NCBI GenBank assembly: GCA_965230955.1
Contig: OZ246404.1
Span: forward strand, 685,426 to 749,425
Reading direction: 5' to 3'
Length of the DNA: 64,000 nucleotides
Source of the DNA: an uncultured Candidatus Saccharibacteria bacterium
GTDB lineage: Bacteria > Patescibacteriota > CALEFQ01
Made by a program: the position numbers and the translations under genes. Positions 1 through 64,000 of the stretch are shown here, piece after piece (position 1 is the first letter of the stretch; each line of letters opens with the position of its first letter). Below the pieces are notes generated by a model. It worked only from the letters and a program-made list of their open reading frames with translations, made no database searches and had not been told where the DNA came from.

Positions 1-253
1 AGCGGTACAATTCATCCACCACCCGCTGGGAACGACGCAGATTATATAAACCGCCGAGAGCAAAAATTGCCAGCCAAACCAAAGCAATCATGACCACGAT
101 CCCGGAATATTCCCGGAAGGTGAAAAGCAACGGATCTTCTCCCGCCACATCGGTACGAAGGCGAACATAATAAGCCAAGGCCGCCGCCGCCGCGATGGCG
201 ATAAAATCTACCGGAACTTGAATGACCGCAAAAGCCAGTTCGGATTTTTTCAT
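1..253 (-). CDS. Membrane protein, 5' end only (gene runs off the window). The N-terminus MKKSELAFAVIQVPVDFIAIAAAAALAYY resembles a polyprenyl-phosphate sugar transferase, but this is uncertain.
   Basis: ATG at 251-253 on the minus strand, with an open frame to the window edge and a hydrophobic N-terminus. The track ORF 42..263 is in a different frame and is likely spurious. Confidence 0.45.
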   Translation of the reverse strand, partial: MKKSELAFAVIQVPVDFIAIAAAAALAYYVRLRTDVAGEDPLLFTFREYSGIVVMIALVWLAIFALGGLYNLRRSQRVVDELYR

Positions 254-329
254 AATTTAACAAATTCAGCCAAAAACCACGTGGTCAAAAGTTACGTGGA
301 TTTAATTTGGCTCAATCAAAATATCTAAA

Positions 330-760
330 GTACCCAAGAAGACCTGTAAGCCGAGTTCTGTTCCCGCCATAGGCGGGAGACGACCATCTATCTGGGCCGG
401 GCATTACTGCTCGGCTCAAGCTGTCGGATTCTATACCCGAAGGCACAGAGTCCACCGACATTACACCAGGTAGGGTTTGTAGCCGGCGGCTGTCACCAGC
501 CGCGGAGAGGGGTCTTACTCCCTCACTTTTCATCCTTACCCTGTGCCAAATGGCACAAGGCGGTATAGTCTCTGTTACACTTTCCCTGGGCTTCGCCGTT
601 TAAAAAGGCATATGCACTTTTCAAATGACTGCTCCCGCTGGACGTTATCCAGTACCACTTTCACCCTTAATCGGGTTTGGTGCTCGGACTTTCCTCTCCA
701 CCCAGCCCCAAAAAGGAGCGTAGTGGAGCGATCATCCGGTAATCTTGGGTAGTGAAATCA
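330..760 (-). ncRNA. rnpB: RNase P RNA (bacterial type A-like)
   Basis: The minus strand contains GAGGAAAGUCCGAGCACC (P4 5' strand; E. coli has GAGGAAAGUCCGGGCUCC). It also has AAGGGUGAAAG (P10/11 region), ACAGAGA and ACAGAACUCGGCUUACAGG (P4 3' strand; E. coli has ACAGAACCCGGCUUAUCGG). These are in the correct order and spacing. Boundaries are approximate. Confidence 0.75.
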
Positions 761-834
761 TACCTAAAATAGAGGGCGAAGTCAAGAAAAACCCCGCTAA
801 TGCAGATGCACTAGCGGGGAACAATCAATGGCGT

Positions 835-1509
835 TTATTGGGGCGGAAGCTTGATCTTCGAGCCGAAGAAAAGCTTCAGCTCTTCGGCGGGAGTACGCCC
901 TGTTTGAAGCGGTCCCCCGCACGGCTCGTAAAGAAGCTGTGCTAATTCCTCTTCCGCACCGGCTTTCTTTTGAACGATTTTCCAATCGTTCATTGCCCTT
1001 TCTGTCGCTACCTTTTTACAAGGAGGCTGCATAAGGGCAATTTGCTCCAGATTGGAATAAACGAATTCGCACTCGTAACAATCCAATCCCAGGAAGAGCA
1101 TAGTCGATTTCCGCACTAAATCGACAAAAATTTCCTGATCTGCTGGCAACGAAGATCTGCCAAGGAAAAAAATGGCATCGGTCAGCACCGAACTCCAATG
1201 GTTGTTGTCGGGATGGTCACCCGCGTACCTCGGATCCACTGGAATATTGTGCTCCAAACTTTCTTCGACGAGATAGCGAATTCCCCGGAAATCATCCGAT
1301 GTCTCCACCATTTTTTTCGCGGCCTCCAAAGCCATGATTGGCTTGGTTTGACCGACCAAATTCTGAACATTTTCGAACATCGGATCGGTTTCTTCAAGCA
1401 TCTCCTGCTCAGACTCCGGAGAGTCCGGCATGACGGAGAGCCGATCTTCGGCAGACGCAAAACCCACAAAACAAGCACTCATCAAAATGACCCAAATATA
1501 GAACCGCAT
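835..1509 (-). CDS. Hypothetical secreted protein. The signal peptide is MRFYIWVILMSACFVGFASA.
   Basis: Long ORF. I placed the start at the internal Met, which gives a signal peptide. A sigma70-like promoter lies just upstream. Confidence 0.6.
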   Translation of the reverse strand: MRFYIWVILMSACFVGFASAEDRLSVMPDSPESEQEMLEETDPMFENVQNLVGQTKPIMALEAAKKMVETSDDFRGIRYLVEESLEHNIPVDPRYAGDHPDNNHWSSVLTDAIFFLGRSSLPADQEIFVDLVRKSTMLFLGLDCYECEFVYSNLEQIALMQPPCKKVATERAMNDWKIVQKKAGAEEELAQLLYEPCGGPLQTGRTPAEELKLFFGSKIKLPPQ

Positions 1510-1565
1510 ATAGATCCTCCTTCTTTTTTGATCGCGGTTATTGGATACGCCAATTGAATAAAAAC

Positions 1566-1594
1566 AGTCTACCATATATGCATAATTTTGTCAA
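1566..1594 (-). promoter_or_regulatory. Sigma70-like promoter (TTGACA, 17 nt, TAGACT) for the 835..1509 gene
   Basis: The minus strand reads TTGACAaaattatgcatatatggTAGACT. Confidence 0.5.
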
Positions 1595-1595
1595 T

Positions 1596-1626
1596 AGAAA
1601 AAGGCCCCTAAAATAAGGCCTTTAAA
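1596..1626 (-). terminator. Intrinsic terminator after rnhA/recJ
   Basis: The minus strand reads aaaggccttattttaggggccttttt. A short 4-5-bp stem is followed by a T-run. Confidence 0.5.
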
Positions 1627-1720
1627 CATGGGAAAATCGCTTTGTCCGTCACATCGGGCGTCTGTACTTGTTGTGTTTTAGAGTGGTTTTAAACCGCATA
1701 TTCCTGTTCGCCATTCCGGT

Positions 1721-2134
1721 TTAATTTTTACCTGTTGCCTGATCGATCGCTTCATTCACCAACTTATCCGCTTCTTTGTTTTTTTCGCGAGGAATATGAT
1801 GAAAAGCTATTGAATTGAATTTATTGGTCAGGGCCAACGATTTCGCGAACAAAGGCTTGAGATCCGCATTTTTCACCCGGTACTCTCCCCGCATTTGCTT
1901 CACGATCAATTCACTGTCCATAAAGACCTTCAAATCTTCAACTTGTTCCGTTCTTGCCAGTTCCAATCCAGCAATCAATGCCTGATATTCCGCCTGATTA
2001 TTCGTCGCGGTCCCAATAGTTTTTTTGACTTTTGACTTTTGACCTTTGACTTTCAAAACAACCCCGATCCCCGCCGGTCCGGGATTGCCCCGGGCTCCTC
2101 CATCGGTATATAGTTCCGCATTATTCTTTAACAT
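1721..2134 (-). CDS. rnhA: Ribonuclease HI
   Basis: YTDGGARGNPGPAGIGVV and the catalytic core are conserved. The protein carries an in-frame KVKGQKSKVKK insert encoded by a GTCAAAR heptad array. Confidence 0.85.
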   Translation of the reverse strand: MLKNNAELYTDGGARGNPGPAGIGVVLKVKGQKSKVKKTIGTATNNQAEYQALIAGLELARTEQVEDLKVFMDSELIVKQMRGEYRVKNADLKPLFAKSLALTNKFNSIAFHHIPREKNKEADKLVNEAIDQATGKN

Positions 2135-3842
2135 TGGTGCGTATATCTAAAATATTTAATTGAAGCTCTCTATTCCCATTCCATTCGTTGGCCTCAAGCT
2201 CGTAGGCCACATCGACAGTGTCCTGGAAATTGATCCGATTCACCATTTCCCCGAAACCGAAAGCAATGGCCGGAATAACATTGGCCGGAGCTTCCGCCGA
2301 GCGCAAATCAAGTTTGAGATGTTTTCCCTGCTTACCCACCGCTCTCACGCCGGCCACCAATAATTGCTTGGTGGCAAAACGAGGCTTTTCATTGGCGAAA
2401 CCATGCGGCTCAAAAACCTTCAAGGCATCGTGCAATTCCCAATTAATCTGATCCGGCCGCAAAACGGAATCGATCGCCAGCTCACTGCGCAAATCATCGG
2501 GGGCTAATTTTTTCTTGGCCACCGCCTTGAGCCGGCGGGCGAAACTATCAAGATTCTTGTTCGGTACCGTACAACCGGCGGCCTGAGAATGGCCGCCATG
2601 TTTTTCCAGCAAATCATCACACATTCGTATCGCTTCGATAATATTAAATTTGGCGGTACTGCGCGCCGAGCCGACACTGAAAGTCGCCTTTTTTTCCAAA
2701 ATTAACACCGGCCGGGCGTGGCGTTCGCACAGCTTGCCGGCAACCAAACCAACCACACCGGAAGGCCAGTTTTCGCTATAAGCCACCAGGAGGGATTTCT
2801 CATCGGTCACATCCCCGATCTGCGTTTCCGCCTCTTTCATGAATTTATCGGTAATCACTTGGCGCTGGCGATTGATCAAATCCAATTCCTGGGCCAAGGC
2901 CAAAGCTTTTTCCCCGGAATCGGCCATCAGCAAATCAAAAGCTATTTGGGAATGCTTGAGACGGCCGGCGGCATTCAGCCGCGGACCGATACGAAAACCG
3001 ATATCATAAGTGTCCAAATCCTGAAGATCAACTTGCGATTTTTCCATGAGCGAACGTAACCCGGTCCGTTTGGTTCGCGCCAGCACTTGCAAACCGTATT
3101 TCACCAAGGTGCGGTTTTCCCCGATAATCGGCGCGCAATCGGCCACGGTGCCCACCGCCACCAAATCAAGATACCATTTTTCCGACTGGGCTAATTTTTG
3201 TCCGGCCGGCAATTTGGTCTTGAGCGCTTGAATCATTTTAAAAGCCACACCGACACCGGCTAATTGTTTGAAAGGATATTTGTCGTCTTGGCGCGAAGGA
3301 TTGATGACCGCATCCGCCGCGGGAATTTTATCCGGCACGGTATGATGATCGGTGATTACCACGTCCATTCCCAGTTTTTTGGCCAGGGCCACCTCGGTAA
3401 TATTGGTAATTCCGCAATCCACGCTGACGATCAAATTAACGCCATCCGCCTTAAACTTTTTGATAGCTTCTTGATTGATACCGTAGCCCCCTTCTTGCCG
3501 GGACGGAAGAAACACACCTACATCCGCTTTGAGTCCTTTGAGGACATCAAACAAAAGAACGGCGCCACTGACGCCATCGGCATCATAATCGCCGTGGATT
3601 AATATTTTTTCCTTTTTGGCCAGTGCTTTTAAAATTCGCGCCACTCCCCGATCCATATCTTTCATCAGAAAAGGGTCGTGCAAATCCTGTTCGTAATCCG
3701 GATTGACAAATTCATCCACCAGGGCCTGCGTTTTGATTCCACGATTAAAAAGCAACTGCGCCACAATTGAAGAATACTCTGGAAATTTCTTCAGAAATTC
3801 CCGCGGGACAGCCGGAGCGATTTTCCAATCTTGATTTAACAT
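2121..3842 (-). CDS. recJ: Single-stranded-DNA-specific exonuclease RecJ
   Basis: DHH motif HGDYDADGVSG and a DHHA1 domain, about 570 aa. Confidence 0.85.
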   Translation of the reverse strand: MLNQDWKIAPAVPREFLKKFPEYSSIVAQLLFNRGIKTQALVDEFVNPDYEQDLHDPFLMKDMDRGVARILKALAKKEKILIHGDYDADGVSGAVLLFDVLKGLKADVGVFLPSRQEGGYGINQEAIKKFKADGVNLIVSVDCGITNITEVALAKKLGMDVVITDHHTVPDKIPAADAVINPSRQDDKYPFKQLAGVGVAFKMIQALKTKLPAGQKLAQSEKWYLDLVAVGTVADCAPIIGENRTLVKYGLQVLARTKRTGLRSLMEKSQVDLQDLDTYDIGFRIGPRLNAAGRLKHSQIAFDLLMADSGEKALALAQELDLINRQRQVITDKFMKEAETQIGDVTDEKSLLVAYSENWPSGVVGLVAGKLCERHARPVLILEKKATFSVGSARSTAKFNIIEAIRMCDDLLEKHGGHSQAAGCTVPNKNLDSFARRLKAVAKKKLAPDDLRSELAIDSVLRPDQINWELHDALKVFEPHGFANEKPRFATKQLLVAGVRAVGKQGKHLKLDLRSAEAPANVIPAIAFGFGEMVNRINFQDTVDVAYELEANEWNGNRELQLNILDIRTNVKE

Positions 3843-3982
3843 AAAAATCCCTAGACGGGGGTTTGTGGATTAGCTTCTAACATTGTAACGCAAAAATCCC
3901 AATAAAACAAGGCTATACTCCTCGCCAACAAAGCACTCTGAAAACAAAAAGACAACCTCAATCATGGTGTCTTTTTGATTGA

Positions 3983-4052
3983 AATTCAAAATGCATAATT
4001 CATAATGCAAAACTACTAATCCAGATTATGCATTTTGAATTTTGAATTATCA
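3983..4052. repeat. Inverted repeat ttcaaaatgcataat / attatgcattttgaa (family E, TGCATTTTGAATT)
   Basis: Perfect 15-bp arms with a 26-nt spacer. A related motif occurs at 22017-22050. Confidence 0.6.
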
Positions 4053-4053
4053 A

Positions 4054-4851
4054 TTATTTCGGCACTTCTATGTCCGGCACGTATTTTTTGTATATCCTTT
4101 GCAAAGTACCGTCGTGCTTTATTTCATCAAAAGCATCTTGCCAATCAGCCGCTATTTTTGGGTCAGTCCCTTTTGATACAGCAATGTAAAACTCGGTTTC
4201 CAATATTTGATACAGAGACTTGATCTCGTCCGGTGAATAGCCGGCATCTTGGACTAAATTACTCACGGTCATGTCGGTAAAAACCGATAAATCTGCTTTC
4301 CTGTCGATTAATTGACGCACATCTTCCTGGGGATCGGTGAAACTTTGTAAATTAGTAAAACCCTGATCTCTGAGATATTGCTCGGTAAACCAAGAAGAAC
4401 AAGTCGCGATCTTGGGCACTTTTTTGGCCTGCGCCAAATCACCGATTTTTAGATCCGAATCGCGGTGAACGTAAAAATATGTTCGATTACGGCCCAGTGG
4501 GCCGACCCAATTAAACAAAGTCTCGCGCTCAGCCGTCCGCTCCGTGCTGAAAAGAATCGTATTGGGATTTGTTTTCGCTTGCGCGTAGGCCTCATCCCAG
4601 GGCAAAAGCGCCAGATCGTAATTACGCACCTCGAGTCGCTTCATGATCTCGGTCACTATCTCCGTCGCCAGGCCGGAAATCCGACCATCTTTTTCGCGAT
4701 AAGTGATCGGGGGATACTCTTCGGTCAGCAGTGTCAATTTAACTTCGCTCACGGGCCGTGTTTTTACGGCAGCAAAATATATCCCCAAGCAACCGGCGAC
4801 GATCACCATCAGCACCATGGCGATAATAAATTTCTTCATTTTGGTTAGCAT
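4054..4851 (-). CDS. Family-3 solute-binding protein (amino-acid ABC transporter or sensor type) with an N-terminal TM/signal segment
   Basis: N-terminal hydrophobic segment. The architecture is that of a periplasmic binding protein (SBP_bac_3-like). Confidence 0.6.
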   Translation of the reverse strand: MLTKMKKFIIAMVLMVIVAGCLGIYFAAVKTRPVSEVKLTLLTEEYPPITYREKDGRISGLATEIVTEIMKRLEVRNYDLALLPWDEAYAQAKTNPNTILFSTERTAERETLFNWVGPLGRNRTYFYVHRDSDLKIGDLAQAKKVPKIATCSSWFTEQYLRDQGFTNLQSFTDPQEDVRQLIDRKADLSVFTDMTVSNLVQDAGYSPDEIKSLYQILETEFYIAVSKGTDPKIAADWQDAFDEIKHDGTLQRIYKKYVPDIEVPK

Positions 4852-4902
4852 TTCCTCCGATTAATAACAAGCGGGGCGGCAAAACTTACACCCCGACAAA
4901 AA

Positions 4903-5799
4903 TTATAATTTTTGCAAACTCTCCAATCTCAACCACTGCTCACCAATCTCTCGCTTCAACCGCTCCATCCCCTCTTTATCTTTAAATAACTTTGCGAAAC
5001 GCTTTTGCGGCTTCATAAATTCTTCCAGCTCTTTCGGCTTTTCTACCGGCACCGTAATTTTATAACGCCCATTTTCAACTTCGTACATCGGCCAGTAGCG
5101 AGATTCGACTGCCAACTTAGATAACTCAATCGCCATATCCGTCTCGATTTTCCAGCCAGGAATACACGGAGAAAAAACATTCAAAAACTTCGGTCCGGGA
5201 ATGGAAAAAGCCTTGTGCGCTTTTTGGTATAAATCATTCCACGGCCACAAGGCCGTCTGGGCCGCGTAGGGCAAATCATGCGCGGCGATAATTCTGGTCA
5301 GATCTTTTCTTTTTCCCGACTGTCCCGCCGGAGTTGTCGTCGTTGAAGCGCCGAACGGAGTCGCGCCGGACTTCTGGGCGCCGGTATTCATATAGGCCTG
5401 ATTATCGTAGCAAACATAGAGAAAATCATGGCCGCGCTCAATGGCGGCCGAAAGAAACTGCAAACCGGCGTCATAAGTCGCTCCGTCGCCGGCAAAAACC
5501 ACAAATTTGATCGGCCGATCAATTCGTCCGCGTTTTCTCATGACTTTATAAGCCGCCTCTATTCCGCTGATCGTAGCCGCGGGATTTTCCAAAAGCGAAT
5601 GAACAAAAGGCACCCGCCAAGAAGTCTGCGGGAAAACAGAGGTGGTCACTTCCAAGCACCCGGTTGCCACCGCCACCACGACCGGATCGTCGGTCGCCCG
5701 TAAAACATGCCGAACGATCGTCGTGATCGGACAGCCGGCGCAGGTGCGATAGCCGGGCGCAAGAGTAGGGCGTTTAGTTGTGAGTGAAGCGAGGCGCAT
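4903..5799 (-). CDS. porB: Pyruvate:ferredoxin oxidoreductase beta subunit (TPP-binding)
   Basis: GDGATYDAG TPP motif, and its position in a porGDAB gene order. Confidence 0.85.
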   Translation of the reverse strand: MRLASLTTKRPTLAPGYRTCAGCPITTIVRHVLRATDDPVVVAVATGCLEVTTSVFPQTSWRVPFVHSLLENPAATISGIEAAYKVMRKRGRIDRPIKFVVFAGDGATYDAGLQFLSAAIERGHDFLYVCYDNQAYMNTGAQKSGATPFGASTTTTPAGQSGKRKDLTRIIAAHDLPYAAQTALWPWNDLYQKAHKAFSIPGPKFLNVFSPCIPGWKIETDMAIELSKLAVESRYWPMYEVENGRYKITVPVEKPKELEEFMKPQKRFAKLFKDKEGMERLKREIGEQWLRLESLQKL

Positions 5800-5920
5800 G
5801 AGACGAAATTTAAAGCTAAAAATTTAAAAGAAATTTAAAGATTAAAAACGAAAACCGCGATTTTAATTTTCGGCTTTAAATTTATTTCAAACTTTGATTT
5901 TTTAATTTTAAATCTTGATA
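5800..5920. repeat. AT-rich tandem approx. 12-mer repeats (aaatttaaag-type) in the porA-porB spacer
   Basis: Sequence aaatttaaagctaaaaatttaaaagaaatttaaagattaaaaacg. Confidence 0.5.
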
Positions 5921-7054
5921 TCATATCGATTTAACAATCTCTTCAACGGTAACATCCTTTCCCCCCAATCCATATATCCGACTGATCACTTCCGGCGCCG
6001 GTTCCAGCCCATAGAGCGCGTTCCGGATTTCACCGACCAGCGGAGCTTGCGCGCCGTAAGACATCGAGCGGTCATAAACAATCACGCGGCGCACTCCCGC
6101 CAGAGCGCGGCGGATTTCATTATAAGGAAAAGGACGAAAAAGTATCGGCTTCAGCAAACCGACTTTCCGCCCGTCGCGGCGCAAGACCTCAACCGCTTCT
6201 TTGGCCGTACCGGCGGTGGAATTAAGAAAAACCAAAGCCGTGTCAGTATCACCGAATTCTTCGACCGCCTCGTCCTCATACAACTCAAACAGCGGATAAG
6301 CTCGCCCGGTCAGAGATGAAAGCTGTTCGCCCAACTCAATATATTTTGCCTTGACGCTTTCCAAAGTCTCGTGCTGATTTATCCGAAAATCCATGTACTG
6401 CTCCGGCAGAACCAGCGGCCCCCAGGTGGAAGGATGATCGACATCCAAAGCGCTTTTCTCGATGGAACGCCCGCCGACAAATTCCGCCGCCGATTGATCA
6501 TTCAGAATCTCCAGGTTTTCCAGAGAATGAGTCGTGACAAAGCCATCCAACAGGACCATCGCCGGCAACTGGATATCTTTGTCCTCGGCAATCTTCGTCG
6601 CCAACAACATGTGTTCATAAACCTCCTGAACATTTTCACAAGCGATTTGTATCCAGCCCAGATCGCGAGTGCCCATGCTATCCGAATGGTCGCAGTGAAT
6701 ATTAAGCGGGCTGGAAATCGCCCGGTTGCCGACAGCCATCACAATCGGCAAACGTAAACCGGCGGCGACACCCAAAACTTCCCACATCAGCGCGATCCCT
6801 TGCGAGGCCGAAGCCGTGATCACGCGAGCGCCGGCGATCGAAGCCCCGACGGCGATACTCATAACCGCATGTTCCGATTCGGCCCGGACCACTTCTCCGT
6901 CGAGCCGACCTTGCGCCGCCATGTCAGCGACCGTTTCAATGATTTGAGTTTGCGGAGTAATCGGATATACCGGAATCACGTCAACTTGCAATTGGCGTAT
7001 CGCTTCGGCCACCGCTTGCGAGCCGGTTAATAATGTTTTATTTACTGTCTTCAT
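5921..7054 (-). CDS. porA: Pyruvate:ferredoxin oxidoreductase alpha subunit
   Basis: Conserved POR/KOR alpha N-terminal domain with the transketolase-like fold. Confidence 0.85.
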   Translation of the reverse strand: MKTVNKTLLTGSQAVAEAIRQLQVDVIPVYPITPQTQIIETVADMAAQGRLDGEVVRAESEHAVMSIAVGASIAGARVITASASQGIALMWEVLGVAAGLRLPIVMAVGNRAISSPLNIHCDHSDSMGTRDLGWIQIACENVQEVYEHMLLATKIAEDKDIQLPAMVLLDGFVTTHSLENLEILNDQSAAEFVGGRSIEKSALDVDHPSTWGPLVLPEQYMDFRINQHETLESVKAKYIELGEQLSSLTGRAYPLFELYEDEAVEEFGDTDTALVFLNSTAGTAKEAVEVLRRDGRKVGLLKPILFRPFPYNEIRRALAGVRRVIVYDRSMSYGAQAPLVGEIRNALYGLEPAPEVISRIYGLGGKDVTVEEIVKSI

Positions 7055-7304
7055 CGATCATTTCTATGGCTTTGCGCGGCGCCGGACAAACTTGGGCGCA
7101 AACTCCGCAGCCTTTACAATAAGTTAAATCCAAGCCGGAAATTTTACCGTCTTCGGCTTGCCAGCACTGATCCGGACAAAAGTTAACACAAGACAAACAA
7201 TTGATGCAATTTTGCTTCAAATGTTCGGGTTTTTTACCCGTCCGCCAAGAACCGGTTTGGTAATTGATAGACGAGCCGGGTTGGTCGATACGCGAAGAGG
7301 ACAT
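7038..7304 (-). CDS. porD: Pyruvate:ferredoxin oxidoreductase delta subunit (2x[4Fe-4S] ferredoxin)
   Basis: CINCLSCVNFCP and CKGCGVCAQVCP motifs. Confidence 0.85.
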   Translation of the reverse strand: MSSSRIDQPGSSINYQTGSWRTGKKPEHLKQNCINCLSCVNFCPDQCWQAEDGKISGLDLTYCKGCGVCAQVCPAPRKAIEMIDEDSK

Positions 7305-7307
7305 AAA

Positions 7308-7388
7308 TCAGGTAACAAGTATCAAGTAATAGGTAACAAAAAGGAAATTATTCCAATTTGATACTTGTCACCTGTTACTTGTTAATTT
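7308..7388. repeat. Palindromic heptad-repeat element, family C (GGTAACA/TGTTACT)
   Basis: Sequence ggtaacaagtatcaagtaataggtaacaaaaaggaaattattccaatttgatacttgtcacctgttacttgtt. It is near-identical to the copy at 43741-43832. Confidence 0.7.
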
Positions 7389-7963
7389 TAATATTTTATC
7401 TGCTCGACAGCTTTCTCCATTAACTTCACATTCAGCTGGCCCATTTCCGCATTATATTTCTTGGTGAAAAAATCGCCGACCACTTTTTTCAGCACCGTGG
7501 CATCAATAAAATTAATGGCTCGAACGGCGGCGGCCAAGACCGCCATATTGGGCAAATTTTTTCCCAAAGCGGCTCGGGCGATGGGCGAAGCGTCGATAGT
7601 CGCCGCTCGGCCTCGGAATCCCAATAAAGTTTTTATTTCACCGGCCGAACGATTATCATTCACCACCAACCAGCCGTTATCATTTAAACCGGCGACCACG
7701 TTTTCGGATTTGAGCAGCGAAGCATCGATGACCATTACCGTCTGCGGACGATAAACCAGACTGTGAATTTTGATGGGCGCCGATGAAATTCGCACAAAGG
7801 TTTGCATCGGGGCACCGGTCCGCTCCGGACCATAGGAAGGAAAAGCCTGGACAAACCGGCCACACCTAAATGCCGTCTCAGCGATCATCTGAGCGGTAGT
7901 TTCCGCGCCTTGTCCGGCGCGCGCGTGGATTCTAAGTTCGTATAGAAATGCCATCTGGGTCAA
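7388..7963 (-). CDS. porG: Pyruvate:ferredoxin oxidoreductase gamma subunit
   Basis: POR gamma (CoA-binding) domain, first gene of the por cluster. Confidence 0.8.
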   Translation of the reverse strand: MTQMAFLYELRIHARAGQGAETTAQMIAETAFRCGRFVQAFPSYGPERTGAPMQTFVRISSAPIKIHSLVYRPQTVMVIDASLLKSENVVAGLNDNGWLVVNDNRSAGEIKTLLGFRGRAATIDASPIARAALGKNLPNMAVLAAAVRAINFIDATVLKKVVGDFFTKKYNAEMGQLNVKLMEKAVEQIKY

Positions 7964-8022
7964 AAGTCAAAGGTCAAAAGTAAAAAGTTAATGATTGTAC
8001 TTTTGATTTTTGACTTTTTACC
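7957..8022. repeat. Palindromic heptad-repeat element, family A (GTCAAAR)
   Basis: Sequence gtcaaaagtcaaaggtcaaaagtaaaaagt ... actttttgatttttgactttttac. Confidence 0.7.
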
Positions 8023-8326
8023 TGGCTAAAGGGTCATGCCCTGTTTCAACTTCCTGCTGATCGGAATAACCATCGCTATCGGTATCGACCAAAAAGAGAT
8101 CGGTACCGAGCTCGACTTCCCGGCTATCCGGCAAACCGTCACGATCGGAATCAATCTCGGCCACTTCAGTCGAAGTCGGAACGGGTGTCGTTTCCGAAAC
8201 CGGTTGGCTAATCGCCGTCCCACTGTCGGTATTAGTCACATCTCCGCAGGAAAAACCCAAACCGGCAAAGCCCAAAATACAAACGCTCAGAGCCAAAGGA
8301 ATAAAAATTTTTGTAAAAACATTCAT
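8018..8326 (-). CDS. Small secreted or lipoprotein-like protein with two DxDxDG calcium-binding (thrombospondin type-3-like) repeats
   Basis: Signal peptide with an LGFSC lipobox-like motif. Repeats DSDRDGLPDSRE and DTDSDGYSDQQE. Confidence 0.55.
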   Translation of the reverse strand: MNVFTKIFIPLALSVCILGFAGLGFSCGDVTNTDSGTAISQPVSETTPVPTSTEVAEIDSDRDGLPDSREVELGTDLFLVDTDSDGYSDQQEVETGHDPLAR

Positions 8327-9379
8327 CTATCTTTCCGCCAGTTTAAGAGTCTCGCGCGCGATCAAAACCTCTTCTTTTGGAGCAAAATGCAGAACTTTTA
8401 TTCCTCGCGCCAGCGCCAGATCTTTCAGTACCAGCTGGCGAATATATTCGCTTCCCTCCCCGATCGCGCCGGTAAAAACCAAGGCATCAACTCGATTGAG
8501 CACTGCGAAATAAGCTCCCAAATATTTTTTCAGGCGGTAGGCGTAAAAATCCAGCGCCGCCAATGCTTTTGCCTCGCCCGACTTCGCCGCTTCCTCTATT
8601 TTCAGCATGCCGTCCTTGATTCCTGATAGCGCCGTCATGCCCGATTCTCGATTGAGCAACTGATAAACTTGTTCGGCGCTCATCTTCGCCTGTTTCTGCA
8701 AATAGAGAGGAATTGCCGGATCGATGTCGCCACACCTAGTCATCATGACCAATCCCTCCATGGGTGTGAATCCCATGCTGGTATCAATCGGCTGACCGGC
8801 CTTGATCGCCGCGACGGAGGCTCCGCCGCCGAGGTGAATCGTAATCAAATTAAGTTTATTCAGGTCTTGCTCCAATTCTTGGGCGGCTTGCTGCGCCACC
8901 GATTGGTGAGAAATCCCGTGAAAACCGAAACGGCGCAGGTGATATTTTTCTTCCAAATCAGCCGGCAAGGCATAATGCCGAGCCACGGCGGGCAAATTCG
9001 CGAACCAGCCTGTATCAAAGACGGCAACATTGGGAATATTTTGGCCCAAATTTTTCAAACTCGCCCGGAGACAAGCCAGGCCGGGAGGATTATGCAACGG
9101 CGCCAAATCATTATAGCGCTCCAGACGCCGGATGATAATCTCATTGGCGATCAGCGGGTCGAAAAATTCCTCACCGCCATGAACAATCCGGTGCCCGATC
9201 GCCATCAAATCAGCCTCGCCGTTTAAATCATCCAACATCATTTGGAACGCCATGTCATGATTTTTCACCAAGGTACCAATTTCTCGGATAGTACCGGCGC
9301 TTTTTTGATTCAACTCTCTATCAAATAAAATATACTTCAGCGAAGTTGATCCGGCATTGATGACTAAGATATTGTTCAT
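8327..9379 (-). CDS. ackA: Acetate/propionate-family kinase (acetate kinase-like)
   Basis: N-terminus MNNILVINAGSTSLKY. It is shorter than the usual 400 aa, so it could also be a butyrate-kinase type. Confidence 0.75.
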   Translation of the reverse strand: MNNILVINAGSTSLKYILFDRELNQKSAGTIREIGTLVKNHDMAFQMMLDDLNGEADLMAIGHRIVHGGEEFFDPLIANEIIIRRLERYNDLAPLHNPPGLACLRASLKNLGQNIPNVAVFDTGWFANLPAVARHYALPADLEEKYHLRRFGFHGISHQSVAQQAAQELEQDLNKLNLITIHLGGGASVAAIKAGQPIDTSMGFTPMEGLVMMTRCGDIDPAIPLYLQKQAKMSAEQVYQLLNRESGMTALSGIKDGMLKIEEAAKSGEAKALAALDFYAYRLKKYLGAYFAVLNRVDALVFTGAIGEGSEYIRQLVLKDLALARGIKVLHFAPKEEVLIARETLKLAER

Positions 9380-9948
9380 AAGATTATTATTTTTCCACTC
9401 GATCGCCCGGTCAGACCCAGAGCGTTTCCTTCGTCAGTATCCAAATGAAAAGACATCTGAAAACCCGGCTTAATTCTGACCACGCATTGATCCAACCGTC
9501 CTCCCCGCTCTCCCGCCACTTCCAGCGCTACTAGCTGGTCATTGTTCAAATCAAATTTGGCCGCATCCTCGGGGCCGATATGCAAATGACGCTTGGCGAT
9601 AATCATACCTTCCGACAGATCAACCGTACCGTTCGTGCCGATCAACTTGACCGGCGCCGAACCTTTCACGTTTCCCGATAAACGCAGAGGGACTCGGGCT
9701 TTTAGCGTGCGTGCATCGGTCAGGGAGATTTCAATCTGATCATGTTCGCGACTAGGCCCCAGCACTCGAACCTTTTCTATTTTCCGATCACCCGATTGAA
9801 TGGTCAAAGTAAAATCCGAAGCAAACTCATCCGCCTGGCTCAGCTTCTTATGCGACTGCATTTTCGCCGCCTGACCAAACAGTTTAACCAAAGTCGCTTC
9901 GGTCAAATGCGCGTGACGGGCGGAGATTTCTATGGGAATGGTGACCAT
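9376..9948 (-). CDS. pduL: PduL-type phosphate acyltransferase (phosphotransacetylase function)
   Basis: Duplicated PduL motif IEISARHAHL, about 190 aa, adjacent to the acetate kinase. Confidence 0.75.
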   Translation of the reverse strand: MVTIPIEISARHAHLTEATLVKLFGQAAKMQSHKKLSQADEFASDFTLTIQSGDRKIEKVRVLGPSREHDQIEISLTDARTLKARVPLRLSGNVKGSAPVKLIGTNGTVDLSEGMIIAKRHLHIGPEDAAKFDLNNDQLVALEVAGERGGRLDQCVVRIKPGFQMSFHLDTDEGNALGLTGRSSGKIIIL

Positions 9949-9978
9949 ATTTGGATAAAAATTTATAATATTTGGATT

Positions 9979-10377
9979 TTAGCGATCCCACGGCTTGGCC
10001 TCCGGCTGAAAATCAACTTGGTATGCCGGAATTCCCAAAGAAATTCCGTATTTTTTAGCCTGATCGTATTGCTCCGAGCTGGTTCGATCTATCTTGAAAA
10101 CACGTCCACGAAAAACTATATAGTGCCATTGATCATTCTTGAAATCGGCGTACCAATTGTGCCTGGAATCCAATGACCGACTGACGGCTTGCGCTATTGA
10201 CGCGGCTTTTTCTGCCGGGACTTCCACCGTATGCATGGTCCATTGCTTGATCCAAGGAGTTTGGTGTTCCGCGGCCACCTTTTCAACTTCTGTCTTGATT
10301 ATTTTTATGCTGCCCAAGATATCCTTTTTTTCCAAGCTTTCTTCGATGATCACTCCGCGAAAAAAATCATTCAACAT
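9979..10377 (-). CDS. Hypothetical protein
   Basis: ORF in an operon context with no recognisable motif. Confidence 0.45.
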   Translation of the reverse strand: MLNDFFRGVIIEESLEKKDILGSIKIIKTEVEKVAAEHQTPWIKQWTMHTVEVPAEKAASIAQAVSRSLDSRHNWYADFKNDQWHYIVFRGRVFKIDRTSSEQYDQAKKYGISLGIPAYQVDFQPEAKPWDR

Positions 10378-10379
10378 AA

Positions 10380-11366
10380 TTATAATTCCGTTACCATGAT
10401 CTTGTCCAAATGATTCTCGATTTCCTCCAGTTTCATGGCCCCGTCATGAGCGCCCCAGCGGCGCGTGACCGCGCCGGCATTGATCGCCCCCATTTTCAAA
10501 GAGGTGGTAATGTCCTTCCGCATCATCAACCCGCCGACAAAAGTAGCGCCGAAAGTATCACCGGCCCCCGTCGCGTCCACCGACTCAAAGCGGTAGAGCG
10601 GAACCTGATACCAGCGGCGTCCGTCGTAAAGCGAAGTTCCCTCTTTGCCCTGCGTCAGCAAGATATACCGCGGTCCCAGATCGGATAACTTTTTTAGGAT
10701 GGTGCGTAAATCGTTCATTTCTTCTTTATCAGTGATGCGCAACAAACGAACCGCTTCATGATGATTCAGAATCAGCACCTCCACTCTTTTAAGCAAAACC
10801 GCCAGCGCTTCCGGCTCGTTCAGCTGGACCAGTCCCGGATTCCAAGCCAGAGCGACTGTTTTCGGCAACCGGGCTAAATAGTCGATGTCTTCCTGCCAAG
10901 TTGCGCCGGACAAGGCCGAGAGATAAATCCATTCGGACGGGGGTAATCCCCGCTCGGCCAGCCCCAAACTGTCGCTGGCCCCTTTGTAATTAAACGACAA
11001 ATGTTCTTGGCTCATGACATCATGAATCAGAAAAGACAATCCGGTTTGTTGGCCGGAAGCCACTTTTACCAAGGAAGTATCAAGACGGGAATTTACCAGA
11101 TAGCGCACGAGATTTTTACCGCTACTGTCATTTCCCACCTGAACCAGCGGGACGGCGGAACAGCCCAGTTGGGCCAAAACCATCGCCGTATTCACACCGG
11201 CGCCGCCGAATCTGACGCGTAAATTTTCCATCGGGATTTTGTCATCCAGTCCGAAACCCAAAAGCGCCGGAACGCTAACCACCCCCGGCTGTTTAACCAC
11301 TTGCCCGCCGGCAATTTCCCCGAAAAAATCCTGCAAGGCGCTGCCGATTGTAATGATGTCGAACAT
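10380..11366 (-). CDS. PfkB-family carbohydrate kinase. It may be a phosphofructokinase or ribokinase-like enzyme heading the glycolytic cluster.
   Basis: DATGAGDTFGATFV motif and N-terminal GG motifs. Confidence 0.75.
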   Translation of the reverse strand: MFDIITIGSALQDFFGEIAGGQVVKQPGVVSVPALLGFGLDDKIPMENLRVRFGGAGVNTAMVLAQLGCSAVPLVQVGNDSSGKNLVRYLVNSRLDTSLVKVASGQQTGLSFLIHDVMSQEHLSFNYKGASDSLGLAERGLPPSEWIYLSALSGATWQEDIDYLARLPKTVALAWNPGLVQLNEPEALAVLLKRVEVLILNHHEAVRLLRITDKEEMNDLRTILKKLSDLGPRYILLTQGKEGTSLYDGRRWYQVPLYRFESVDATGAGDTFGATFVGGLMMRKDITTSLKMGAINAGAVTRRWGAHDGAMKLEEIENHLDKIMVTEL

Positions 11367-11369
11367 ATA

Positions 11370-11446
11370 TGGTCTTTAGTCGTTAGTCTTTGGTCTTTAG
11401 ATTAATCGAGAAAAGCTAAAGACTAAAGACGAAAGACTAAAAGATC
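11370..11446. repeat. Palindromic heptad-repeat element, family B (TCTTTRG)
   Basis: Sequence tggtctttagtcgttagtctttggtctttag ... ctaaagactaaagacgaaagactaaaag. The right arm overlaps the gpmI stop codon. Confidence 0.7.
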
Positions 11447-13038
11447 AAACTCCGCCCGGTCATGTAGGACGGGCGCTCAATGCCCATCAGCTCTAAAATC
11501 GTCGGCGCGATATCAGTCAGCACGCCTGAAGGCGTCTCGGGTTTGAAGCCGAAATTGACTCCGGGAGGCGAATACTGCCGGCGCTCAAAACCATCGGCCA
11601 CAATGGCAAACGGAATCGGATTGGAGGAATGTTCTTTTTCGATCTCGCCGGTCGCCGGATCGCGCAACTGTTCGGCATTACCGTGATCGGCCGTCACGAT
11701 GACCGCACCGCCGAGAGGCAAAATCGTATCCAGTAAGCGCCCCAAGCAAGCATCGACCGTATTGATCGCCACTTTGGTTGCTTCAATGTTTCCCGTATGG
11801 GCCACCATATCCGGATTGGCGAAATTGACCAAAATAAAATCGTATTGATTTGAGGAAATTTTTTCAATCAGCTGATCCGTCAGGGTGGCCGCACTCATCT
11901 CCGGCGCCTGATCATAAGTATTAACATCGCGCCGCGAATGCACCAGTAAAAATTCTTCCCTGGGGAAAGGCTTATTGCTGCCGCCGTCAAAAAACGACGT
12001 AACATGGGCGAATTTCTCCGTCTCGGCGCCATGAATTTGCTTCAGGCCGTGCTCGCTGATAATTCGCGCGATGGGATACTCTATTTTTTGGGGATGGAAA
12101 GCAATATGTAGCGGCAAATCGACGCCGTAATCATTCATGGCCGCAAAATAAATATTTTTCAACCGCGGCTCATTTTCACCGGTCGAGGAAAATTTATTGA
12201 AGCCGGGCAAAAGAAAAGCTTTGCACATTTCGCGCGCCCGATCGGGGCGATAATTGAAGAAAATTATCGCGTCATTATCTTTGATCGGCTGATAAGGATG
12301 TTCGGGTGAATCAAGAATCACCGGCACGAAATTCTCATCAAAGACATTACGCTGGTAGGAATCGGTAATCGCCGCGGCCGCCGAAGGATATTTCGGTCCA
12401 TGTCCTTTGACCATGGCGTCATAAGCAAATTTTACGCGATCCCAGTGCTCATCGCGATCCATCGCATAAAAACGACCGCTGAGCGAATCAATTTGCCCGA
12501 TTTTCGCCGCTTGCAGTTTATTTTCCAGCTCGGTGATAAATTCCAAGCCGCTTTTCTCCGGAGTATCACGACCGTCCAGCCAGGCGTGGATATAAAGCTG
12601 GCTGACTTCTTTGTCCTTGGCAAAATCGATTAAGGAAAAAAGATGTTCGTTGTATGAGTGAACCTTGCCCGAGCTGACCAATCCCATGATATGCAAGGCG
12701 GAATTGTTTTTTCGGACGTGCTCCACTGCCTGGCGAAACGATTCGTTGCGGAAGAAAGAGCCGTCGCGGATAGCGCTGTTGATTTTGCTCACCTCCTGAT
12801 AGACGGTAAAACCCGCCCCCATATTCATATGGCCGACTTCGGAATTGCCCATCTCGCCCCACTCCAAACCGACAATCTCACCCGAGGCCTGTAAAGTCGT
12901 CGCGTAGTACTCTTTTTCAATCCTGTCCATTATCGGCTTATCCGCCAAAGTAATGCCGTTATAAGATGAAGCCGGAGCGATTCCCCAACCATCTAAAATA
13001 ATCAGCGCGACCGGACGATATTTTTTGTTTAAAGACAT
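11437..13038 (-). CDS. gpmI: 2,3-bisphosphoglycerate-independent phosphoglycerate mutase
   Basis: N-terminus RPVALIILDGWG, about 530 aa. Confidence 0.9.
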   Translation of the reverse strand: MSLNKKYRPVALIILDGWGIAPASSYNGITLADKPIMDRIEKEYYATTLQASGEIVGLEWGEMGNSEVGHMNMGAGFTVYQEVSKINSAIRDGSFFRNESFRQAVEHVRKNNSALHIMGLVSSGKVHSYNEHLFSLIDFAKDKEVSQLYIHAWLDGRDTPEKSGLEFITELENKLQAAKIGQIDSLSGRFYAMDRDEHWDRVKFAYDAMVKGHGPKYPSAAAAITDSYQRNVFDENFVPVILDSPEHPYQPIKDNDAIIFFNYRPDRAREMCKAFLLPGFNKFSSTGENEPRLKNIYFAAMNDYGVDLPLHIAFHPQKIEYPIARIISEHGLKQIHGAETEKFAHVTSFFDGGSNKPFPREEFLLVHSRRDVNTYDQAPEMSAATLTDQLIEKISSNQYDFILVNFANPDMVAHTGNIEATKVAINTVDACLGRLLDTILPLGGAVIVTADHGNAEQLRDPATGEIEKEHSSNPIPFAIVADGFERRQYSPPGVNFGFKPETPSGVLTDIAPTILELMGIERPSYMTGRSLIF

Positions 13039-13046
13039 AGGATGTA

Positions 13047-13105
13047 GAGTCTTTGGTCTTTAGTCTTTGGCTAACGACCAAAGAATAAAAACCGCTGACC
13101 AAAAA
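13047..13105. repeat. Heptad-repeat element, family B
   Basis: Sequence agagtctttggtctttagtctttggctaacgaccaaagaataaaaacc. Confidence 0.6.
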
Positions 13106-13122
13106 ACAAAATCAAAATACTT

Positions 13123-14439
13123 TTACAATCCGCTATATTTCCCCATGCCATCGGCTCGCAATTCATCTTCAATTTCCATCAAACGATTGTATTTGGCGAC
13201 CCGTTCCCCGCGCGAGGGCGCGCCGCTTTTGATCCGGGTGGCATTGACCGCCACCGCCAAATCGGCGATGAAAGTATCGGTGGTCTCGCCGGAACGATGG
13301 GAAACGAAAGCCCGCATTTTGTTTTGGTACGCGAGAGCGATAGTTTCAAAAGTTTCCGAAAGGCTGCCGATCTGATTGACTTTAATCAACACCGTATTGC
13401 AAGCTTTGTTGTCGATCGCCATCTGCACCCGCACCTTATTGGTCACCAAAAAATCATCGCCGACAATCTGGATCTTCGATCCGCAGAGTTCGTTCAGTTT
13501 CTTCCAGCCATTTAAATCATCTTCCGCCAGGCCGTCTTCAACCAAGATCAATTGGTAAGCCTCGATCCATTGTTTCACAAAATCAACCATCTGCTCGGTC
13601 GTCAGAGACTGGTCTTTTTCCTTAAAAGCCATATGATACTGGCCCGACTTGAAAAATTCCGAAGCCGCCATGTCCGCTCCGACACCGACCTGAGAACCAT
13701 ATTTATAGCCCGCGTCGACGATCGCCTTTTTCAAAAGAACCAGCACTTGTTCATCCGGATCCCGGTTCGGCGCACTTTTGGCCTCGAGCGACGGAGCAAA
13801 ACCGCCCTCATTGCCGACATTGGTCGAAGCTTTCAGTTCTTTCAAAATTTTCTCCAAGTGATGGAAAACTTCCGAGCCCATCCGCACCGCCTCCCGAAAA
13901 CTCTCCGCCCCGACCGGGCCGATCATGAATTCCTGGCAGTCAAGATTATTATCGGCGTGCGCCCCGCCATTGATCACGTTGAACATCGGCACCGGCAACA
14001 AATAACCTTCCAGATCGTAATAGTTATCAAATAATTCACGCAGATAGACATAGAGCGGCATTTTGCGTGACTGCGCCGCCGCTTTGGCGCAGGCGAGCGA
14101 GACGGATAAAATCGCGTTGGCACCGAGATTTTTTTTCTGGGGATCGCCGTCCAGCTTGATCATTTCGTGATCCAGCATTTTTTGGTCGAAAACATCGCGT
14201 CCCTGCAAATGATTGGCAATCTTGACATTGACGTTTTCACACGCTTTCAAAACCCCTTTGCCCAAAAATCTTTTTTTATCGCCGTCGCGCAATTCCCAGG
14301 CTTCATGCACGCCGGTTGAGGCGCCCGATGGCACGCCAAATTCACCGCGTGAACCATCTTCGAGCGTCACGACCGTGTTAATCGTCGGTTCGCCGCGAGA
14401 ATCCAAAATCTCTCGCGCTTGGATTGATTTGATATTCAT
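13123..14439 (-). CDS. eno: Enolase
   Basis: N-terminus MNIKSIQAREILDSRGEPT and the enolase signature. Confidence 0.92.
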   Translation of the reverse strand: MNIKSIQAREILDSRGEPTINTVVTLEDGSRGEFGVPSGASTGVHEAWELRDGDKKRFLGKGVLKACENVNVKIANHLQGRDVFDQKMLDHEMIKLDGDPQKKNLGANAILSVSLACAKAAAQSRKMPLYVYLRELFDNYYDLEGYLLPVPMFNVINGGAHADNNLDCQEFMIGPVGAESFREAVRMGSEVFHHLEKILKELKASTNVGNEGGFAPSLEAKSAPNRDPDEQVLVLLKKAIVDAGYKYGSQVGVGADMAASEFFKSGQYHMAFKEKDQSLTTEQMVDFVKQWIEAYQLILVEDGLAEDDLNGWKKLNELCGSKIQIVGDDFLVTNKVRVQMAIDNKACNTVLIKVNQIGSLSETFETIALAYQNKMRAFVSHRSGETTDTFIADLAVAVNATRIKSGAPSRGERVAKYNRLMEIEDELRADGMGKYSGL

Positions 14440-14444
14440 GAAAG

Positions 14445-14506
14445 TTGTCTTTAGTCGTTAGTCTTTAGTCTTGGGCTAACGACCAAAGACTAAAGACCAA
14501 AGACTT
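14445..14506. repeat. Palindromic heptad-repeat element, family B
   Basis: Sequence gtctttagtcgttagtctttagtcttgggctaacgaccaaagactaaagaccaaagac. Confidence 0.7.
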
Positions 14507-14509
14507 TAA

Positions 14510-15697
14510 TTATCCCTTATCCAAAGCATCTATCGCCACCAAATGCCCGTCGGCCAGGAAATCCAGCATGGCTCCCCCGCCGGTAGACACAAAACTGAGC
14601 TTATCTTTTACTTTCATTTCATCCAGGAAATCGACAGTCTCACCGCCGCCGACAACGGTATGCGCCTTTGTCGCCGCCAGCGCTTCCACGATTCCCTTGG
14701 TCCCGGCCCGAAAATGCATATGTTCGAAATAACCCATCGGACCGTTCCACAAAACCAGCTGGGATTTAGCGATTATTTCTGAATACCGTTTGACAGTGCG
14801 TGGTCCAATATCATAAATAATGTCATCCGTCCCAATCTCTCTAACCGCGCAGGTTCTGGCATCACGCGGCTTCGCTTGCGGTTCGTCTTTTTCCAGTTCC
14901 CGGGAAACCGCCACATCGACCGGAATCAGTAATTTTGCATCGGTAATTTTCGGCACCAGCGTCACCGCCTCGCTCAAAGCCCGACCGCTCACTTTCGACG
15001 CGCCGACCGGCGCTCCGCTGGCCTTCAGTAACGTGTTCGCTATTTCGCCACCGATCAGAACATGATCGGCCTGCTGGACGAATATTTTCAGCAATTTCAG
15101 CTTGGTCTCCAATTTCGCGCCGCCCAGGATAAAAGTAAAAGGGTGCGGCGGATCCGTGCGCACCGCGCTCAATTCGCGGACTTCTTTGTCCAGCAACAAT
15201 CCGGCCGCTCCGGGCAGATATTTCAGAATTCCGGTCATGCTGGCATGCTCGCGATGACAATTGGCGAAAGCATCGTTGACATAAAATTCACCGTTTCGCG
15301 CCAGTTCTTTTGCGAAAGCGTCGTCATTTTTTTCTTCTTCCGGATGAAATCGAAGATTTTCCAGAAAATAAATATTGTTCTCTCGATTGCCGAGGGCCGA
15401 ACGCACGGGCTCTCCGATACAATCGTCAAGTTTGGTCACCGGCTGCCCGATTAATCGTTCCAACCGACGAGCGACTCCCGTGGTACGATACTTCTCCACC
15501 ACTTGCCCCTCCGGACGCCCGACATGTGTCATCAAAATCAAAGTACAGTTTTGCGAAAGCAAATATTTCAGGGTCGGGATTGTCGAGCGGATCCGATAAT
15601 CATCTTGGGGATTCCCTTGAGAATCCAGCGGTTCATTAAAATCCACGCGCACCAATATGCGCTTTCCTTTTAAATCGAAGTCCTTGATCGTTTTCAT
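14510..15697 (-). CDS. pgk: Phosphoglycerate kinase
   Basis: N-terminus KRILVRVDFN, with conserved PGK domains. Confidence 0.9.
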   Translation of the reverse strand: MKTIKDFDLKGKRILVRVDFNEPLDSQGNPQDDYRIRSTIPTLKYLLSQNCTLILMTHVGRPEGQVVEKYRTTGVARRLERLIGQPVTKLDDCIGEPVRSALGNRENNIYFLENLRFHPEEEKNDDAFAKELARNGEFYVNDAFANCHREHASMTGILKYLPGAAGLLLDKEVRELSAVRTDPPHPFTFILGGAKLETKLKLLKIFVQQADHVLIGGEIANTLLKASGAPVGASKVSGRALSEAVTLVPKITDAKLLIPVDVAVSRELEKDEPQAKPRDARTCAVREIGTDDIIYDIGPRTVKRYSEIIAKSQLVLWNGPMGYFEHMHFRAGTKGIVEALAATKAHTVVGGGETVDFLDEMKVKDKLSFVSTGGGAMLDFLADGHLVAIDALDKG

Positions 15698-15698
15698 T

Positions 15699-15732
15699 AT
15701 TGTTACTTGTTCCGTGTTACTTGTTACTTATC
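15699..15732. repeat. Heptad tandem array, family C (TGTTACT). It is a half-element that overlaps the gap 3' end.
   Basis: Sequence tgttacttgttccgtgttacttgttactta. It encodes the C-terminal ...ISNK of GAPDH. Confidence 0.55.
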
Positions 15733-16751
15733 TTTTCCGCCATCTCCACCAATCGGACCGAATAAGCCCATTCGTTATCATACCAGGCCACGACTTTAGC
15801 CAGATTTCCGCCAACCACTTTGGTAAAAGGCAGGTCGACGATTGACGATTCGGTCGATCCGATGATATCGGAAGAAACAATATCATCATCCGAAACGGCG
15901 AGGATGCCTTTCATTTTTCCCTGAGACGCCGCCGTCAGCTTGGCGTTAATTTCCTCTACGGTCGTATCTTTTTTCAGAACCATGGTGATGTCGGCAATCG
16001 AACCGCAGATGACCGGAACACGAATCGCCGTCCCGTCAAAAATTCCTTTCAATTCCGGAATCGCTTTCGTCGTCGCAATCGCCGCGCCGGTACTCGAAGG
16101 AGCGCTATTGGCCGCGCCGGCCCGTCCCCGACGATGGTCTTTTTTGTCCGGCCCATCAACCAATAATTGAGTCGCCGTGTAAGCGTGGGTCGTCACCATC
16201 ATTGATTTGGCCACGCCGAATTCATCGCACATAACCTTCATGACCGGAGCAATGCAGTTCGTCGTACACGAAGCGTTGTCGATGATTTTTTCGCCCCGGT
16301 ACTCTTCGTCATTTACTCCTCGGATATAAGTCGGCACCGGGTCTTTTTCATTGGAAGGCGCGGACAACAAAACTTTTTTAGCTCCGGCTTTTAGATGCAA
16401 ATCCATGTCGGCCGCTTTGGTAAAAACACCGGTGCATTCCAGAACCACATCAACCCCGAGTCTACCCCAAGGCAGTAGAGCGGGATCTTTTTCGCGGAGC
16501 ACTTTAATTTTTTTGCCGTCGATGACCAGATTATCCCCGTCCACTTTGACCGACTTGTCATATCGGCCATAAACCGTGTCGAAACGCATCAGATAAGCCA
16601 GGGCCTCTATATCCCCCAGATCATTAATAGCCACAATCTCCAGATTTTTTTTGGCGAAAATTATTTTGCAGGCGGCCCGGCCGATCCGGCCGAAGCCATT
16701 GATCGCGATCTTTAGCATAAAATTACAATTAAGCGATAAGTCAAAAGTCAA
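15717..16751 (-). CDS. gap: Glyceraldehyde-3-phosphate dehydrogenase
   Basis: N-terminus INGFGRIGR and catalytic SCTTNC. Confidence 0.92.
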   Translation of the reverse strand: MTFDLSLNCNFMLKIAINGFGRIGRAACKIIFAKKNLEIVAINDLGDIEALAYLMRFDTVYGRYDKSVKVDGDNLVIDGKKIKVLREKDPALLPWGRLGVDVVLECTGVFTKAADMDLHLKAGAKKVLLSAPSNEKDPVPTYIRGVNDEEYRGEKIIDNASCTTNCIAPVMKVMCDEFGVAKSMMVTTHAYTATQLLVDGPDKKDHRRGRAGAANSAPSSTGAAIATTKAIPELKGIFDGTAIRVPVICGSIADITMVLKKDTTVEEINAKLTAASQGKMKGILAVSDDDIVSSDIIGSTESSIVDLPFTKVVGGNLAKVVAWYDNEWAYSVRLVEMAEKISNK

Positions 16752-16800
16752 AGGTCAAAAGTAAAAAGTGCCAGACTTTTGACTTTTGATTTTTGACCTG
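16738..16800. repeat. Palindromic heptad-repeat element, family A
   Basis: Sequence agtcaaaagtcaaaggtcaaaagtaaaaagtgccagacttttgacttttgatttttgacc. It is followed by the GC palindrome cctgcctgccggcaggcagg (16797-16816). Confidence 0.7.
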
Positions 16801-16817
16801 CCTGCCGGCAGGCAGGC

Positions 16818-17687
16818 TTAGATAATATGCCCGTCCGCTTTTCCGGAAACTCCGAATTCATCCATCTTTTCTTCGACCACCGCCGCCACCGCCCGCCGGC
16901 ACGGAGCAATCAAGACGCGCGGGTCGAGCTCGGTCGGCTTCGCCTGAATGGTCTTTTTGAGCATCAAGGTAAAGGCTTGCCGTAATTCCGAATCGATATT
17001 GACATCATTAATACCGCCGGCGATGAGACGTTTGATATCTTCGGCCTTGATCCCCGATCCGCCATGCAGGACTAAAGGAATATCAATCGCATTACGTAAC
17101 TGTTTCAACAAATCATAGTGCAAAGAGGCCTCAAATAAACCATGGCAGTTTCCGATCGAAATGGCCAGAGTGTCCACTCCGGTCTCGGCCACAAACCGAA
17201 TCGCTTCATTTACGTCAGTCAATGCGCCTTTAATCACTCGGGTTTTTTCGGCCGTGGAATGAACCCCGGGAATGCGCCCGACTTCGCCCTGCACAATGAC
17301 ATTTCGACTGTGCGCATATTCGACAATTTGCTTGGTCAACATAATGTTTTCATCAATCGCCAGGCTCGAGCCGTCAATCTGAACCGAGGTAAAACCGGCG
17401 TTGATCGTTTCCACCACCGAGTGGAATTTTTTACCGTGATCAAGATGCAACGCCACCGGAACGGTCACCGCTTCGTTTTTGGCGATAGTGCTCACGATAT
17501 GTGTTATCGGTTTGAGGCCGGCATACTCGATTGTGCCTTCGGAAACCATAATAATCACCGGGGCGTTTTTATTACTGGCCGCGTCGACGATGCCCTGGGT
17601 AACTTCCAGATTGTAAGTATTAAAAGAACCGACCGCGTACGAGCGTTGAAAAGCGTCTTTAATCAGGTCTTTGGCGTGAGCGAGCAT
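16818..17687 (-). CDS. fba: Class II fructose-bisphosphate aldolase
   Basis: Class II aldolase family with an HLDHG motif. Confidence 0.85.
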   Translation of the reverse strand: MLAHAKDLIKDAFQRSYAVGSFNTYNLEVTQGIVDAASNKNAPVIIMVSEGTIEYAGLKPITHIVSTIAKNEAVTVPVALHLDHGKKFHSVVETINAGFTSVQIDGSSLAIDENIMLTKQIVEYAHSRNVIVQGEVGRIPGVHSTAEKTRVIKGALTDVNEAIRFVAETGVDTLAISIGNCHGLFEASLHYDLLKQLRNAIDIPLVLHGGSGIKAEDIKRLIAGGINDVNIDSELRQAFTLMLKKTIQAKPTELDPRVLIAPCRRAVAAVVEEKMDEFGVSGKADGHII

Positions 17688-17692
17688 AGAAT

Positions 17693-17725
17693 TAAGTCAA
17701 AAGTCAAAAATAAAAAGTCAAAATT
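17693..17725. repeat. Heptad tandem array, family A (one arm only)
   Basis: Sequence aagtcaaaagtcaaaaataaaaagtcaaaa. Confidence 0.5.
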
Positions 17726-17728
17726 GCA

Positions 17729-17962
17729 TTAGGATGCGCCCAGGTATTCAAAGCGGGGAATTTTTTTTCCGTCTTTTTCAACCGTTTCCATAAACATCTT
17801 TTTCGGCCGAGCCCAGAGCGCCCCGCGACCGTATTTGGGCTGATCGTAAAGAGCGCGATAAAAAACCAGTTCTTCCAGGGTTTCCGAATGATGCCCCACG
17901 CCGATAACTTCGTATTCATTTCCTTTGTAATGCCGATAGCGGCCGATCTTAACCTCGTCCAT
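17729..17962 (-). CDS. DUF1653-family small protein
   Basis: Motif YRHYKGNEYEVIG...HSET...VFYRALY. Confidence 0.6.
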   Translation of the reverse strand: MDEVKIGRYRHYKGNEYEVIGVGHHSETLEELVFYRALYDQPKYGRGALWARPKKMFMETVEKDGKKIPRFEYLGAS

Positions 17963-18719
17963 AATAATTAGCCGTTTGTTTTATGATCGAAGCGAATTCT
18001 TTCGGTTCCAGGCTCGCCCCGCCGACTAAAAATCCTTGATTATCTGGCAACGAAAAGAATTGAATGATATTTTTGCTATCGACGCTGCCGCCGTAAAGCA
18101 GACGGCCGGGCAAACGGTGCCGAGCCAGGCACTGCTTGATAACGGCATAAGCCGACCGGACATCCTCCGCCGTCGCCGGCGACCGACTCCCCACCGTTCC
18201 CGTCCCGATCGCCCAGACCGGCTCATACGCGACCAAGAGCGACGATATCTGATTGGCGGAAAATCCATCAAGCGCAATTTTGATCTGCTCGCCCAAAACC
18301 CATTCGGTTTTATGTTCGGCCTTTTCCTTGGCTTGCTCACCGACGCATAAAACCGGCGTCAATTCATGCCGCCAAGCCGCCTCAAGTTTTTTATGAATCA
18401 TGGCGTCCGTCTCGCCCATTTTCCAGCGGCGTTCCGAATGACCGACCAAAACATACTGACAACCGGCTTCACGAAGCATTCCGCCGGAAATCTCGCCGGT
18501 GTAAGTCCCGTCATCGGCCCAGTGCAGATTTTGGGCGCCTAAAATAAGGCCGTCTTTGTTCCGGCCGACCTCATCCAAAGAAGTGTAAGGAGGACAAACC
18601 ACAATCTCGGTTTTTTCCTTCGGGACATGAGCCATTTCGGATTTCAAAGCCGCCAGCCAGGTTTGGCTTTCGGCAATGGTCTTGTTCATTTTCCAATTGG
18701 CGATGATAACCGGTTTCAT
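17949..18719 (-). CDS. tpiA: Triosephosphate isomerase
   Basis: Motifs IIANWKMN and VGHSERR. I trimmed the start to MKPVIIANWKMN, which removes the overlap with galT. Confidence 0.9.
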   Translation of the reverse strand: MKPVIIANWKMNKTIAESQTWLAALKSEMAHVPKEKTEIVVCPPYTSLDEVGRNKDGLILGAQNLHWADDGTYTGEISGGMLREAGCQYVLVGHSERRWKMGETDAMIHKKLEAAWRHELTPVLCVGEQAKEKAEHKTEWVLGEQIKIALDGFSANQISSLLVAYEPVWAIGTGTVGSRSPATAEDVRSAYAVIKQCLARHRLPGRLLYGGSVDSKNIIQFFSLPDNQGFLVGGASLEPKEFASIIKQTANYYGRG

Positions 18720-18723
18720 AAAA

Positions 18724-19743
18724 TTATATTTTGGTTTCGCGTAAAAATTTGGCCGCATCTTCCGGCTTGACCACGTTGATCATAATACCGGTGCCGTACT
18801 CAAAACCGGCGCGAGTGGTCAGGTGCGGCAGGATCTCCAGATGCCAGTGATAATGATTGTATTCCTGTCCGTCACTGGGCGCGGATTGAATATAATAATT
18901 AAAAGGAGGATTATCCAGGCCGACGTAGTATTTTTTCAGAACCGCTCTCAAGCATTCGCCCAGCTGGACGCGTTCCATGTAATCGACAATTTGGAAAAAA
19001 GGATTATGGCGGCGCGGCAAGATCCAGACTTCAAAAGGATTCTGAGAAGCGTAAGGACAAAGAGCAATAAAACCCTCGTTTTCAAAAACCACGCGCTGTT
19101 TTTTTGCCTCCTTAACTTCGTTCTCGATGATCCGGCAGAAAACGCATTGCTGATGTTTCCGGTAAAAAGACGCCGCACCATCCAATTCCTGGCGCAGATA
19201 ATTGGAAATCACGGGAATGGCAAACAATTGGGAATGAGGGTGAGCCAGTGAAGCGCCGGCTTCTTGTCCGTGATTGTAAATAATCAAAACATATTTGACC
19301 AGCTCGTTGGAACAGTGGACTTGAAAACGCTCTTCGTAGGCGCGAATCATCATTTCCATTTCGGTACTGGAAAAAAGAGCCGGCGGTTTGGAATGATCGA
19401 CGGTGGCGATAATCTCGTGCCAGCCAATCGCTTGGCCGACATGATAAACTTCATGGTGCAATGATTCGAATTTTTGGCCGGGAATGAGCGCCGGAAATTT
19501 ATTCGGGAAAACCCGCACTTGCCAACCGGGCTGGTTCGGTTTACGGTTTCCGGCCGGATACGCCAAAACTTCAGCCGGAGTTTGCTTCTCGTGCCCCTCG
19601 CAAAAAAAACAACCATCAACGACTTTGGGGCCGTTCGTGGGCGGAACTTGCCTGTTTTTGGTGAAATCTTCCGGGCGTTTGGCTCGCTCCGTCGCGATAA
19701 TCACCCATTCGCCCCGCACCAAATCTTTTCTAAATTCCGGCAT
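18724..19743 (-). CDS. galT: Galactose-1-phosphate uridylyltransferase (HIT family)
   Basis: Zinc site CFFCEGHE and active-site AHPHSQ (HxHxQ). Confidence 0.8.
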   Translation of the reverse strand: MPEFRKDLVRGEWVIIATERAKRPEDFTKNRQVPPTNGPKVVDGCFFCEGHEKQTPAEVLAYPAGNRKPNQPGWQVRVFPNKFPALIPGQKFESLHHEVYHVGQAIGWHEIIATVDHSKPPALFSSTEMEMMIRAYEERFQVHCSNELVKYVLIIYNHGQEAGASLAHPHSQLFAIPVISNYLRQELDGAASFYRKHQQCVFCRIIENEVKEAKKQRVVFENEGFIALCPYASQNPFEVWILPRRHNPFFQIVDYMERVQLGECLRAVLKKYYVGLDNPPFNYYIQSAPSDGQEYNHYHWHLEILPHLTTRAGFEYGTGIMINVVKPEDAAKFLRETKI

Positions 19744-19756
19744 ATTTTCTCTTCTT

Positions 19757-19795
19757 AAATCTTATATCTTATATCTTATTTCTTATTTCTTTCTG
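19757..19795. repeat. Heptad tandem array, family D (TAAGATA)
   Basis: Sequence cttaaatcttatatcttatatcttatttcttatttc. Confidence 0.55.
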
Positions 19796-19802
19796 TAGCC
19801 CG

Positions 19803-20636
19803 TCATTGTTGCTGTTTTAATTTCTGCCACCTCTTATCCAGCCCCTCGCCTTTGATCCGGTCATACAAGCCGCTTTTTATTTGTCGTCTGATCCGCAGTA
19901 AGTCCGACATGGTATTGGTATACGAACTGCCTTTGATTAAATCCGTTTCCATGTGGTACCAGGTCACCGGCACTTCGGCGATTTTATAATTCCATTTCCG
20001 AGCCAAGGCCAAGACTTCGATATCAAAGCCCCAGCGCTCAATCGTAATCGCGGAAAAAATATCATGAGCCGCTTTTCTGGTAAAAACCTTGAAACCGCAC
20101 TGGGTATCGGAAATCCCCGGCACCGCCAGCATTCGAATCATCAGATTTCCCGCCCGCCCCATCATCTCCCGCATAAACGGCTGTTTTTTCGCCAGCTTGG
20201 CACCCTTGATGCGGCGCGAACCGATGACGACGTCATAGCCGGCTTCAAACTTGGGCCAGACTTTATCCATTTCTTCAATCCGCGTGGCATTATCGGCATC
20301 CATGAACAAAATATAATCGCCCCGCGTTTGCGCCACGCCGCGCTGAACCGTACAGCCCTTCCCCGGACACGGTTCGTGCAAAACAAAAACCGCCGAGTGC
20401 TCGACTTCGTCACGATATCGGCGCACGACCGCCGCGGTATCATCGGTCGAACCATTATCCACCACAATAATCTCGTACATGTAAGGCTGCTTTTGCAGAT
20501 ACCGATCAATATCAATCAAAGTCGGCTTGATCCGTTTGGCTTCATTGCGTGCCGGGATCACGACCGATAATTTAACCTGCTTGGGATCAGAGCCGGTAAA
20601 TCCCGGATGAATTTTCGACGAGAATTCTAGCGGCAT
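19803..20636 (-). CDS. Family 2 glycosyltransferase (dolichyl/polyprenyl-phosphate sugar transferase-like)
   Basis: Motifs VVIPARNE, VDNGSTDDT and DAD. Confidence 0.8.
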   Translation of the reverse strand: MPLEFSSKIHPGFTGSDPKQVKLSVVIPARNEAKRIKPTLIDIDRYLQKQPYMYEIIVVDNGSTDDTAAVVRRYRDEVEHSAVFVLHEPCPGKGCTVQRGVAQTRGDYILFMDADNATRIEEMDKVWPKFEAGYDVVIGSRRIKGAKLAKKQPFMREMMGRAGNLMIRMLAVPGISDTQCGFKVFTRKAAHDIFSAITIERWGFDIEVLALARKWNYKIAEVPVTWYHMETDLIKGSSYTNTMSDLLRIRRQIKSGLYDRIKGEGLDKRWQKLKQQQ

Positions 20637-20720
20637 AAAAAAGTATTAATTGCTGAAATTTTTATCCTGCCCCGGCTTCATCCGGAAATTATTTTCGCGC
20701 TTGAACATCGGGCGGACAAA

Positions 20721-21131
20721 TCACTCCTCTGGAATATTATCTTGGACTGAATCCAAGTAGGCTTGTAATATCACCTGGGCGCTCAACGAATCAATCGAAG
20801 CTTTGGGATTCTCGCGTTGTAAACGCTGGGCCGCCTGGGTGCTGAGACGCTCATCGGCTAAATGCACGGGGATTTTGGTTTCGGCCGCCAATCGATCGGC
20901 AAAGCTCCTCGCCCGCCGCGCCGCCATCTCGCTGGTGCCGCGCAAGGAGAGCGGCCAGCCAACCACCACCTCGGTGATTTCCTCGTCAATAATCAGCCGT
21001 TGTAAATCGGTAATCAGCTGATCGTCATTTTGCCGTCTCAGCGGTGAGCGAGCCAGAGAAATCCGCGTCTCGCCATCGCCCGTCGCCAAACCGATATTTT
21101 TTTCGCCGTAATCGATACCGAGTAAACGCAT
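20721..21131 (-). CDS. ruvX: Putative Holliday junction resolvase / pre-16S rRNA nuclease YqgF (RuvX)
   Basis: Motifs LGIDYGEKNIGLA and VVGWPLSL. Confidence 0.8.
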   Translation of the reverse strand: MRLLGIDYGEKNIGLATGDGETRISLARSPLRRQNDDQLITDLQRLIIDEEITEVVVGWPLSLRGTSEMAARRARSFADRLAAETKIPVHLADERLSTQAAQRLQRENPKASIDSLSAQVILQAYLDSVQDNIPEE

Positions 21132-21133
21132 AA

Positions 21134-21877
21134 TTATTCCGTTAGAACTTCACAGCCGTCCGCCGTGACCGCTACCGTGTGCTCGAAATGAGCATTGAGG
21201 CGTCCGTCAGCCGAAACAAAAGTCCAGCCGTCAGGCAAGCATTTGACTTCCGGCTGACCGAGAGCCAGCATCGGTTCGATCGCCAGGGTCATCCCCTCTT
21301 TTAATTTTATCCCTTTGCCGGGCGTTCCGAAATTAGGAATCTGGGGCTCTTCATGGACCCGGTGTCCGACCCCATGCCCGACCAAATCGCGAATGACGCT
21401 ATAGCCCTGCTCATCGGCCACTCTTTCCACCGCCGCTCCGATATCGCCCAGAGTATTGCCGGGCTTCACTTGCTGAATCGCCGCCGCTAAAGATTTTTCG
21501 GTTGTATCGATCAGTTTTTGGACGGAACCGGGACCGCGGACAACCAATTGAGATAAAGCCGCATCGGTATATAGCCCTTTATAGCGCACCCCTAAATCCA
21601 GACTGATCAGATCACCTTTTTTTATTAAACGATTGCCAGGAATGCCGTGGACTATTTGGTCATTAAGTGAAACACACAAAGCGGCCGGATAACCCTGAAA
21701 ATTTTTGAAGGACGGTTCGGCCCCGCGCTTGGCCAGCTCTTGCTCGACAAATATTTCTAATTCTTTAGTCTTTATGCCGGGCTTAATTCGTCCGGCCGCT
21801 AAATTTAAAACTTCAGCTAAAATTCGCCCGCCCGCGCGCATTTTCGCGATTTCTTCGGTTGTTTTGATCAGTCCCAA
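21134..21877 (-). CDS. map: Type I methionine aminopeptidase
   Basis: Conserved MetAP fold. In the spc operon it normally follows secY and adk. Confidence 0.88.
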   Translation of the reverse strand: MGLIKTTEEIAKMRAGGRILAEVLNLAAGRIKPGIKTKELEIFVEQELAKRGAEPSFKNFQGYPAALCVSLNDQIVHGIPGNRLIKKGDLISLDLGVRYKGLYTDAALSQLVVRGPGSVQKLIDTTEKSLAAAIQQVKPGNTLGDIGAAVERVADEQGYSVIRDLVGHGVGHRVHEEPQIPNFGTPGKGIKLKEGMTLAIEPMLALGQPEVKCLPDGWTFVSADGRLNAHFEHTVAVTADGCEVLTE

Positions 21878-22016
21878 GGCTTTGAATTACGCAAAAACGG
21901 TCTTTTCCAGCGAGCCGGAAAAGCGATTTTTCCTTTAAAATTATAACATTTTAACTATAATTCTTCAATTTTCAAAAGGGGAAAACTATTCAATTAAAAA
22001 CATGAAATTGTAATCT

Positions 22017-22050
22017 TGATTTTGCATTTTGAATTATGAATTCTGAATTT
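22017..22050. repeat. Family E motif (tttgcattttgaattatgaatt)
   Basis: Similar to the element at 3983-4052. Confidence 0.5.
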
Positions 22051-22105
22051 CTTAAAAAAAATCTCCCCACCCGGTTACCCAGGCAGGGAGAAAAATTCAC
22101 ACGGT

Positions 22106-22870
22106 CTAGAACTCCTCAACCCCCAGCGGAAAACACCCGAGAAGGCTGAGACGACCGCCATCACCGCAGTCCCAGTCGATGCAAAAGAGGCCATTACCAT
22201 CGAAGCCGCCGATCAGCAGGCGCAAATCATCCGAACGCACCGTATCGGTTCGTACCCAGTTGCAGTCCAGCGGAACCCGCTCGCCGATGCGTTTGAAGTG
22301 GGAGAGGATCAGGCCGGAGAGCAGAGCGGCGCTACCGAAATTGGAAAGGTGATGCTCGGGAAGCGAATGAGCTTGCCGGAGATCTGCTAAAAGCTGGAGC
22401 TGCTCATCTTTGTTCTTTCCCGTGCTGTTGGCAACCAACCGAGGCACGAAGAAGACCAGAGCATCAGGCGTCGGCTCGTCATTCTTGAGCTCACAATCCT
22501 GCAAGTACCCGAACCCCTCATAGCAGGGACCGGCCAGCGGGGCGTGAACCTTCAGGATGAAACCGGCACGCACCAGAATCGCTACCGGCCCGGTGTAGCC
22601 CAGGCTGGTCGCAATCTGGCGCCATTCCCGAACAACACGCTCCGCCTCAGTGCGCTCGTAACCCTTGCGGGACACCAGCATCTCGATCGCCTCTTCGTCG
22701 GAAAAGTAAGTAAAGTAAGTCGACTCCACCACACGTCGCACGAGATCTGCCGCGAACGCCTTGAGGTCATCGAGATGATCCACCAGCACGACTAACTCTT
22801 CGTCGGTCAGCTGATCGAGCACGGCGACCACGCCTTTGAAACTCGCTTTTCTTTCTTTCACATTGTCCTC
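22106..22870 (-). CDS. Hypothetical protein with a Cys-rich C-terminus. It is GC-rich and looks foreign.
   Basis: I placed the start at a GTG at about 22870, preceded by GGAGGacaat. GC content and codon usage are higher than in the neighbouring genes. The track start at 22957 would lie inside the flanking repeat. Confidence 0.55.
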   Translation of the reverse strand, partial: EDNVKERKASFKGVVAVLDQLTDEELVVLVDHLDDLKAFAADLVRRVVESTYFTYFSDEEAIEMLVSRKGYERTEAERVVREWRQIATSLGYTGPVAILVRAGFILKVHAPLAGPCYEGFGYLQDCELKNDEPTPDALVFFVPRLVANSTGKNKDEQLQLLADLRQAHSLPEHHLSNFGSAALLSGLILSHFKRIGERVPLDCNWVRTDTVRSDDLRLLIGGFDGNGLFCIDWDCGDGGRLSLLGCFPLGVEEF

Positions 22871-22897
22871 CTTTTCCCGAAATGGGAAAACGCCCTT

Positions 22898-23014
22898 CGG
22901 CGGGATATTTTTTCTGCTATCCAAATTTTTATCATCTGCCCCTGTTATGCAGGGCATCCTTCCATTTCGCCTCGCTCAGGGTCAGGAGACTCAGTCAATT
23001 TACCTTTTGCATTA
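22898..23014. repeat. Left copy of a ~115-bp direct repeat flanking the 23130..23597 gene
   Basis: About 90% identical to 23680-23789. Sequence cggcgggatattttttctgctatccaaatttttatcatctgcc...cgctcagggtcaggagactcagtcaatttaccttttgcatt. Confidence 0.8.
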
Positions 23015-23033
23015 TTTCGTCTCATCCCAATAC

Positions 23034-23062
23034 TTGACAAAAACAGCGAAAGAGAGTATAGT
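23034..23062 (+). promoter_or_regulatory. Sigma70-like promoter TTGACA, 17 nt, TATAGT
   Basis: Sequence cTTGACAaaaacagcgaaagagagTATAGTg, about 70 nt upstream of the 23130 ATG. Confidence 0.6.
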
Positions 23063-23129
23063 GTATATATCGAAATTACCGTTTTTCCAATTCTGGTCAG
23101 CAGTTTATTGACTGCAAGGAGGTACGCAA

Positions 23130-23597
23130 ATGAAATACAGTTTTGGTGTGTTGGCGCTGGTTCTACTGTCTGCCTTTAATTCCGTGCTCGCTGATGCCGT
23201 TGACTTTCCGCCCGGTAACAACAAAAAGATGCCCGAAGTAGGATTGGCCGCTGCCGAGGATTACGGAGATCGACAGTTTGCAGCGTGGTTACCTTACTTC
23301 CCAAGCGACAAGGATCACGGTACCTTCGAAGTAAGCACCCGCTACACTCTGTTCGTGCTAATCCCGGAGAGCTTTGGACCCGGCGCAACCGTCAAGGTTT
23401 CGGTCAGTCGTGAAGACGCAAAGGTTCCAATCGATGCTGAAGTTCTACTTTTATCAGAAAAGCTGACAACACATTTTCCCTTAGCGCCTGATGGCATCTT
23501 ACGTATTCCCGACAGTGGCGCCTCAATCATGTTACGCGCGCTACCGCCCCTGACCGTCAAATTCGAGAAAGTACCGAGCCTAACGGACGCGCAGTAG
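23130..23597 (+). CDS. Hypothetical secreted protein. The signal peptide is MKYSFGVLALVLLSAFNSVLA.
   Basis: ATG ORF with its own promoter and terminator. Flanked by direct repeats. Confidence 0.6.
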   Translation: MKYSFGVLALVLLSAFNSVLADAVDFPPGNNKKMPEVGLAAAEDYGDRQFAAWLPYFPSDKDHGTFEVSTRYTLFVLIPESFGPGATVKVSVSREDAKVPIDAEVLLLSEKLTTHFPLAPDGILRIPDSGASIMLRALPPLTVKFEKVPSLTDAQ

Positions 23598-23611
23598 CGC
23601 ACAACATCAGA

Positions 23612-23655
23612 CGGAGTACCCCAGCCACTATGGCCGGTACTCCGTTCTTTTTTTA
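23612..23655 (+). terminator. Intrinsic terminator
   Basis: Hairpin cggagtacc...ggtactccg followed by ttcttttttt. Confidence 0.7.
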
Positions 23656-23659
23656 TAAA

Positions 23660-23692
23660 AAAACCGCCTCTCGGCGGGATATTTTTTCTGCT
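23660..23692 (-). terminator. Intrinsic terminator downstream of secY
   Basis: On the minus strand ccgccgagaggcgg is followed by a T-run. Confidence 0.6.
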
Positions 23693-23789
23693 ATCCAAAT
23701 TTTTATCATCTGCCTCTGTTATCTAAGGGATCCTTACCCTTCGCTTCGCTCAGGGTCAGGAGACTCAGTCAATTTTACCTTTTGCATTT
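23680..23789. repeat. Right copy of the ~115-bp direct repeat
   Basis: See 22898-23014. Confidence 0.8.
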
Positions 23790-23798
23790 TACCTTTAT

Positions 23799-25082
23799 CT
23801 AGAACCCCTCGTAATCCCTCATCACCAACTGCGCGTCCAGCTGTTTCATCGTTTCAAGAATTACACTGACCACGATCAAGAGTGCGGTGCCGCCCAAAGT
23901 CAGGGTCTGCACGCCAGTGATAAATTGGATAGTGAGCGGTAAAACCGCAATGATTCCCAGGAAAATCGAACCGGTCAGAGTAATGCGATTAGTAATCTTT
24001 TTAAGATAATCGGCTGTATTTTTACCCGGCCGGATTCCCGGAATAAAGCCGCCGTTCTTCTGGATATTTTCGGAAATATATTTGGGATCGAAGGTGACGG
24101 AAGTATAGAAATAAGTAAACGCAATAACCAAAATGAAATAGAAAATCCCGTAAAAAAGCTGATTTTGGAATAAATCGGCCACTTTTTGGGCACCAGTCGC
24201 GACCCAGCCCCAATTAAGACCGGCGACAAACTGAGCGATAACGCCAGGGAAAAGCATAATGGAGATGGCGAAGATAATAGGCATAACTCCGGCTTGATTG
24301 ACCCGCAAAGGCAAATGCGCCGACGTGCCGCCGTACATTTTGCGTCCGCGCACCCGTTTGGCATAAGACACTGGTATATTTCGCTGGCCTTCCGTCAGCA
24401 AAACCACACCGGCGATGGTGACCACTGCGATGGCGCCAAAAGCGATAATACCGGTCAATTGGGTCGGATCAAAAACCGCTACCGTTTGCTGAAGTTCGGC
24501 CGGCAAACGAGCAATAATACCGGCAAAGATCAGCAGTGAAATTCCGTTGCCGACTCCCTTTTCTGAAATCATTTCTCCGATCCACATCAGGAAGATCGTA
24601 CCGCCGGTAACCGTCACGATAATCGTGACAAAATTCCAAAAACTCAAATTGGTAATCAGAGGCACCGGGCCGCGATTAAGTAAGCTAATCAAACTATAAG
24701 CCTGGAGAGCCGCCAGCGGCACAGTCAAATAACGGGTCCAGCGGTTGATCTTGCGGCGTCCTTCTTCCCCTTCTTCCTTGGCGATTTTTTCCAATTTTGG
24801 AATGACCATCGTCAAGAGCTGCAAGATGATGGACGCGGTGATGTAAGGACCGACGCCCAACATGACGATCGACAGGTTATCCAAACCGCCGCCGGAAAAA
24901 ATATTCAATAAACCGAAAAGCTGATTGTTCTGCATGAACGACCGTAAAGCATCGACATCGACGCCCGGCACCGGAATGGCCGCCGCCACACGAAAGACGA
25001 TCAACATCGCCAGGGTAAACAAAATTTTGTTCCGGATCGACGGAATTTTGAAAATCTGGACGATTTTTTGATACCAAGCCAT
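23799..25082 (-). CDS. secY: Preprotein translocase SecY
   Basis: Ten-TM SecY fold with conserved motifs. It follows rplO, as in the spc operon. Confidence 0.92.
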   Translation of the reverse strand: MAWYQKIVQIFKIPSIRNKILFTLAMLIVFRVAAAIPVPGVDVDALRSFMQNNQLFGLLNIFSGGGLDNLSIVMLGVGPYITASIILQLLTMVIPKLEKIAKEEGEEGRRKINRWTRYLTVPLAALQAYSLISLLNRGPVPLITNLSFWNFVTIIVTVTGGTIFLMWIGEMISEKGVGNGISLLIFAGIIARLPAELQQTVAVFDPTQLTGIIAFGAIAVVTIAGVVLLTEGQRNIPVSYAKRVRGRKMYGGTSAHLPLRVNQAGVMPIIFAISIMLFPGVIAQFVAGLNWGWVATGAQKVADLFQNQLFYGIFYFILVIAFTYFYTSVTFDPKYISENIQKNGGFIPGIRPGKNTADYLKKITNRITLTGSIFLGIIAVLPLTIQFITGVQTLTLGGTALLIVVSVILETMKQLDAQLVMRDYEGF

Positions 25083-25142
25083 GTTTTAGTCTTTGGTCGT
25101 TAGTCTTTGGTCTTTGGTCTTTTGTCGCTTGTCTTTGGTTTT
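25083..25142. repeat. Heptad tandem array, family B (TCTTTGG). It overlaps the 3' end of rplO.
   Basis: Sequence tagtctttggtcgttagtctttggtctttggtcttttgtcgcttgtctttgg. It encodes the L15 tail KPKTSDKRPKTKD. Confidence 0.6.
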
Positions 25143-25624
25143 TCAGACTGGGCGGTTGTTTTCGGCTGTCCGACTGTCTCTATCTTTCCGCCAGACTTGA
25201 GAATCGCCGCTTGCGCTGACTGGCTGAAAGAGATATTTCGAAAACGCATAGAATCAATTTTCCCGGCACCGATAATTTTGGCGCCGCCGCGAGAAGCTTT
25301 GATTAAACCGCGCTGGCATAATGATTTCGGAGTAACCAATTCCCCGTCTTTGAAATGCTTGGCCAAACGGCTCAAACTGACTTCCTCGGCATAAAAACGA
25401 GCGGTTCGCGCGCGAGGATTCTTGTAACCCATACCGCGCAATTTGGGAATTCTCTCGACCAACGACGTCTGTTCGCCTTCAAAACCCAGGCGTTGTCGAC
25501 CGCCGCTGCGCGATAGTTGTCCTTTTTGACCTCGGCCGGATTTGGCGCCTTTGCCACTACCAATACCGCGTCCCCGGCGAAGCTTCTTGTGCTGACGAAA
25601 AATTTTGATATCGTTTATTCTCAT
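25100..25624 (-). CDS. rplO: 50S ribosomal protein L15, with a repeat-encoded C-terminal extension
   Basis: GRGIGSGKGAKSGRGQKGQ motif. Confidence 0.9.
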   Translation of the reverse strand: MRINDIKIFRQHKKLRRGRGIGSGKGAKSGRGQKGQLSRSGGRQRLGFEGEQTSLVERIPKLRGMGYKNPRARTARFYAEEVSLSRLAKHFKDGELVTPKSLCQRGLIKASRGGAKIIGAGKIDSMRFRNISFSQSAQAAILKSGGKIETVGQPKTTAQSEKPKTSDKRPKTKD

Positions 25625-26223
25625 TTTTTTGATACAGGTTTAACGGGCGGCTTCGCCGGAACAGCCGGCTTGGACGCCGGGCGATCTGTTTTCGGCTGGC
25701 GCACACCCAACTCCGACAAGGTCTTGCCGCGCGTGGTAGCTACTGTTTGAGGCATTCGCAACGCGGAGAGCGCCAACAAAGTAGCGCGGATATTGTTGAT
25801 CTTGTTGGCAGAACCGAGCATCTTGCTCAGCAAGTTTTTGATCCCGGCCAATTCCGCCACGGCGCGCACACCGCCGCCGGCAATAATACCGGTACCCGGA
25901 CGAGCCGGTTTCAAGAATACCGAGGCACTGCTGTATTTGTAAGTGATTTCATGAGGAATTGTTTCATTGACCAGCGGCACCATAATAAAATTCTTCTTCG
26001 CTTGGTTTACCGCTTTCGCGATCGCCGTCGTCACGTCCGGTCCCTTGGCCACACCCATACCGACTTTTCCCTTACGATCACCAATCACAATAGTAGCCCG
26101 AAAACGAAAACGTTTACCGCCCTTGACGACGCGAGCCACCCGAGCGACATCCACCAGCGATTGGTCAAAATCACGCGGTTTACGGCTTCCACCCCGGCGA
26201 CCGAATTGTTTCTTTTCACTCAT
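25621..26223 (-). CDS. rpsE: 30S ribosomal protein S5
   Basis: S5 dsRBD and C-terminal domain. rpmD (L30) is absent between rpsE and rplO. Confidence 0.9.
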   Translation of the reverse strand: MSEKKQFGRRGGSRKPRDFDQSLVDVARVARVVKGGKRFRFRATIVIGDRKGKVGMGVAKGPDVTTAIAKAVNQAKKNFIMVPLVNETIPHEITYKYSSASVFLKPARPGTGIIAGGGVRAVAELAGIKNLLSKMLGSANKINNIRATLLALSALRMPQTVATTRGKTLSELGVRQPKTDRPASKPAVPAKPPVKPVSKK

Positions 26224-26232
26224 AGTAAAAAA

Positions 26233-26583
26233 TTAAAATTTCAAACCGCCCTCACGGGCGCCTTCGGCCAAAGACTTAACCAAACCATGATAAGCATACG
26301 CGCCTCGATCAAAAGCCACTTCCAGCACTTTTTTCTTGGCCGCGCGATCGGCCACCAATTTACCCACCAGCTTGGCTCGCTCCATACCGGATTTACCTTT
26401 TACTTCCAGATCAGAAGCACTGACCAATGTTTGCTGTTTTTTATCATCAATAATCTGAGCCGTCAGGTGTTTGGAACTGCGAAAAACGCACAAGCGAGGA
26501 CGAAGCGACGTCCCCCGAAGCTTGGTACGCACCCGATGAGCCCGTTTCTGGCGCAGAATCAATTTATTGCTTAGTTCTTTCAT
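26233..26583 (-). CDS. rplR: 50S ribosomal protein L18
   Basis: spc operon order and L18 motifs. Confidence 0.9.
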
Positions 26584-26594
26584 AAATATTTAAT

Positions 26595-27146
26595 TTAAGC
26601 GCTACCTTCGGCAGCGGCGGCTTTCTTTCCTTCCTTGCGACGAACATGCTCGTCGGAATATTTTATACCTTTGCCTTTATATGGTTCCGGCGGTTTTAAT
26701 CCCCGGACTTCAGCCGCGAATTGTCCCAGTAATTCTTTTTTGATGCTGGTCAAAATCAGGACATTTTTAACGACCTTCGCCTCAATTCCTTCCGGGATCA
26801 CAATTTCGATCGGATGAGAAAACCCCAAATTGAGAGTCAGCTTTTTACCCTGGACCGCCACGCGGAAACCTACCCCCGTCAGCTCGAGCTTTTTTTCATA
26901 TCCCTGACTGACGCCGATAATCAAATTAGCGACCAATGAGCGCTCTAACCCCCAGAGCATCATGGCGTGTTCTCGTTGGGCATCAACCGTCAGTATTACC
27001 TTGCCCTGATCCGCTTTGACCGTCACGCCCGGATGAAGCGTATGCTTCAACTCGCCTTTACCGCCCTTAACCGAAAGCTGCTGTCCGTTGATTTTAATTT
27101 CAACACCAGCCGGGACAACGATAGGTTTTCGTCCAATCTTTGACAT
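26595..27146 (-). CDS. rplF: 50S ribosomal protein L6
   Basis: I trimmed the start to MSKIGRKPIVVP. Confidence 0.9.
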   Translation of the reverse strand: MSKIGRKPIVVPAGVEIKINGQQLSVKGGKGELKHTLHPGVTVKADQGKVILTVDAQREHAMMLWGLERSLVANLIIGVSQGYEKKLELTGVGFRVAVQGKKLTLNLGFSHPIEIVIPEGIEAKVVKNVLILTSIKKELLGQFAAEVRGLKPPEPYKGKGIKYSDEHVRRKEGKKAAAAEGSA

Positions 27147-27150
27147 AAAT

Positions 27151-27540
27151 TTACCAAATCTTACAAATGATCTCGCCGCCAAGCTTTTGTTTCTTGGCTT
27201 CGCGGTCAGTCATCAAACCCTTGGAAGTAGAAATAATTGAAATACCTAAACCTTGTAAAACCTTCGGCAATTCGGTCGCCCGTCGATAAACCCGACGGCC
27301 CGGTTTGCTGATGCGCTCCAGGGTATCGATAATCCCCTTGCCCTGTTCGTATTTCAACAACAAACGCAATTTGGGACCGCGTTGGCCTTCTTGTTCTTCA
27401 AAATCAGCCAAATAACCTTCCGCTTTAAGAATTTCAGCCATCCGCTTCTTGATCTTTGAGAACGGCACAAAAACTTCCTCAAGCTTGACCGCTTGGGCAT
27501 TACGGATGCGTGTTAGCATGTCGGCAATAGGATCATTCAT
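27151..27540 (-). CDS. rpsH: 30S ribosomal protein S8
   Basis: MNDPIADMLTRIRNA. Confidence 0.92.
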   Translation of the reverse strand: MNDPIADMLTRIRNAQAVKLEEVFVPFSKIKKRMAEILKAEGYLADFEEQEGQRGPKLRLLLKYEQGKGIIDTLERISKPGRRVYRRATELPKVLQGLGISIISTSKGLMTDREAKKQKLGGEIICKIW

Positions 27541-27555
27541 AAATATATTGACGTT

Positions 27556-27750
27556 TTACCAGCTAGCTTTTCGAATCCCGGGAATATCACCGCGGGTGGC
27601 CATTTCTCGAAAACAAATGCGACATAAACCAAACTTACGCATGTAACCATGCTTGCGACCGCAACGCCAACAGCGCCGTACCACTCGGGTCATATATTTA
27701 GCGCGCTTGATCGATTTATTCGCTTTGTACTCTTTAGCTTCTGTAGACAT
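27556..27750 (-). CDS. rpsZ: 30S ribosomal protein S14 type Z (zinc-binding)
   Basis: 61-aa S14 with [23 protein letters not shown]. Confidence 0.9.
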
Positions 27751-27760
27751 AAATTATCAA

Positions 27761-28396
27761 TTAGGCTTTCTTGGCTGGCTCGGCCGCCCCGGACGAGGCA
27801 CCGGTAGTCTGACCGGACGGTTTTTGAAAACGACGCTTCTTTTTCTTCTTGCGCTTTTCATGGCGGAAAGGAATACCAAGCAAGGTGAAAAGACGTAAAC
27901 CTTCGGCCTGATTGTGAGCGGTCGTGTTGATCGTTACTTCCAAACCGTGAATTTTTTCAACTTCATCAGGATTAATTTCCGGAAAAACCATATGCTCTTT
28001 GAAACCAAGGGCTAAATTTCCCTGGGCATCAACCGAATAATCCGGGATACCGCGGAAATCACGCACCCGAGGCAAAACCACGCGCGTTACCTTCTCCAAA
28101 AAATCATACATTTTTTGCTTGCGTAAGGTGACCATCAGGCCGACTACCATACCGGCGCGAATTCCGAAACCCGATACCGCCTTGCGAGCCAAAGTCTTGA
28201 CGGGACGCTGGCCGGTAATGCGCTGGAGAGTATCGGTCATAACATCAAGATATTTGGCATCTTTGATCGCTTTGCTCAATCCAATATTAACACTCACCTT
28301 TACTAAGCGCGGCACCGCCAAAACATTGGTATAGCCGAACTCTTTCTGTAAAGCCGGGACGATTTCCGATCGATATTGTTCAAGTAATCGCTTCAT
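27761..28396 (-). CDS. rplE: 50S ribosomal protein L5, with a K-rich C-terminal tail
   Basis: L5 domain and operon order. Confidence 0.9.
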   Translation of the reverse strand: MKRLLEQYRSEIVPALQKEFGYTNVLAVPRLVKVSVNIGLSKAIKDAKYLDVMTDTLQRITGQRPVKTLARKAVSGFGIRAGMVVGLMVTLRKQKMYDFLEKVTRVVLPRVRDFRGIPDYSVDAQGNLALGFKEHMVFPEINPDEVEKIHGLEVTINTTAHNQAEGLRLFTLLGIPFRHEKRKKKKKRRFQKPSGQTTGASSGAAEPAKKA

Positions 28397-28399
28397 AGT

Positions 28400-28708
28400 C
28401 TAAAATTTCTCCTTACATTTACGGCAAATACGCCATTTTTTACCCGCTTCAATCTTGGTTCGTCCCACTCGATTGGGTTTGTTGCACTTGGGACAGACGA
28501 CCTGGACATTGGACATATGCAAAGGGGCGTTAAATTCTACGATTTGTCCTTTCTCGCCCTGGCGTCGGGGCCGGACATTTTTCTTGCGCATATTGATATT
28601 TTCTATCACTAATCGCTCGGCACTGGTAAGAACCTGCAAAACCTTCCCGGTTTTACCGCGATCTTTGCCTGACAGCACTTTTACATTGTCGCCTTTATGA
28701 ATTTTCAT
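28400..28708 (-). CDS. rplX: 50S ribosomal protein L24 with a C-terminal zinc-ribbon extension (CPKC...CRKC)
   Basis: KOW motif KGDNVKVLSGKDRGKTGKV. I placed the start at MKIHKGD. The track start at 28786 would overlap rplN. Confidence 0.85.
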   Translation of the reverse strand: MKIHKGDNVKVLSGKDRGKTGKVLQVLTSAERLVIENINMRKKNVRPRRQGEKGQIVEFNAPLHMSNVQVVCPKCNKPNRVGRTKIEAGKKWRICRKCKEKF

Positions 28709-28712
28709 AATC

Positions 28713-29084
28713 TTAGATAACTTCAGGAGCGAGTGAAATAATTTTTTGGAAGCCGGCTTTGCGGACTTCGCGAGCCACCGGGCCAAAAATACGAGTGCCG
28801 CGCGGTTCTTGATCGTCCTTGTTGACGATTACCGCCGCATTTTCATCAAAACGAATATAGGAACCGTCTTCGCGGCGATGCTCTTTCTTTACCCGCACCA
28901 AAACCGCTCGAACCACATCGCTTTTCTTGACGATCCCGCGGGGAATAGCTTCTTTAACCGCACCGACAAAAACCTCGCCTAACCGAACATAGCGTCGTCG
29001 GGTGCCACCCAAAACACGGATGCACTTGATTTCTCGAGCGCCGGTATTGTCTGCTACTTTTAGCCAGGTTCCGGTTTGAATCAT
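28713..29084 (-). CDS. rplN: 50S ribosomal protein L14
   Basis: [16 protein letters not shown]. Confidence 0.92.
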
Positions 29085-29091
29085 ATATTTC

Positions 29092-29349
29092 TTACTTTGC
29101 TTTAGGATAAACTACGCGCCAGCGCTTGGTGCGCGACAAGGGTCGGCATTCTTCAAAGTTAATCGATTCACCTTCTTTGAATTTACCCTGCTCGTCATGA
29201 ACATGATAAAGCTTGGTCACCAAGTAGCGCTTGCGGTACTTGGGATGCTCTTTCTGCCGATCAACCGATACCACCAAAGTCTTCTTCATTTTGGCTTTCA
29301 CCACAATACCTTGCAGGGTCCGTTTAATTTTATGATCTGGCTTATTCAT
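29092..29349 (-). CDS. rpsQ: 30S ribosomal protein S17
   Basis: Operon order and an OB-fold. Confidence 0.88.
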
Positions 29350-29359
29350 AACGTAAAAA

Positions 29360-29545
29360 TTATTTAGTCTCGTTTATGACAGTCAAGATCCGAGCGATAT
29401 CCTGACGCAATTTCTTGTGCTCGCGGTAATTCTTCACTTGCTTATTGGCAATCCGAAAATTCAAATCCCGCAGCTTTTCTCTCAGACTGGCGAGCTGTTT
29501 ATGTAAATCAGGTTTGGATTTTGAGCGCAGGTCTTTCGCTTGCAT
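29360..29545 (-). CDS. rpmC: 50S ribosomal protein L29
   Basis: 61 aa, with the L29 helix pattern. Confidence 0.85.
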   Translation of the reverse strand: MQAKDLRSKSKPDLHKQLASLREKLRDLNFRIANKQVKNYREHKKLRQDIARILTVINETK

Positions 29546-29553
29546 ATCTTTAG

Positions 29554-29970
29554 CTATTCTTTAGCTTCTTGTGAAACGATTTTGGATGTGACCGGTAATT
29601 TATGGGAAGCCAAGCGCAGAGCCTCATCGGCGATCTGCGGCGTCACACCATCGATCTCAAACATTATTTTGCCCGGCTTAACTACCGCTACAAAATGATC
29701 CACGCCGCCTTTTCCGCCACCCATGCGATTTTCTGATCCGTGAAAAGTAACCGGTTTGTCGGGGAAAATGCGAACCCAGATTTTACCGCCGCGCTGAACA
29801 AATCGGGTCATGGCTCGCCGCGCCGCTTCGATCTGGCGCGCCGTCACCCAAGCTGATTCTTGGGATTTCAAACCCCAGGAACCAAAACTCAGGCGGTTTC
29901 CGCGACCGGCCGTCCCGGTCATGCGACCGCGGTGCTGCTTGCGATGTTTTACTTTACGTGGCATCAACAT
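29554..29970 (-). CDS. rplP: 50S ribosomal protein L16
   Basis: [16 protein letters not shown]. Confidence 0.92.
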
Positions 29971-29985
29971 ATAAGAATCTGGTAA

Positions 29986-30657
29986 TTATTTTTTCTTAAC
30001 CGGAGCGGCTGATTTTTCGAAAACTTCACCGGAATATATCCAAACTTTTACACCTACCGCCCCATAAGTCGTACGGGCCGTGTAACAAGCGAAATCGATA
30101 TTGGCTCGAATCGTATGCAAAGGGATATTGCCTTTGGCTAACCACTCGCGTCGTCCCATATCGGAACCGTTCAAGCGTCCGGAAACGGCGATCTTTACTC
30201 CTTTGACATTCTGAGCTTCCATAACTTTCTCGGCCATTTGCTTCATGATCCGGCGGAAAGCAACACGTTTTTCCAATTGTTCCGCGACCGCCTGAGCCAC
30301 TAATTTGGCATGGCCGTAAGGATTGCGAATTTCTTCAATATTTACCTTCACTTCCATCTTTTGATTGGCAGCCGAAATCTGCTTCTTAACTTCATTCTTG
30401 AGCTGCTCCACCCCCGCTCCGCCTCGACCGATAATCAAACCGGGACGCGAAGTCTGAACAGTAATCGTAATCAAACGAGGAGAACGCTCGATTTCAATGC
30501 CCGCTACGCCCGCTTCTTTCAGCTTGCGCTCCAAAAACTCACGGATGCGGGTATCTTCCTGCAGCATTTCGCGAAAATTCTTTTTCCCAAACCATTTCGA
30601 AGGCCAGGAATACAGAACCCCTAATCGGAAACCTCTTGGATGAACTTTTTGCCCCAT
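29986..30657 (-). CDS. rpsC: 30S ribosomal protein S3
   Basis: MGQKVHPRGFRLG, with a KH domain. Confidence 0.92.
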   Translation of the reverse strand: MGQKVHPRGFRLGVLYSWPSKWFGKKNFREMLQEDTRIREFLERKLKEAGVAGIEIERSPRLITITVQTSRPGLIIGRGGAGVEQLKNEVKKQISAANQKMEVKVNIEEIRNPYGHAKLVAQAVAEQLEKRVAFRRIMKQMAEKVMEAQNVKGVKIAVSGRLNGSDMGRREWLAKGNIPLHTIRANIDFACYTARTTYGAVGVKVWIYSGEVFEKSAAPVKKK

Positions 30658-30666
30658 AGTAGGATA

Positions 30667-31224
30667 TTAATTCTCAGACGATTTGCGTCGGAAAATCTTA
30701 TTCATAAAACCACCCGTTCCCGGACCAGATTTTTTCTCAGGGTGCTGCTCTTTAAATTTACCGGACCGCTTCTTGTCGGAAGCGTCAGTCTCGGTGTTTC
30801 CCAGCTTGGCGATATCATCCTTGGTCTTGAGCCGGGTAACTTTGGGCTGGCCGGATTTGCTCTTCTTCACTTTCGGCTTTTTCTTCCCTTTAACTCTTTC
30901 TTCAAGCACAATGACAACTTGTGAAGTTCGCTTAAAAATTTCTGCCGCGACGCCCTTGGCTTCCGCGTGCCAGCGTTTGTAAGTCGGACCGGGATTGACC
31001 ATTATTTCCTTGACGAATAAATTATTTTTATCCATCTCGAAATTATTTTCCGCATTGGCCATGGCCGAGCGTAGCAAAGACAGAACCGGCCGCGCCGCTG
31101 TTTTCGACAGAAAAGCCAATTGCTGTTCCGCCGCCACCGCATCAAGTCCGCGAATCAAATTAACCACCAGTCGCACTTTGCGCGGTGAAATTCTGATTTG
31201 TTTGACGGAAGCTTTTACTGACAT
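30667..31224 (-). CDS. rplV: 50S ribosomal protein L22, with a K-rich C-terminal extension
   Basis: L22 core and operon order. Confidence 0.88.
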   Translation of the reverse strand: MSVKASVKQIRISPRKVRLVVNLIRGLDAVAAEQQLAFLSKTAARPVLSLLRSAMANAENNFEMDKNNLFVKEIMVNPGPTYKRWHAEAKGVAAEIFKRTSQVVIVLEERVKGKKKPKVKKSKSGQPKVTRLKTKDDIAKLGNTETDASDKKRSGKFKEQHPEKKSGPGTGGFMNKIFRRKSSEN

Positions 31225-31244
31225 ATCTTCAAATAATTAACTGA

Positions 31245-31583
31245 TTACTTTTTGGCGGGAGCCGCCGGTTCTTTGGCCGCTTTGGGACTATCGGCCTCTT
31301 TGGCCGCCGCGGCTTCTTCCGCCGCTTTGCGACCGCCGTGCGCCACAAACTTCCGGGTCGGCGAAAATTCACCTAATTTATGTCCCACCATATTTTCAGT
31401 GATGAAAACCGGTAAGTGTTGTTTACCATTATGTACTCCGATCGTCAAACCAACCATTTCCGGAAAAATAACCGAATCACGCGACCAGGTCTTGATCATC
31501 GTTTTGTCACCAGGCTTCAAATTCTTGATTTTTTCCATCAGCCGAGGATCGGCGAATGGCCCTTTTTTAAGACTTCGTGACAT
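31245..31583 (-). CDS. rpsS: 30S ribosomal protein S19, with an Ala/Lys-rich C-terminal tail
   Basis: [10 protein letters not shown]. Confidence 0.9.
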
Positions 31584-32418
31584 GGCCTTGACGATTATGG
31601 ATAATAAACTTGTTGGAACTTTTCTTCTTGGAGCGCGTCTTGACTCCCAAAGCCGGCTTGCCCCATGGAGTGCGCGGACCTTTCTTCAAACCGATGGAAG
31701 TATGTCCTTCACCGCCACCGTGCGGGTGATCAACCGGATTCATGGCCGTACCAACCACTGTCGGACGAATACCCATCCAGCGCTGTCGGCCAGCTTTTCC
31801 GATAGTCACATTTCCGTGATCTTCATTGCTCACTTGACCGATCGTGGCCAAACAAGTACCGAGAAAATTCCGGACTTCCCCCGAAGGAAGCTTCAACTGG
31901 GCATATTTACCTTCATGACTCATCAATTGCGCCATGGTACCGGCCGAACGTACGACTTGTCCGCCCCGGCCCGGCTGTAATTCGATATCGTATAAGAAAA
32001 CACCGTCTGGTAAATGTTGCAAAGGCATCCGATTGCCGATTTTCACTTCAATTTTATTATGCGAAGACAGAACATCCGCTCCGGTTTTCAATTCATGAGG
32101 AGCAATGATGTAGCGCCGTTCGCCATCGGAATAAACAATCAAGGCGATAAAAGCCGAGCGATTTGGATCATATTCCAAAGCTTCCACTTTTGCCGGAATA
32201 TCAAATTTGTCGCGGCGAAAATCCACAAAACGATAGCGCTGGCGATGTCCGCCTCCCTGGTGCCGAACCGTGATCTTGGCGCCCATTCCCCGGCCAGAAT
32301 GTTCCTTTTTGGTCTGGGTCAATTTTTTATGGGGTCGCTTTTTAGTGAGTTCACTAAAATCGACGGTCGTCATGTATCGTCGGGAGGGAGTAAGCGGTTT
32401 GTAAGTTTTAATTGGCAT
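31567..32418 (-). CDS. rplB: 50S ribosomal protein L2
   Basis: L2 signature GGGHRQRYR. Confidence 0.92.
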
Positions 32419-32442
32419 TAGATAGTAGTTAGTCGTCGGAAA

Positions 32443-32859
32443 TTAGACTCCTTCATAAATCTGGATCTTCTGTCCGGCCGGAAGCGTGACAATGGCCTTT
32501 TTCCAATTCTGGGTCTGACCCTGGCTGCGGCCACTGCGTCGGCGCTTGCCCAAAACATTTATCACGCGTACACACACAGGCTTGATTCCGTAAACGTGAT
32601 ACACGGCTCGGGCGATTTCCGGTTTCGAAGCGGCTTTCGCCACTCGAAACAAATAAGTATTCTGCTCGGCTAAAATTGTTCCCTTTTCAGAAATGATCGG
32701 ACGCATCAAAACCCGGTAAGCGAGTTTGGTATCGGCCTTAAGCTTTTTATCTTTCGGCTTTGCCGTTTTTTCGCCTTTTCCCGGCTGCACTAAACCAACT
32801 CCGCGGCTCGGCGCCGAGGCAGGCTGATCAGATTTTGATTTTCCGCCGAAAAGAGCCAT
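32443..32859 (-). CDS. rplW: 50S ribosomal protein L23, with a K/P-rich N-terminal extension of about 45 aa
   Basis: L23 core YRVLMRPIISEKG. The start is uncertain. Confidence 0.85.
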   Translation of the reverse strand: MALFGGKSKSDQPASAPSRGVGLVQPGKGEKTAKPKDKKLKADTKLAYRVLMRPIISEKGTILAEQNTYLFRVAKAASKPEIARAVYHVYGIKPVCVRVINVLGKRRRSGRSQGQTQNWKKAIVTLPAGQKIQIYEGV

Positions 32860-32860
32860 A

Positions 32861-33592
32861 TTATTTCTTTACAGGTTTTTTAATCTTCTTCTTCGGTGCC
32901 GCGACTGCTTTCGCACCGGATTTCTGGCCACCCTTTTTCACCAGCGATGCCCCGAAAGTCTGACTGATGACCGCAATGCTATCTTTCAACAAAATCAATT
33001 CTTCATAATCCAACAAATCTTTGATGTTCAAACTATCCGCTCGAGTCAGTTTGATCACCGGAATATTGCGCCCGGCTCGGTAAATCATCGATTCTTCTTT
33101 CAGACCGCGCAAGGCCACCAAAGTGGTTTTTCCCGCTACCGGCAATTTCATCAAAATCGCGGCTAATTCCTTCGTCTTGGGCTGTTCAAGTTTCAAAGCA
33201 TCCAAAACCACCAATTGCTTATCCAGAACTTTTGAAGTCAGAGCCATAAATAAAGCTTTGTGCCGAGCTTTGGCATTCATTTTCTTGCTGTAATTCCGTT
33301 CATTGCGCGGACCGAAAGTCGTACCGCCGCCGATCCAAATCGGAGACCGAATAGACCCGGCGCGAGCGCGGCCAGTCCCTTTTTGCTTCCAGGGTTTTTT
33401 CCCGCCGCCGCGAACTTCGCCGCGGGTTTTGGTATGAGCCCAGGGAGTGCGAGCATTGGCCGTCTGGGTAACCAAGGCTTGATGCAAAACATTCATCTTC
33501 GGCTTCACTTCAAATATCTCGGCCGGCAAATTAACTTCACCGACTTTTTCACCGGATTGATTGTGCACTGCGATCTTCGCCATATTAGTCAA
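32861..33592 (-). CDS. rplD: 50S ribosomal protein L4
   Basis: L4 family and operon order. Confidence 0.9.
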   Translation of the reverse strand: MTNMAKIAVHNQSGEKVGEVNLPAEIFEVKPKMNVLHQALVTQTANARTPWAHTKTRGEVRGGGKKPWKQKGTGRARAGSIRSPIWIGGGTTFGPRNERNYSKKMNAKARHKALFMALTSKVLDKQLVVLDALKLEQPKTKELAAILMKLPVAGKTTLVALRGLKEESMIYRAGRNIPVIKLTRADSLNIKDLLDYEELILLKDSIAVISQTFGASLVKKGGQKSGAKAVAAPKKKIKKPVKK

Positions 33593-34191
33593 GCGTATGA
33601 ATTTGAATAAGAGTCTTCGGCGCTCCGGGCAAAGGTCCTTTGATCGCTAAAATCCCGGCGGCGCTATCTACCTTGACCACCCAGGTCTGTCGCGTGACGC
33701 GATCATGCCCCATCCGACCAGCCATTTTCAAACCCTTGCGAGTATGCTGGGGAAAACGGGCACCGGCAGAACCTGGCTTGCGCTCGTCATGACGATGGCC
33801 ATGGGTGGATGATTGGCCGGCAAAGTTATGACGACGAACCACGCCTTGATAACCCTTCCCTTTGGATAAAGCTACGATCTTAACTTTGTCGCCGTCTTTG
33901 AATATTTCGGCCGTGACTTTATCGCCGCGCTTGAATTGAGCATCCGCTCCAACTCGAAATTCCCGTAAATAACGAAAAGTTTCCAGATCTTTCAAGTGAC
34001 CTTGAAGCGGTTTGGTCAGGTGTTTGCGCCTTCCGAAACCAAGCTGAACCGCCCGATACTTATCTTTGTCGGCATCTTTGATTTGGGTCACCGTGCAAGG
34101 ACCGGCCTGAACTAAAGTTACCGGGGTAACTTTCCCGGTCTGATCGAAGACCTGCGTCATGCCTAATTTTTGACCCAAAATAAATTTCATA
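33585..34191 (-). CDS. rplC: 50S ribosomal protein L3
   Basis: I trimmed the start to MKFILGQKLGMTQVF. Confidence 0.9.
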
Positions 34192-34201
34192 GTAATCGTA
34201 A

Positions 34202-34268
34202 ACAAAAAAACTGTAATTGCCTGAGATCGACCTCTCTAAACTGCGCCGTCATTTCAGGCACTTACAGT
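34202..34268 (-). terminator. Terminator- or attenuator-like hairpin immediately upstream of the rplC start
   Basis: A 15-bp stem (actgtaattgcctga / tcaggcacttacagt, one mismatch) with a 29-nt loop. On the minus strand it is followed by a T7 run about 11 nt before the rplC ATG. Confidence 0.55.
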
Positions 34269-34401
34269 TTTTGGGCCGATTCAGTATCGCCCCCTCTCTC
34301 AAAAATTTATAAATAAATCTTTGGTGAGGAGGGACTTAAATCCGTGTCCCCCTACACTCAAGCGCTCAACCATAAGACTTGAACGTTTGAGTGTGGGAGG
34401 A

Positions 34402-34764
34402 TTACATTTTTATCTCAACATCGACTCCACTGGGAAGATTCAGATTCATCAGCGAATCAATTGTTTTCGCTGTCGGCTGCTGAATGTCAATCAGTCGCTT
34501 GTGAACCCGCATTTCGAATTGTTCCCGGGAATCTTTTTTCGCAAAGGAGGCCCGAATCACAGTATACTTACTGTTTTCGGTTGGCAAGGGAATCGGACCG
34601 AGTACCTGCGCACCTGTGCGCTGGGCGGTCTCGACAATCTGCTTGGCGGATTGATCAATAATCTTATGATCATAAGCTTTGATCTTTATCCGGATCCGCT
34701 GACTGCCTTCTTCGTTTTCAACCTCTTTCTTATCCATGAGACTGGTTGTTAATGTCTCGCTCAA
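34402..34764 (-). CDS. rpsJ: 30S ribosomal protein S10. The start may be the internal MDKK.
   Basis: [15 protein letters not shown]. Confidence 0.9.
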
Positions 34765-34926
34765 TCGAGTAATTACTCGATAAAGTTTTAATCAATAAAG
34801 TCTGCCAGCAAAGTAATTTTTCAACTTCCTGGTAGAAAAGGAAATGACGATTCATTTCCCTTCCTTATCAAGAAATTACCCGCGCACCGACCCCGAAGTA
34901 ATTTCGAGCCGGTGCAAGGTGAGTGC

Positions 34927-36135
34927 TTACTTGATTATTTTCGTGACCAATCCGGCGCCGACGGTTTTGCCGCCTTCGCGGATAGCAAACTTCATCTCTT
35001 CTTCCATGCCGACAGCTGAGGTCAATTTGATTTTCAAATTAACGTCATCGCCAGGCATAACCATCTCGGCTTTTTCGGGCAGAGCCGTCACTTCACCGGT
35101 CACATCGGTCGTACGGATATAGAATTGGGGTTTGTACCCTTTGAAAAACGGAGTGTGCCGTCCACCTTCTTCTTTGGTGAGAATATACACTTTCGCTTCG
35201 AATTCGCTGTGCGGTGTGATAGAACCCGGTTTGGCCAAAACTTGGCCGCGTTGCACTTCATCCTTTTTGGTACCGCGGAGCAAAATACCGGCATTATCAC
35301 CAGCCATACCTTCATCCAGAGATTTGTTGAACATTTCAATGCCGGTCACGACGGTTTTCTTGGTCTCGCCCAAACCGACAATTTCGACTTCGTCGTTGAT
35401 CTTGACCATGCCGCGCTCGATGCGTCCGGTAACAACCGTTCCGCGACCTTCAATGGTAAAGATATCTTCGATCGGCATCAATAAAGGCTTATCGGTATCG
35501 CGCTTCGGATCGGGAACATTTTCATCTAAAGCTTTGATCAAGTCGAAAATCGGCTTGCAAGTGGGACATTCCGGTTTCTTATCCTTGCATTCCAGAGCTT
35601 TGAGAGCTGAGCCGCGAATGACAGCTGTTTTTTCGCCGTCGAATTCATACTTAGTCAGGAGTTCGCGAACTTCTTGCTCGACTAAATCAATCAATTCCGG
35701 ATCATCAACCGTATCGACTTTATTCAGGAAAACGACAATGGTCGGCACGCCGACTTGGCGAGCGAGCAAAATATGTTCTTTAGTTTGAGGCATAGCACCA
35801 TCAGCGGCTGACACAACTAAAATTGCGCCGTCCATCTGGGCTGCGCCAGTAATCATGTTTTTGATATAGTCGGCATGTCCCGGACAATCGACGTGAGCAT
35901 AGTGGCGCTTGGCTGATTCGTACTCAACGTGCGAAGTGGCAATTGTAATGCCGCGTTCTTTTTCTTCCGGAGCGTTGTCAATGGTGTCAAAGGCACGAGC
36001 TTTAGCTAAACCCTGAGCCGCTAAACAAGACGTAATAGCCGCGGTCAAAGTAGTCTTGCCGTGATCGACATGACCAATCGTCCCGACATTGACATGGGGC
36101 TTAGATCGGTCGAATTTGGCTTTTTCTTCAGCCAT
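34927..36135 (-). CDS. tuf: Elongation factor Tu
   Basis: [11 protein letters not shown]-loop and full-length EF-Tu. Confidence 0.95.
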
Positions 36136-36443
36136 GGTGGTGGTTTTTTGTCACCGCAATTACCCACGCGGTGAATTAGAAACGTTTAAATAAAAAGATA
36201 AGTTAAAATAACGAACTCACGATATCCTGCAATCAATTACTGAGTTTAACAGCCTTCTTTTGAACCGTCAAGAGCTGGACAATATTATAGAGGAGTCTCC
36301 CGGAAAGAGCAAGTTGATAAATCCAAAACATGACATTCGAAGCCCGAAACAATATTCAAATCAAAACCCCAAAATACTAGTATTTAAATGCCGGGATTTC
36401 AGATTTAGAAATTGTTTCGGATTTCGAATTTATGGTTTCGCGC

Positions 36444-38522
36444 TTATTCCTTCTCTTCTCCCGTAATCTGGCGCGCAATATTCGGCGGAACTTCGGCGTA
36501 ATGATCGAACTGCATATTCGGCACCCCGCGTCCCTGAGTCAAAGAGCGTAAAGTAGTCGTATAGCCAAACATTTCAGCCAGCGGAACTTTGGCATCAATC
36601 ACTTTTAATTTACCGCGATCATTGATGGCATCGATTTGCGCCCGCTTGGCATTCAAGTCACCGACAACATCACCCATGTAATTATCCGGACAAATAACTT
36701 CCAATGACATGATCGGTTCCAACAAAATCGGATTGGCTTTACGCACGCCTTCTTTCAAAGCCTTTGATCCGGCGACTTTGAAAGCCGCCTCGGAAGAATC
36801 GACTTCATGGTAAGACCCGTCAAAAATCGTAACACTGACATCGATCACAGGATAGCCGGCAATAACGCCATTGTCCATGGCTTCTTTTACACCTTTTCCA
36901 ACCGGAGCAATATACTCTTGGGGAACAACACCGCCTTTAATATCATCAATAAATTCAAAGCCTTTACCCCGTTCTCTCGGTTCCAATTTCAGCCAGACAT
37001 GACCATACTGTCCGCGACCGCCAGTTTGCTTGATATACTTGCCTTCGGATTCAACAGCTTTTTTGATAGTTTCTTTGTAAGCGACTTGCGGTTTCCCGAC
37101 ATTGGCTTCCACCTTAAACTCACGACGCATGCGTTCGACCAAAACTTCCAACTGTAATTCACCGACGCCGGAAATAATCGTCTGACCGGTTTCTTCATCG
37201 GTCTTGACGCGGAAAGTCGGATCTTCAATCGCCAGCTTATTAAGGGCAATGCCCAATTTTTCTTGGTCGGCTTTTGTCTTGGGTTCAATCGCCATCGAGA
37301 TGACCGGTTCGATGAAAGTAATGCTTTCTAATTTTATGGGGTGCGTCTCATCACACAAGGTATCGCCGGTGCGAGTATTTTTTAAACCGACCACCGCGGC
37401 GATTTCCCCGGCATAAACCACATCGACATCTTCGCGTTTATTGGAATGCATCCGCAAAATGCGGCCGATGCGTTCTTTATCGCCGCGTACCGGATTCAGA
37501 ACATAAGTTCCAGCCGTCAATGTACCGGAATAAACGCGGAAAAAAGTCAGAGTTCCCACAAAAGGATCGGTCGCAATCTTAAAAGCCAAAGCGGCAAAAG
37601 GCTCGGCGTCATCGGTTTTGCGAACTAATTTCTTTTTTTCATCGCTGGGATCAGTTCCTTCAATCGGCGGTACATCAAGAGGCGAGGGCAAATAATCCGA
37701 TACGGCATCGAGAAGCGCCTGGACCCCTTTGTTTTTCAAGGCGGAACCGCACAATACCGGAATAAGTTTCAAGGTCAAGGTCGCCCGGCGCAAAGTCTTT
37801 TTTAAATCGGCAGGACTGACTTCTTTTCCCTCTAAATAATCGGCCATTAGTTTATCATCCTGCTCAACAATCTTTTCCACCAGTTTTTCGCGCCATTTTT
37901 TAACTTCCGCTTTCAATTCTTCCCGGACAGGTTTTTCGGTCACGTCCTTTCCCAATTCACCGCTGAAAATCTGCTCTTTCTGCTCGATCAAATCAACTAC
38001 GCCTTCAAAAGAATCCTCAATGCCAATCGGGATTTGGATCGGCACGGCATCCTCCGTCAATCGATCATAAATGGAAGCCACATCAGCGTCGAAATTCGCG
38101 CCGGTACGGTCCAATTTATTAATAAAACAAATACGGGGAACTTTATATTTGTCGGCTTGGCGCCAGACAGTTTCTGATTGGGGCTCGACTCCGGCGACAC
38201 CGTCGAAAACAACAACACCGCCATCCAGCACACGCAAGGAACGTTCAACTTCGGCGGTAAAATCAACGTGACCGGGAGTATCGATCAGATTTATTCGAAT
38301 CCCCTTCCAAAAACAAGTGGTCGCGGCGGAAGTAATAGTGATTCCGCGTTCACGCTCCTGATCCATCCAATCCATTTCGGCCGCGCCCTCGTGAACTTCG
38401 CCGATTTTGTGTTTTTTACCGGTGTAATACAAAATTCGCTCCGAAACCGTCGTTTTACCAGCATCGATGTGAGCGATAATACCGATATTGCGTGTATTGG
38501 CGAGAGAATATTCGCGGGGCAT
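36444..38522 (-). CDS. fusA: Elongation factor G
   Basis: AHIDAGKTT, 692 aa. Confidence 0.95.
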
Positions 38523-38615
38523 CTTAGTTAGTCTTTAGTCTTTAGTCTTTAGTCTTTAGTCTTTAGCCGCGTTTTTAGTCTACCGACTAAAGACTAACGA
38601 CCAAAGACCTAGGAA
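38523..38615. repeat. Palindromic heptad-repeat element, family B
   Basis: Five copies of tagtctt, then a loop, then gactaaagactaacgaccaaagacc. It lies between fusA and rpsG. Confidence 0.75.
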
Positions 38616-38617
38616 AA

Positions 38618-39085
38618 TTATTGGGCGAAATGAGCAAAAGCTTTATTGGCATCGGCCATTTTGTGAACCATATCGCGCTTGCGGATAGCGCCACCTTCTT
38701 TGTTAGCCGCGTCCATGATTTCAGCCGACAGTTTTTCTTGCATCGAATGGCCCTTTCGGCTTTCGGCCGCGCCGATTATCCAGCGGAAAGCCAGAGCTTG
38801 GCGCCGGTGCCCGCGAACTTCGTGCGGGATCTGATAATTAGCTCCGCCGATTCGCTGGCCTTTGACTTCCAGCAACGGGCCGACATTTTGGATGGCTTTT
38901 TCAAAAATTTCCAGCGGATCCTTTTTGGCCTTTTCTTTAATAATCTCAAATGAACGATAAACAATCTTCTGGGCGATACTCTTCTTCCCCCGTTTCATTA
39001 CGACATTAACAAACTTGGCCACGATAACACTATTGAAAATCGGGTCGGGAGTGATTTTGCGTTTTTTAGCACGAGCTCTGCGCAT
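38618..39085 (-). CDS. rpsG: 30S ribosomal protein S7
   Basis: S7 family and str operon order. Confidence 0.92.
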   Translation of the reverse strand: MRRARAKKRKITPDPIFNSVIVAKFVNVVMKRGKKSIAQKIVYRSFEIIKEKAKKDPLEIFEKAIQNVGPLLEVKGQRIGGANYQIPHEVRGHRRQALAFRWIIGAAESRKGHSMQEKLSAEIMDAANKEGGAIRKRDMVHKMADANKAFAHFAQ

Positions 39086-39088
39086 AAT

Positions 39089-39160
39089 TGGTCTTTAGTC
39101 ATTAGTCTTTGGTCATTGGTTCAGTCGAAAGACGAAAGACCAAAGACGAAAGACCTAAAT
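39089..39160. repeat. Palindromic heptad-repeat element, family B
   Basis: Sequence ggtctttagtcattagtctttggtcattgg...cgaaagacgaaagaccaaagacgaaagacc. Confidence 0.7.
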
Positions 39161-39163
39161 AAA

Positions 39164-39607
39164 TTATTTAGCGGCTGCTTCTTTCTTCGCCCCACTGCCA
39201 CGTTTAGTACCATATTTTGATCGACCGCGATTACGTCCCTCAACACCGGCAGTATCCAGGCGACCGCGAACAACATGATATCTGACACCGGGTAAATCTT
39301 TGACGCGACCGCCGCGGATCACAACGATAGAATGTTCTTGTAAATTGTGTCCTTCACCCGGAATATAGGCGGTAACTTCCATCCCATTGGTCAAACGGAC
39401 ACGGCAAATCTTCCGCAAAGCCGAGTTAGGCTTCTTCGGAGTGGTGGTGGAAACTTTGATGGCCACACCACGCTTGAACGGACTACCCTTTTTCAGCTTA
39501 ACCGAGCGATTCTTGTTATGGTTAAACTGGCTCTGCAGTGCAGGAACCGTAGATTTGTACTTAGTTTTTTTGCGTCCCTTACGGACGAGCTGATTGATTG
39601 TTGGCAT
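39164..39607 (-). CDS. rpsL: 30S ribosomal protein S12, with a K-rich C-terminal tail
   Basis: Start at [12 protein letters not shown]. Confidence 0.92.
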
Positions 39608-39682
39608 AAAAATACTTACCACTGTGAATAATCAGTAGACGTGGCCTAGTTTAACAAAAGAGTTTTGGGACGTCAAGGGCTA

Positions 39683-39720
39683 GATTAAGATATAAGAATT
39701 AAGATATAAGATTCAAGAAG
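39683..39720. repeat. Heptad tandem array, family D (TAAGATA)
   Basis: Sequence tagattaagatataagaattaagatataagattcaag. Confidence 0.55.
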
Positions 39721-39741
39721 AAATATGGACTTCGGACGGTT

Positions 39742-40497
39742 TTAATTGCCAGATTTAAGGAAATTAGAAACCTTTTTATAAATCCCTTTCTTCTTCATTA
39801 AAATTGAGCCGCCCATATGACCCCCGCTTTTTAATATCGTCAGCCGGCATTCGGTCAGTCGGGCAAATTTTTTAACCGGGGCGATCGAACAGGAATGGTC
39901 ATCTTGAGCATGAATGATTAAAGTTTTTTGGCCAGAAACTTTGCCGGGATCATTAATCGGACTATAAAACTTGCCGGTAAAAAGCTTGCGCCAGTGTTTT
40001 TGCCAGCCACGATAGCCAGCACCGAAAGCATCTCGTACGAAAGGAACTAATTTGGTCGGCGGTTCATCCCGACTGGGATAACGCCAATCAATCACCGGCG
40101 AAATTGCCACCACCTTCGTCACGCGCGGATCGTTGGAAACCAGCAGTGCGGCCGGTCCGCCAAAACTATTTCCGATGACAAATAACTTTTCCGGCTTAAG
40201 CTTATACTTACGGCCGCTCCTCAAGTCCGTGAAACCTCGCGGCAGCTGGTCAATAATATCCAAAATATCTTGGTGGGGAGAGACTTTTAAGAATTCTCCC
40301 CCGCTCTCCCAACTGCCACGATAGCGAGGTAAAAACACCCAATACCCTTTGGCGGAAAAAAAGCGTAACAGAGCGTCTTTTTTCGGAATACTGGGCATCC
40401 CGCTACACAAAATAATCACCTTCCGGGAAGGCTTGCGAGGAGATAAAAATTCAGACACAATGTCTTGGGCAAAACGGGTGCGAAGTATTTCGGGCAT
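39742..40497 (-). CDS. Alpha/beta-hydrolase fold protein (dienelactone hydrolase / peptidase S9-like)
   Basis: GNSFGG nucleophile elbow, with C-terminal D and H residues. Confidence 0.65.
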   Translation of the reverse strand: MPEILRTRFAQDIVSEFLSPRKPSRKVIILCSGMPSIPKKDALLRFFSAKGYWVFLPRYRGSWESGGEFLKVSPHQDILDIIDQLPRGFTDLRSGRKYKLKPEKLFVIGNSFGGPAALLVSNDPRVTKVVAISPVIDWRYPSRDEPPTKLVPFVRDAFGAGYRGWQKHWRKLFTGKFYSPINDPGKVSGQKTLIIHAQDDHSCSIAPVKKFARLTECRLTILKSGGHMGGSILMKKKGIYKKVSNFLKSGN

Positions 40498-40502
40498 AAT
40501 AA

Positions 40503-40590
40503 TTTAAGATGTAAGATATAAGAATTAAGAACAGAAGACGTTTTATCTTACATTTTATTTCTTAAATCTTATATCTTAGAATATCAAACT
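40503..40590. repeat. Palindromic heptad-repeat element, family D
   Basis: Sequence taagatgtaagatataagaattaaga ... tcttaaatcttatatcttagaat. Confidence 0.7.
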
Positions 40591-41202
40591 ATATACCCAC
40601 TGCACCACCGTGTTGAAAAAAGCGCCGAAAAAAGAGCCGGCAAAAATAACGACAAAAATAAGTAAATACGAACCCCAACGTTCAAATGCCATCACGGCAC
40701 CAAGAGCACGCGCAGGTAAGAATGCGTATATAACTTTGGATCCGTCTAAAGGCGGAATCGGAATCAGGTTAAAAACCGCCAGCACAACATTAATCACGAT
40801 CATGGCATTCAACAATTGAATCAATCCGTTTTCGAAAGGGATTGCGCTGTAAATGACAAACAACTTAAGTATTACGGCAAAAATGGCCGCCAGGACGATA
40901 TTCATAAGTGGCCCCGCCAGCGAGACAAAAGCCGGTCCCCAGCGTTGATATTTAAGATTGTAGGGATTAAACGGCACTGGACGCCCCCAGCCGAAACCAG
41001 CGAAAATTAAAAGCAGCGTCCCGACAATATCGAGATGCTTGAGCGGATTGACCGTCAGCCGCCCTAAATCTTTGGCGGTGTTATCGCCCAGCGTGTAAGC
41101 CATCCAAGCGTGAGCAAATTCGTGCAGTGAAATCGAAAGAACCATGGCCACAATCCAGGCTAAGGCGACAATTGGAGATGAGAATAGTAAATCAAAAAGC
41201 AT
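40576..41202 (-). CDS. Peptidase M50 (site-2 protease family) membrane metalloprotease
   Basis: HEFAHAWMA (HExxH) motif in a TM helix, about six TM segments. Confidence 0.75.
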
Positions 41203-41376
41203 ATAGTCTTATGTTAGCGAGTCTGGAGGATATTTCAAGGAAAATTTAAAATCTAAAAATTAAATTCAAAAGAAATTCACAACATAAAATCTAAAATATT
41301 CAAGTCTTTTTAATTTTCATTTAAAATTTCTTTTTATTTTTTTATTTTAAGCTTTGGATTTCAACCCTATCTACTC

Positions 41377-41405
41377 TTGCCAATCTTCTCTTATTCATAT
41401 ATACT
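41377..41405 (+). promoter_or_regulatory. Sigma70-like promoter TTGCCA, 17 nt, TATACT upstream of rpmB, in an A-tract-rich region
   Basis: Sequence cTTGCCAatcttctcttattcataTATACT. Confidence 0.45.
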
Positions 41406-41444
41406 CTTCTTTGTCCCTATAACTTTCACTAAATATACAAATCT

Positions 41445-41630
41445 ATGTCTCGCGTTTGCTCTATCTGCGGCAAAGGCTCAAAAGTCGTCACTAAGACCGT
41501 ATTTTTGCGTTCGCATACCAATCCCACCGGCAAGAGACGCCAATACCCCAACCTGCAAAAAACGACTTATCAGGGCAAAAAGGTTCGAGCCTGCGTTAGC
41601 TGTATCAAAAAACAGAACAAGACTAAGTAA
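41445..41630 (+). CDS. rpmB: 50S ribosomal protein L28
   Basis: MSRVCSICGKG...RSHTNPTGKRR. Confidence 0.88.
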   Translation: MSRVCSICGKGSKVVTKTVFLRSHTNPTGKRRQYPNLQKTTYQGKKVRACVSCIKKQNKTK

Positions 41631-41682
41631 AAAGTCAAAAGTAGAATTACAAAATTTTTTACTTTTGACCTTCGACTTTTAA
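41629..41682. repeat. Palindromic heptad-repeat element, family A
   Basis: Sequence aaaagtcaaaagtagaattacaaaattttttacttttgaccttcgactttt. Confidence 0.65.
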
Positions 41683-41862
<180 letters not shown>

Positions 41863-41867
41863 TTCCA

Positions 41868-41912
41868 CGCCAATTAAAAAGGTGTGGCCTTTTGGCCACA
41901 CCTTTTTAATTG
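41868..41912 (+). terminator. Intrinsic terminator
   Basis: Sequence aaaaaggtgtggccttttggccacaccttttt. Confidence 0.75.
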
Positions 41913-41918
41913 GCGAAA

Positions 41919-42581
41919 TTATTTCCCCTGCAGCAGATCCATAATCTTCGGCACCATTTCATCCGGTCCGGCCGTCGCTCGAAAAACTTTGACCAGCCCC
42001 TTTTTATTGTAATACATAATAATCGGGTCGGTCAGCTTGTGATAAAACATCAAGCGCTGTTTGACCGTTTCTTCCGTGTCGTCACTGCGTTGCATGAGCT
42101 TGCCGCCGCATTTATCACACTGGCCGTCTTGTTTCGGCATTAGAGCCGGCATCTTTATCCCCTGTTCGTCAATTTCAATGACGTTGTATATTTCTCCGCA
42201 TTTTTCACAAACGCGACGCGCCGTGATTTTTTTGATCAAAATATTTTCGGGTAAATCGACATGCAAAACAGTATCAATCGGGGTAATTTCTTCCAAAATT
42301 TTAGCCTGCTCCAGATTGCGCGGAAACCCATCCAGAATAAAACCCTTTTGAGCATCGGGTTTTTTCAATCTCTCTTTAATCATGCCCACAATCATCTCAT
42401 CAGGCACCAATTTCCCTTGGTCCATGAATACTTTGGCTTCGCGCCCCAATTCGTTCCCCTTCTTTACTTCGGCTCGCAGCAAATCACCGCTGGAAATATG
42501 CGGAATGCCGAGCTTCGGACCGATTTTTTTGGCATACGTCCCCTTGCCCACTCCCGGGGCACCGATGAAAATCAGTTTCAT
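41919..42581 (-). CDS. adk: Adenylate kinase (zinc-lid type)
   Basis: P-loop GAPGVGKGT. Zinc-lid cysteines CEKCGEIY...CDKCGGKL. Confidence 0.92.
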   Translation of the reverse strand: MKLIFIGAPGVGKGTYAKKIGPKLGIPHISSGDLLRAEVKKGNELGREAKVFMDQGKLVPDEMIVGMIKERLKKPDAQKGFILDGFPRNLEQAKILEEITPIDTVLHVDLPENILIKKITARRVCEKCGEIYNVIEIDEQGIKMPALMPKQDGQCDKCGGKLMQRSDDTEETVKQRLMFYHKLTDPIIMYYNKKGLVKVFRATAGPDEMVPKIMDLLQGK

Positions 42582-42597
42582 AGATTTTATTAGTAAA

Positions 42598-43737
42598 TTA
42601 TTTAATCAACTGAATGATATCCTGCGCCACCGCCACGGCCGCTCGGGGCCGAGCCAAACGGGCGATGTTTTCTTTGATTGACGCTTGTTTGGCTTGATCG
42701 CGGAAAAACAAATTCAATTTGTAATCTAGTAAATCCGGAATCTCGACATTAAGCGCCGCTCCCTGCTCCAAAACAAAATTACGATTAGTTTCCTCCTGGC
42801 CCATAATCGGATTGACAATCATCAGCGGCAAACCCATCGACAGAGTTTCGGCGATAGTTAGTCCGCCCGACTTGGAAATCAGCACATCCGCCAGAGCATA
42901 GTATTCTTCGATATTAGAAACCCGGTCAATCACCCTTAAATCATGCGCCGTATGGCGCAGAGCTTCGATCATAGTCGCCCTGACCTTGGGCGAGGAGGCA
43001 ATCACAAATCCTTGCAAAGATAAGTGCATCTGCTGAAGCTGTCGAGTCATTTTAGTCAGAAAAATCTTTTCGATGCCGTCAAGAATCATCAAAACGGTCG
43101 GCTGGCTCAGCTTCAGTTGGTACTTGGACCGCAACTGCGCCTGATCAAACTTTTGAGAAAATCGATCGCTGATCGGGATGCCCAAGGCCTTCACAATCTC
43201 CGGATTAACTCCCTGGGACTTAATATAGGCGCCGACTTCCTCAGTCGCCACATAATACCGCTCGACCGTCGGGTGAACCCAAAAACGGTGTCCGCTAAAA
43301 TCCGTCAAAACAGCCAAGTTTTTTGCCTGGGGAAATTTATGATGCTTCTTCCAGTACGATACCAGACTAAGCGGCAAATGATGGGTATTAATAATCGCAT
43401 CCGGCTCGAACTTCTTGATTAGGCGTTCAAGCTTCCAGGCATTCATTTCCTCCATCACTACACGAGGCTTAAATACAATTTGCTGAAATTTTCTGAAATC
43501 TTCTGTTTCCTTGTAAATATACTTCCAAGCCACCGGAGCTCGGCGAATAGCAAACCCGTACCAGTCTTTATAGATACCTTCAACTAACTTGCTTATATAT
43601 TCCAGGGAATCTACCGTTTGAATTTCCCAATTTGGACGGAGTTGCTGCAATTTTTCCTGAATAGCCAACGACGCCCGCAAATGGCCGCTGCCGATGGAAG
43701 CCTGGAGCAATAAAATTTTCTTGGTATCAGTAGGCAT
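42598..43737 (-). CDS. GT28-family glycosyltransferase (monoglycosyldiacylglycerol synthase / UgtP-like)
   Basis: N-terminus KKILLLQASIGSGHLRAS, typical of MGDG synthases. I placed the start at MPTDTKK. The track N-terminus is encoded by the family C repeat. Confidence 0.75.
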   Translation of the reverse strand: MPTDTKKILLLQASIGSGHLRASLAIQEKLQQLRPNWEIQTVDSLEYISKLVEGIYKDWYGFAIRRAPVAWKYIYKETEDFRKFQQIVFKPRVVMEEMNAWKLERLIKKFEPDAIINTHHLPLSLVSYWKKHHKFPQAKNLAVLTDFSGHRFWVHPTVERYYVATEEVGAYIKSQGVNPEIVKALGIPISDRFSQKFDQAQLRSKYQLKLSQPTVLMILDGIEKIFLTKMTRQLQQMHLSLQGFVIASSPKVRATMIEALRHTAHDLRVIDRVSNIEEYYALADVLISKSGGLTIAETLSMGLPLMIVNPIMGQEETNRNFVLEQGAALNVEIPDLLDYKLNLFFRDQAKQASIKENIARLARPRAAVAVAQDIIQLIK

Positions 43738-43740
43738 AGG

Positions 43741-43832
43741 GACAAATAACAGGTAAAAAGTAACAGGTAACAAAAGGGATTAATCATTCCAATTTGTGAC
43801 CTGTTACTTGTGACTTGTTACCTGATTCTAAC
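43741..43832. repeat. Palindromic heptad-repeat element, family C
   Basis: Sequence aacaggtaaaaagtaacaggtaacaaaagggattaatcattccaatttgtgacctgttacttgtgacttgttacc. Confidence 0.7.
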
Positions 43833-43839
43833 AAACCTT

Positions 43840-44664
43840 TTATTCCAAGTCTACAGTAATATCCCCATCTTGATCAGTCCGCCTGATGACAATCCCCGCT
43901 TGTTCCACCCGCTGAAGTGTCTCACTGGCCGGATGGCCAAAGCGATTGTCAGCGCCCACAGAAAAAATCACTTCTTGCGGCGACACGGCCTTGATCCAGG
44001 CGGCACTGGTGGAATTTTTACTGCCGTGATGACCGGCTTTCAGTATATCGGCCGCGACATTCGACCGGTGATCGAGCAGTTGTTCCTCCACATCAAAACC
44101 GGCATCACCGGATATAAGGATCGACTTTTTCGGAGAATCCACCCGAACCACCACCGAGGTATCATTAATATTTTTCGGCGTTTGACCGCGCCACTGATCT
44201 TCTTCGAGTGGAAATAAGACAGACAGACGAGCCGAGCCGATTTCAAACTGATCACCCGCGTTCGCTATTTCTTCCGTTGCTCCTTCCCGGGATAATGAAT
44301 CCAGGAAGGTCTCAAAATCCCGGCCCTTGTTCAGAGCTCCCGTCCAGACAAAAGTTTTCACGTCAAATCGATCCAGGACATCAATCAGGCCGGCAAAATG
44401 ATCGCTGTCAGCGTGAGTCAAAATAACCACTTCTATCTCTCGGTCAAAATAAGGCATGGCTTCGCCTAATTTTTCAACGATAGTACGCGACGGACCGCCA
44501 TCAACCAATATCTGGGTCGTCCCCTTTTGGATCAGAGCGGCGTCCCCTTGCCCGACGTCAAAAAAAGTCAGCGTAGCGGGTATTTGTGACTGGCAACCGG
44601 CTACTGCTACCAAGACGGCAGTAATGCCGATGGCGACTAAACTATAAAGTAAATTCTTTTTCAT
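43840..44664 (-). CDS. comEC: ComEC/Rec2 metallo-beta-lactamase domain lipoprotein. It corresponds to the C-terminal part of ComEC but is encoded separately.
   Basis: MBL motif ILTHADSDHFAG. The lipoprotein signal ends in AGC. Confidence 0.75.
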   Translation of the reverse strand: MKKNLLYSLVAIGITAVLVAVAGCQSQIPATLTFFDVGQGDAALIQKGTTQILVDGGPSRTIVEKLGEAMPYFDREIEVVILTHADSDHFAGLIDVLDRFDVKTFVWTGALNKGRDFETFLDSLSREGATEEIANAGDQFEIGSARLSVLFPLEEDQWRGQTPKNINDTSVVVRVDSPKKSILISGDAGFDVEEQLLDHRSNVAADILKAGHHGSKNSTSAAWIKAVSPQEVIFSVGADNRFGHPASETLQRVEQAGIVIRRTDQDGDITVDLE

Positions 44665-44676
44665 GAATTTCTAGTC

Positions 44677-44705
44677 TTGACAAATAGAAATAATTGGCTT
44701 AATAT
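44677..44705 (+). promoter_or_regulatory. Strong sigma70-like promoter TTGACA, 17 nt, TAATAT with no downstream ORF
   Basis: Sequence cTTGACAaatagaaataattggctTAATAT. Confidence 0.5.
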
Positions 44706-44711
44706 CCTAAA

Positions 44712-44889
44712 TTGGATCGTCAGTCAGTATTTGGCATAAACCTCATCAAGCGCCGGCAGCAATGGAGTAGTCTAGGTTGTCCACCGACATCCCAAGCATT
44801 CCAGATTCCGGCCCAAGACGGAGCAGCCATCTAAAGACTTTCTGATCCCGCCCTCGACTTCTACGGAAGTTCGAGGGCTCATTTTTTTT
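44712..44889 (+). ncRNA. Candidate small non-coding RNA of about 175 nt. It is an orphan promoter-terminator unit and its function is unknown.
   Basis: It is bounded by the promoter at 44677-44705 and the terminator at 44850-44889. It has no ORF (only ATGGAGTAG). Confidence 0.35.
44850..44889 (+). terminator. Intrinsic terminator
   Basis: A 12-bp GC-rich hairpin gccctcgacttc-tacg-gaagttcgagggc followed by tcaTTTTTTTT. Confidence 0.75.
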
Positions 44890-46333
44890 CCCGGCTCTGC
44901 TTTTTCATCATTTCCCACGCCAAAACAGAAATCACAATAACCATATAGACAGCTAAAACTAACCACCGCCCTTCACCGGCTATCTGCATTGACACCCCGG
45001 GGAGGGACGCTCCCCATTTTACCACTCTTATCCCGTACGTCAGAATCAGCCAAGCCGGATAAGACGCGATCTCCCCCAGCGGCACCGCCACCAGTCCGGC
45101 CAGAGCGACGATAAAAGACGCCGTCATCGCCATCGGAATCGAGGGAAGCAAGATGACATTGATGATTGGCGCGAGCGGAGATACCTGACCGAAATATACC
45201 AAGCTAATCGGAAAAGTCATGGCATTGGCGGACAAAGTCGCCGTCAGGGATTCCCGTAACATCAAAACTTTTGGAACTTTTATCAGATATTTTTCCAACA
45301 GCGGTCCGACATAAACCAATCCCAACACGGCCATAAAAGACAGCTGGAAGCCAATATCAAATCTCAGCACCAACGGATTTATTGCCACCATAATAACCGC
45401 CGTGGCTACCAAGACATTCCGCACGCCGGAAGTTCGACCGCTCTGTTGCGCCAATAACACCAATCCTCCCATCAGCGCCGCACGCACCACCGAGGCTTGC
45501 GCCCCCGTGATCAAAACAAAAGCCGTAATTCCGATTACCGCGATGAAAAAAGACCAGCGCCGACCGGCCCATTTGGTCGCACTGATCATCAAGGTCGCCA
45601 CAATGGTAATGTTATAACCGGAAACCGCCATGACATGCATCGTTCCGCTATCCCGAAAAGCTGATTGGGTCAATTCTCCCACGGCAGATTTTTGACCGAG
45701 CAATATTCCCAAAGCAAAACCCGCTTCCGGCTCCGGCACGGTTTTTTGAAGTGATTGGGCCAGATACTTTTTGGCAACCAAAAGTGCCGCCAGTACCGGA
45801 TTACCTCCCCGGCCGATCACTTCAATCGCCGGCTCATACATAGTTGAATAAATGCCGTACCGCGCCAAATAGTTTTGATAATCAAATTCGGCGAAATTTT
45901 CCGGAGCCTGGAGCTTCCCGCCAAACTCGATTTTCTGTCCATACTCATAAGTCGGATAACGCGGCACCAAAACCAAAACCTTGCCCGCCGCCGCTTCTCC
46001 CTCTGCCTGTTCAACCGCTACGATGAGTTTAGTCCGCGCGGCTAGTTCTTCCGGTTCGGCCGCAATCGTCCCGGTTAATTTTACCTTTTGATCGTTCCAA
46101 TTCCCGACATGATTATCCGGCAGATCTCTCGCCTGACACAGGCGAATCATTCCCAAACCAATAAACAATATTATCAAACCCATCATTAGGCACTTACTAT
46201 TTATCAGGGCCAGGAAAAACCCCGCCGATAATAGTGCCACGGGCCAATACCAATCCGGTTCCCAAAAAGATGCTATTCCCACCCCCGAGAGGAAAGCCGC
46301 TCCGGACCAGAAGAAAATTTTTCCGCGAGACAT
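44879..46333 (-). CDS. comEC: ComEC/Rec2 competence membrane channel domain (DUF4131 plus competence domain)
   Basis: Polytopic membrane protein with the ComEC core. Confidence 0.8.
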   Translation of the reverse strand: MSRGKIFFWSGAAFLSGVGIASFWEPDWYWPVALLSAGFFLALINSKCLMMGLIILFIGLGMIRLCQARDLPDNHVGNWNDQKVKLTGTIAAEPEELAARTKLIVAVEQAEGEAAAGKVLVLVPRYPTYEYGQKIEFGGKLQAPENFAEFDYQNYLARYGIYSTMYEPAIEVIGRGGNPVLAALLVAKKYLAQSLQKTVPEPEAGFALGILLGQKSAVGELTQSAFRDSGTMHVMAVSGYNITIVATLMISATKWAGRRWSFFIAVIGITAFVLITGAQASVVRAALMGGLVLLAQQSGRTSGVRNVLVATAVIMVAINPLVLRFDIGFQLSFMAVLGLVYVGPLLEKYLIKVPKVLMLRESLTATLSANAMTFPISLVYFGQVSPLAPIINVILLPSIPMAMTASFIVALAGLVAVPLGEIASYPAWLILTYGIRVVKWGASLPGVSMQIAGEGRWLVLAVYMVIVISVLAWEMMKKQSREKK

Positions 46334-46334
46334 A

Positions 46335-46394
46335 AAAGAAACCCTCAGGGAGGGTTTTTATAGTCTTTGGTCTTTAGTCTTTAGACTCTAGGCT
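46335..46394. repeat. Terminator hairpin (aaaccctcagggagggttt) plus a short family B element
   Basis: On the minus strand aaaaccctccctgagggtttctttt lies immediately upstream of the comEC ATG. Confidence 0.6.
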
Positions 46395-46652
46395 AGTTAT
46401 TTCTACAATTTTTTCTCGGCTTTTTAGCCCATGCACGATATGTACCGCTCGTTTCTTCACCTGGTACCAATCGGCCAGACTGGCAATTACCGCCTGGTTA
46501 GCCTTACCGTCAACCGCCGGTTCGGTAACGTAAACTTTTAAGGAATCAGGAGCCGACTGAGCTTCAATCCGAGCCTGCTTGGCTCGTGACACGACTTTTA
46601 TATTAATCCTGATCATCTGAAGAAATTTAGCATATTTACCACTGATTGGCAA
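46374..46652 (-). CDS. DUF167 / YggU-family protein (UPF0235)
   Basis: About 90 aa, with the YggU pattern. Confidence 0.6.
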   Translation of the reverse strand: MPISGKYAKFLQMIRINIKVVSRAKQARIEAQSAPDSLKVYVTEPAVDGKANQAVIASLADWYQVKKRAVHIVHGLKSREKIVEITSLESKD

Positions 46653-47351
46653 TCAACGCACCTGACATTTCTCCACATAACGCCTCGCCACCTCCGCCAG
46701 CGCTCGCATCTCCTCCGGCGCAAAACTACGCTCCTGCATAAACGCCTCGTCCAAGGTATTCCGCGGGACAAAATTTTGGAGATAATACAGCTGCGCGCCT
46801 TTGATAAAACGAGCCATTTTTTCAACTTCGGCTTCCGGATGGAAGCGCGGCAAGATGGTCGAACGAAATTCATAGCCGATCTTGCCTTCCATCACGATCT
46901 GCACACTCTCTTTGATCTTGGCCATGTCAACATTGACCCCGCTCACTTCGGCATATTTTTCGGGCGAAGCTTTGATATCAAAGGCCACGTAGTCAATGAG
47001 TTTCTGGGTATATAAATCTTTGAGCAATCGAGGATTGGTCCCGTTGGTATCGAGTTTTACCGCCAAACCCAATTTTTTAATGGCGGCGATGAAGGAAACA
47101 ATGTCGTTATAAATCAAAGGTTCTCCCCCGGTCACGCAGACACCTTCCAGGTATTTGCGCCGCTGTTTCAAATAACCCAAAACTTCCTCCGGCGATATTT
47201 TTTGGAGCCACTGTTCATTTAATACCAGATTACGATTGTGGCAAAACGGACAGCGGAAATTACAGCCCGCCAAAAATATCGTGGAAGCGATTTTCCCGGG
47301 GTAATCGATGAAGGTGGTTTTTTGGATCCCGCTGATAATCATAATAAGCAA
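46653..47351 (-). CDS. nrdG: Anaerobic ribonucleoside-triphosphate reductase activating protein (radical SAM)
   Basis: CNFRCPFCHN. Confidence 0.88.
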   Translation of the reverse strand: MLIMIISGIQKTTFIDYPGKIASTIFLAGCNFRCPFCHNRNLVLNEQWLQKISPEEVLGYLKQRRKYLEGVCVTGGEPLIYNDIVSFIAAIKKLGLAVKLDTNGTNPRLLKDLYTQKLIDYVAFDIKASPEKYAEVSGVNVDMAKIKESVQIVMEGKIGYEFRSTILPRFHPEAEVEKMARFIKGAQLYYLQNFVPRNTLDEAFMQERSFAPEEMRALAEVARRYVEKCQVR

Positions 47352-47424
47352 GCAAAGAGAGCGTGAAAGTTTGAGACCGATTAGTATAACACGCTCTCTT
47401 TAGGGAGAGAAGCTGGTTTTAAAA

Positions 47425-47595
47425 TTAGTGGTTGCCGCAGCCGCAAATGTGGGAAGATTTGTCGCCGACGCTATAAGTCTTGCGATCAGACCATTCGCCG
47501 CCGATCCCCTTGCCCTTGTTCCAATTCTGAACCGGATTGTGATATCCGACCACTCGGCTATAAACTAAAGTTTTTTTGCCGCATTTTGATTCCAT
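47425..47595 (-). CDS. nrdD: Glycyl-radical C-terminal domain of NrdD, encoded as a separate 56-aa ORF in frame with nrdD
   Basis: Translation MESKCGKKTLVYSRVVGYHNPVQNWNKGKGIGGEWSDRKTY...CGCGNH. It contains an RVxGY glycyl-radical motif. Confidence 0.6.
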   Translation of the reverse strand: MESKCGKKTLVYSRVVGYHNPVQNWNKGKGIGGEWSDRKTYSVGDKSSHICGCGNH

Positions 47596-47628
47596 AGGAT
47601 TGTAATTTGTTTTTATATAATTAATTAT

Positions 47629-49668
47629 TTATTTGCTTTTGCTACTCAAGACCTGATTGCACTCATAATGTTCCCCGGAAATGTAACCGTGTTCCGGACA
47701 GATGCTGAAAGTCGGCGTAATGGTAAAATACGGCAGATGGAAATTATAAGCGATCGCTTTTACCAGTTTGCCGCAAGTTTCGGGATCGCTGATTCGCTCG
47801 CCCAAAAAACCGTGGAAGACCGTACCGCCGGTGTACTTGGTCTGTAATTCATCCTGTAATTCCAGCGCCTCAAAGATATCGTCGGTATAATCCACCGGCA
47901 GGTGGGTAGAATTCGTATAATATGGATTCTCTTTGCCGCGAGCAATGATGTCGGGAAATTTTTTCTTGTCGATTTTAGCAAATCGATAAGAAGTCCCCTC
48001 GGCCGGCGTCGCTTCCAAATTATATATATTGCCGGTCTCTTTTTGAAATTTTTCCAATTTGCCCCGCATGAAATCCAGCACCCGAACGGAAAACTGGCGA
48101 CCTTCTTCGGTTGACATATTGACATCGGGACCGAAAAAGTTCTGGAGCGCTTCATTCATGCCATTTATGCCAATCGTCGCAAAATGATGCTCCAGACTGC
48201 CTAAATATCTTTTGGTATAAGGCAATAAACCATTATCCATATTGCGCTGAACCATTTCCCGCTTAATTTCAAGCGATTTTTTGCCCAGATCCATCAATCG
48301 ACCTAGTCGCGACATAAATTCTTCTTCGTTTTTAGCCTGGTAGCCAATCCGGGGCAAATTTATGGTGATGACGCCCAGAGAACCGGTTTTTTCACCAGAG
48401 CCAAAGAGGCCGCCGGTCTTTTGTTTAAGCTTGCGCAAATCCATCTGAAGACGGCAACACATACTGCGAACATCACTCGGTTTGAGCTCGCTATTGATGA
48501 AATTTTGAAAATAAGGCAAGCCGTATTTGGCCGTCATTTCAAACAAAAGCTTGGCATTGTCTGATTCCCAATCAAATTCTTTGGTAATGTTATAGGTCGG
48601 GATCGGAAAAGTAAAAATCCGCCCCTTCATGTCACCAGCCAACATGACTTCAATGAAGGCTTTATTGATCATGTCCATTTCCCGCTGGTAATCTCCGTAT
48701 TTGGTGTCCAGAATTTTACCGCCGACAATTACATTTTGATTTTTAAGGTCGGCCGGCACGGTCCAGTCAAAAGTCAGATTAGTAAATGGCGTCTGGCACC
48801 CCCAACGTGAGGGAGTATTCATACTAAAAACAAATTGTTGGATGTTTTGCTTTACCCTTTTGTAGTCACACTTATCGGCTCTGACAAAAGGCGCCAAATA
48901 GGTATCAAACGAACTGAAAGCCTGAGCGCCCGCCCATTCGTTTTGCAGCGTACCCAGAAAATTAATCAGCTGGCCGATGACGGTTTCCAAATGCTTGGCC
49001 GGACCGGATTCAACCTTAGAAGGAACTCCATTGAATCCTTCCAAGAGTAAATCTTTTAAGCTCCACCCGGCACAATAGCCGTTAATACCCATGGACAGAT
49101 CGTGAATATGCAAATCGCCGCTCTTGTGGGCATCGGAAATTTCCCGAGGATAGATATTTTCCAGGACATAATTGGCAATAATCGACCCGGATAAATGAAG
49201 AGCCAACCCGGAAAAAGAATAATTCACATTACTGTTTTCATTGACCCGCCAGTCTTCCCGTTTCAGGTATTCATCCATCGTCTTGGTGGCATCAACCAAA
49301 ATAGTTTTGGTATCGCGGATTTTTCGATGCTGCTCGCGATACAGAATATAAGCCTTGGCGGTATCAGCATATCCCGCATGAATTAAAACCCGCTCGACGA
49401 CATCCTGTACTTCCTCCACGGCCGGAATATATCCTTTGTCCTTGCCAGATAGTCTCTTTTCTAATTCAGCCACCGCGCGCCAAGCCAGATTACTGGCGGT
49501 CTCTCGATCTTTTCCTCCGACAGATTGAGCGGCTTTAAAAATAGCAGATTCCATTCGATTAACATCAAAATCGACGATCCGCCCATCACGCTTGCGCACT
49601 TTCTCAAAAGGTACAGTCTGTTTTATTTTGGTCATGGAGGTTTGCTTCCTGCCGGCGGACAGTGACAC
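47629..49668 (-). CDS. nrdD: Anaerobic ribonucleoside-triphosphate reductase (class III), main body. It ends at an in-frame TAA 11 codons before the glycyl-radical ORF.
   Basis: N-terminal ATP cone and the class III RNR core. Confidence 0.85.
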   Translation of the reverse strand: MSLSAGRKQTSMTKIKQTVPFEKVRKRDGRIVDFDVNRMESAIFKAAQSVGGKDRETASNLAWRAVAELEKRLSGKDKGYIPAVEEVQDVVERVLIHAGYADTAKAYILYREQHRKIRDTKTILVDATKTMDEYLKREDWRVNENSNVNYSFSGLALHLSGSIIANYVLENIYPREISDAHKSGDLHIHDLSMGINGYCAGWSLKDLLLEGFNGVPSKVESGPAKHLETVIGQLINFLGTLQNEWAGAQAFSSFDTYLAPFVRADKCDYKRVKQNIQQFVFSMNTPSRWGCQTPFTNLTFDWTVPADLKNQNVIVGGKILDTKYGDYQREMDMINKAFIEVMLAGDMKGRIFTFPIPTYNITKEFDWESDNAKLLFEMTAKYGLPYFQNFINSELKPSDVRSMCCRLQMDLRKLKQKTGGLFGSGEKTGSLGVITINLPRIGYQAKNEEEFMSRLGRLMDLGKKSLEIKREMVQRNMDNGLLPYTKRYLGSLEHHFATIGINGMNEALQNFFGPDVNMSTEEGRQFSVRVLDFMRGKLEKFQKETGNIYNLEATPAEGTSYRFAKIDKKKFPDIIARGKENPYYTNSTHLPVDYTDDIFEALELQDELQTKYTGGTVFHGFLGERISDPETCGKLVKAIAYNFHLPYFTITPTFSICPEHGYISGEHYECNQVLSSKSK

Positions 49669-49682
49669 TGCCTACCGTTTTA

Positions 49683-50132
49683 TTATTGAAATTTTTTTAG
49701 TTCCTGAGAAAAGCTGTCGATACTATCAAAGGAGCGATAAACCGAAGCGAAACGTATATATCCGACTTCGTCCCAATTTTTCATCTCTTTTAGAACAATC
49801 TCGCCAATTTTTCCTGTCTTTATCTTTCCCTGCTCGGCGACATTGACCACTTCCCGTTCGATATTAGCCAAAATGGTTTTAATTTCCTTTTCACTAACCG
49901 GCCGCTTCTTCAGCGCCTGACGCAAACCCACTTCAATCTTTTCCAAGCTATAGGGTTCAACTCGGCCGTCTTTCTTGATTACACTGAGATCGAGGACTTC
50001 CAACTGCTCATAGGTGCTAAAACGCGCTTTACATTTCAAACACTCGCGACGGCGGCGGATAGCCTGCCCCTCATCCACCTCGCGCGAATCGATCACTTTC
50101 GATTCACTTTTTTCACAGACCGGACAATTCAT
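49683..50132 (-). CDS. nrdR: Transcriptional repressor NrdR
   Basis: Zinc ribbon MNCPVCEKSESKVIDSRE plus an ATP cone. Confidence 0.9.
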   Translation of the reverse strand: MNCPVCEKSESKVIDSREVDEGQAIRRRRECLKCKARFSTYEQLEVLDLSVIKKDGRVEPYSLEKIEVGLRQALKKRPVSEKEIKTILANIEREVVNVAEQGKIKTGKIGEIVLKEMKNWDEVGYIRFASVYRSFDSIDSFSQELKKFQ

Positions 50133-50242
50133 ATATTTTCAGCCAAATTTGAGGTCAAAAAAATACCTAGCCGTTCACCCGTGGTTTCCTAAGAAAGAGC
50201 TATTTATCCACGACCAGAAAGATTTTCTACCAGCTGGCCTCT

Positions 50243-50285
50243 AGATATAGTGCTAATATTTTTATTATAGCACTATATATAAATC
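50243..50285 (-). promoter_or_regulatory. NrdR-box-like palindrome overlapping a TATAAT -10 element. I read it as the operator/promoter of nrdR-nrdD-nrdG.
   Basis: atatagtgcta / tagcactatat are 11-bp inverted arms. gCACTATATATA matches the left half of the NrdR-box consensus ACACTATATATAGTGT. Confidence 0.45.
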
Positions 50286-50377
50286 TCTAAAAGTTCCCTC
50301 CCTACCTGAATATTTAGCTTATAATAAAGGAAAACTACCAGTATTTATATCACTTATGTATAACCACGGGGTATTTC

Positions 50378-50386
50378 TGTGGATAA
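50378..50386. promoter_or_regulatory. Perfect DnaA box (TGTGGATAA). A second near-consensus box TTATCCACG is at 50204-50212.
   Basis: Exact match to the DnaA-box consensus in the 540-nt nrd upstream region. Confidence 0.4.
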
Positions 50387-50617
50387 CTCTAATGTTTTCC
50401 GAAGCAATTGAAATTTTTTTAGAAAATCCCCCAGCCAATCTGTCAAACACCCTGCCGAATAAAAATTTTCGCGGTTGAAAAAAATTTTCCGGCGAAAAGT
50501 TTTTTTATTGTAGCAGTCCTTTACCCGACTGGGAAGTTTTTTTCTGGGGATAAATAAAAGTCCGGCCAGAATAGTCCCCGCTGGCAAAAAAAAACGGTGA
50601 CTCCGAACGTTTTAACG

Positions 50618-50660
50618 GCCAAAACAAAAGCTGGTTGACTCGCGCCAACCAGCTTTATGT
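50618..50660 (-). terminator. Intrinsic terminator after ftsZ
   Basis: On the minus strand aaagctggttggcgcgagtcaaccagcttttgtttt. Confidence 0.7.
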
Positions 50661-50671
50661 TTTCTAGAATA

Positions 50672-51871
50672 CTATTTCATCTTCCGGCGAATAAAAGCAG
50701 GAATATCCAGTTCTTCCTCGTTAGCCACTTCTTCCTTGGCAGTAGCGGTGACGAGAGCCGGCTTCTTTTTCTGGAAAGAAGCGGCATTTTTCTTATTATC
50801 TACTTCGACGCTATGCTTTTGGAAAAGAGATGCACTGGGTTTTCCGGGTTCGATCGTCGTCCCCCACGGGGTACGGATCGGGCGTTCTTTCTTTTCAACT
50901 TTTTTGACTTTCTTGGACGCTTCATCGAAACCGGTCGCAACCACGGTGATACGGAATTCGCCTTTTTCCATCGATTCATCAATGACGGCACCAAAGATAA
51001 CCTTTGCCTCCGGATCAGCCGACTCGGTAATAATCTTGGCCGCTTCGTCAATTTCAAACATTCCGAGATCCGGTCCACCGGTAATATTGAAGAGAATACC
51101 CTTAGCTCCGTCAATCGACATTTCCAGCAACGGACTGTCAATCGCTTTCTTGGCCGCTTCCACCGCTCGATTTTCACCGTTTGCTTGACCGATACCCATC
51201 AGAGCCGAGCCGGTGTTTTGCATGATCGCCTGGACGTCGGCGAAATCAACATTAACCACCCCGGGAACCGTTATTAAATCTGAAATCCCTTGGACACCCT
51301 GGCGCAACACATCATCTACAATAGAGAAAGCTTCCAGCAACGAAGTTTTGCGATCGATAATCTGTAGCAAACGATCATTGGGAATAGTGATTAGAGTGTC
51401 GACGCGCTGCCCCATTTCGTTCATCCCTTCTTCCGCAATCGCCCGACGCTGTGAACCCTCAAAAGTAAAAGGTTTGGTTACAACGGCGACCGTCAAGGCA
51501 CCGACTTCTTTTGCGATATCAGCAATAACCGGAGCGGCACCGGTCCCGGTTCCGCCACCGGCTCCATAAGTGACAAAAACCATGTCGGCTCCTTCCAGGG
51601 CCTTCTTGAGATCTTCTTGGGATTCTTCCGCCGCACTTCGGCCGATTTCCGGATTCATGCCGGCACCGAGCCCTTTGGTCAGAGTCTTTCCGATCTGAAC
51701 TTTTTTGGGAGCTTGGTTGTGATGCAGTGCCTGAGCATCAGTATTAACCGCAATAAATTCGATCCCCTTGAGCCGGGATTCCATCATGCGGGTAATGGCA
51801 TTGCCGCCACCGCCGCCGACGCCAACAACTTTGATTTTGGCGAAGGTTTCGAGTTCTGGCTTGATTTCCAT
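50672..51871 (-). CDS. ftsZ: Cell division GTPase FtsZ
   Basis: Tubulin-like GGGTGTG motif. Confidence 0.95.
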
Positions 51872-51941
51872 AAAATTACATCTTTATGGTGTAACTTTTC
51901 TCACACCAGCTCGAGAAAAAGTTCACTCATTTATTAATTAA

Positions 51942-51992
51942 GTTAAAAGTCAAAGGTCAAAAGTCGAAACTTTTTACTTTTGACTTTTTACT
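51942..51992. repeat. Palindromic heptad-repeat element, family A. It is followed by the GC hairpin gccccgaggtgtctcggggc.
   Basis: Sequence aagtcaaaggtcaaaagtcgaaactttttacttttgacttttt. Confidence 0.7.
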
Positions 51993-52042
51993 TAGTAATA
52001 AAAATGCCCCGAGGTGTCTCGGGGCGCAACTATTATAGTTGT

Positions 52043-53287
52043 TTATGGCAGGAAGGTTTTGAACCACTTCTTCATTTTCCCGACAGTATCGGAAACGGAA
52101 GAAGGTAAACCGCCGCGTTTGAAACGGCCGGTTCGAACCTCGGTTCCTGCACCCCATAAGACTAAACCTACGGCTGTGGCAAAAGAAGGATCTTCAATCT
52201 TATCGACGGCGACCGGAATTCCAGTCGGCAAACCAATTTGCGCCGGCAAGCGTAATTCTTCTTTGGCATAGTCGACAATGTCAGGCATCTTGGCTCCGCC
52301 TCCGGTCAAAACAACACCGGCGGGAAGCTGCCCGCTTTTGCCAACCTTGCGTAATTCTTTATCAACGAGCGAAAATATTTCCGACAATCTGGCTTCGACA
52401 ATTTCAGCGATTTCTTTGCGATCAACAGTCTGAGCTTCGTGACGATCGATTTTAGCCAGGTTGATTTCTTCTTTTTCAGTGATAGTCGAAGGCAAAGCAG
52501 TTCCGTATTCCAATTTGACCGTTTCGGCCACATCAACCGAAGTCCTGAGTCCGATCGCGATATCATTTGTAATATGTTCGGCTCCGACCGGTAAAACTTT
52601 GGTATGGATCAAATCGCCTTCTTCGTACGCGATCAAACTGGTGGTACCCGCCCCGACATCAACCAGGACTACACCCAATTCCTTTTGGCGCTTGGTCAAT
52701 ACCGCTTCCGCGGCTGCCAAAGGAGAAAGAACCAAATCATCAATATCAACTCCGGCACGATATATGCATTTCGTCAGATTTTTAATGAAAGACGACGCTC
52801 CTTGGATAATGTGGGCTTCCACTTCCAGCCGGACGCCGCTCATGCCAATCGGATCTTTGATACCTTCTTGATCATCGACAATAAAAGTTTTAGGAATAAC
52901 ATGTAGAATTTCCCGATTGCTTGGTAAAGAAATGGCCTGAGCCGCTTCTATCACTCGGGAAACATCATCTTCGCCGATTTCACCATCCGCCCGCGAGACC
53001 GCAATTACGCCTCGGCTCAATTGCGAAGTTACGTGGGCGCCGCCGATGGAAACATAAGCCGATTCAATCGGAAAGCCGGTAACTCTTTCCGCCTTTTCCA
53101 GGGCAGTGGAAATGCTGCCCACTGCTTCTTCCACATCAACAATCACGCCACGTCGGATTCCGGAAGACGGAGCCAGACCGACACCAATAATATGAGGCTT
53201 TTCATCATTCGCCGCATACTGTCCGACTAACACTCGGACTATACTGGAGCCGATATCCAGACCAACAATTATTTCTTCTTTAGCCAT
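52043..53287 (-). CDS. ftsA: Cell division protein FtsA
   Basis: Start at MAKEEIIVGLDIGSS, with an actin-like fold. The track start is TTG. Confidence 0.9.
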   Translation of the reverse strand: MAKEEIIVGLDIGSSIVRVLVGQYAANDEKPHIIGVGLAPSSGIRRGVIVDVEEAVGSISTALEKAERVTGFPIESAYVSIGGAHVTSQLSRGVIAVSRADGEIGEDDVSRVIEAAQAISLPSNREILHVIPKTFIVDDQEGIKDPIGMSGVRLEVEAHIIQGASSFIKNLTKCIYRAGVDIDDLVLSPLAAAEAVLTKRQKELGVVLVDVGAGTTSLIAYEEGDLIHTKVLPVGAEHITNDIAIGLRTSVDVAETVKLEYGTALPSTITEKEEINLAKIDRHEAQTVDRKEIAEIVEARLSEIFSLVDKELRKVGKSGQLPAGVVLTGGGAKMPDIVDYAKEELRLPAQIGLPTGIPVAVDKIEDPSFATAVGLVLWGAGTEVRTGRFKRGGLPSSVSDTVGKMKKWFKTFLP

Positions 53288-53406
53288 TCGCTTGAGGAAG
53301 AAGCTCGGGAGATTGAACAAATTTACTGTTCTTCGAAACCCGCGGTTTTGTTCAAATCAACCTCTGCGTTCTTAATTATAATTAGTTTACCGATAAAGTC
53401 AATGCA

Positions 53407-53796
53407 CTAGGAAAAACAATTTACAATTTTTGGGATGATAATCAGCGAGCCCACCACCGCCGAACCGAGAGCCGCTACCAGGACCCCGCCCGCGGTCATG
53501 TCTTTCATGATACCGACGGCACGATTAAACTTAGGGTCGATATAGTCTAGTAAATTTTCGAGAGCGGTATTTAGCAATTCCAAGGACAGAACAATCATGA
53601 TACACAAACAGATCACCGCCCATTCGACCAGAGTCGCATTGATCAGGAACATGACCGCGATAACTCCCACTGCAGCCACGACTTCTATTTTGAAATTTCT
53701 TTCACTCTTGATGACCGCGCCAATCCCCTTGAAGGCAGATCTAAAACTATTACCGATCGTTCCTTGATTTTTGAAGACCTCTTTATCGTCAGACAT
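53407..53796 (-). CDS. dgkA: Diacylglycerol / undecaprenol kinase, DgkA family
   Basis: Three TM segments and an ELLNTALE motif. Confidence 0.75.
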   Translation of the reverse strand: MSDDKEVFKNQGTIGNSFRSAFKGIGAVIKSERNFKIEVVAAVGVIAVMFLINATLVEWAVICLCIMIVLSLELLNTALENLLDYIDPKFNRAVGIMKDMTAGGVLVAALGSAVVGSLIIIPKIVNCFS

Positions 53797-54217
53797 GGAA
53801 TTGCCGTACTAATTTATCTTGGAGAGTGAACATCTTCTGGGCTTGTTTAAGCGAAACATTCTCGTGCTCATAACCAGCCAGGTGCAGTATACCATGAATA
53901 ATCAACCAAAGGAACGCCCGACTTAAACTGATGTTTCGTTCAGAGGTTATCTTCACCGCCTCATCATGACACAATACAATTTCACCTTGAATTCCCGGGA
54001 CCGAACGCTGGTGCAGATCAAAACTTAGCACATCGGTTGGTTTATTTTTACCGCGGTAAACTCGATTCCAGCGTTTCATCTTGATCCGCCCGACGATAAC
54101 CACACTAACATCTATCGGTTCGCTCAGTTTGAGTTTGCGGATAACCTGTTTGATTTTTTTTATCAGCCAACCGGGCTTCACCCGCGCCGCGGTCAAATTA
54201 GTTATCGTGATTTCCAT
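53789..54217 (-). CDS. ybeY: Endoribonuclease YbeY
   Basis: HGILHLAGYEH. Confidence 0.88.
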   Translation of the reverse strand: MEITITNLTAARVKPGWLIKKIKQVIRKLKLSEPIDVSVVIVGRIKMKRWNRVYRGKNKPTDVLSFDLHQRSVPGIQGEIVLCHDEAVKITSERNISLSRAFLWLIIHGILHLAGYEHENVSLKQAQKMFTLQDKLVRQFHV

Positions 54218-54337
54218 GGAAATAAATTATTCCGGCGAAACAACAAGCCATGTAATTATTTACGCCGATGACGCACAGTTGTTCAACTTGTCCACAGGGG
54301 CTGTTCGAGTCAGAAAACCATCGAGCACATTTATTGT

Positions 54338-54793
54338 TCAACTCTGTTTCTTCGTCAGTTCCTGACGAACCAGCTTTTGAACTAGAGTACCGTCAGCTTT
54401 ACCCTTTAGTTCTTTCATGGCCAGACCCATAACCTTACCCATATCAGCCGGACCGGAGGCGCCGGACTGACTAACAGCCCTGGCAACCACTTCGGCTATT
54501 TGCTTCTCCGATAGCTGGGCCGGCATGTATTTCATGAGCAGGTCGATTTCTTTTTGCTCCTTGGTCGCCAGATCTTGGCGCTGGCCGGAAGTGTACTGCG
54601 AAACCGAATCCTTCCGCTGTTTTATCTCGTGACTGATAATCGCTATCAAATCGCTATCGGTTAATTCCCCTTTTTTGTCGATTTCCCGGTAGCGGATAGC
54701 CGTCCGCACCATTGTTAAAACATCCGCTTCAGTTTTCTTTTGGGCCTTGCGAGCCGCAATAAAATCTTGATTGAGCCTATCTTTTATACTCAT
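54338..54793 (-). CDS. GatB/YqeY-domain protein
   Basis: YqeY-like helical domain. Confidence 0.65.
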   Translation of the reverse strand: MSIKDRLNQDFIAARKAQKKTEADVLTMVRTAIRYREIDKKGELTDSDLIAIISHEIKQRKDSVSQYTSGQRQDLATKEQKEIDLLMKYMPAQLSEKQIAEVVARAVSQSGASGPADMGKVMGLAMKELKGKADGTLVQKLVRQELTKKQS

Positions 54794-54807
54794 TGTATTT
54801 TAGCAAG

Positions 54808-55131
54808 CTATTTAGATTCGGGACGAGCGGCATTTTGAGCCAAAGTATGTTTTTTTTCAAGAGCCTTGGGACGACGCATTTGAAAAATGCGTTGCTGGCT
54901 ACGGCGGAACTTATGCATACCGAAGCGACCAAGTTTTTTAAGATGTTCTCGTCGTTCCATAATCATGTTTTTGCGCATGGCCTCTTCTTTCAGAATCGTC
55001 CGGCTCTTGGTTTTCTGATGAAAACGAATTTTGCGGGCACGATAAATATTCCCGCTTTGTTGAAGCTTTTTAGTGAAGCGTCGGATCATGCCTTCAATTG
55101 ATTCCCGATCTTTTCGTTTAATTTCAACCAT
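54808..55131 (-). CDS. rpsU: 30S ribosomal protein S21, with a C-terminal extension
   Basis: Start at MVEIKRKDRESIEGMIRRFTKK. Confidence 0.75.
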   Translation of the reverse strand: MVEIKRKDRESIEGMIRRFTKKLQQSGNIYRARKIRFHQKTKSRTILKEEAMRKNMIMERREHLKKLGRFGMHKFRRSQQRIFQMRRPKALEKKHTLAQNAARPESK

Positions 55132-55331
55132 TAAACTCACCTCTCTTTCAATGCAAGTTATCAAATTAAATTGACCTTTTTAGCAAAGGTTTCGACCAAG
55201 TGATGTGATTCAATAATAATATAAAGGACTTGAAATGTCAAAGGCTTGCGCCTATTTTACTATTCTGACAATCGCCGCACGTTGGCGGATAATTTAAGCA
55301 AACGGCCATCCTACATTCGCTGAATTTTAAG

Positions 55332-55676
55332 TTAAATTTCACCTTTCAGTTCTTTGCCGCCTAACAAATGCATATGGAGATGAGAAACAAGCATTTCAAC
55401 ATGGGGACCACCTTTGTTGATTACCAGCTTGAAGCCAGTTTCCGCCACCCCTTCACTGGCCGCGATTTTTTTCACACAGAGCATCATTTCCGCCGCTGCC
55501 GCCCGATCCTGCTCTTCCAGTTCCGTGACGGAATTAACATGTCTCTTCGGGACGATTAAGATGTGTGTTGGTGCCAGCGGGTTGATATTCCGAAAGGCAA
55601 CGACCTTGTCTCCCTGATAAACAAAATCCGAAAGCGATTTGCCGGCAATAATTTTGCAAAAGATGCAATCGTCCAT
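55332..55676 (-). CDS. HIT-family nucleotide hydrolase
   Basis: Histidine triad HLHMHLLGG. Confidence 0.85.
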   Translation of the reverse strand: MDDCIFCKIIAGKSLSDFVYQGDKVVAFRNINPLAPTHILIVPKRHVNSVTELEEQDRAAAAEMMLCVKKIAASEGVAETGFKLVINKGGPHVEMLVSHLHMHLLGGKELKGEI

Positions 55677-55679
55677 GTT

Positions 55680-55725
55680 AGTGGTCTTTAGTCATTAGTC
55701 TTTGGTCTAGAGACTACTGACTGAT
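55680..55725. repeat. Short family B element between the HIT gene and the miaB-like gene
   Basis: Sequence ggtctttagtcattagtctttggtctagagactac. Confidence 0.55.
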
Positions 55726-56970
55726 TAATGTTGCCAACGTTTGGTTAGCAGTAACGGCCATTATTTTCGCGGTCACTAAAGTATTTGTTTTACCGTCGGA
55801 ATCAAAATTTATTTTGAGCCCGGCCGGGCTTAACCCGGACCGAGAAGTCTCCAACAATACCGTGACTTTTTTGCCGAGCTGGCTACGGCGATACTTCAGA
55901 TTTAATTGATCGCTCAAGCGGCGCAGGCGCCGGCTACGACCGACAATAACCTCTGGACAGAGCTGGCCGGGATAATGACTAGCCTCCGTCCCTTCCCTAT
56001 TAGAATAGCTAAAAACGTGAATTTTCGCAAAGCCTGCCAGGCGACAAAATTCGGCAGTGCGTCGAAAATCAGTCTCACTCTCTCCCGGAAAGCCAACGAT
56101 AACATCGGTCGACATAAAAACCCCGGGAACCGTCTTTTTTATCCGCGCAATCAGTGCCATTAATTGCTTGGCGGAATAGCGTCTTTTCATCATTTTTAAT
56201 ACTCGATCCGATCCGCTCTGGATCGGTAAATGCAGAAAAGGGCAAATCCGCGGCTGTCTGAATAATTTCAATATCTCTGGCGACAGATGCTGAGGTTCGA
56301 TGGAGCTAAATCTAATCCGTGATATCTGTGTCTGGGTCAAGATTTTTTTTACCAGACCGGCCAGCGATAAACCCTGACTGTGGTAGCTGCCAATATGAAC
56401 ACCGGTCAAGACAATTTCTTTGCCCCCCATGGACTCGATTTGTTTAACTTTTCCTAAAATTTTCGCCCCGGGAACACTGTGCGGTTTTCCCCGCCGAAAA
56501 GGCACGATACAATAAGTACAAAACTCATCGCATCCATCTTGAATTTTTAACAAGACCCGAGTCCGACCGTTTGACAACAATGTCTTCCCTGTTTTCAATT
56601 TTTGATTTTGCACTTGCTGGCACAAAAAAGCGCCGAATTTCTTAACTATAATATCCGCCGTCCTCGCTTTATCCTTTAGCGGTATCGCCAAATCGACTTC
56701 CGGCATTTTTTTCAGTTCAGGTTCACTGCACCCCCAAACGACGATTTTTGCCCGGGGCCAACGGTGATGGTAAATCCTGAGCGACTGGCGTGATTTGCGA
56801 GCGGCAACATGAGTGACAGCACAGGTATTGACTATCAAAATATCCGCTCCGGCTTTGCCTGAAACCACGCTGAAACCAGCCGAGGCTAAAGCTTCAGCCA
56901 AATCTTGGCTTTCGGCTTGATTAAGCCGGCAACCAATCGTCAGCAAGCATAAAGAAATAGTTTTCCGCAC
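55714..56970 (-). CDS. Radical-SAM methylthiotransferase (MiaB/RimO/MtaB family)
   Basis: MTTase N-terminal domain ILIVNTCAV. Radical-SAM cluster CDEFCTYC. TRAM-like C-terminus. Confidence 0.82.
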   Translation of the reverse strand: MRKTISLCLLTIGCRLNQAESQDLAEALASAGFSVVSGKAGADILIVNTCAVTHVAARKSRQSLRIYHHRWPRAKIVVWGCSEPELKKMPEVDLAIPLKDKARTADIIVKKFGAFLCQQVQNQKLKTGKTLLSNGRTRVLLKIQDGCDEFCTYCIVPFRRGKPHSVPGAKILGKVKQIESMGGKEIVLTGVHIGSYHSQGLSLAGLVKKILTQTQISRIRFSSIEPQHLSPEILKLFRQPRICPFLHLPIQSGSDRVLKMMKRRYSAKQLMALIARIKKTVPGVFMSTDVIVGFPGESETDFRRTAEFCRLAGFAKIHVFSYSNREGTEASHYPGQLCPEVIVGRSRRLRRLSDQLNLKYRRSQLGKKVTVLLETSRSGLSPAGLKINFDSDGKTNTLVTAKIMAVTANQTLATLISQ

Positions 56971-57106
56971 AAAAAATAATTATTGGTAAAAGAGGTAAGA
57001 TCCTAAATCAGTAATTTATTAACAGTCTTTCGCCCCGTTCATTTCCAGATCATTGACAAACGGTCCGACTTCATCTAAGCTGGCGGCAACGGAAAGGAGG
57101 GTTTCG

Positions 57107-57565
57107 ATGAAATCAGAAGACAGAGTAAACGTATTCATAAAAATCTATGGGTTCCCCAGCGGCTCGCGCTGGATCGGCAATGAGACAGTAACGGTGAAAA
57201 TCGATCCGACAGAAAAGAAGGTGGTCGGCTCAGAAGGAGGAATTATCAATCCCTTGTTGCCCAAGAATATTCTGGATCTTTGGACTAACGTTTGGCAATC
57301 TCAAGCCGGACAATTTCGGAGCGCATACGCCATCATGAATTCCGAGGTTCAAGTTGGCCCAATTATCTCAAGTCCAATTGTTTTGAGCTCCCATCCGGTG
57401 ATTGAAATTCATTTCCTGCACTTCCCCGATCCCAACAGCCAAAGAGTAATTCGACCAGCGGTGTCCGAGTTTAAAAAAAGGGTCTGGCAACTGTTTCGGC
57501 TGGCCAGAGAAAAAGTCTCCGACCTGGATATTATCGACCCGATTTTTATCGAGTACGAGCACTGA
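57107..57565 (+). CDS. Hypothetical protein
   Basis: Start at MKSEDRVN, preceded by GGAAAGGAGGG. It is the only plus-strand gene in this stretch. Confidence 0.5.
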   Translation: MKSEDRVNVFIKIYGFPSGSRWIGNETVTVKIDPTEKKVVGSEGGIINPLLPKNILDLWTNVWQSQAGQFRSAYAIMNSEVQVGPIISSPIVLSSHPVIEIHFLHFPDPNSQRVIRPAVSEFKKRVWQLFRLAREKVSDLDIIDPIFIEYEH

Positions 57566-57572
57566 CAAACGA

Positions 57573-57602
57573 AAACCGGTCCGCTCAGGCGCACCGGTTT
57601 TA
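57573..57602. terminator. Bidirectional terminator between convergent genes
   Basis: Hairpin aaaccggtccgctcaggcgcaccggtttt with A/T runs on both sides. Confidence 0.7.
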
Positions 57603-57612
57603 TATTATCTAC

Positions 57613-59061
57613 TTATTTTCCCTTGGGCTCAGGCGCTGAGATGTCCGCTGGTTTTTCGGCATTCTTTTCATTTTCTTTTTCCAACAAACGACGCCTCATA
57701 TATTTTATCATTTGCTCCTGTGAAATCACTTCTTGCACCCCGGTCGCCATATCACGCATGATCATTGTACCGTCCACGGCCTCTTTTTGCCCTAAGATCA
57801 AGGTGAAGAGGACTTGTTTCTTTTCCGCCTGCTTCAATTGCGATTTGAGACTATCGCGACCCAACGATTCAATCACATCAATTCCCGCCGCAAACAAGTC
57901 TTCGAAAATTTTGAAGCTCTGTTTTTTGGCTTTCTCGCCCAATTGAGCCAAGAAGACTCTCGGCGCCGGAGCGATCGGAGCTTTGATATTTTGCTTTTTC
58001 ATTTCCTCAATCACCCGCTCAATTCCCAACGCCACACCCACCGCCGGGGTCGGCTGTCCGCCCATTAACTCCACCAAGCCATCGTAACGGCCGCCGCCGC
58101 CCAGGGAAGACTGAGCCAGTTCGCCACCTTTCATTTCCGGCCAAATTTCAAAAACTGTCCGGCGATAATAATCCAAACCGCGTACCAAACGCGAATTCAA
58201 ATTATAAGGTATGTCCAGCTCATCGAGCATTTCCAAAACCAATTTGAAATGGTCGTGGCAAGCTTCGCACAAATTATCAAACATCTGCGGAGCGTTTTGC
58301 GCTATTCTTTGACACTTTTCTTCTTTGCAATCAAGCAACCGCAAAGGATTGCGCTTGATCCGCTTTTTGCAATCGGCACAGAGTTTATTGACGTGCGGCC
58401 GGTAATAATCCAATAACGTCTGGCGATAAATCGGCCGACAATCCGGACAGCCGATACTGTTAATTTGCACGGTGAGACCTTTCAGGCCCAAACGCTCTAA
58501 AATGCGCCAGGTCAATTGAATCACCTGGACGTCTAATGCCGGCTTAGAACCGCCGAAAATTTCAAAATCCAGCTGGTAAAACTGACGAAAGCGGCCGGCC
58601 TGGGGACGTTCGGCTCGAAACAGGGGTCCATAGGCGTAAATTTTCACCGGCTGGGGACGTGAATTCATGCCGTCCTCAATATAAGCGCGCACCAATCCGG
58701 CCGTAAATTCCGGACGCAGGGCTAATTTTTCTCCGCCACCGCGATCCTTGAGCGCGAACATTTCCTTTTCCACGATATCGGTACTCTCGCCGATCGCACG
58801 GGCAAACAGATTGATATTTTCAGCCACCGGAACATCCATATGGTCAAACTCGTGTGATTTAAGAACTGATTCCGATGTTCGCAAAACAAAATCCTGGTAC
58901 TGCCAATCTTCCGGCAGTACATCGTGCATCCCACGCGGACGTTGCAGACGATCCTTGCGTCGTAACGGAGCCGCTTTCAGCTCCAAGACCGATTGCTTGC
59001 TCTGATCAGGCTCTTCCTTACGCGGCGGTTTAGGACGCGCCGCAATTTTCTTTTTTACCAT
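57613..59061 (-). CDS. hisS: Histidyl-tRNA synthetase, with a K/P-rich N-terminal extension of about 44 aa
   Basis: Motif RPRGMHDVLPED (HisRS motif 1 region), class II core and an anticodon-binding domain. Confidence 0.88.
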   Translation of the reverse strand: MVKKKIAARPKPPRKEEPDQSKQSVLELKAAPLRRKDRLQRPRGMHDVLPEDWQYQDFVLRTSESVLKSHEFDHMDVPVAENINLFARAIGESTDIVEKEMFALKDRGGGEKLALRPEFTAGLVRAYIEDGMNSRPQPVKIYAYGPLFRAERPQAGRFRQFYQLDFEIFGGSKPALDVQVIQLTWRILERLGLKGLTVQINSIGCPDCRPIYRQTLLDYYRPHVNKLCADCKKRIKRNPLRLLDCKEEKCQRIAQNAPQMFDNLCEACHDHFKLVLEMLDELDIPYNLNSRLVRGLDYYRRTVFEIWPEMKGGELAQSSLGGGGRYDGLVELMGGQPTPAVGVALGIERVIEEMKKQNIKAPIAPAPRVFLAQLGEKAKKQSFKIFEDLFAAGIDVIESLGRDSLKSQLKQAEKKQVLFTLILGQKEAVDGTMIMRDMATGVQEVISQEQMIKYMRRRLLEKENEKNAEKPADISAPEPKGK

Positions 59062-59111
59062 ATAACCTCAATTCCCCTCAGGCCATAGGAGTCCATGAAG
59101 GAAAGATTATT

Positions 59112-59702
59112 TTAATAATGAGTATCTGGAATCAAACCAAAATCCGGAAAAACTCGAAGCAAAACCTTGCCGATAATCATGTCACGGGGCAATTCTCCCC
59201 AACTGCGCGAATCCGAACTGGCATTGCGATTATCGCCCATGACAAAATAATTACCCGGATCGACTTCAAATTCTTTATTGCCCGGAGTGCGTTCGTGCGG
59301 TTTCAGATATGGGGATTCATCCAGCGCGAAACAATCGGGGTGATCGCTATTACAAATCCAAACTTCGCCGTTTTGAATTTTGACTGTTTCACCCGGCAGA
59401 CCGATCACGCGCTTGATATAATACTCGCGAGGATTTCCGGGATAACGGAAAACAATCACATCTCCGCGTTCGATTTCATGGAAGCGATAACTGATTTCAT
59501 CCACCACTAAGTAATTACCGTCAGAGAAATTTTGCTCCATACTAGCTCCTTTTACCTGAAAAGGCTGAACCAGGAAATAGCGTACCGGAATAATGATCAT
59601 GGCCGCAATCAAAACGACTTTGACCAATTCCCAAAAGAAAGAACCGCCTGATTGCTTAGGCTCTTTGGTCTCCACGCCTAACTTGTCGGTTTCATCAACC
59701 AT
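59112..59702 (-). CDS. lepB: Signal peptidase I
   Basis: Catalytic Ser motif GASMEQ and the GDNRNASSDSR box. Confidence 0.88.
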   Translation of the reverse strand: MVDETDKLGVETKEPKQSGGSFFWELVKVVLIAAMIIIPVRYFLVQPFQVKGASMEQNFSDGNYLVVDEISYRFHEIERGDVIVFRYPGNPREYYIKRVIGLPGETVKIQNGEVWICNSDHPDCFALDESPYLKPHERTPGNKEFEVDPGNYFVMGDNRNASSDSRSWGELPRDMIIGKVLLRVFPDFGLIPDTHY

Positions 59703-59789
59703 ATCAATAATATTAACATTCTAGATAATAACATATCGCCGTGGTCATGGCAAGAGCGAGAAATGGGGAAATCCAGGCAAATTTAACAT

Positions 59790-59819
59790 TTGACGCAACC
59801 GGGCAAAATCATTTATAAT
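59790..59819 (+). promoter_or_regulatory. Sigma70-like promoter TTGACG, 17-18 nt, TATAAT for the LCP gene
   Basis: Sequence tTTGACGcaaccgggcaaaatcatTTATAATa. Confidence 0.6.
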
Positions 59820-59866
59820 ACAAGTACTCTCAGACGAACTGATAGTTTTGGTTTTAGTAAAACAAA

Positions 59867-61711
59867 ATGAAGCATCTAGACATTGCTACACGGTCAAGCC
59901 GCGCAGAGCGGATTGATTTAAGGACCTCACGCGTAAAAGAATATTCTACAATTAGAACGCACCACCCCAAGCCGGTGGCGCCTTTTGTTACTCCGGCAAT
60001 TTCACCGGCGACAAAACCCGACCAAACGGCGAAATTGTCTCCCCTGATACCATCGGCACCGAGGAAAAAACAGCCGATCGCCCCCGCCGCCAAACCATCC
60101 TTGTCTGCCAAAAAGACGAAAGAGGTAAAAGACCTCTGGGAAGAGCGCGGATCGGACCATCAAGCCGAGCAAATTTTTTCCAATGAAGAAGTACCCTCCA
60201 AACCCATCCAGATTTTTCCTCAAAAAAAGATAAAGAGCCAAAAGAAATTTGTCCTGGCGATCAAAACCGTTATTTCGGTTTTAATTATTTTCTTACTGAT
60301 AGGCGTCGCCCTGTTTGGACGAGCTTTTTTTACCGGAGCCAATATCTTCAACAACGAGGGTTCTTCACCTTTGGATCAAATTAAGCAACTGGTGCTATCA
60401 AACGATAAACAACTTCAGGGTGAAGCCGATGGCCGAATCAATGTTCTGCTGCTCGGAATGGGCGGGGAAGGCCATGACGGCGCCCTACTGACCGACACAG
60501 TCATGATCCTCAGTATCAAACCAGACACCAAGCAAATGGCCATGATTTCTTTGCCCCGCGACCTCTGGGTCAAATCAGAAAAGTTTGGCTACTCAAAATT
60601 AAACAAAGTAAATTTTTACGGAGAAACGGAAGGCAATAAAGGCGACGGCCCCAAATACACCCGCGATGTGGTCCAAGAAATTACCGGATTGACGATCCCC
60701 TATTACGTGCGCATTGATTTCTCCGGCTTTGAAGATATCGTTAATAGTATTGGCGGTGTTGATGTAAACGTTGAAAACGGTTTTGTCGACAAAGAATATC
60801 CCACTGACGATTACGGTTACCAGACGATAAAATTTGATCGCGGTTTACAGCATCTGGACGGAGAAGCCGCTCTGCAATACGCCCGATCGCGCCATGGAGT
60901 GATAACTGATCACGACCCGGAAAGTCCCGTCAGAGACGAGGCCTCCGATTTCGCCCGATCGCGCCGCCAGCAAAAACTGATTGCCGCCATCAAAGACAAG
61001 GCCCTAACCACTGGTGTCCTCGCCAATCCCCAAAAACTAAACTCTTTATTTGAAGCCTTGGGAAAACACATCAATACTAACGCGCAGATGTGGGAAGGAG
61101 TGCGCCTGTTTGAACTAACTCGAGACTTCCAATTCAATAATGTCAAAATCAACGTCATCTCAAATGAAAAATATCTAAAAGTTTACACTACGCCAGATGG
61201 CGCCTATACCCTGATTCCAGTGGATGGCTTTGGCCAATACGGAAGAATCCAAGAACTGGCTCTGAATACCTTTGATCAAGGCGAAGATCAAAACGGCGCG
61301 AATGAAATCAGCGTGCCGACCGGAGAAGCGCCGCCGGAAGAGCGGACGACAGGATATGACGAGTTGACCCAGGCAGAGCAAACCGCCGCCGAACAAAAGG
61401 AAACCACGGCTACCATCGCCATTCAGAATGGTACAACCACCAACGGGATCGGCGCCAAAGCCGGCAATGAATTGCGTAACAGCGGGTATACGATTGTCGC
61501 CGTCGGCAATGCCGCCGATCAAACCCGCCAGCACACGGTAATCTATGACAACACTAACGGCAAAAAATCACAGCAGCTTCAAGCAATAGCGGCGCAATTC
61601 GAAGCCGATATCATCACCGAAGCCGCCCCAGCCAACAAAGCCGGCGTCAGAGAAAGCGCTGACTTCGTATTGATCTTAGGTGCTGAAAGCGCAGCAAACA
61701 GCAAGATTTAA
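59867..61711 (+). CDS. LytR-CpsA-Psr (LCP) family cell-envelope phosphotransferase with a C-terminal LytR_C domain
   Basis: Motif GRINVLLLGMGGEG...LTDTVMILSIKPD...LPRDLWV, and a proline-rich N-terminus with a TM segment. Confidence 0.85.
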   Translation: MKHLDIATRSSRAERIDLRTSRVKEYSTIRTHHPKPVAPFVTPAISPATKPDQTAKLSPLIPSAPRKKQPIAPAAKPSLSAKKTKEVKDLWEERGSDHQAEQIFSNEEVPSKPIQIFPQKKIKSQKKFVLAIKTVISVLIIFLLIGVALFGRAFFTGANIFNNEGSSPLDQIKQLVLSNDKQLQGEADGRINVLLLGMGGEGHDGALLTDTVMILSIKPDTKQMAMISLPRDLWVKSEKFGYSKLNKVNFYGETEGNKGDGPKYTRDVVQEITGLTIPYYVRIDFSGFEDIVNSIGGVDVNVENGFVDKEYPTDDYGYQTIKFDRGLQHLDGEAALQYARSRHGVITDHDPESPVRDEASDFARSRRQQKLIAAIKDKALTTGVLANPQKLNSLFEALGKHINTNAQMWEGVRLFELTRDFQFNNVKINVISNEKYLKVYTTPDGAYTLIPVDGFGQYGRIQELALNTFDQGEDQNGANEISVPTGEAPPEERTTGYDELTQAEQTAAEQKETTATIAIQNGTTTNGIGAKAGNELRNSGYTIVAVGNAADQTRQHTVIYDNTNGKKSQQLQAIAAQFEADIITEAAPANKAGVRESADFVLILGAESAANSKI

Positions 61712-61778
61712 GATATAAGATGTAAGAAAGTAAATCGATCTTATATTTTATATCTTAAATCTTATATCTTACATCTTG
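61706..61778. repeat. Palindromic heptad-repeat element, family D
   Basis: Sequence tttaagatataagatgtaagaaag ... cttatattttatatcttaaatcttatatcttacatctt. Confidence 0.7.
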
Positions 61779-61790
61779 CTTTTTCACTGT

Positions 61791-62330
61791 ATGCCGATAA
61801 ACATTCCAACAGATACCAAGTTGGTGATCGGTCTGGGAAATCCCGGATCGCGTTTTTCAAATACCCGGCATAATGTCGGCGCCATGGCCGTGGAAAAATT
61901 GGCAGAACACCGAGGCGCCATCAAGAAAACTGATAATCAAGCCGGCGCCACTATTTACGAAGAACCGAATCTACACCTGATGACTCCTCTCTGTTTCATG
62001 AATGAAGCCGGACAGGCGGTAGCTGCCGTGTTAAAAAAACTCGATCTCCGGCCGGCAAATATTCTGGTCATCCATGATGATTTGGACTTACCGCCGGGAG
62101 AAATGAAACTTAAAGAAGGCGGTTCGGCCAGCGGACACAACGGCGTACGTTCAATTATTGCCCATCTGAAAACCGACAAATTTCCCCGGCTGCGCGTCGG
62201 GATCGGACGGCCTTTCCCCCATAAACCAACCACGCCGGAGGAAGAAGCGATCGTCTCGCAATTTGTCCTGGAATCTTTCAACGACACGGAACAGACTCTC
62301 ATAGAAAAATCTCTGGAAGAAATCGCCTAG
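61791..62330 (+). CDS. pth: Peptidyl-tRNA hydrolase
   Basis: Start at MPINIPTDTKLVIGLGNPG. The track start at 61776 is TTG inside the repeat. Confidence 0.9.
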   Translation: MPINIPTDTKLVIGLGNPGSRFSNTRHNVGAMAVEKLAEHRGAIKKTDNQAGATIYEEPNLHLMTPLCFMNEAGQAVAAVLKKLDLRPANILVIHDDLDLPPGEMKLKEGGSASGHNGVRSIIAHLKTDKFPRLRVGIGRPFPHKPTTPEEEAIVSQFVLESFNDTEQTLIEKSLEEIA

Positions 62331-62349
62331 ACGGGAAAAATTACAATTA

Positions 62350-62380
62350 CAAAAACAACGCTCTAGGCGTTTTTTTTGTA
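62350..62380 (+). terminator. Intrinsic terminator after pth
   Basis: Sequence aacgctctaggcgtttttttt. Confidence 0.7.
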
Positions 62381-62601
62381 AAAAAACTCCTCCAATGGCA
62401 TTTCGGACGGTCTGGCGGGATCAAGTCGCCTGGGCGGGACAATCGGAGCTGAGCGGCGACAATGTTTATGACGACCGGCAGGATACCGAAAATGGAGGAG
62501 TTAGGTAAGTCCAGCGTAGCAGAAAAGATAAAAACGTCAATGATTCACTTTGCTTTTTACTCGGGGCTTGTTAAGATAGCCTTATCCGTAACCAGTCTTT
62601 T

Positions 62602-64000
62602 GTGAGTATTTCGGTTCACCCTCAAGCCGAGCTGACCAAACAGCTTGGCCGGCAATCAAAAGTCCTGCTGTCGGGCATAATCGAAAACGCGAAAGCCCGA
62701 GTAGTCAGCGACTTATTGACCTACCCCCAACTAGACGCCAAGTCTGGAGTTTTTTGGTTTGTCGATGACAAAAAAATGCCGGACAACGCGGCGCGTTTCC
62801 GTTTTTGGAATGCCGAAAAAACCCGGCTGTTCGTTTTCCAAGAAAACGATCTCGACTTGCTGAATCGATTGGCCGCTGAAAACCGAGGTCTCTTTATCCT
62901 GCCGCTCGGTTTGTCTCAGAAATTTTTTCCGCAGTTAAAAGATTATCAAAGACATTGCCTGGCAATACAAAAAGGGACTTCCCTATCATTCACCCAACTG
63001 TCAAAATTTTTAGTCGATGAGGGATATGAACTAGCCGACACGGCGGCGGAGAGGGGCTACTGGGCCAAACGCGGAAATTTAATCGAAGTTTTTCCCGGGA
63101 ACCAAGCCGATCCTCTGCGCTTGGAATTTGACGGCCAGGTCCTGGACCGACTGGAAACTTTTGATCCGCGCACCAAACAAACAAAAAAATCTCTGGCCGC
63201 CGCCAATTTGATACCGGCTCGAATTCCGACCGGACATACGACGCTTTTATCTCTGCTGGCCGCCGACAAGCATTCGATTTTTATCCATGATGATTTAGTC
63301 AGTTGGCCCGCCATTGGCAGCCGCGAAATAATTTTCCAAACCTTTGCCGATGGAAAAATCAAATTTGATTATACCCCCGCCACTTCTTACTACGGCAACC
63401 AACGATTGCTCGCGGCTGATTTGGAAAAATTTTCCCGGAAAAATTACCACACTACGATTTACGCCAAACAGACGGACCAACTGGCCAAATCCCTGGCTCA
63501 CCTGAAAAACATTTCATTTCAAAATGCGACGTTTGATTTCCCCCTGGGGTATATCGACAACCAGAATAAAAAAATCTGGCTCGGACCGCGAGAAATTTTC
63601 GGGATAGAACGCAGTAAATTACGACCGGCGAAAGCCGACCTGGCTTTTTTGAGTTCACTGAAACCAGGAGATTATGTCGTCCATATCGACCACGGTATCG
63701 GCCGTTTTATCGGCATGCAAAAACAGCGGGTGGATGAATGCGAACATGAATATTACCTCCTGGAATACGCCGACGGCGATAAGCTTTACGTACCGGTCGA
63801 ATACGCCGACAAGATCAGCCGCTACCTGGGACAATCCAATCCCATCATCCACCGCCTCCATGGCACCCAATGGCATCAAGTGAAACGTCGAATTCAGGAG
63901 CAAACGCGGGAAATAGCCGGCGAACTTATCAAGATCTACGCCAAGCGCGCCGTCAGCAGCGGACACACCTATCTAAACGACACCGCCGAACAGATCGAGC
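62602..64000 (+). CDS. mfd: Transcription-repair coupling factor Mfd, N-terminal part (the gene continues past the window)
   Basis: Open frame to the window end. It contains the TRCF motif LKPGDYVVHIDHGIGRFIGM...KLYVP. The start is uncertain; I placed it at a GTG near 62602. Confidence 0.8.
   Translation, partial: MSISVHPQAELTKQLGRQSKVLLSGIIENAKARVVSDLLTYPQLDAKSGVFWFVDDKKMPDNAARFRFWNAEKTRLFVFQENDLDLLNRLAAENRGLFILPLGLSQKFFPQLKDYQRHCLAIQKGTSLSFTQLSKFLVDEGYELADTAAERGYWAKRGNLIEVFPGNQADPLRLEFDGQVLDRLETFDPRTKQTKKSLAAANLIPARIPTGHTTLLSLLAADKHSIFIHDDLVSWPAIGSREIIFQTFADGKIKFDYTPATSYYGNQRLLAADLEKFSRKNYHTTIYAKQTDQLAKSLAHLKNISFQNATFDFPLGYIDNQNKKIWLGPREIFGIERSKLRPAKADLAFLSSLKPGDYVVHIDHGIGRFIGMQKQRVDECEHEYYLLEYADGDKLYVPVEYADKISRYLGQSNPIIHRLHGTQWHQVKRRIQEQTREIAGELIKIYAKRAVSSGHTYLNDTAEQIE

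Follow-up and report, generated by a model that had tools for sequence, protein, structure and literature searches.

To our knowledge, heptanucleotide repeats have no established function, although they are the most over-represented of the longer simple repeats in bacteria. Very small genomes usually have little DNA to spare. Elements of the REP, BIME and REPIN type are dispersed, transcribed intergenic palindromes that lie between co-directional or convergent genes and stabilise mRNA, and several families of them may coexist; REP sequences, about 20-40 nt long, are imperfect palindromes rich in G+C that carry a conserved 5' GTAG, are linked to RAYT genes and have no 7-nt periodicity. STRR sequences in the strict sense, which Mazel and colleagues are said to have described in 1990, are reportedly repeats of heterocyst-forming cyanobacteria.

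Hairpins built of 7-bp STRR repeats lie between hupS and hupL in cyanobacteria, and transcript stabilisation or translational coupling has been suggested for them (PMC2670836). An intrusion of STRR into cyanobacterial RNase P RNA is mentioned where PMC7593598 cites Vioque 1997, and replication slippage is offered for the general excess of heptamers in the statements that PMC4679880 and PMC4692102 ascribe to Mrazek et al. In Xanthomonas, where arrays of the heptamer GGGAATC are intergenic, 70-75 of them per genome belong to inverted pairs (Rehm et al. 2015, PMC4692102); between species their position and type are mostly kept, while length and sequence vary (PMC4692102). TAACTGA repeats have a patchy phyletic distribution that takes in marine Beggiatoaceae, some cyanobacteria and Bacteroidetes (MacGregor 2015, PMC4679880); their arrays precede start codons by a few nucleotides, the spacers concerned lack a canonical ribosome-binding site, and it has been proposed that post-transcriptional regulators (S1, Csp or CsrA, for instance) bind them (PMC4679880).

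The window analysed here, a 64,000-nt stretch of DNA, carries tandem GTCAAAR heptamers, designated family A, which the initial annotation had placed at six loci as palindromes separating genes and had taken for a repeat family beyond chance. Sequence inspection and Tandem Repeats Finder (TRF) located the heptamers at all six, with a period of 7 and 2.7-4.6 copies per arm, and an autocorrelation scan was concordant. The two-unit pattern GTCAAARGTCAAAR, allowed up to two mismatches, matched the window 29 times, as against 2.27 +/- 1.59 times in 100 shuffles (6 in the highest shuffle), so that a non-chance origin of the family was upheld. The family A loci and their immediate neighbours are as follows.

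7957-8022: palindrome A1, with a 5' arm at 7959-7988 (units GTCAAAA, GTCAAAG, GTCAAAA, GTAAAAA and a final GT), a loop of about 10 nt and a 3' arm at 7999-8021; the 63 nt that separate the stop of the TSP3-repeat gene (8018) from the start of porG (7954), both genes on the minus strand, are filled by it.
16738-16800: palindrome A2, with arms at 16740-16769 and 16774-16797, within the 99-nt fba-gap spacer.
16798-16818: GC hairpin adjoining A2.
41625-41685: palindrome A3, with unequal arms at 41627-41643 (3 units) and 41656-41685 (4 units); it fills the 61-nt spacer between rpmB and the ferredoxin gene, both on the plus strand, and its first unit contains the stop codon of rpmB.
51940-51993: palindrome A4, with arms at 51942-51969 and 51969-51993, within the 171-nt ftsA-ftsZ spacer.
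52006-52025 plus T5: canonical terminator beside A4, GCCCCGAGACACCTCGGGGC followed by T5.
17694-17723, minus strand: one-armed family A array, reading UUUUGAC, UUUUUAU, UUUUGAC, UUUUGAC in the mRNA.
2023-2053, minus strand: direct array of four GTCAAAR units within the RNase H gene 1721..2134.

The palindromic architecture accordingly stands for four of the six loci (7957, 16738, 41625 and 51940), which are inverted tandem arrays, while the array at 17694 has a single arm and that at 2023 is a direct repeat. Five of the loci lie in spacers between genes; the array at 2023 lies within the RNase H coding sequence and separates none. Pfam confirmed the flanking genes that had been named (porG and its neighbour, gap and fba, rpmB and the ferredoxin gene, ftsA and ftsZ), porG encoding the POR gamma subunit, its neighbour being a small TSP3-repeat gene and the ferredoxin being of the 2x[4Fe-4S] type. 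The 5' arms of A1 and A2 are identical over 30 nt, with the unit variants in the same order. A4 is flanked by the canonical terminator before it and by a conserved ftsZ leader hairpin after it. The one-armed array takes up the 41-nt DUF1653-fba spacer, and its end lies 5-6 nt short of the fba start codon. The RNase H gene (minus strand; Pfam RNase_H over residues 5-130) translates its array in frame as KVKGQKSKVKK, and three related contigs (L173, L174 and L175) have four perfect GTCAAAA units in the same codons of an equally long protein (137 aa).

At least five heptamer families occupy the window: A (GTCAAAA), B (GTCTTTA), C (ATCTTAT), D (ATTTTGA/TGCATAA) and E (GTAACAR). The proposal that family B has the same architecture as family A was borne out by window scans, and it extends to families C, D and E. 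The arrays outside family A are as follows.

11368-11442: family B palindrome (GTCTTTA ... TAAAGAC), which takes up the gpmI-pfkB spacer.
14445-14506, 38524-38609 and 39087-39158: further family B palindromes.
13047-13071, 25085-25143, 46359-46394 and 55682-55709: one-armed family B arrays.
43747-43828 and 7305-7389: family E palindromes (GTAACAR ... YTGTTAC) with a conserved loop.
15700-15731: one-armed family E copy.
40499-40583: family C palindrome (TAAGATA ... TATCTTA).
61699-61783, 19751-19795 and 39692-39713: further family C arrays.
3980-4060 and 22018-22051: family D arrays.

A period-7 scan of the window returned 40 arrays, 36 of which fall in the 11.9% of the sequence that is non-coding; in total, arrays account for 1.9% of the window's length and for 16% of the non-coding DNA in it, and 13 sites, all families counted, are palindromic. 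Placement follows gene orientation: arrays are found in 21 of the 36 co-directional spacers of at least 40 bp, as against none of the 8 divergent or convergent ones (Fisher p = 0.004). They are present within the rpsL-rpsG-fusA cluster and within strings of glycolytic genes, in a window that also encodes POR, acetate kinase, NrdD/NrdG, ComEC, LytR and the FtsA/FtsZ pair, and whose minus strand, the G-rich one, bears almost all of the genes. A Shine-Dalgarno motif precedes just 9 of 78 genes in the window. In sixteen genes an array arm lies no more than 25 nt from the start codon, and six of seven one-armed arrays end 2-8 nt ahead of one. Since arrays overlap the ends of coding sequences (the L15 tail among them) and extend into start-codon regions, gene callers can be misled by them. 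Arrays also break short-read assemblies, and two public contigs (L123 and L124) both end at 16741, within the A2 array. Copies of family E at separate loci share a common loop that is itself non-repetitive.

All four family A palindromes are predicted to form A/U-rich hairpins of 22-27 bp with a short loop and stems of about 29% G+C. With their flanks, the transcribed strands have predicted energies of -16.5 to -42 kcal/mol and z-scores of -4 to -9 against shuffles, the energies of A2 and A4 including the neighbouring hairpins. For the 81-nt stretch 7950-8030 around A1, the predicted energy is -26 kcal/mol (z -6.7) when the sense strand is folded and -32 kcal/mol for the plus strand; A2 with the adjoining GC hairpin gives -37.5 kcal/mol (z -6.0), and A3 gives -16.5 kcal/mol (z -4.0). 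The one-armed array at 17694-17723 is predicted to be unstructured (dG 0). All 13 palindromes of the window are predicted to fold on either strand; an asymmetry between strands, arising from G.U versus A.C mismatches, was considered and set aside, as the plus strand folds better for A1, A2 and A4, and A3 and families B-E are inconsistent.

The hairpins occupy a recurrent position between stop and start codons. Those of family A begin 0-18 nt past the upstream stop codon at three loci and 41 nt past it in the ftsA-ftsZ spacer, and they end 8-22 nt ahead of the next start codon at the same number of loci and 59 nt ahead of it in the ftsA-ftsZ spacer; across all 13 palindromes, most lie 0-15 nt from the upstream stop and 4-22 nt from the downstream start. 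With the hairpin folded, the single-stranded distance from stop to start is about that found in array-free relatives. Where a stable hairpin ends 4-8 nt ahead of a start codon, its effect on initiation could be inhibitory rather than helpful.

The unit itself is not confined to this genome, and exact (GTCAAAR)x3 arrays were found in at least 120 stretches of GTDB representative genomes. Among the matches listed, most belong to Nostocales and Oscillatoriales, and others to Bacteroidota, Acidobacteriota, Chloroflexota and several CPR groups. When 132 of the listed arrays were examined, 14 (about 11%) proved to have a partner in inverted orientation, and in all 14 the A-rich arm was the 5' one, the opposite polarity occurring in none (binomial p ~1e-4). 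Heptamer arrays built of various units are also numerous in other Microgenomates contigs. Viral contigs seldom contain the motif (41 stretches in 2.9 million contigs), and an association with phages was dropped for this reason.

In order to follow the arrays between relatives, contigs encoding FtsZ or RecJ from the same 90%-identity protein clusters were compared with the window, to which their ftsZ genes are 78-85% identical in nucleotide sequence. The ftsA-ftsZ slot holds a heptamer palindrome in six of six species-level lineages, the window included, whose ftsZ genes are 78-91% nucleotide-identical, and in all six the palindrome sits between the conserved terminator and the conserved leader. 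The family in the slot is not constant: the window has a family A palindrome, L128, L178 and L180 have an A-variant with GGCAAAA and GTGAAAG units, L181 has a palindrome of the A' unit GTAAAAA, and L176, L182 and L183 have family E palindromes. Even the closest pair, L181 and L182 (77% identity at four-fold sites of ftsZ), differs in this respect, with A' in one and E in the other. Within a family, on the other hand, the palindromes are far more alike than the synonymous positions of ftsZ. The E palindromes of L176 and L182 differ at 1 nt in 76, with no 7-nt indel, and the four-fold sites of their ftsZ genes are 54% identical; the palindrome identity set against this 54% is 96%, and in the other within-family comparisons 70-80% stands against 43-53% (for example, 80% versus 53% and 71% versus 45%), and palindromes of unrelated families, as a baseline, are 54-64% identical. 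These comparative data, namely the continued occupancy of the slot in six lineages and the bias towards co-directional spacers, point towards the common generating or selecting process that the initial annotation had suspected.

The same annotation had looked to variation in arm copy number between strains as a signature of slippage, and this was not seen among L128, L178 and L180 or between L176 and L182, in a 7-nt copy-number comparison that covers only a few sites and strains. L128, L178 and L180 come from different samples and have near-identical ftsZ genes (99.8% in the one clean pair), and their arrays are identical, without length variation. Frequent slippage fits poorly with this lack of 7-nt length polymorphism among comparable close relatives.

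In other orthologous spacers every stage is represented, from one seed unit through a one-armed array to the complete palindrome. The TSP3-porG spacer measures 17 nt in L173 and consists of GTATACTTTTGCTTACT, with one seed unit, versus 63 nt in the window; the gpmI-pfkB spacer measures 39 nt in L173 versus 70 nt in the window, a central ATTAAT being common to both; and between eno and gpmI a one-armed B array in L173 corresponds to a hairpin in the window. In L129, which is the nearest metagenomic relative by fba (75% identical), the fba-gap spacer is about 40 nt long and contains a lone TTTTGACTT, and no array was found between tpi and fba; the orthologous comparison for the loci 16738 and 17694 extends no closer than this relative. 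Between lacB and MGDG, the window and L176 both have an E palindrome, the loop of one being inverted relative to the other, and L128 has none. Elsewhere in L128, one family A palindrome beside the ferredoxin gene and a second beside rpmB bracket an extra ~270 bp. At the orthologous sites, the array boundaries showed neither a target-site duplication nor a clean insertion edge. As L173 and L129 have the same operons with spacers of 17-40 nt and without arrays at several sites, the arrays are, judging from these sequences, dispensable at those sites, which counts against an essential role.

Together these data are best explained, in our moderately confident view, by placing family A in an STRR-like heptanucleotide system that grows by slippage and copying and forms an RNA hairpin in operon mRNAs. 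Arrays would lengthen where they stand as replication slips in steps of 7 nt, as the graded stages at orthologous sites suggest growth from seed units; the second arm would be created, and kept complementary, via intrastrand template switching. Now and then whole arms or elements would be copied between loci, by gene conversion or through an enzyme, and it is the arm shared by A1 and A2, the loop of family E and the change of family between L181 and L182 that point to such copying or replacement. The arrays would be transcribed within the operon mRNAs, where a folded palindrome would loop itself out and leave stop and start about 10-40 nt apart in single-stranded terms; insertion may be tolerable because stop and start are in this way kept close. 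The hairpin could stabilise the mRNA, mark it for processing or preserve translational coupling, and one-armed arrays would place an unstructured U- or A-rich leader right before the start codon. The restriction to co-directional spacers, the order of stop, hairpin and start, and the persistent occupancy of the ftsA-ftsZ slot with conservation within families all favour a role, or a tolerance, at the level of RNA; the arrays thus probably act, or are tolerated, as intercistronic RNA hairpins.

Several features would also be expected of neutral or selfish by-products, that is, of slippage-prone filler that survives only where it is harmless: presence and absence vary at orthologous sites, the glycolytic operons of L173 and L129 work without arrays, arrays intrude into coding ends and into rnhA, and heptamer repeats are over-represented in many unrelated bacteria (according to the statements citing Mrazek 2007 in PMC4679880 and PMC4692102). 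We regard this reading as possible although doubtful, given a palindrome that is 96% conserved beside four-fold sites at 54%, a slot filled in every one of the six lineages examined, divergent and convergent spacers that are array-free in 8 of 8 cases, and a 1.1-Mb genome in which arrays take up 16% of the non-coding DNA of the window. Were the arrays instead non-autonomous mobile hairpins like REPINs or MITEs, whose copying between intergenic sites depends on an enzyme with its gene elsewhere in the genome, the identical 30-nt arm of A1 and A2, the non-repeat loop common to family E copies at three loci, the abrupt switch from A' to E in one slot between closest relatives and the breakage of short-read contigs at arrays, as at dispersed repeats, would all be accounted for. 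Occupied and empty sites are, however, related by graded growth from seed units, with no clean insertion or target-site duplication, and the arms consist of slippage-type units in variable number; MITEs in particular were rejected since the orthologous "empty" sites already hold seed units or one arm, with no flanking duplication. No RAYT (Y1 transposase) gene was found within the 64-kb window, the unannotated ORFs of the window yielded no transposase domain and no nucleic-acid-binding candidate, and the scarcity of the motif in viral contigs is likewise at odds with mobility, which we therefore hold to be unlikely.

The polarity of the arms recalls intrinsic, possibly bidirectional, transcription terminators or attenuators: the A-rich arm is 5' and the U-rich arm 3' in 4 of 4 family A palindromes of the window, the arrays of other genomes agree (14 versus 0 among the matches listed), and the resulting order is that of A-tract, hairpin and U-tract. 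In family B this polarity is reversed; the stems are about 29% G+C with no U-tract after the full hairpin, a consensus scan of positions 1-20000 flagged none of the arrays, A4 directly follows a separate canonical GC-rich terminator with its T5 tail, and arrays lie inside the rpsL-rpsG-fusA cluster and glycolytic gene strings, all of which makes termination highly improbable. Binding sites for a sequence-specific RNA- or DNA-binding protein, e.g. S1, Csp or CsrA, would suit the one-armed arrays that end 2-8 nt ahead of a start codon (6 of 7) in a genome poor in Shine-Dalgarno sites, a pattern also described in PMC4679880; this reading is very improbable, as at least five units coexist and swap at one slot, which argues against a specific recognition code, and in most copies the motif would be hidden in a duplex. 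Rfam searches of the whole window at the gathering score passed RNase P RNA only, and with relaxed E-values the A4 region and the L128 insert gave just sub-threshold matches to A/T-rich hairpins. A promoter role was set aside as well: the consensus scan flagged no family A array, promoter-like hexamers appearing only in the family D palindrome, and the TTGAC of the 3' arm, taken as a -35 element, had by eye no consistent -10 at the right spacing. ComEC is encoded in the window, and DNA uptake sequences were rejected because five units coexist, are in tandem rather than dispersed singly and differ between close relatives; CRISPR arrays were rejected because there are no unique spacers.

A distinctly improbable extension of the RNA hairpin reading is that the palindromes are selected "punctuation" of polycistronic mRNAs in a streamlined, Shine-Dalgarno-poor genome of the CPR type. 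Every intercistronic slot would then need a long A/U-rich hairpin, serving as an RNase III-type site for processing or stability or as a device coupling stop to start, and its sequence would be replaceable by whichever family slippage and copying currently propagate. It would follow that the slot stays filled despite turnover of families, and that the installed copy is nearly invariant.

The ftsA-ftsZ slot provides a comparative handle, in that occupancy is kept, the family is swapped and conservation within a family is far above that of synonymous sites, and it renders testable the question of whether such arrays are junk, a mobile element or an RNA device. A literature search returned no paper on such heptamer repeats in CPR genomes, so these arrays appear to add a new host lineage and a new set of units to a known kind of repeat. 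Two features may be new in themselves, namely the exchange of families inside a persistently occupied slot and the density of arrays in a 1.1-Mb genome.

Set against the described systems, the hairpin-forming, slippage-grown arrays that we propose resemble REP and REPIN elements as dispersed intergenic palindromes of several coexisting families, and differ from them in having arms of about 29% G+C that are built of 7-nt tandem units and in lacking the conserved 5' GTAG. Intergenic heptamer arrays in inverted pairs are common to Xanthomonas and the window; the Xanthomonas units are G-rich and form G-quadruplexes, whereas those of family A, being A/T-rich, lack the potential to form G4, and an exchange of unit families at one slot is not reported there (PMC4692102). 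With the TAACTGA arrays they share start-proximal heptamers, Shine-Dalgarno-poor spacers, occurrence in ribosomal-protein operons and a patchy distribution, although 169 direct sets and one inverted set are found there and most sites here are inverted pairs. The likeness to STRR sequences is broader: a 7-nt unit is repeated in tandem in at least about three copies, mainly in intergenic DNA and with several unit families per genome, some copies form hairpins between co-transcribed genes, functional genes are intruded upon (RNase P RNA there, rnhA and the L15 tail here), and many Nostocales and Oscillatoriales have arrays of the identical unit, GTCAAAA. The window encodes FtsA, POR, NrdD and LytR, its proteins occur on a contig of 1,136,458 bp, and the best named matches among the contigs compared, weak as they are, point to Saccharibacteria and Roizmanbacteria; the host is probably of the CPR/Patescibacteria type and not a heterocyst-forming cyanobacterium, and the arrays are for this reason labelled STRR-like only. 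They are distinguished from STRR sequences by a probably CPR-type genome of about 1.1 Mb, cyanobacterial genomes being large, by the share of palindromes (4 of 6 family A loci here versus about 11% of the GTCAAAR arrays listed from other genomes) and by arrays that fill entire intercistronic spacers.

Heptamer arrays in the window reach into coding sequence at three genes:

2023-2053, minus strand: family A (GTCAAAR) heptamer array within the coding sequence of rnhA (gene 1721..2134)
25085-25143: family B (GTCTTTA) array running into the 3' end of the L15 gene (gene 25100..25624, minus strand)
46359-46394: family B array running into the 3' end of a PF1765-like gene

The rnhA array comprises 4 units (28 nt) that are translated in frame as KVKGQKSKVKK, in the part of the RNase H fold that follows its first strand; the same rnhA position is occupied by 4 perfect GTCAAAA units in three relatives (contigs L173, L174 and L175). 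In the L15 gene, the array supplies the codons of the C-terminal tail EKPKTSDKRPKTKD together with the TAA stop, and the array in the PF1765-like gene likewise supplies the protein's tail (...SKD) and its stop codon. At the other end of genes, a heptamer arm lies no more than 25 nt from the start codon of 16 genes across the whole window. The genome is poor in Shine-Dalgarno sequences; when GGAG, GAGG and AGGA were scored at positions -21 to -3, one of these motifs was found in only 9 of the 78 genes of the window.

Two RNA features were located in the window:

331-747, minus strand: gene for a bacterial RNase P RNA of class A (201 bits)
51876-51935, minus strand: leader hairpin upstream of ftsZ, GTGAACTTTTTCTC...GAGAAAAGTTACAC, conserved among relatives

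Across four relatives (L128, L176, L182 and L183), the leader hairpin retained 76-93% identity, whereas four-fold sites of ftsZ itself retained only 38-54% in the same contigs. A search of Rfam returned no match to the hairpin. The element may regulate ftsZ in cis, as an RNA. Between nrdR and ftsZ there is also a gene-free stretch of 539 bp (50133-50671); at the matching place, the related contigs L176 and L181 carry 2 or 3 small hypothetical genes, some of which have strong GGAGG ribosome-binding sites, in which they differ from the rest of these genomes.

In L128 (11460-11760), approximately 270 extra bases, flanked by two family A hairpins, separate the ferredoxin gene from rpmB, whereas the equivalent place in the window has one hairpin only. 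No Rfam family matched this insert, and gene calling within it gave no gene.

Family E (GTAACAR) palindromes at unrelated loci have in common a non-repeat loop, CAAATTGGAAT..TCCTTTTTG:

window 7305-7389 and 43747-43828
L176 1-80 and 9734-9825
L182 2500-2590

In the orthologous copies between lacB and MGDG, the orientation of this loop is inverted between the window and L176, an outcome that recombination between the two arms of a palindrome would be expected to produce.

Public short-read contigs stop within arrays (L123 and L124 end at window position 16741, and L176 and L177 do so at their starts), which shows that the heptamer repeats break de Bruijn assemblies.

Among the matches listed for loci of other phyla (L001-L120), paired GTCAAAR arrays place the A-rich arm 5' and the T-rich arm 3' (14 versus 0). 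The A/T polarity of the window's family B is the reverse of that in these paired arrays; common to families A and B is the placement of GTC in the 5' arm and GAC in the 3' arm.

Follow-up and report, generated by a model that had tools for sequence, protein, structure and literature searches.

What occupies the ~1.9 kb between secY and map in the genome of this candidate phyla radiation (CPR) bacterium, and do the two genes found there belong to one system? The initial annotation had placed secY and map about this far apart, with adk elsewhere in the window (the whole stretch of DNA analyzed, 64 kb in length). Pfam matches and the coordinates of the open reading frames (ORFs) agree with this layout:

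23799 to 25082, minus strand: secY, an ORF matching Pfam SecY (E = 6e-110) and the last gene in the ribosomal-protein run.
21134 to 21877, minus strand: map (methionine aminopeptidase), identified from its ORF and Pfam, with ruvX as the next gene after it.
41919 to 42581, minus strand: adk, with matches to Pfam ADK and ADK_lid, displaced from the secY-map interval.
21878 to 22061, minus strand: AT-rich spacer (34-40% GC) with heptamer-like repeats, typical of intergenic DNA in this genome.

The spacer includes inverted repeat I7 and carries promoter-like sites for map on the minus strand (21975 to 21948 and 21968 to 21940). Most of the 80 SecY relatives compared (45-65% identical) have adk in the secY-map interval, often together with gmk or pyrH, and none of the 80 has either of the two genes there. 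This synteny comparison, proposed in the initial annotation, shows that the content of the interval is lineage specific. We infer that it took the place of the adk/NMP-kinase genes present between secY and map in relatives. The comparison turned up neither an empty site nor a genome carrying just one copy of the repeat described below, the nearest SecY relative examined being 65% identical. We consider it likely (a probability of about 0.8 for the explanation as a whole) that the interval results from two unrelated acquisitions: a solo variable-protein gene of a diversity-generating retroelement (DGR), and an ORFan gene bracketed by a duplicated secY 3' flank.

The larger of the two genes lies next to the spacer, and its features are as follows:

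22106 to 22861, minus strand: solo DGR variable-protein gene, 251 aa, GTG start, with a predicted C-type-lectin/FGE-like fold.
22124 to 22227, minus strand: segment equivalent to a DGR variable region (VR), the codons for ...LRLLIGGFDGNGLFCIDWDCGDGGRLSLLGCFPL, which is the hypervariable block of the family and covers the last ~35 codons.
22866 to 22890, minus strand: leader hairpin 2 (UUUUCCC-AUUUC-GGGAAAA) and Shine-Dalgarno GGAGGA, conserved in the family.
22062 to 22091, minus strand: GC-rich hairpin of 13 bp with a GUAA loop, then T8, 15 nt past the stop codon.

The gene had been called at 255 aa with a start at 22870, which is not a start codon. We set the start at the GTG at 22861 from the N-termini of the family and the Shine-Dalgarno sequence AAGGAGGA; the database version of the protein (P0001) has 283 aa and extends back into the repeat. 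With 57.9% GC and 68.7% GC3, the gene tops the GC ranking of the window's 41 ORFs with 200 aa or more (mean 49.4 ± 2.3%) and is thus the compositional outlier that it had been said to be. High GC is common to the family (7/7 loci), so it is not evidence of recent arrival in this genome. The 251-aa protein looks cytoplasmic, having no signal peptide, transmembrane segment or extra domain. Neither this protein nor the 155-aa product of the second gene has a match in Pfam, NCBIfam, PADLOC or PHROGs, in keeping with the earlier statement that neither could be assigned to a named family by sequence.

The relatives of the larger protein indicate what it is. They form a family of ~60 proteins with Patescibacteria as hosts; P0064, P0004 and P0005 are 66-72% identical to the window protein, and the others 48-57%. 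In the family alignment, the scaffold is conserved and the C-terminal block hypervariable. In relatives that are 48-72% identical, the C-terminal ~100 nt recurs downstream as a template repeat (TR) that differs almost only at template adenines, beside genes for bAvd and a reverse transcriptase (RT). For instance, at the locus of P0004 (L001, 71% identical), the VR (6635-6735) and TR (7119-7219) differ at TR adenines only, and a bAvd gene and an RT adjoin; extending the local alignment a little beyond the end of the homology (6635-6743 and 7119-7227) puts 16 of 19 mismatches at adenines. A VR/TR pair is present in L003 (66% identical), as are a target and an RT in L010 (72% identical). Adenines account for 20 of 21 VR/TR mismatches in L096 and for 18 of 19 in L098. 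A single TR is the template for both VRs of L095; all mismatches are at adenines (16/16 and 14/14), and the second target lies 4 kb from its TR. Judged from these sequence comparisons, the product of 22106-22861 belongs to a DGR variable (target) protein family. In the sister loci, the VR would be rewritten by adenine-specific mutagenic retrohoming from the TR, via bAvd and RT. A GC-rich, Cys-rich protein without a name is now placed in a Patescibacteria DGR variable-protein family that was unannotated before and has no Pfam model. The genomic contexts of the family loci vary by genome and one copy adjoins an IS transposase, which fits mobility.

The window gene itself appears to bear the footprint of adenine mutagenesis, as far as can be judged from a proxy in which its VR is compared with the TRs of relatives and not with a TR of its own. 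Against the L001 TR, 18 of 27 TR-adenine positions differ as opposed to 9 of 74 other positions (67% vs 12%; Fisher p = 2e-7); against the L010 TR, the figures are 17 of 24 and 12 of 80 (p = 5e-7). The variable codons of the window gene fall on AAY codons of both TRs. In an AlphaFold model (pLDDT 95), the protein takes the C-type-lectin/FGE fold seen in TvpA (Treponema denticola, PDB 2Y3C), Mtd (Bordetella phage BPP-1, 1YU0) and TaqVP (Thermus aquaticus, 5VF4). This is the structure prediction suggested earlier, here for the larger protein, and in the model a C-type-lectin/FGE-like scaffold would present the variable residues. The protein resembles TvpA, Mtd and TaqVP in carrying its hypervariable segment at the extreme C-terminus, and its close homologues likewise have adenine-only TR/VR pairs with bAvd and RT. 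It differs in lacking a signal peptide, membrane anchor or extra domain and any detectable sequence similarity to a solved structure, or to Pfam FGE-sulfatase or DUF1566, and its locus differs in lacking TR, Avd and RT. The C-type-lectin fold of the family is thus visible by structure only.

The absence of these three components from the 64-kb window (tblastn with the L001 RT and Avd gave nothing below E = 0.5; blastn was run at word size 7) makes the gene a solo target at this locus. A search of the 228-nt spacer for a TR remnant was negative. Relatives of the gene, too, include solo and half-decayed copies: L007 is syntenic with L095 minus the 2-kb TR-Avd-RT segment, L004 has no TR within 6 kb, and in L097 the TR is degraded and the RT missing. 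We think that the gene is probably a frozen variant, with the TR-Avd-RT module lost or left behind. Against this reading stand the intact ORF and the retention of an A-free VR 3' end (CTCGGGTGTTTTCCGCTG), of the IMH-like GGGGGTTGAGG, which is common to active relatives, and of the strong hairpin downstream. In phage DGRs, the target site needs a GC-rich hairpin 4-34 bp downstream whose 4-nt loop has the consensus GRNA (PMC3240598). The hairpin at 22062-22091 lies ~35 nt past the VR end, and its loop is GUAA and not that GRNA consensus; comparable hairpins occur 3' of each of the seven homologous genes checked. With T8 directly after it, the hairpin at this locus is an intrinsic terminator and possibly doubles as a DGR target-site hairpin.

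These retained elements would also be expected of a live, non-adjacent target, the segment 22124-22227 being rewritten in trans by a DGR located over 20-40 kb from it in this 1.14-Mb genome. Precedents exist: within the family, the TR of L095 serves its second target 4 kb off, and among other DGRs both non-adjacent or remote targets and action in trans have been described (PMC5758913; PMC8144416). The retained 3' sequences also encode the conserved residues LGCFPLGVE and may be kept by coding constraint alone. Of the RT homologues, which number over 8000, the best 120 share at least 59% identity with the L001 RT (a more divergent RT would fall outside that list), and none of these 120 is on the 1,136,458-bp contig; TR, RT and Avd are all absent from the 64 kb. 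The VR assembles cleanly, unbroken and identical in a contig from 4 samples. When the A-free VR end (TCTCGGGTGTTTTCCGCTG) was compared with a contig collection that lacks this genome, the one match was a chance-level hit in Streptomyces. The locus shares with the remote DGR targets of Treponema, Legionella and others a VR gene far from any RT and the retention of an IMH-like 3' end and a hairpin; it differs from them in that no matching TR is known for the window gene. Remote targets (>100 kb) were confined to a non-CPR lineage in the 2018 survey (Wu et al., PMC5758913). Given the decay series in relatives (L007, L097), orphaning is at least as likely as remote targeting, and we regard rewriting in trans as possible but rather unlikely.

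A further comparison is with the cellular DGRs of CPR bacteria ('clade 2' of Roux et al. 2021, PMC8144416; the 'CPR set' of Wu et al. 2018, PMC5758913). Their hosts are also Patescibacteria, and their targets have no recognizable transmembrane or conserved domain (PMC8144416; PMC5758913), as is the case for the window protein. Loci of the present family likewise usually consist of a single adjacent target, bAvd and an RT of ~335 aa, whereas the window copy is detached from any RT. Both surveys detected DGRs via the RT and by design missed solo or remote targets (PMC8144416; PMC5758913). The decay series runs from a complete DGR through a target with a degraded TR to a solo target, and its later stages are invisible to such RT-centered surveys. 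Solo targets bear on whether hypermutation is kept or lost in small-genome symbionts, and on the persistence of frozen variants.

The second gene, on the opposite strand, has its own signals:

23130 to 23597, plus strand: ORFan gene, 155 aa, with an N-terminal signal peptide (MKYSFGVLALVLLSAFNSVLA/DA).
23034 to 23062, plus strand: sigma-70-like promoter of the ORFan gene, TTGACA-17-TATAGT, matching at 11/12 positions.
23611 to 23655, plus strand: ORFan-specific terminator read from the sequence, with a 10-bp stem (ACGGAGTACC / GGTACTCCGT) followed by TTCTTTTTTT, outside the repeat.
23664 to 23677, both strands: bidirectional intrinsic-terminator hairpin CCGCC-TCTC-GGCGG, in repeat copy R2, with T-runs on both strands.
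23011 to 23040, minus strand: candidate divergent promoter TTGTCA-18-AATAAT, a 10/12 consensus match of presumed function.

A ribosome-binding site (AAGGAGG) lies 7 nt upstream of the ORFan gene, whose product probably adopts a small beta-sandwich fold. The near-consensus promoter and back-to-back terminators reported for this secreted gene are thus present. The terminator scan missed the one at 23611-23655 because its loop exceeds 8 nt, and the hairpin at 23664-23677 is predicted to terminate both secY (minus strand) and the ORFan gene (plus strand).

According to the initial annotation, the two genes would be one horizontally acquired functional cassette or system. They are adjacent and divergent, the -35 element of the minus-strand candidate promoter overlaps that of the ORFan gene, and both genes are missing from the secY-map interval of relatives. 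Yet ten distinct homologous loci of the variable-protein family, with differing neighbors, never include a relative of the 155-aa protein, and two exhaustive searches, of 5.8 billion clusters and 1.84 billion representatives, returned zero homologues of it. The composition of the genes is unequal (51.9% GC for the ORFan gene vs 57.9%), and the repeats bracket the small gene only. We therefore consider a single cassette very improbable. The related proposal of a secreted effector with an intracellular partner, or of an accessory system, finds no support in view of the ten loci without the small gene, the lack of ORFan homologues and the larger gene being a known kind of DGR target. What stands of the idea of horizontal acquisition is the lineage-specific content, the GC outlier and a mobile-looking family; the two genes are not one unit, and the GC content is no sign of recent arrival.

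The direct repeat is present in two copies:

22887 to 23014, no strand assigned: R1, directly upstream of the variable-protein gene.
23661 to 23789, no strand assigned: R2, starting 9 nt past the secY stop; contigs L011 and L012 run from secY into R2.

These direct repeats (122-129 nt, 88-89% identical, 774 nt spacing) surround only the 155-aa gene. The flanking repeats of ~115 bp and ~90% identity described earlier are therefore real and bracket the secreted gene, but they measure 128 and 129 nt, and the start given for the second copy (23680) was ~20 nt too far in. R2, with its start just 9 nt beyond the stop of secY, represents the 3' flank of that gene, and the two repeats are copies of this flank together with its terminator hairpin. 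Similarity to other family loci starts at the leader (22866-22890), exactly at the end of R1, which implies that the variable-protein gene was joined straight behind the secY terminator. The ORFan transcription unit would then have entered and the secY flank would have been duplicated, either by a circle recombining at the flank or by a duplication linked to insertion. The repeat thus probably arose with the insertion of the ORFan unit; this order of events and the mechanism behind the repeats are deduced from two copies only. On a small scale, a plastic secY-map interval and a repeat-bracketed ORFan illustrate the remodeling of even the most conserved operon in CPR genomes.

We also compared the repeat with other kinds of element. 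It is not a conserved leader of the variable-protein family, as other loci have in common with this one no more than the final ~30 nt upstream of the start codon, nor a TR/VR pair, as the mismatches are not adenine-specific and neither copy is in the VR. One short ORF between direct repeats of ~125 nt and ~90% identity recalls integron cassettes with attC sites (Vibrio VCR) and MITE or IS insertions. Unlike attC sites, neither copy has a RYYYAAC or GTTRRRY core on either strand or a long imperfect hairpin, and the ORFan cassette has its own promoter. Unlike MITE or IS insertions, the unit lacks terminal inverted repeats (the best terminal inverted match is 7 nt, both for the 646-bp insert and for the whole R1 to R2 unit) and a short target-site duplication, the duplication being 128 nt. 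It differs from both in having two repeat copies only and in that no integrase, transposase or recombinase gene was seen in reading the ORF list of the neighboring DNA (19.5-26 kb).

The repeat could itself be functional, as a recombination site of an excisable and integrable 774-bp mini-cassette or as a cis-regulatory RNA used twice (in the secY 3' UTR and in the 5' UTR of the variable-protein gene). A Campbell-type integration of a circle leaves the layout repeat-gene-repeat, and the minus-strand promoter-like site, if used, would make R1 a ~140 nt 5' UTR of the variable-protein gene. The differences between the copies are also non-random: R1 and R2 are identical over a 44-nt core (22897-22940) and over a 29-nt block (22973-23001), while nine substitutions cluster in the 31 nt between them (P ~1e-5), which simple neutral divergence does not account for. 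Against function, the window holds two copies only (0 expected by chance), and the check for others proposed earlier found none in the rest of the window, in 90 other loci or in phages, plasmids and viral contigs, where searches with the whole insert or the repeat cores had no match. The minimum-free-energy structures of R1 and R2 differ on both strands and have weak z-scores (-1.2 to -2.6). For the repeat and spacer, Rfam at the gathering threshold reported only RNase P elsewhere in the window, and hits in a permissive scan were at chance level, far below gathering scores. The absence of attC cores, of terminal inverted repeats and of any recombinase among the ORFs of 19.5-26 kb also argues against a functional repeat, which we hold to be improbable.

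Taken jointly, there is little likelihood that either the solo gene is hypermutated in trans from a far DGR or the 774-bp unit is a minimal cassette inserting and excising by recombination at the operon terminator. If the former were true, true remote targeting would extend to CPR DGRs, and a diversifying ligand-binding protein would lie directly behind secY and ahead of map; the latter would provide a route of ORFan gain in tiny genomes. None of these results involves a new mechanism.

Repeats are classic sites of misassembly, and an independent contig across the center of R1 and the ORFan gene was not retrieved. One may thus ask whether 128 nt were duplicated and the ORFan segment wrongly stitched in during assembly. 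Such an artefact is extremely improbable. R1 and R2 differ at 14 positions and so do not stem from collapsed or duplicated reads. Independent short-read Logan contigs, assembled from several runs, match the window at 100% identity; L011 and L012 stop at 23685 and L014 starts at 22926. From both sides, these contigs reach exactly 30 nt (k-1) into the 44-nt core of the respective copy, as expected when two copies with different flanks exist in the reads and a k = 31 assembly graph breaks at the repeat core.

The initial annotation placed two genes in 1.9 kb between secY and map, with adk elsewhere, and gene and Pfam calls bear out this layout:

25100-25624 (-), rplO, near the end of the ribosomal-protein run
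23799-25082 (-), secY, last gene of that run
23661-23789, repeat copy R2, beginning 9 nt past the secY stop
23130-23597 (+), a gene of 155 codons (the ORFan), between R2 and R1
22887-23014, repeat copy R1, between the ORFan and the GC-rich gene
22106-22861 (-), the GC-rich variable-protein gene
22062-22091, a strong hairpin, then T8, 3' of the variable-protein gene
before map on the (-) strand, an AT-rich spacer of 184 nt with promoter-like sites for map
21134-21877 (-), map, with ruvX next
41919-42581, adk (adenylate kinase; Pfam ADK and ADK_lid)

The insertion had been taken as a likely horizontally acquired cassette, and its content was compared with the loci of 80 SecY relatives (L015-L094). 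There the interval holds adk, either alone or, often, as a divergent copy with one or two guanylate kinases (gmk), and sometimes pyrH or a large signal-peptide protein (645 aa in L034, 782 aa in L039, 297 aa in L081); secY and map abut directly in L047, L065, L072 and L087-L089. The secY-map interval is plastic in these CPR relatives, and its content in the window is a compositionally odd, lineage-specific insertion, probably mobile in origin. To this extent the earlier cassette interpretation stands; its two-gene functional system does not.

The main component of the insertion, the GC-rich gene, encodes the variable protein of a diversity-generating retroelement (DGR) and is a gene of an already known type. 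The protein matches no curated family in Pfam, NCBIfam, PADLOC or PHROGs, and its 61 homologues are all unnamed and all from Patescibacteria. Their genes sit in differing contexts (after clpB, murF, murJ, spoIID or tsaD, before leuS, or beside an IS). At most of these loci the last ~100 nt of the gene, the variable region (VR), recur a few hundred bases downstream as a template repeat (TR), and mismatches fall almost only at adenines of the downstream copy. For instance, all mismatches between 6635-6735 and 7119-7219 of L001 are at TR adenines (16 of 19 in a longer local alignment that overruns the homology by a few bases). L095 has one template and two targets, with 16/16 and 14/14 mismatches at adenines; the counts are 20/21 in L096 and 18/19 in L098, and the pattern in L003 is likewise adenine-biased. 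The template in relatives is adjoined by genes for the accessory protein bAvd and a reverse transcriptase (RT) of ~335 aa. A template repeat, bAvd and RT beside a target are the defining anatomy of a DGR. Compared with the templates of its relatives, the window's VR (22124-22227) differs at 67% of template adenines and at 12% of other positions (p = 2e-7), and because of this skew we read it as bearing the footprint of adenine mutagenesis. Like the window's protein, the CPR targets described in published DGR surveys are cellular and have no recognisable domain or membrane anchor (PMC8144416).

The gene itself is real, as first annotated, but its start had been misplaced. Family alignment, including homologue N-termini, and the Shine-Dalgarno sequence favor a GTG at 22861 behind AAGGAGGA, giving a product of 251 aa; the database gene call (P0001, 283 aa, 22106-22957 (-)) instead begins at an ATG within R1, 32 codons ahead of this GTG. 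The Cys-rich C-terminus and high GC seen initially are present, but they are traits of the whole family, whose genes exceed their surroundings by 6-22 GC points in 7 of 7 loci measured. What is left over as curious is modest: the solo state of the gene, the repeat-bracketed ORFan and a conserved leader.

No RT, Avd or VR copy lies within the 64-kb window, and none of the best 120 of >8000 homologues of the family RT (at least 59% identical) is on the window's 1,136,458-bp contig. The VR was assembled unbroken and identical in a contig found in 4 samples. Relatives show the same solo end state plus an intermediate, a series of DGR decay. L007 shares the gene order of L095 except for exactly the 2-kb TR-bAvd-RT segment, which is missing (L007 6727-6890 versus L095 8733-10850); in L004 the surrounding 6 kb contain no template, and L097 carries a degraded TR-like copy (7103-7230) with 8 non-adenine mismatches, a VR-type 3' end and no RT beside it. 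We favor, at a probability of roughly 60%, a frozen, orphaned target. A live target, rewritten in trans by a distant DGR of the same genome, is a less probable account. Other DGRs are known to act in trans and to have targets that are not adjacent (PMC5758913), and the gene retains a sequence like the IMH, the target-site element at the VR 3' end, together with a downstream GC hairpin of the type required at target sites; this hairpin, however, has a GUAA loop in place of GRNA and doubles as a terminator. Detached targets are missed by RT-centred DGR detection (PMC8144416). Separately, the VR of L010 (10599-10749) is 6 nt longer than its TR (11106-11210) through two 3-nt indels, so that the two are out of register; this element, whose RT shares 90% identity with the L001 RT, may no longer be homing.

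The smaller gene looks real from its sequence signals: the near-consensus promoter and two terminators reported earlier are present, as are a strong ribosome-binding site and a signal peptide whose cleavage motif is VLA/D. Among 5.8 billion clusters it matched itself alone, and HMMER, run exhaustively on 1.84 billion representatives, added one marginal match, to the final two strands of fn3/Big-type repeats. Its sole remote similarity is a 30-residue strand-turn-strand motif (T.YTLFV...G....V.V; residues 66-100), which aligns to the fn3/Big-like domains repeated in P0185, a protein of 2071 aa, with E = 8e-5 summed across 8 repeats. The structure model is all-beta, of low confidence, and resembles generic beta-sandwich domains. 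Because no relative of the ORFan accompanies the DGR-target family at the other loci examined, the proposed secreted effector with an intracellular partner is not supported.

The flanking direct repeats are also real, although ~128 nt long rather than ~115. They align over 129 columns at 89% identity, with only these two copies in the window (0 expected by chance). In other runs, three short-read contigs match the window at 100% identity and break off, from either side, exactly 30 nt inside the repeat's exact core of 44 nt, as a k=31 assembly graph would produce with both copies in the reads; with these breakpoints and the repeat statistics, the observation stands. The nine substitutions are confined to a 31-nt centre (22941-22972 / 23715-23746), with an exact block of 44 nt on one side and one of 29 nt on the other (permutation P ~1e-5); this pattern may reflect partial gene conversion or constrained repeat ends. 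The repeat was rejected as a leader of the DGR-target family, a TR/VR pair, an Rfam RNA, an attC site and a MITE.

R2 is the 3' flank of secY, with a good bidirectional terminator at its end; R1 ends at 22887-22890, precisely where homology to the conserved DGR-target leader starts. At seven other loci with differing upstream genes (L001 5950-6000, L003 5950-6000, L004 5772-5831, L007 5950-6000, L010 9950-10000, L095 7960-8015, L096 7950-8005), this leader consists of two hairpins with compensatory changes and has no Rfam match. Hairpin 1 (CUCCUUGGCC-AYUUY-GGUUGAGGA) has a 9-bp stem in which 3-4 pairs show compensatory changes, and hairpin 2 (UUUUCCC-AYYUY-GGGAAAA) lies immediately 5' of the Shine-Dalgarno sequence. 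The window retains hairpin 2 (22866-22890 (-)), and hairpin 1 is replaced by the repeat's terminator hairpin. The leader may serve as an attenuator or an insulator, carried along with the gene. In the simplest history that we infer, the variable-protein gene would have become attached immediately after the secY terminator; later, the transcription unit of the ORFan would have entered, with duplication of the secY 3' flank. Exactly the repeat-gene-repeat layout would result if a 774-bp circle had recombined there.

In L098 (1002-11221), a complete DGR of the family is accompanied by NDK and by an rve-type IS transposase, and lies between comEC/MBL-fold genes and M50 protease-rpsL-rpsG genes. 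The same flanking genes occur at 38618-46333 of the window, where they enclose a glycosyltransferase and the adk that has been displaced (41919-42581); nucleotide-kinase genes are found in both variable islands.

The sole Rfam match at gathering level within the window is a bacterial class A RNase P RNA (331-747 (-), RF00010, 201 bits). Short intergenic arrays of 7-nt units (TCTTATA, AGTCTTT, AAGTCAA, TGAATTN) are numerous in the genome, often palindromic after genes, and look like terminators made of heptamer repeats:

19753-19794, 40539-40594, 61696-61794, first group
11378-11423, 13048-13093, 14453-14498, 38542-38627, 39088-39173, 46362-46407, second group
17693-17747, 41624-41690, 51935-51993, third group
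22011-22050 with 3989-4028, a pair

Follow-up and report, generated by a model that had tools for sequence, protein, structure and literature searches.

Heptad repeat arrays at L15, RNase HI and GAPDH as probable edge cases of a leader-array population in a Saccharibacteria genome

The heptamer TAACTGA occurs as tandem direct repeats in marine Beggiatoaceae, some Cyanobacteria and Bacteroidetes (MacGregor 2015, PMC4679880). These repeats are the closest described system to the arrays found in the window (i.e. the whole stretch of 64,000 nucleotides of Candidatus Saccharibacteria DNA that was analysed), and the layout matches closely. In both cases the arrays are 7-nt tandem direct repeats that are overwhelmingly intergenic, lie in forward orientation and end a few nucleotides from a start codon, and in both cases ribosome-binding sites are few. 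Few arrays are found inside ORFs in either system, those of TAACTGA being located at the protein periphery. Moreover, TAACTGA repeats differ between strains in 7-nt steps, as do the arrays of the window and its relatives, and both kinds of array are found upstream of fusA. The forward TAACTGA units stop all frames, the overlap with an upstream ORF being a few codons in 13-14 cases in BOGUAY, and the repeats also occur inside ribosomal protein operons (PMC4679880). The differences are equally clear. The units in the window are plural (AAAGACY, AAAAGTC, AAGATAT, AATTCAA and AAGTAAC in coding-strand reading) and none of them is TAACTGA. About half of the window arrays form inverted pairs, against one indirect repeat among 170 BOGUAY sets. 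Unlike TAACTGA, some of the window units leave the frames open when read forward, so that a forward array can lie within the structured part of an enzyme, and the host, with its 1.1-Mb Patescibacteria genome, is unlike the hosts of the TAACTGA repeats.

Other known classes of repeat share part of these properties. The STRR sequences have been described in heterocystous cyanobacteria and are reportedly, after Mazel et al. in 1990, tandem heptamers (TTGGTCA, CAACAGT) that are intergenic and belong to several families per genome. Some STRR units resemble those of the window (TTTGGTC, TAACAGG) and a Nostocaceae genome is among the matches to three tandem AAAGACY units, membership of the STRR being definable only as 'tandem heptamers'; we know of no report in which an STRR encodes a conserved protein segment. 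The REP/BIME palindromes of the Enterobacteria are abundant intergenic hairpins between co-transcribed genes that may affect mRNA stability. Like the hairpins of the window they coexist with true terminators, but unlike the window arrays they have no tandem short units, are RAYT-linked and do not abut start codons; RAYT transposases were not seen in the window. Contingency loci are located in genes for surface or virulence factors and are variable within a population. They have in common with the window that short tandem units lie in or just upstream of genes and change in copy number by slippage, whereas the coding arrays of the window reside in housekeeping genes and are constant in length. 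Finally, heptanucleotide units form the most abundant class of the prokaryotic LSSR (long simple sequence repeats), according to the work of Mrazek and co-workers as summarised in PMC4679880 (see also PMC4692102). The LSSR resemble the window arrays in unit length and in the proposed slippage, and coding regions select against units whose length is not divisible by three; the LSSR are a statistical class and not a system, and this class does not predict start-codon placement, inverted pairing or in-gene concerted evolution. A literature search on heptamer repeats in Patescibacteria returned no report.

Tandem Repeats Finder detected about 40 period-7 arrays in the 64 kb of the window, out of a genome of 1.14 Mb. 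Period 7 is far beyond chance in this stretch. By one scoring rule, 9 arrays of period 7 and 8 of period 14 were counted in the window and none of periods 4-6, 8-13 or 15, and the same rule yielded zero arrays in 20 second-order Markov simulations. Under the period-7 mask, arrays account for 12.6% of the non-coding sequence (867 of 6,907 bases) and for 0.33% of the coding sequence (187 of 57,093 bases). TAACTGA arrays were absent from the window, both by Tandem Repeats Finder and by a separate period-7 scan. At gathering thresholds Rfam returned only the RNase P RNA in the window, the arrays matching no curated RNA family, and ARAGORN found no tRNA in it. The genes of the window lie nearly all on the minus strand, and the tightly packed S10-spc ribosomal protein operon is free of arrays. 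Outside the window, arrays of three AAAGACY units were found in many phyla, including Pyrinomonadaceae and other Acidobacteriota, Bacteroidota, Nostocaceae, Vibrio, Methylococcales, Omnitrophota and Patescibacteria. In these genomes, 62 of 130 cases had an ORF start no more than 60 nt away in the forward orientation, versus 32 of 130 in the reverse.

The earlier note on this DNA had drawn attention to three heptad arrays that overlap coding sequence, namely in the genes for L15, RNase HI and GAPDH. All three are real, since Tandem Repeats Finder places them within 1-3 nt of the positions given there, and the codon layouts of L15 and RNase HI confirm that they are read as Lys-rich peptide. We consider it probable, at roughly 70%, that these three arrays are edge cases of a single, genome-wide population of leader arrays, with the overlap with coding sequence being secondary. 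The placement of the arrays carries this reading. They occupy the gaps that separate co-directional genes. Of the 80 genes, 18 are preceded by an array that lies no more than 40 nt ahead of the start codon (0-13 nt in 15 of these), and 8 have an array that extends into their last codons. In the window the start codon is always faced by the A-rich AAAGACY arm. A Shine-Dalgarno-like motif (GGAG, GAGG or AGGA within -20 to -4 of the start) precedes 7 of 80 starts (8.7%) versus a background of 7.9%, i.e. there is no enrichment.

The reading frames of the units account for the way in which arrays and genes overlap. The TAA-carrying units AAAGACT and AAGTAAC leave none of the three frames open for more than 21 nt, and frame analysis showed that AAGATAT units likewise close all three, whereas AAAGACC, AAAGACA, AAAAGTC and AATTCAA are open in the forward frames. 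Because the TAA-carrying units close every frame, the overlap of an array with the upstream gene is limited to stop-free units; and because other units are open, L15 reads 13-14 codons into its array and RNase HI can hold an internal one. The units of the AAAGACN arrays end in T in 12 and in C in 4 intergenic cases, and the coding units that were counted end in C only (n=2).

Inverted pairs, which make up about half of the arrays, fold as long hairpins with z values of -5.3 to -8.0 against shuffles, whereas the L15, RNase HI and GAPDH arrays are single-arm and unstructured (z about 0). The following features, of which the first two are further cases of array-encoded C-termini, illustrate the population:

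46363..46391, minus strand: AAAGACY array, overlapping the last six codons (LESKD and stop) of the DUF167/YggU gene at 46374..46652
41656..41685, minus strand: AAAAGTC-type array, encoding the C-terminus (..KLKVEGQK and stop) of an 80-aa ORF at 41659..41901
14447..14505, minus strand: intergenic hairpin between the genes for PGK and enolase, made of two inverted arrays, GTCTTTR and then YAAAGAC
38528..38608, minus strand: hairpin of inverted arrays between the genes for S7 and EF-G (z -6.7)

The array at 41656..41685 is itself the 5' arm of a hairpin, with its partner arm at 41625-41643. The PGK-enolase hairpin has an MFE of -32.8 kcal/mol (z -8.0). In the S7/EF-G hairpin, CTAAAGA is repeated perfectly 5.6 times to form the downstream arm, whose end lies just before the EF-G start.

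The heptad hairpins consist of AT-rich sequence, and no T-run follows them. Ordinary terminators, consisting of a GC-hairpin and a T-run, adjoin several of the arrays, for example in the gaps 46334-46373, 51872-52042, 21878-22105 and 3843-4053. A terminator role for the heptad hairpins was therefore rejected, since they lack T-runs and canonical terminators coexist with them as separate sites; this coexistence argues against a role in termination and does not establish one in translation. A role specific to the sense RNA, with G-U pairs opposed to C-A mismatches in the antisense, was unsupported as well. For 14 hairpins the summed MFE was -322 kcal/mol for the sense and -330 kcal/mol for the antisense strand, and since both RNAs fold equally well there is no pointer to a role of the coding-strand RNA.

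We propose that the arrays inhabit the short leaders that separate co-directional genes, in a Patescibacteria genome without Shine-Dalgarno enrichment. Their turnover would proceed by replication slippage (or unequal exchange) together with homogenisation of the units, as suggested by length differences of 7 and 21 nt and by the likeness of units within an array. Coding sequence would then be reached along two routes. On the first, the stop codon of the upstream gene would lie inside the leader array, so that the last few codons become array-encoded, as may have happened in L15, GAPDH, the DUF167 gene and the 80-aa ORF; for L15 the basic tail would have predated the array, which then overwrote its end. 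On the second, represented by RNase HI, an open A-rich array (AAAANNC) may have taken over the DNA of a hairpin tip without net change in length and would since have evolved in concert in each lineage. The putative primary role of the arrays is probably that of leader elements for the downstream start codon. Single arrays would serve as A-rich, unstructured landing sites for the ribosome and paired arrays as hairpins for translational coupling or processing, with the 5' arm starting at the upstream stop; the encoded peptides would be tolerated by-products at a disordered tail and a surface hairpin. This functional part of the leader account is the weak one.

The junction of L15 and SecY provides an example of the first route:

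25085..25143, minus strand: array of the AAAGACN family in coding-strand reading (Tandem Repeats Finder: period 7, 8.4 copies, 76% matches)
25100..25624, minus strand: ribosomal protein uL15, 174 aa (a 100% match carries PF00828)
23799..25082, minus strand: SecY, an ORF (the gene after L15 carries PF00344 in syntenic loci)

The array doubles as a 14-mer at 25086-25139 (3.9 copies, 82% matches by Tandem Repeats Finder). Within it lie the final 13-14 codons of L15 together with the TAA stop (25100-25102), and beyond the stop it fills the 17-nt spacer as far as the SecY ATG at 25082. The end of the tail, ...EKPKTSDKRPKTKD and stop, is encoded by GAA AAA CCA AAG ACA AGC GAC AAA AGA CCA AAG ACC AAA GAC TAA, in which the stop is the first in-frame T variant of the AAAGACN unit. 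With an MFE of -4.6 kcal/mol (z -0.15) the array is a single A-rich arm without structure. The gene for S5 is directly followed by that for L15, with no L30 in between.

The C-terminal tail of L15 is found throughout the clade at a length of about 22-25 aa, of which the array encodes only the last 13-14 residues. In the relatives L005 and L006 (75% identity) L15 also has 174 aa, with the same stop position and array site as in the window; the units in L005 are three copies of ACCAACG, unlike those of the window, and its spacer to SecY is 10 nt versus 17 nt. The L15 of L007 (77%) has an equally long tail, ..AEKPAKSSVKAPKTKA, whose DNA holds no period-7 array at the threshold used. Here the spacer carries an AAAGACY array that stops 5 nt short of the SecY ATG and is cut off from the end of the coding sequence by a GC-rich insertion. 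Lys/Pro/Ala tails of equal length without a heptad array are present in L009 (72%) and L010 (53%). Thus the tail is older than the array, because relatives without coding heptads have tails that are equally long, which is at odds with a tail born from the repeat. That the array encodes the L15 extension, as had been claimed, is correct for the last 13-14 codons and does not extend to the origin of the tail; moreover, the array runs on to the SecY ATG. From these comparisons it is best seen as a leader of SecY that appears to have overwritten the end of the tail in two lineages. L15 variants with at least 90% identity have a single length, with substitutions concentrated in the tail.

At the junction of GAPDH and PGK the overlap is smaller still:

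15700..15729, minus strand: array of the AAGTAAC family in coding-strand reading (Tandem Repeats Finder: period 7, 4.3 copies, 82%)
15717..16718, minus strand: GAPDH, 333 aa from the ATG of MLKIAING
14510..15697, minus strand: phosphoglycerate kinase (PGK), an ORF (synteny with PF00162 in L005)

The overlap with GAPDH is confined to its final four codons, ISNK, plus the stop (15717-15729); the remaining 17 nt of the array lie in the 19-nt spacer and end 2 nt before the PGK start at 15697. It is unstructured (MFE 0). In an alignment to 1gd1, residues 2-333 of the query matched residues 2-332 of a chain of 334, i.e. up to the last residue, and in L005 the protein ends on ..ERIGNK and stop from non-repetitive DNA, the GAPDH-PGK gap being without an array. 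The C-terminus of GAPDH is therefore canonical in length and carries no extension; ISNK and the stop do overlap the array, and to count this C-terminus among repeat-born tails was an overstatement.

Comparison of the intergenic arrays with those of relatives revealed a clear turnover. The PGK-enolase gap measures 70 nt in the window versus 49 nt in L005, a difference of 21 nt or three units, and the L15-SecY gap is shorter in L005 by one unit. Arrays have also come or gone as a whole: the L23-L2 gap has no array in the window and a hairpin array in L005, whereas the GT2-GalT and FBA-GAPDH gaps have an array in the window and none in L005. In L010 the PGK-enolase gap holds an array of a different family, ATCTTAY. 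Turnover of the slippage type is thus well supported for the non-coding arrays by sequence comparison. The expansion by slippage proposed in the earlier note holds for these gaps, but the coding parts keep a fixed length, as a slip of 7 nt there would change the reading frame. Length polymorphism of the coding arrays was looked for and not found: protein lengths were identical within clusters of at least 90% identity, and no change was seen among relatives at 75-88% identity.

The array in RNase HI is of another kind, as it lies wholly within the coding sequence:

2023..2053, minus strand: GTCAAAR array (Tandem Repeats Finder: period 7, 4.4 copies, 91% matches)
1721..2134, minus strand: RNase HI family protein, 137 aa (PF13456/PF00075)

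Residues 28-38, KVKGQKSKVKK, are encoded in frame by AAA GTC AAA GGT CAA AAG TCA AAA GTC AAA AAA, i.e. by four GTCAAAR units. This much had been stated correctly; that the segment is an insert had not. In the alignment the array-encoded segment corresponds to a hairpin that is present in all homologues. Measured from the GxPGxxG motif to TNN, the window has 21 aa; the 44 distant homologues range over 18-27 aa, and 41 of them have 21-23 aa, so that the window segment is no longer than elsewhere. The DNA of these homologues is non-periodic: the period-7 score of the segment is 20/21 in the window versus 5-11/21 in the 44, and other periods score at background. This outgroup stems from a metagenome scan for close relatives of the RNase HI, which returned only matches of at most 61% identity. 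The orthologue alignment thus speaks against a lineage-specific insertion. In an AlphaFold model (pLDDT 95.1) strands extend over residues 19-29 and 32-43, and the array-encoded peptide is accordingly predicted as the solvent-exposed tip of the beta2-beta3 hairpin. The array has no partner arm or structure (z 0.38).

Heptad units encode this hairpin not only in the window but also in six relatives, i.e. in seven lineages altogether, and the units are specific to the lineage:

Window and L003: AAAGTCA x4, encoding KVKGQKSKVKK (window) and EAKSQKSKVKR (L003)
L001: AAAATTC x2, ATAATGC, AAAATGC, encoding KFKIHNAKCKIKK
L215: AAAATTC x3, AAAATGC, encoding KFKIQNSKCKIRE
L217: AAAACGC / AAAACGT, encoding KRKTQNVKRKIKK
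L216: weaker signal (16/21), encoding KIKNAKLKIKKFKE
L002: AAAACGC x2, a GC-rich palindromic insertion of about 42 nt, AAAACGC x2, encoding KLKTQNATAARGGGAPPKAVAKRKTKK

Because the units resemble each other more within an array than between orthologous arrays, the comparison indicates that the hairpin arrays evolve in concert in each lineage. The number of units is nevertheless constant wherever a comparison is possible, with four units in the window, L003/L004 and the P0122 cluster alike. In L217 the C-terminus of RNase HI is 5-7 aa longer, from AAATTCA AAATGCA AAACGCA; this extension is genuine and array-encoded, and array-born tails thus do occur occasionally.

The RNase HI array does not precede a start codon, and the leader idea therefore leaves its persistence throughout the clade unexplained. 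A more far-reaching proposal would include it. The arrays could form a widespread cis-acting system for translation initiation or coupling in bacteria that do not rely on Shine-Dalgarno pairing, read by a dedicated RNA-binding factor, with the RNase HI array as an embedded site whose unit co-evolves with the leader arrays. We regard this as unlikely. Patescibacteria, Bacteroidota, some Acidobacteriota and Cyanobacteria are candidate lineages for such an initiation system.

In a narrower form, the RNase HI array, and perhaps others, would be a selected cis-element within the coding sequence, such as a binding site for a leader factor, a programmed pause or a regulatory site, which would account for the retention of an array at one spot throughout a clade despite its changing unit. 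The array is found at the same hairpin in all seven lineages, down to about 70% protein identity and with the form AAAANNC kept through the turnover of units, and the AAAAGTC and AAAATTC/AAAATGC units of RNase HI recur in the intergenic arrays of the window. However, the A4 core encodes Lys residues that distant homologues also have in the hairpin (..KKYIG), and an array that is unable to slip without a frameshift would persist passively. Considering also that no partner arm or structure accompanies it and that no factor is known, a selected element of this kind seems improbable.

An equally doubtful explanation is that slippage itself drives arrays into genes, where it creates Lys/Pro/Thr-rich inserts and tails and thereby provides one origin of the ribosomal protein extensions of the CPR. 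The end of the L15 tail, the RNase HI hairpin and the end of GAPDH are all read from arrays, intergenic arrays differ by 7 and 21 nt among relatives, and the C-terminus of the L217 RNase HI has been lengthened by an array. Against this, the RNase HI segment is of ordinary length, GAPDH is not extended, L007, L009 and L010 have equal L15 tails without a period-7 array in the tail DNA, and the coding arrays yielded no variant in length. The earlier note had itself named distant orthologues with equivalent segments from non-repetitive DNA as a refutation, and by that standard an array origin is refuted for L15, RNase HI and GAPDH. The basic tails as a class likewise point elsewhere. Ala/Lys-rich extensions such as that of S19 are known from the CPR, where L15 tends to be shorter in some members (bioRxiv 10.1101/2022.01.07.475337). 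Among the tails of the 80 genes L15 scores 18/21 for period 7 and all others 4-14, and the eleven other tails with at least 7 Lys/Arg, which include those of S5, L4, L2 and S12, score 6-10, i.e. at background. With L15 as the only positive case, the suggestion that arrays are a source of the basic tails of CPR ribosomal proteins finds no support in these genes.

Since a heptad is not a multiple of three, the coding arrays could in principle act as contingency loci for phase variation, a one-unit slip turning RNase HI off or altering the L15 tail and its overlap with SecY. Intergenic arrays of the same families do vary in copy number between relatives, and repeats within genes or between promoter and start are classic devices for this purpose (PMC4679880). 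The genes involved are housekeeping genes, however. The four RNase HI units are constant among the sequences listed above, L15 has the same length and stop position in the window and L005, and no frameshifted alleles of the coding arrays were seen among the sequences compared. Three independent assemblies (SRR10083293, SRR10083294 and SRR10083310) match the window at 100% identity; as they represent one and the same population, they are uninformative on strain polymorphism. Taken together, these constancies make phase variation very improbable.

Chance, or codon usage in Lys-rich peptides whose units are dominated by AAA codons, was rejected as the origin of the coding periodicity and is hardly conceivable, given scores of 18-20/21 versus 5-11 in the 44 homologous segments and 4-14 in other gene tails, with other periods at background in these segments, and given the Markov controls without arrays.

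We therefore return to the leader-array population as the preferred reading and to its consequences. For the L15 of this CPR lineage it would mean that a leader array has overwritten the end of an older basic tail, which was not built by slippage. Heptamer repeats upstream of start codons, in turn, extend to the Patescibacteria, here with hairpins and several unit families. What the present evidence supports is the layout; should the arrays turn out to be translation signals in organisms without Shine-Dalgarno pairing, this would be of real interest. The most noteworthy piece is the concerted evolution of the RNase HI hairpin. An array of 7-nt units, out of step with the codons, encodes the tip of a well-ordered hairpin, and the whole peptide has been rewritten in each lineage through homogenisation of the units while its length remained fixed. 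RNase HI would thus be a natural example of a protein structure that tolerates repeat dynamics at the level of the DNA.

The array-borne coding of RNase HI is found at a second position in three relatives, in which the C-terminus of the protein is also read from a heptad array:

L217, 2405-2435: array-encoded RNase HI C-terminus
L001, 2353-2383: array-encoded RNase HI C-terminus
L002, 2227-2252: array-encoded RNase HI C-terminus

At the L217 locus the units AAATTCA AAATGCA AAACGCA AAATTAT specify the C-terminal extension KFKMQNAKL*, and at L001 and L002 the protein ends in ..VTGNK* or ..VTDNK*, encoded by GTAACAR units that run on beyond the stop codon.

Non-coding and repeat features of the window include the following:

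331-747, minus strand: bacterial RNase P RNA class A (Rfam, 201 bits, full length)
5805-5854: 25-nt tandem repeat
22911-23013 and 23685-23788: repeat of about 104 nt, present twice in the same orientation with about 90% identity between the copies
34206-34401: gap between the S10 and L3 genes, 196 nt
34765-34926: gap between the EF-Tu and S10 genes, 162 nt
38528-38566: TTAGTCT array, 5.6 exact copies, adjoining the EF-G start codon on its upstream side
41203-41658: non-coding stretch of 456 nt with AT-rich short repeats and a heptad hairpin

The array upstream of EF-G is the most perfect one anywhere in the window; in 'Maribeggiatoa', fusA is likewise preceded by repeats, of the unit TAACTGA (MacGregor, PMC4679880). 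Heptad arrays are not restricted to these lineages. Among the matches listed (loci L011-L130), AAAGACY x3 arrays are frequent in Pyrinomonadaceae and Blastocatellia, Vicinamibacterales and Bacteroidota; some of them are very long, with up to about 29 units upon array extension, and their true distribution is wider than these matches.

The RNase P RNA was the sole Rfam match at the gathering threshold in the 64-kb window, within which no tRNA genes were found. Both gaps flanking S10 are unusually long and contain blocks conserved with the relative L005 (75% L15 identity); the S10 operon may have structured leaders or regulatory RNAs here. In the 456-nt stretch the short repeats (41241-41348) have periods of 7, 8 and 12 (TRF), and an 80-aa ORF without a Pfam match supplies, with its end, the 5' arm of the hairpin.

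The 104-nt copies lie on either side of the only plus-strand ORF between the MAP gene and SecY (23130-23597, 155 aa), an arrangement resembling an insertion with direct repeats at its two ends. Independent short-read Logan contigs of the same population terminate at 5839 and 23685, coinciding with the 25-nt and the 104-nt repeat, respectively, and assemblies of this clade are probably fragmented by such arrays and repeats.

Finally, heptad arrays are themselves interrupted in two relatives, where the inserted sequences are GC-rich palindromes about 42-52 nt in length:

L002, 1860-1905: insertion within RNase HI
L007, 5520-5603: insertion within the L15-SecY spacer

The former (CACCGCCGCCAGAGGCGGCGGGGCCCCGCCAAAGGCGGTGG) keeps the frame and lengthens the RNase HI hairpin by about 14 aa, and similar inserts are present in the proteins P0127 and P0130. 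A comparable insertion into cyanobacterial heptamer arrays has reportedly been described before. The insertions may represent a small mobile palindrome for which heptad arrays are favoured targets.
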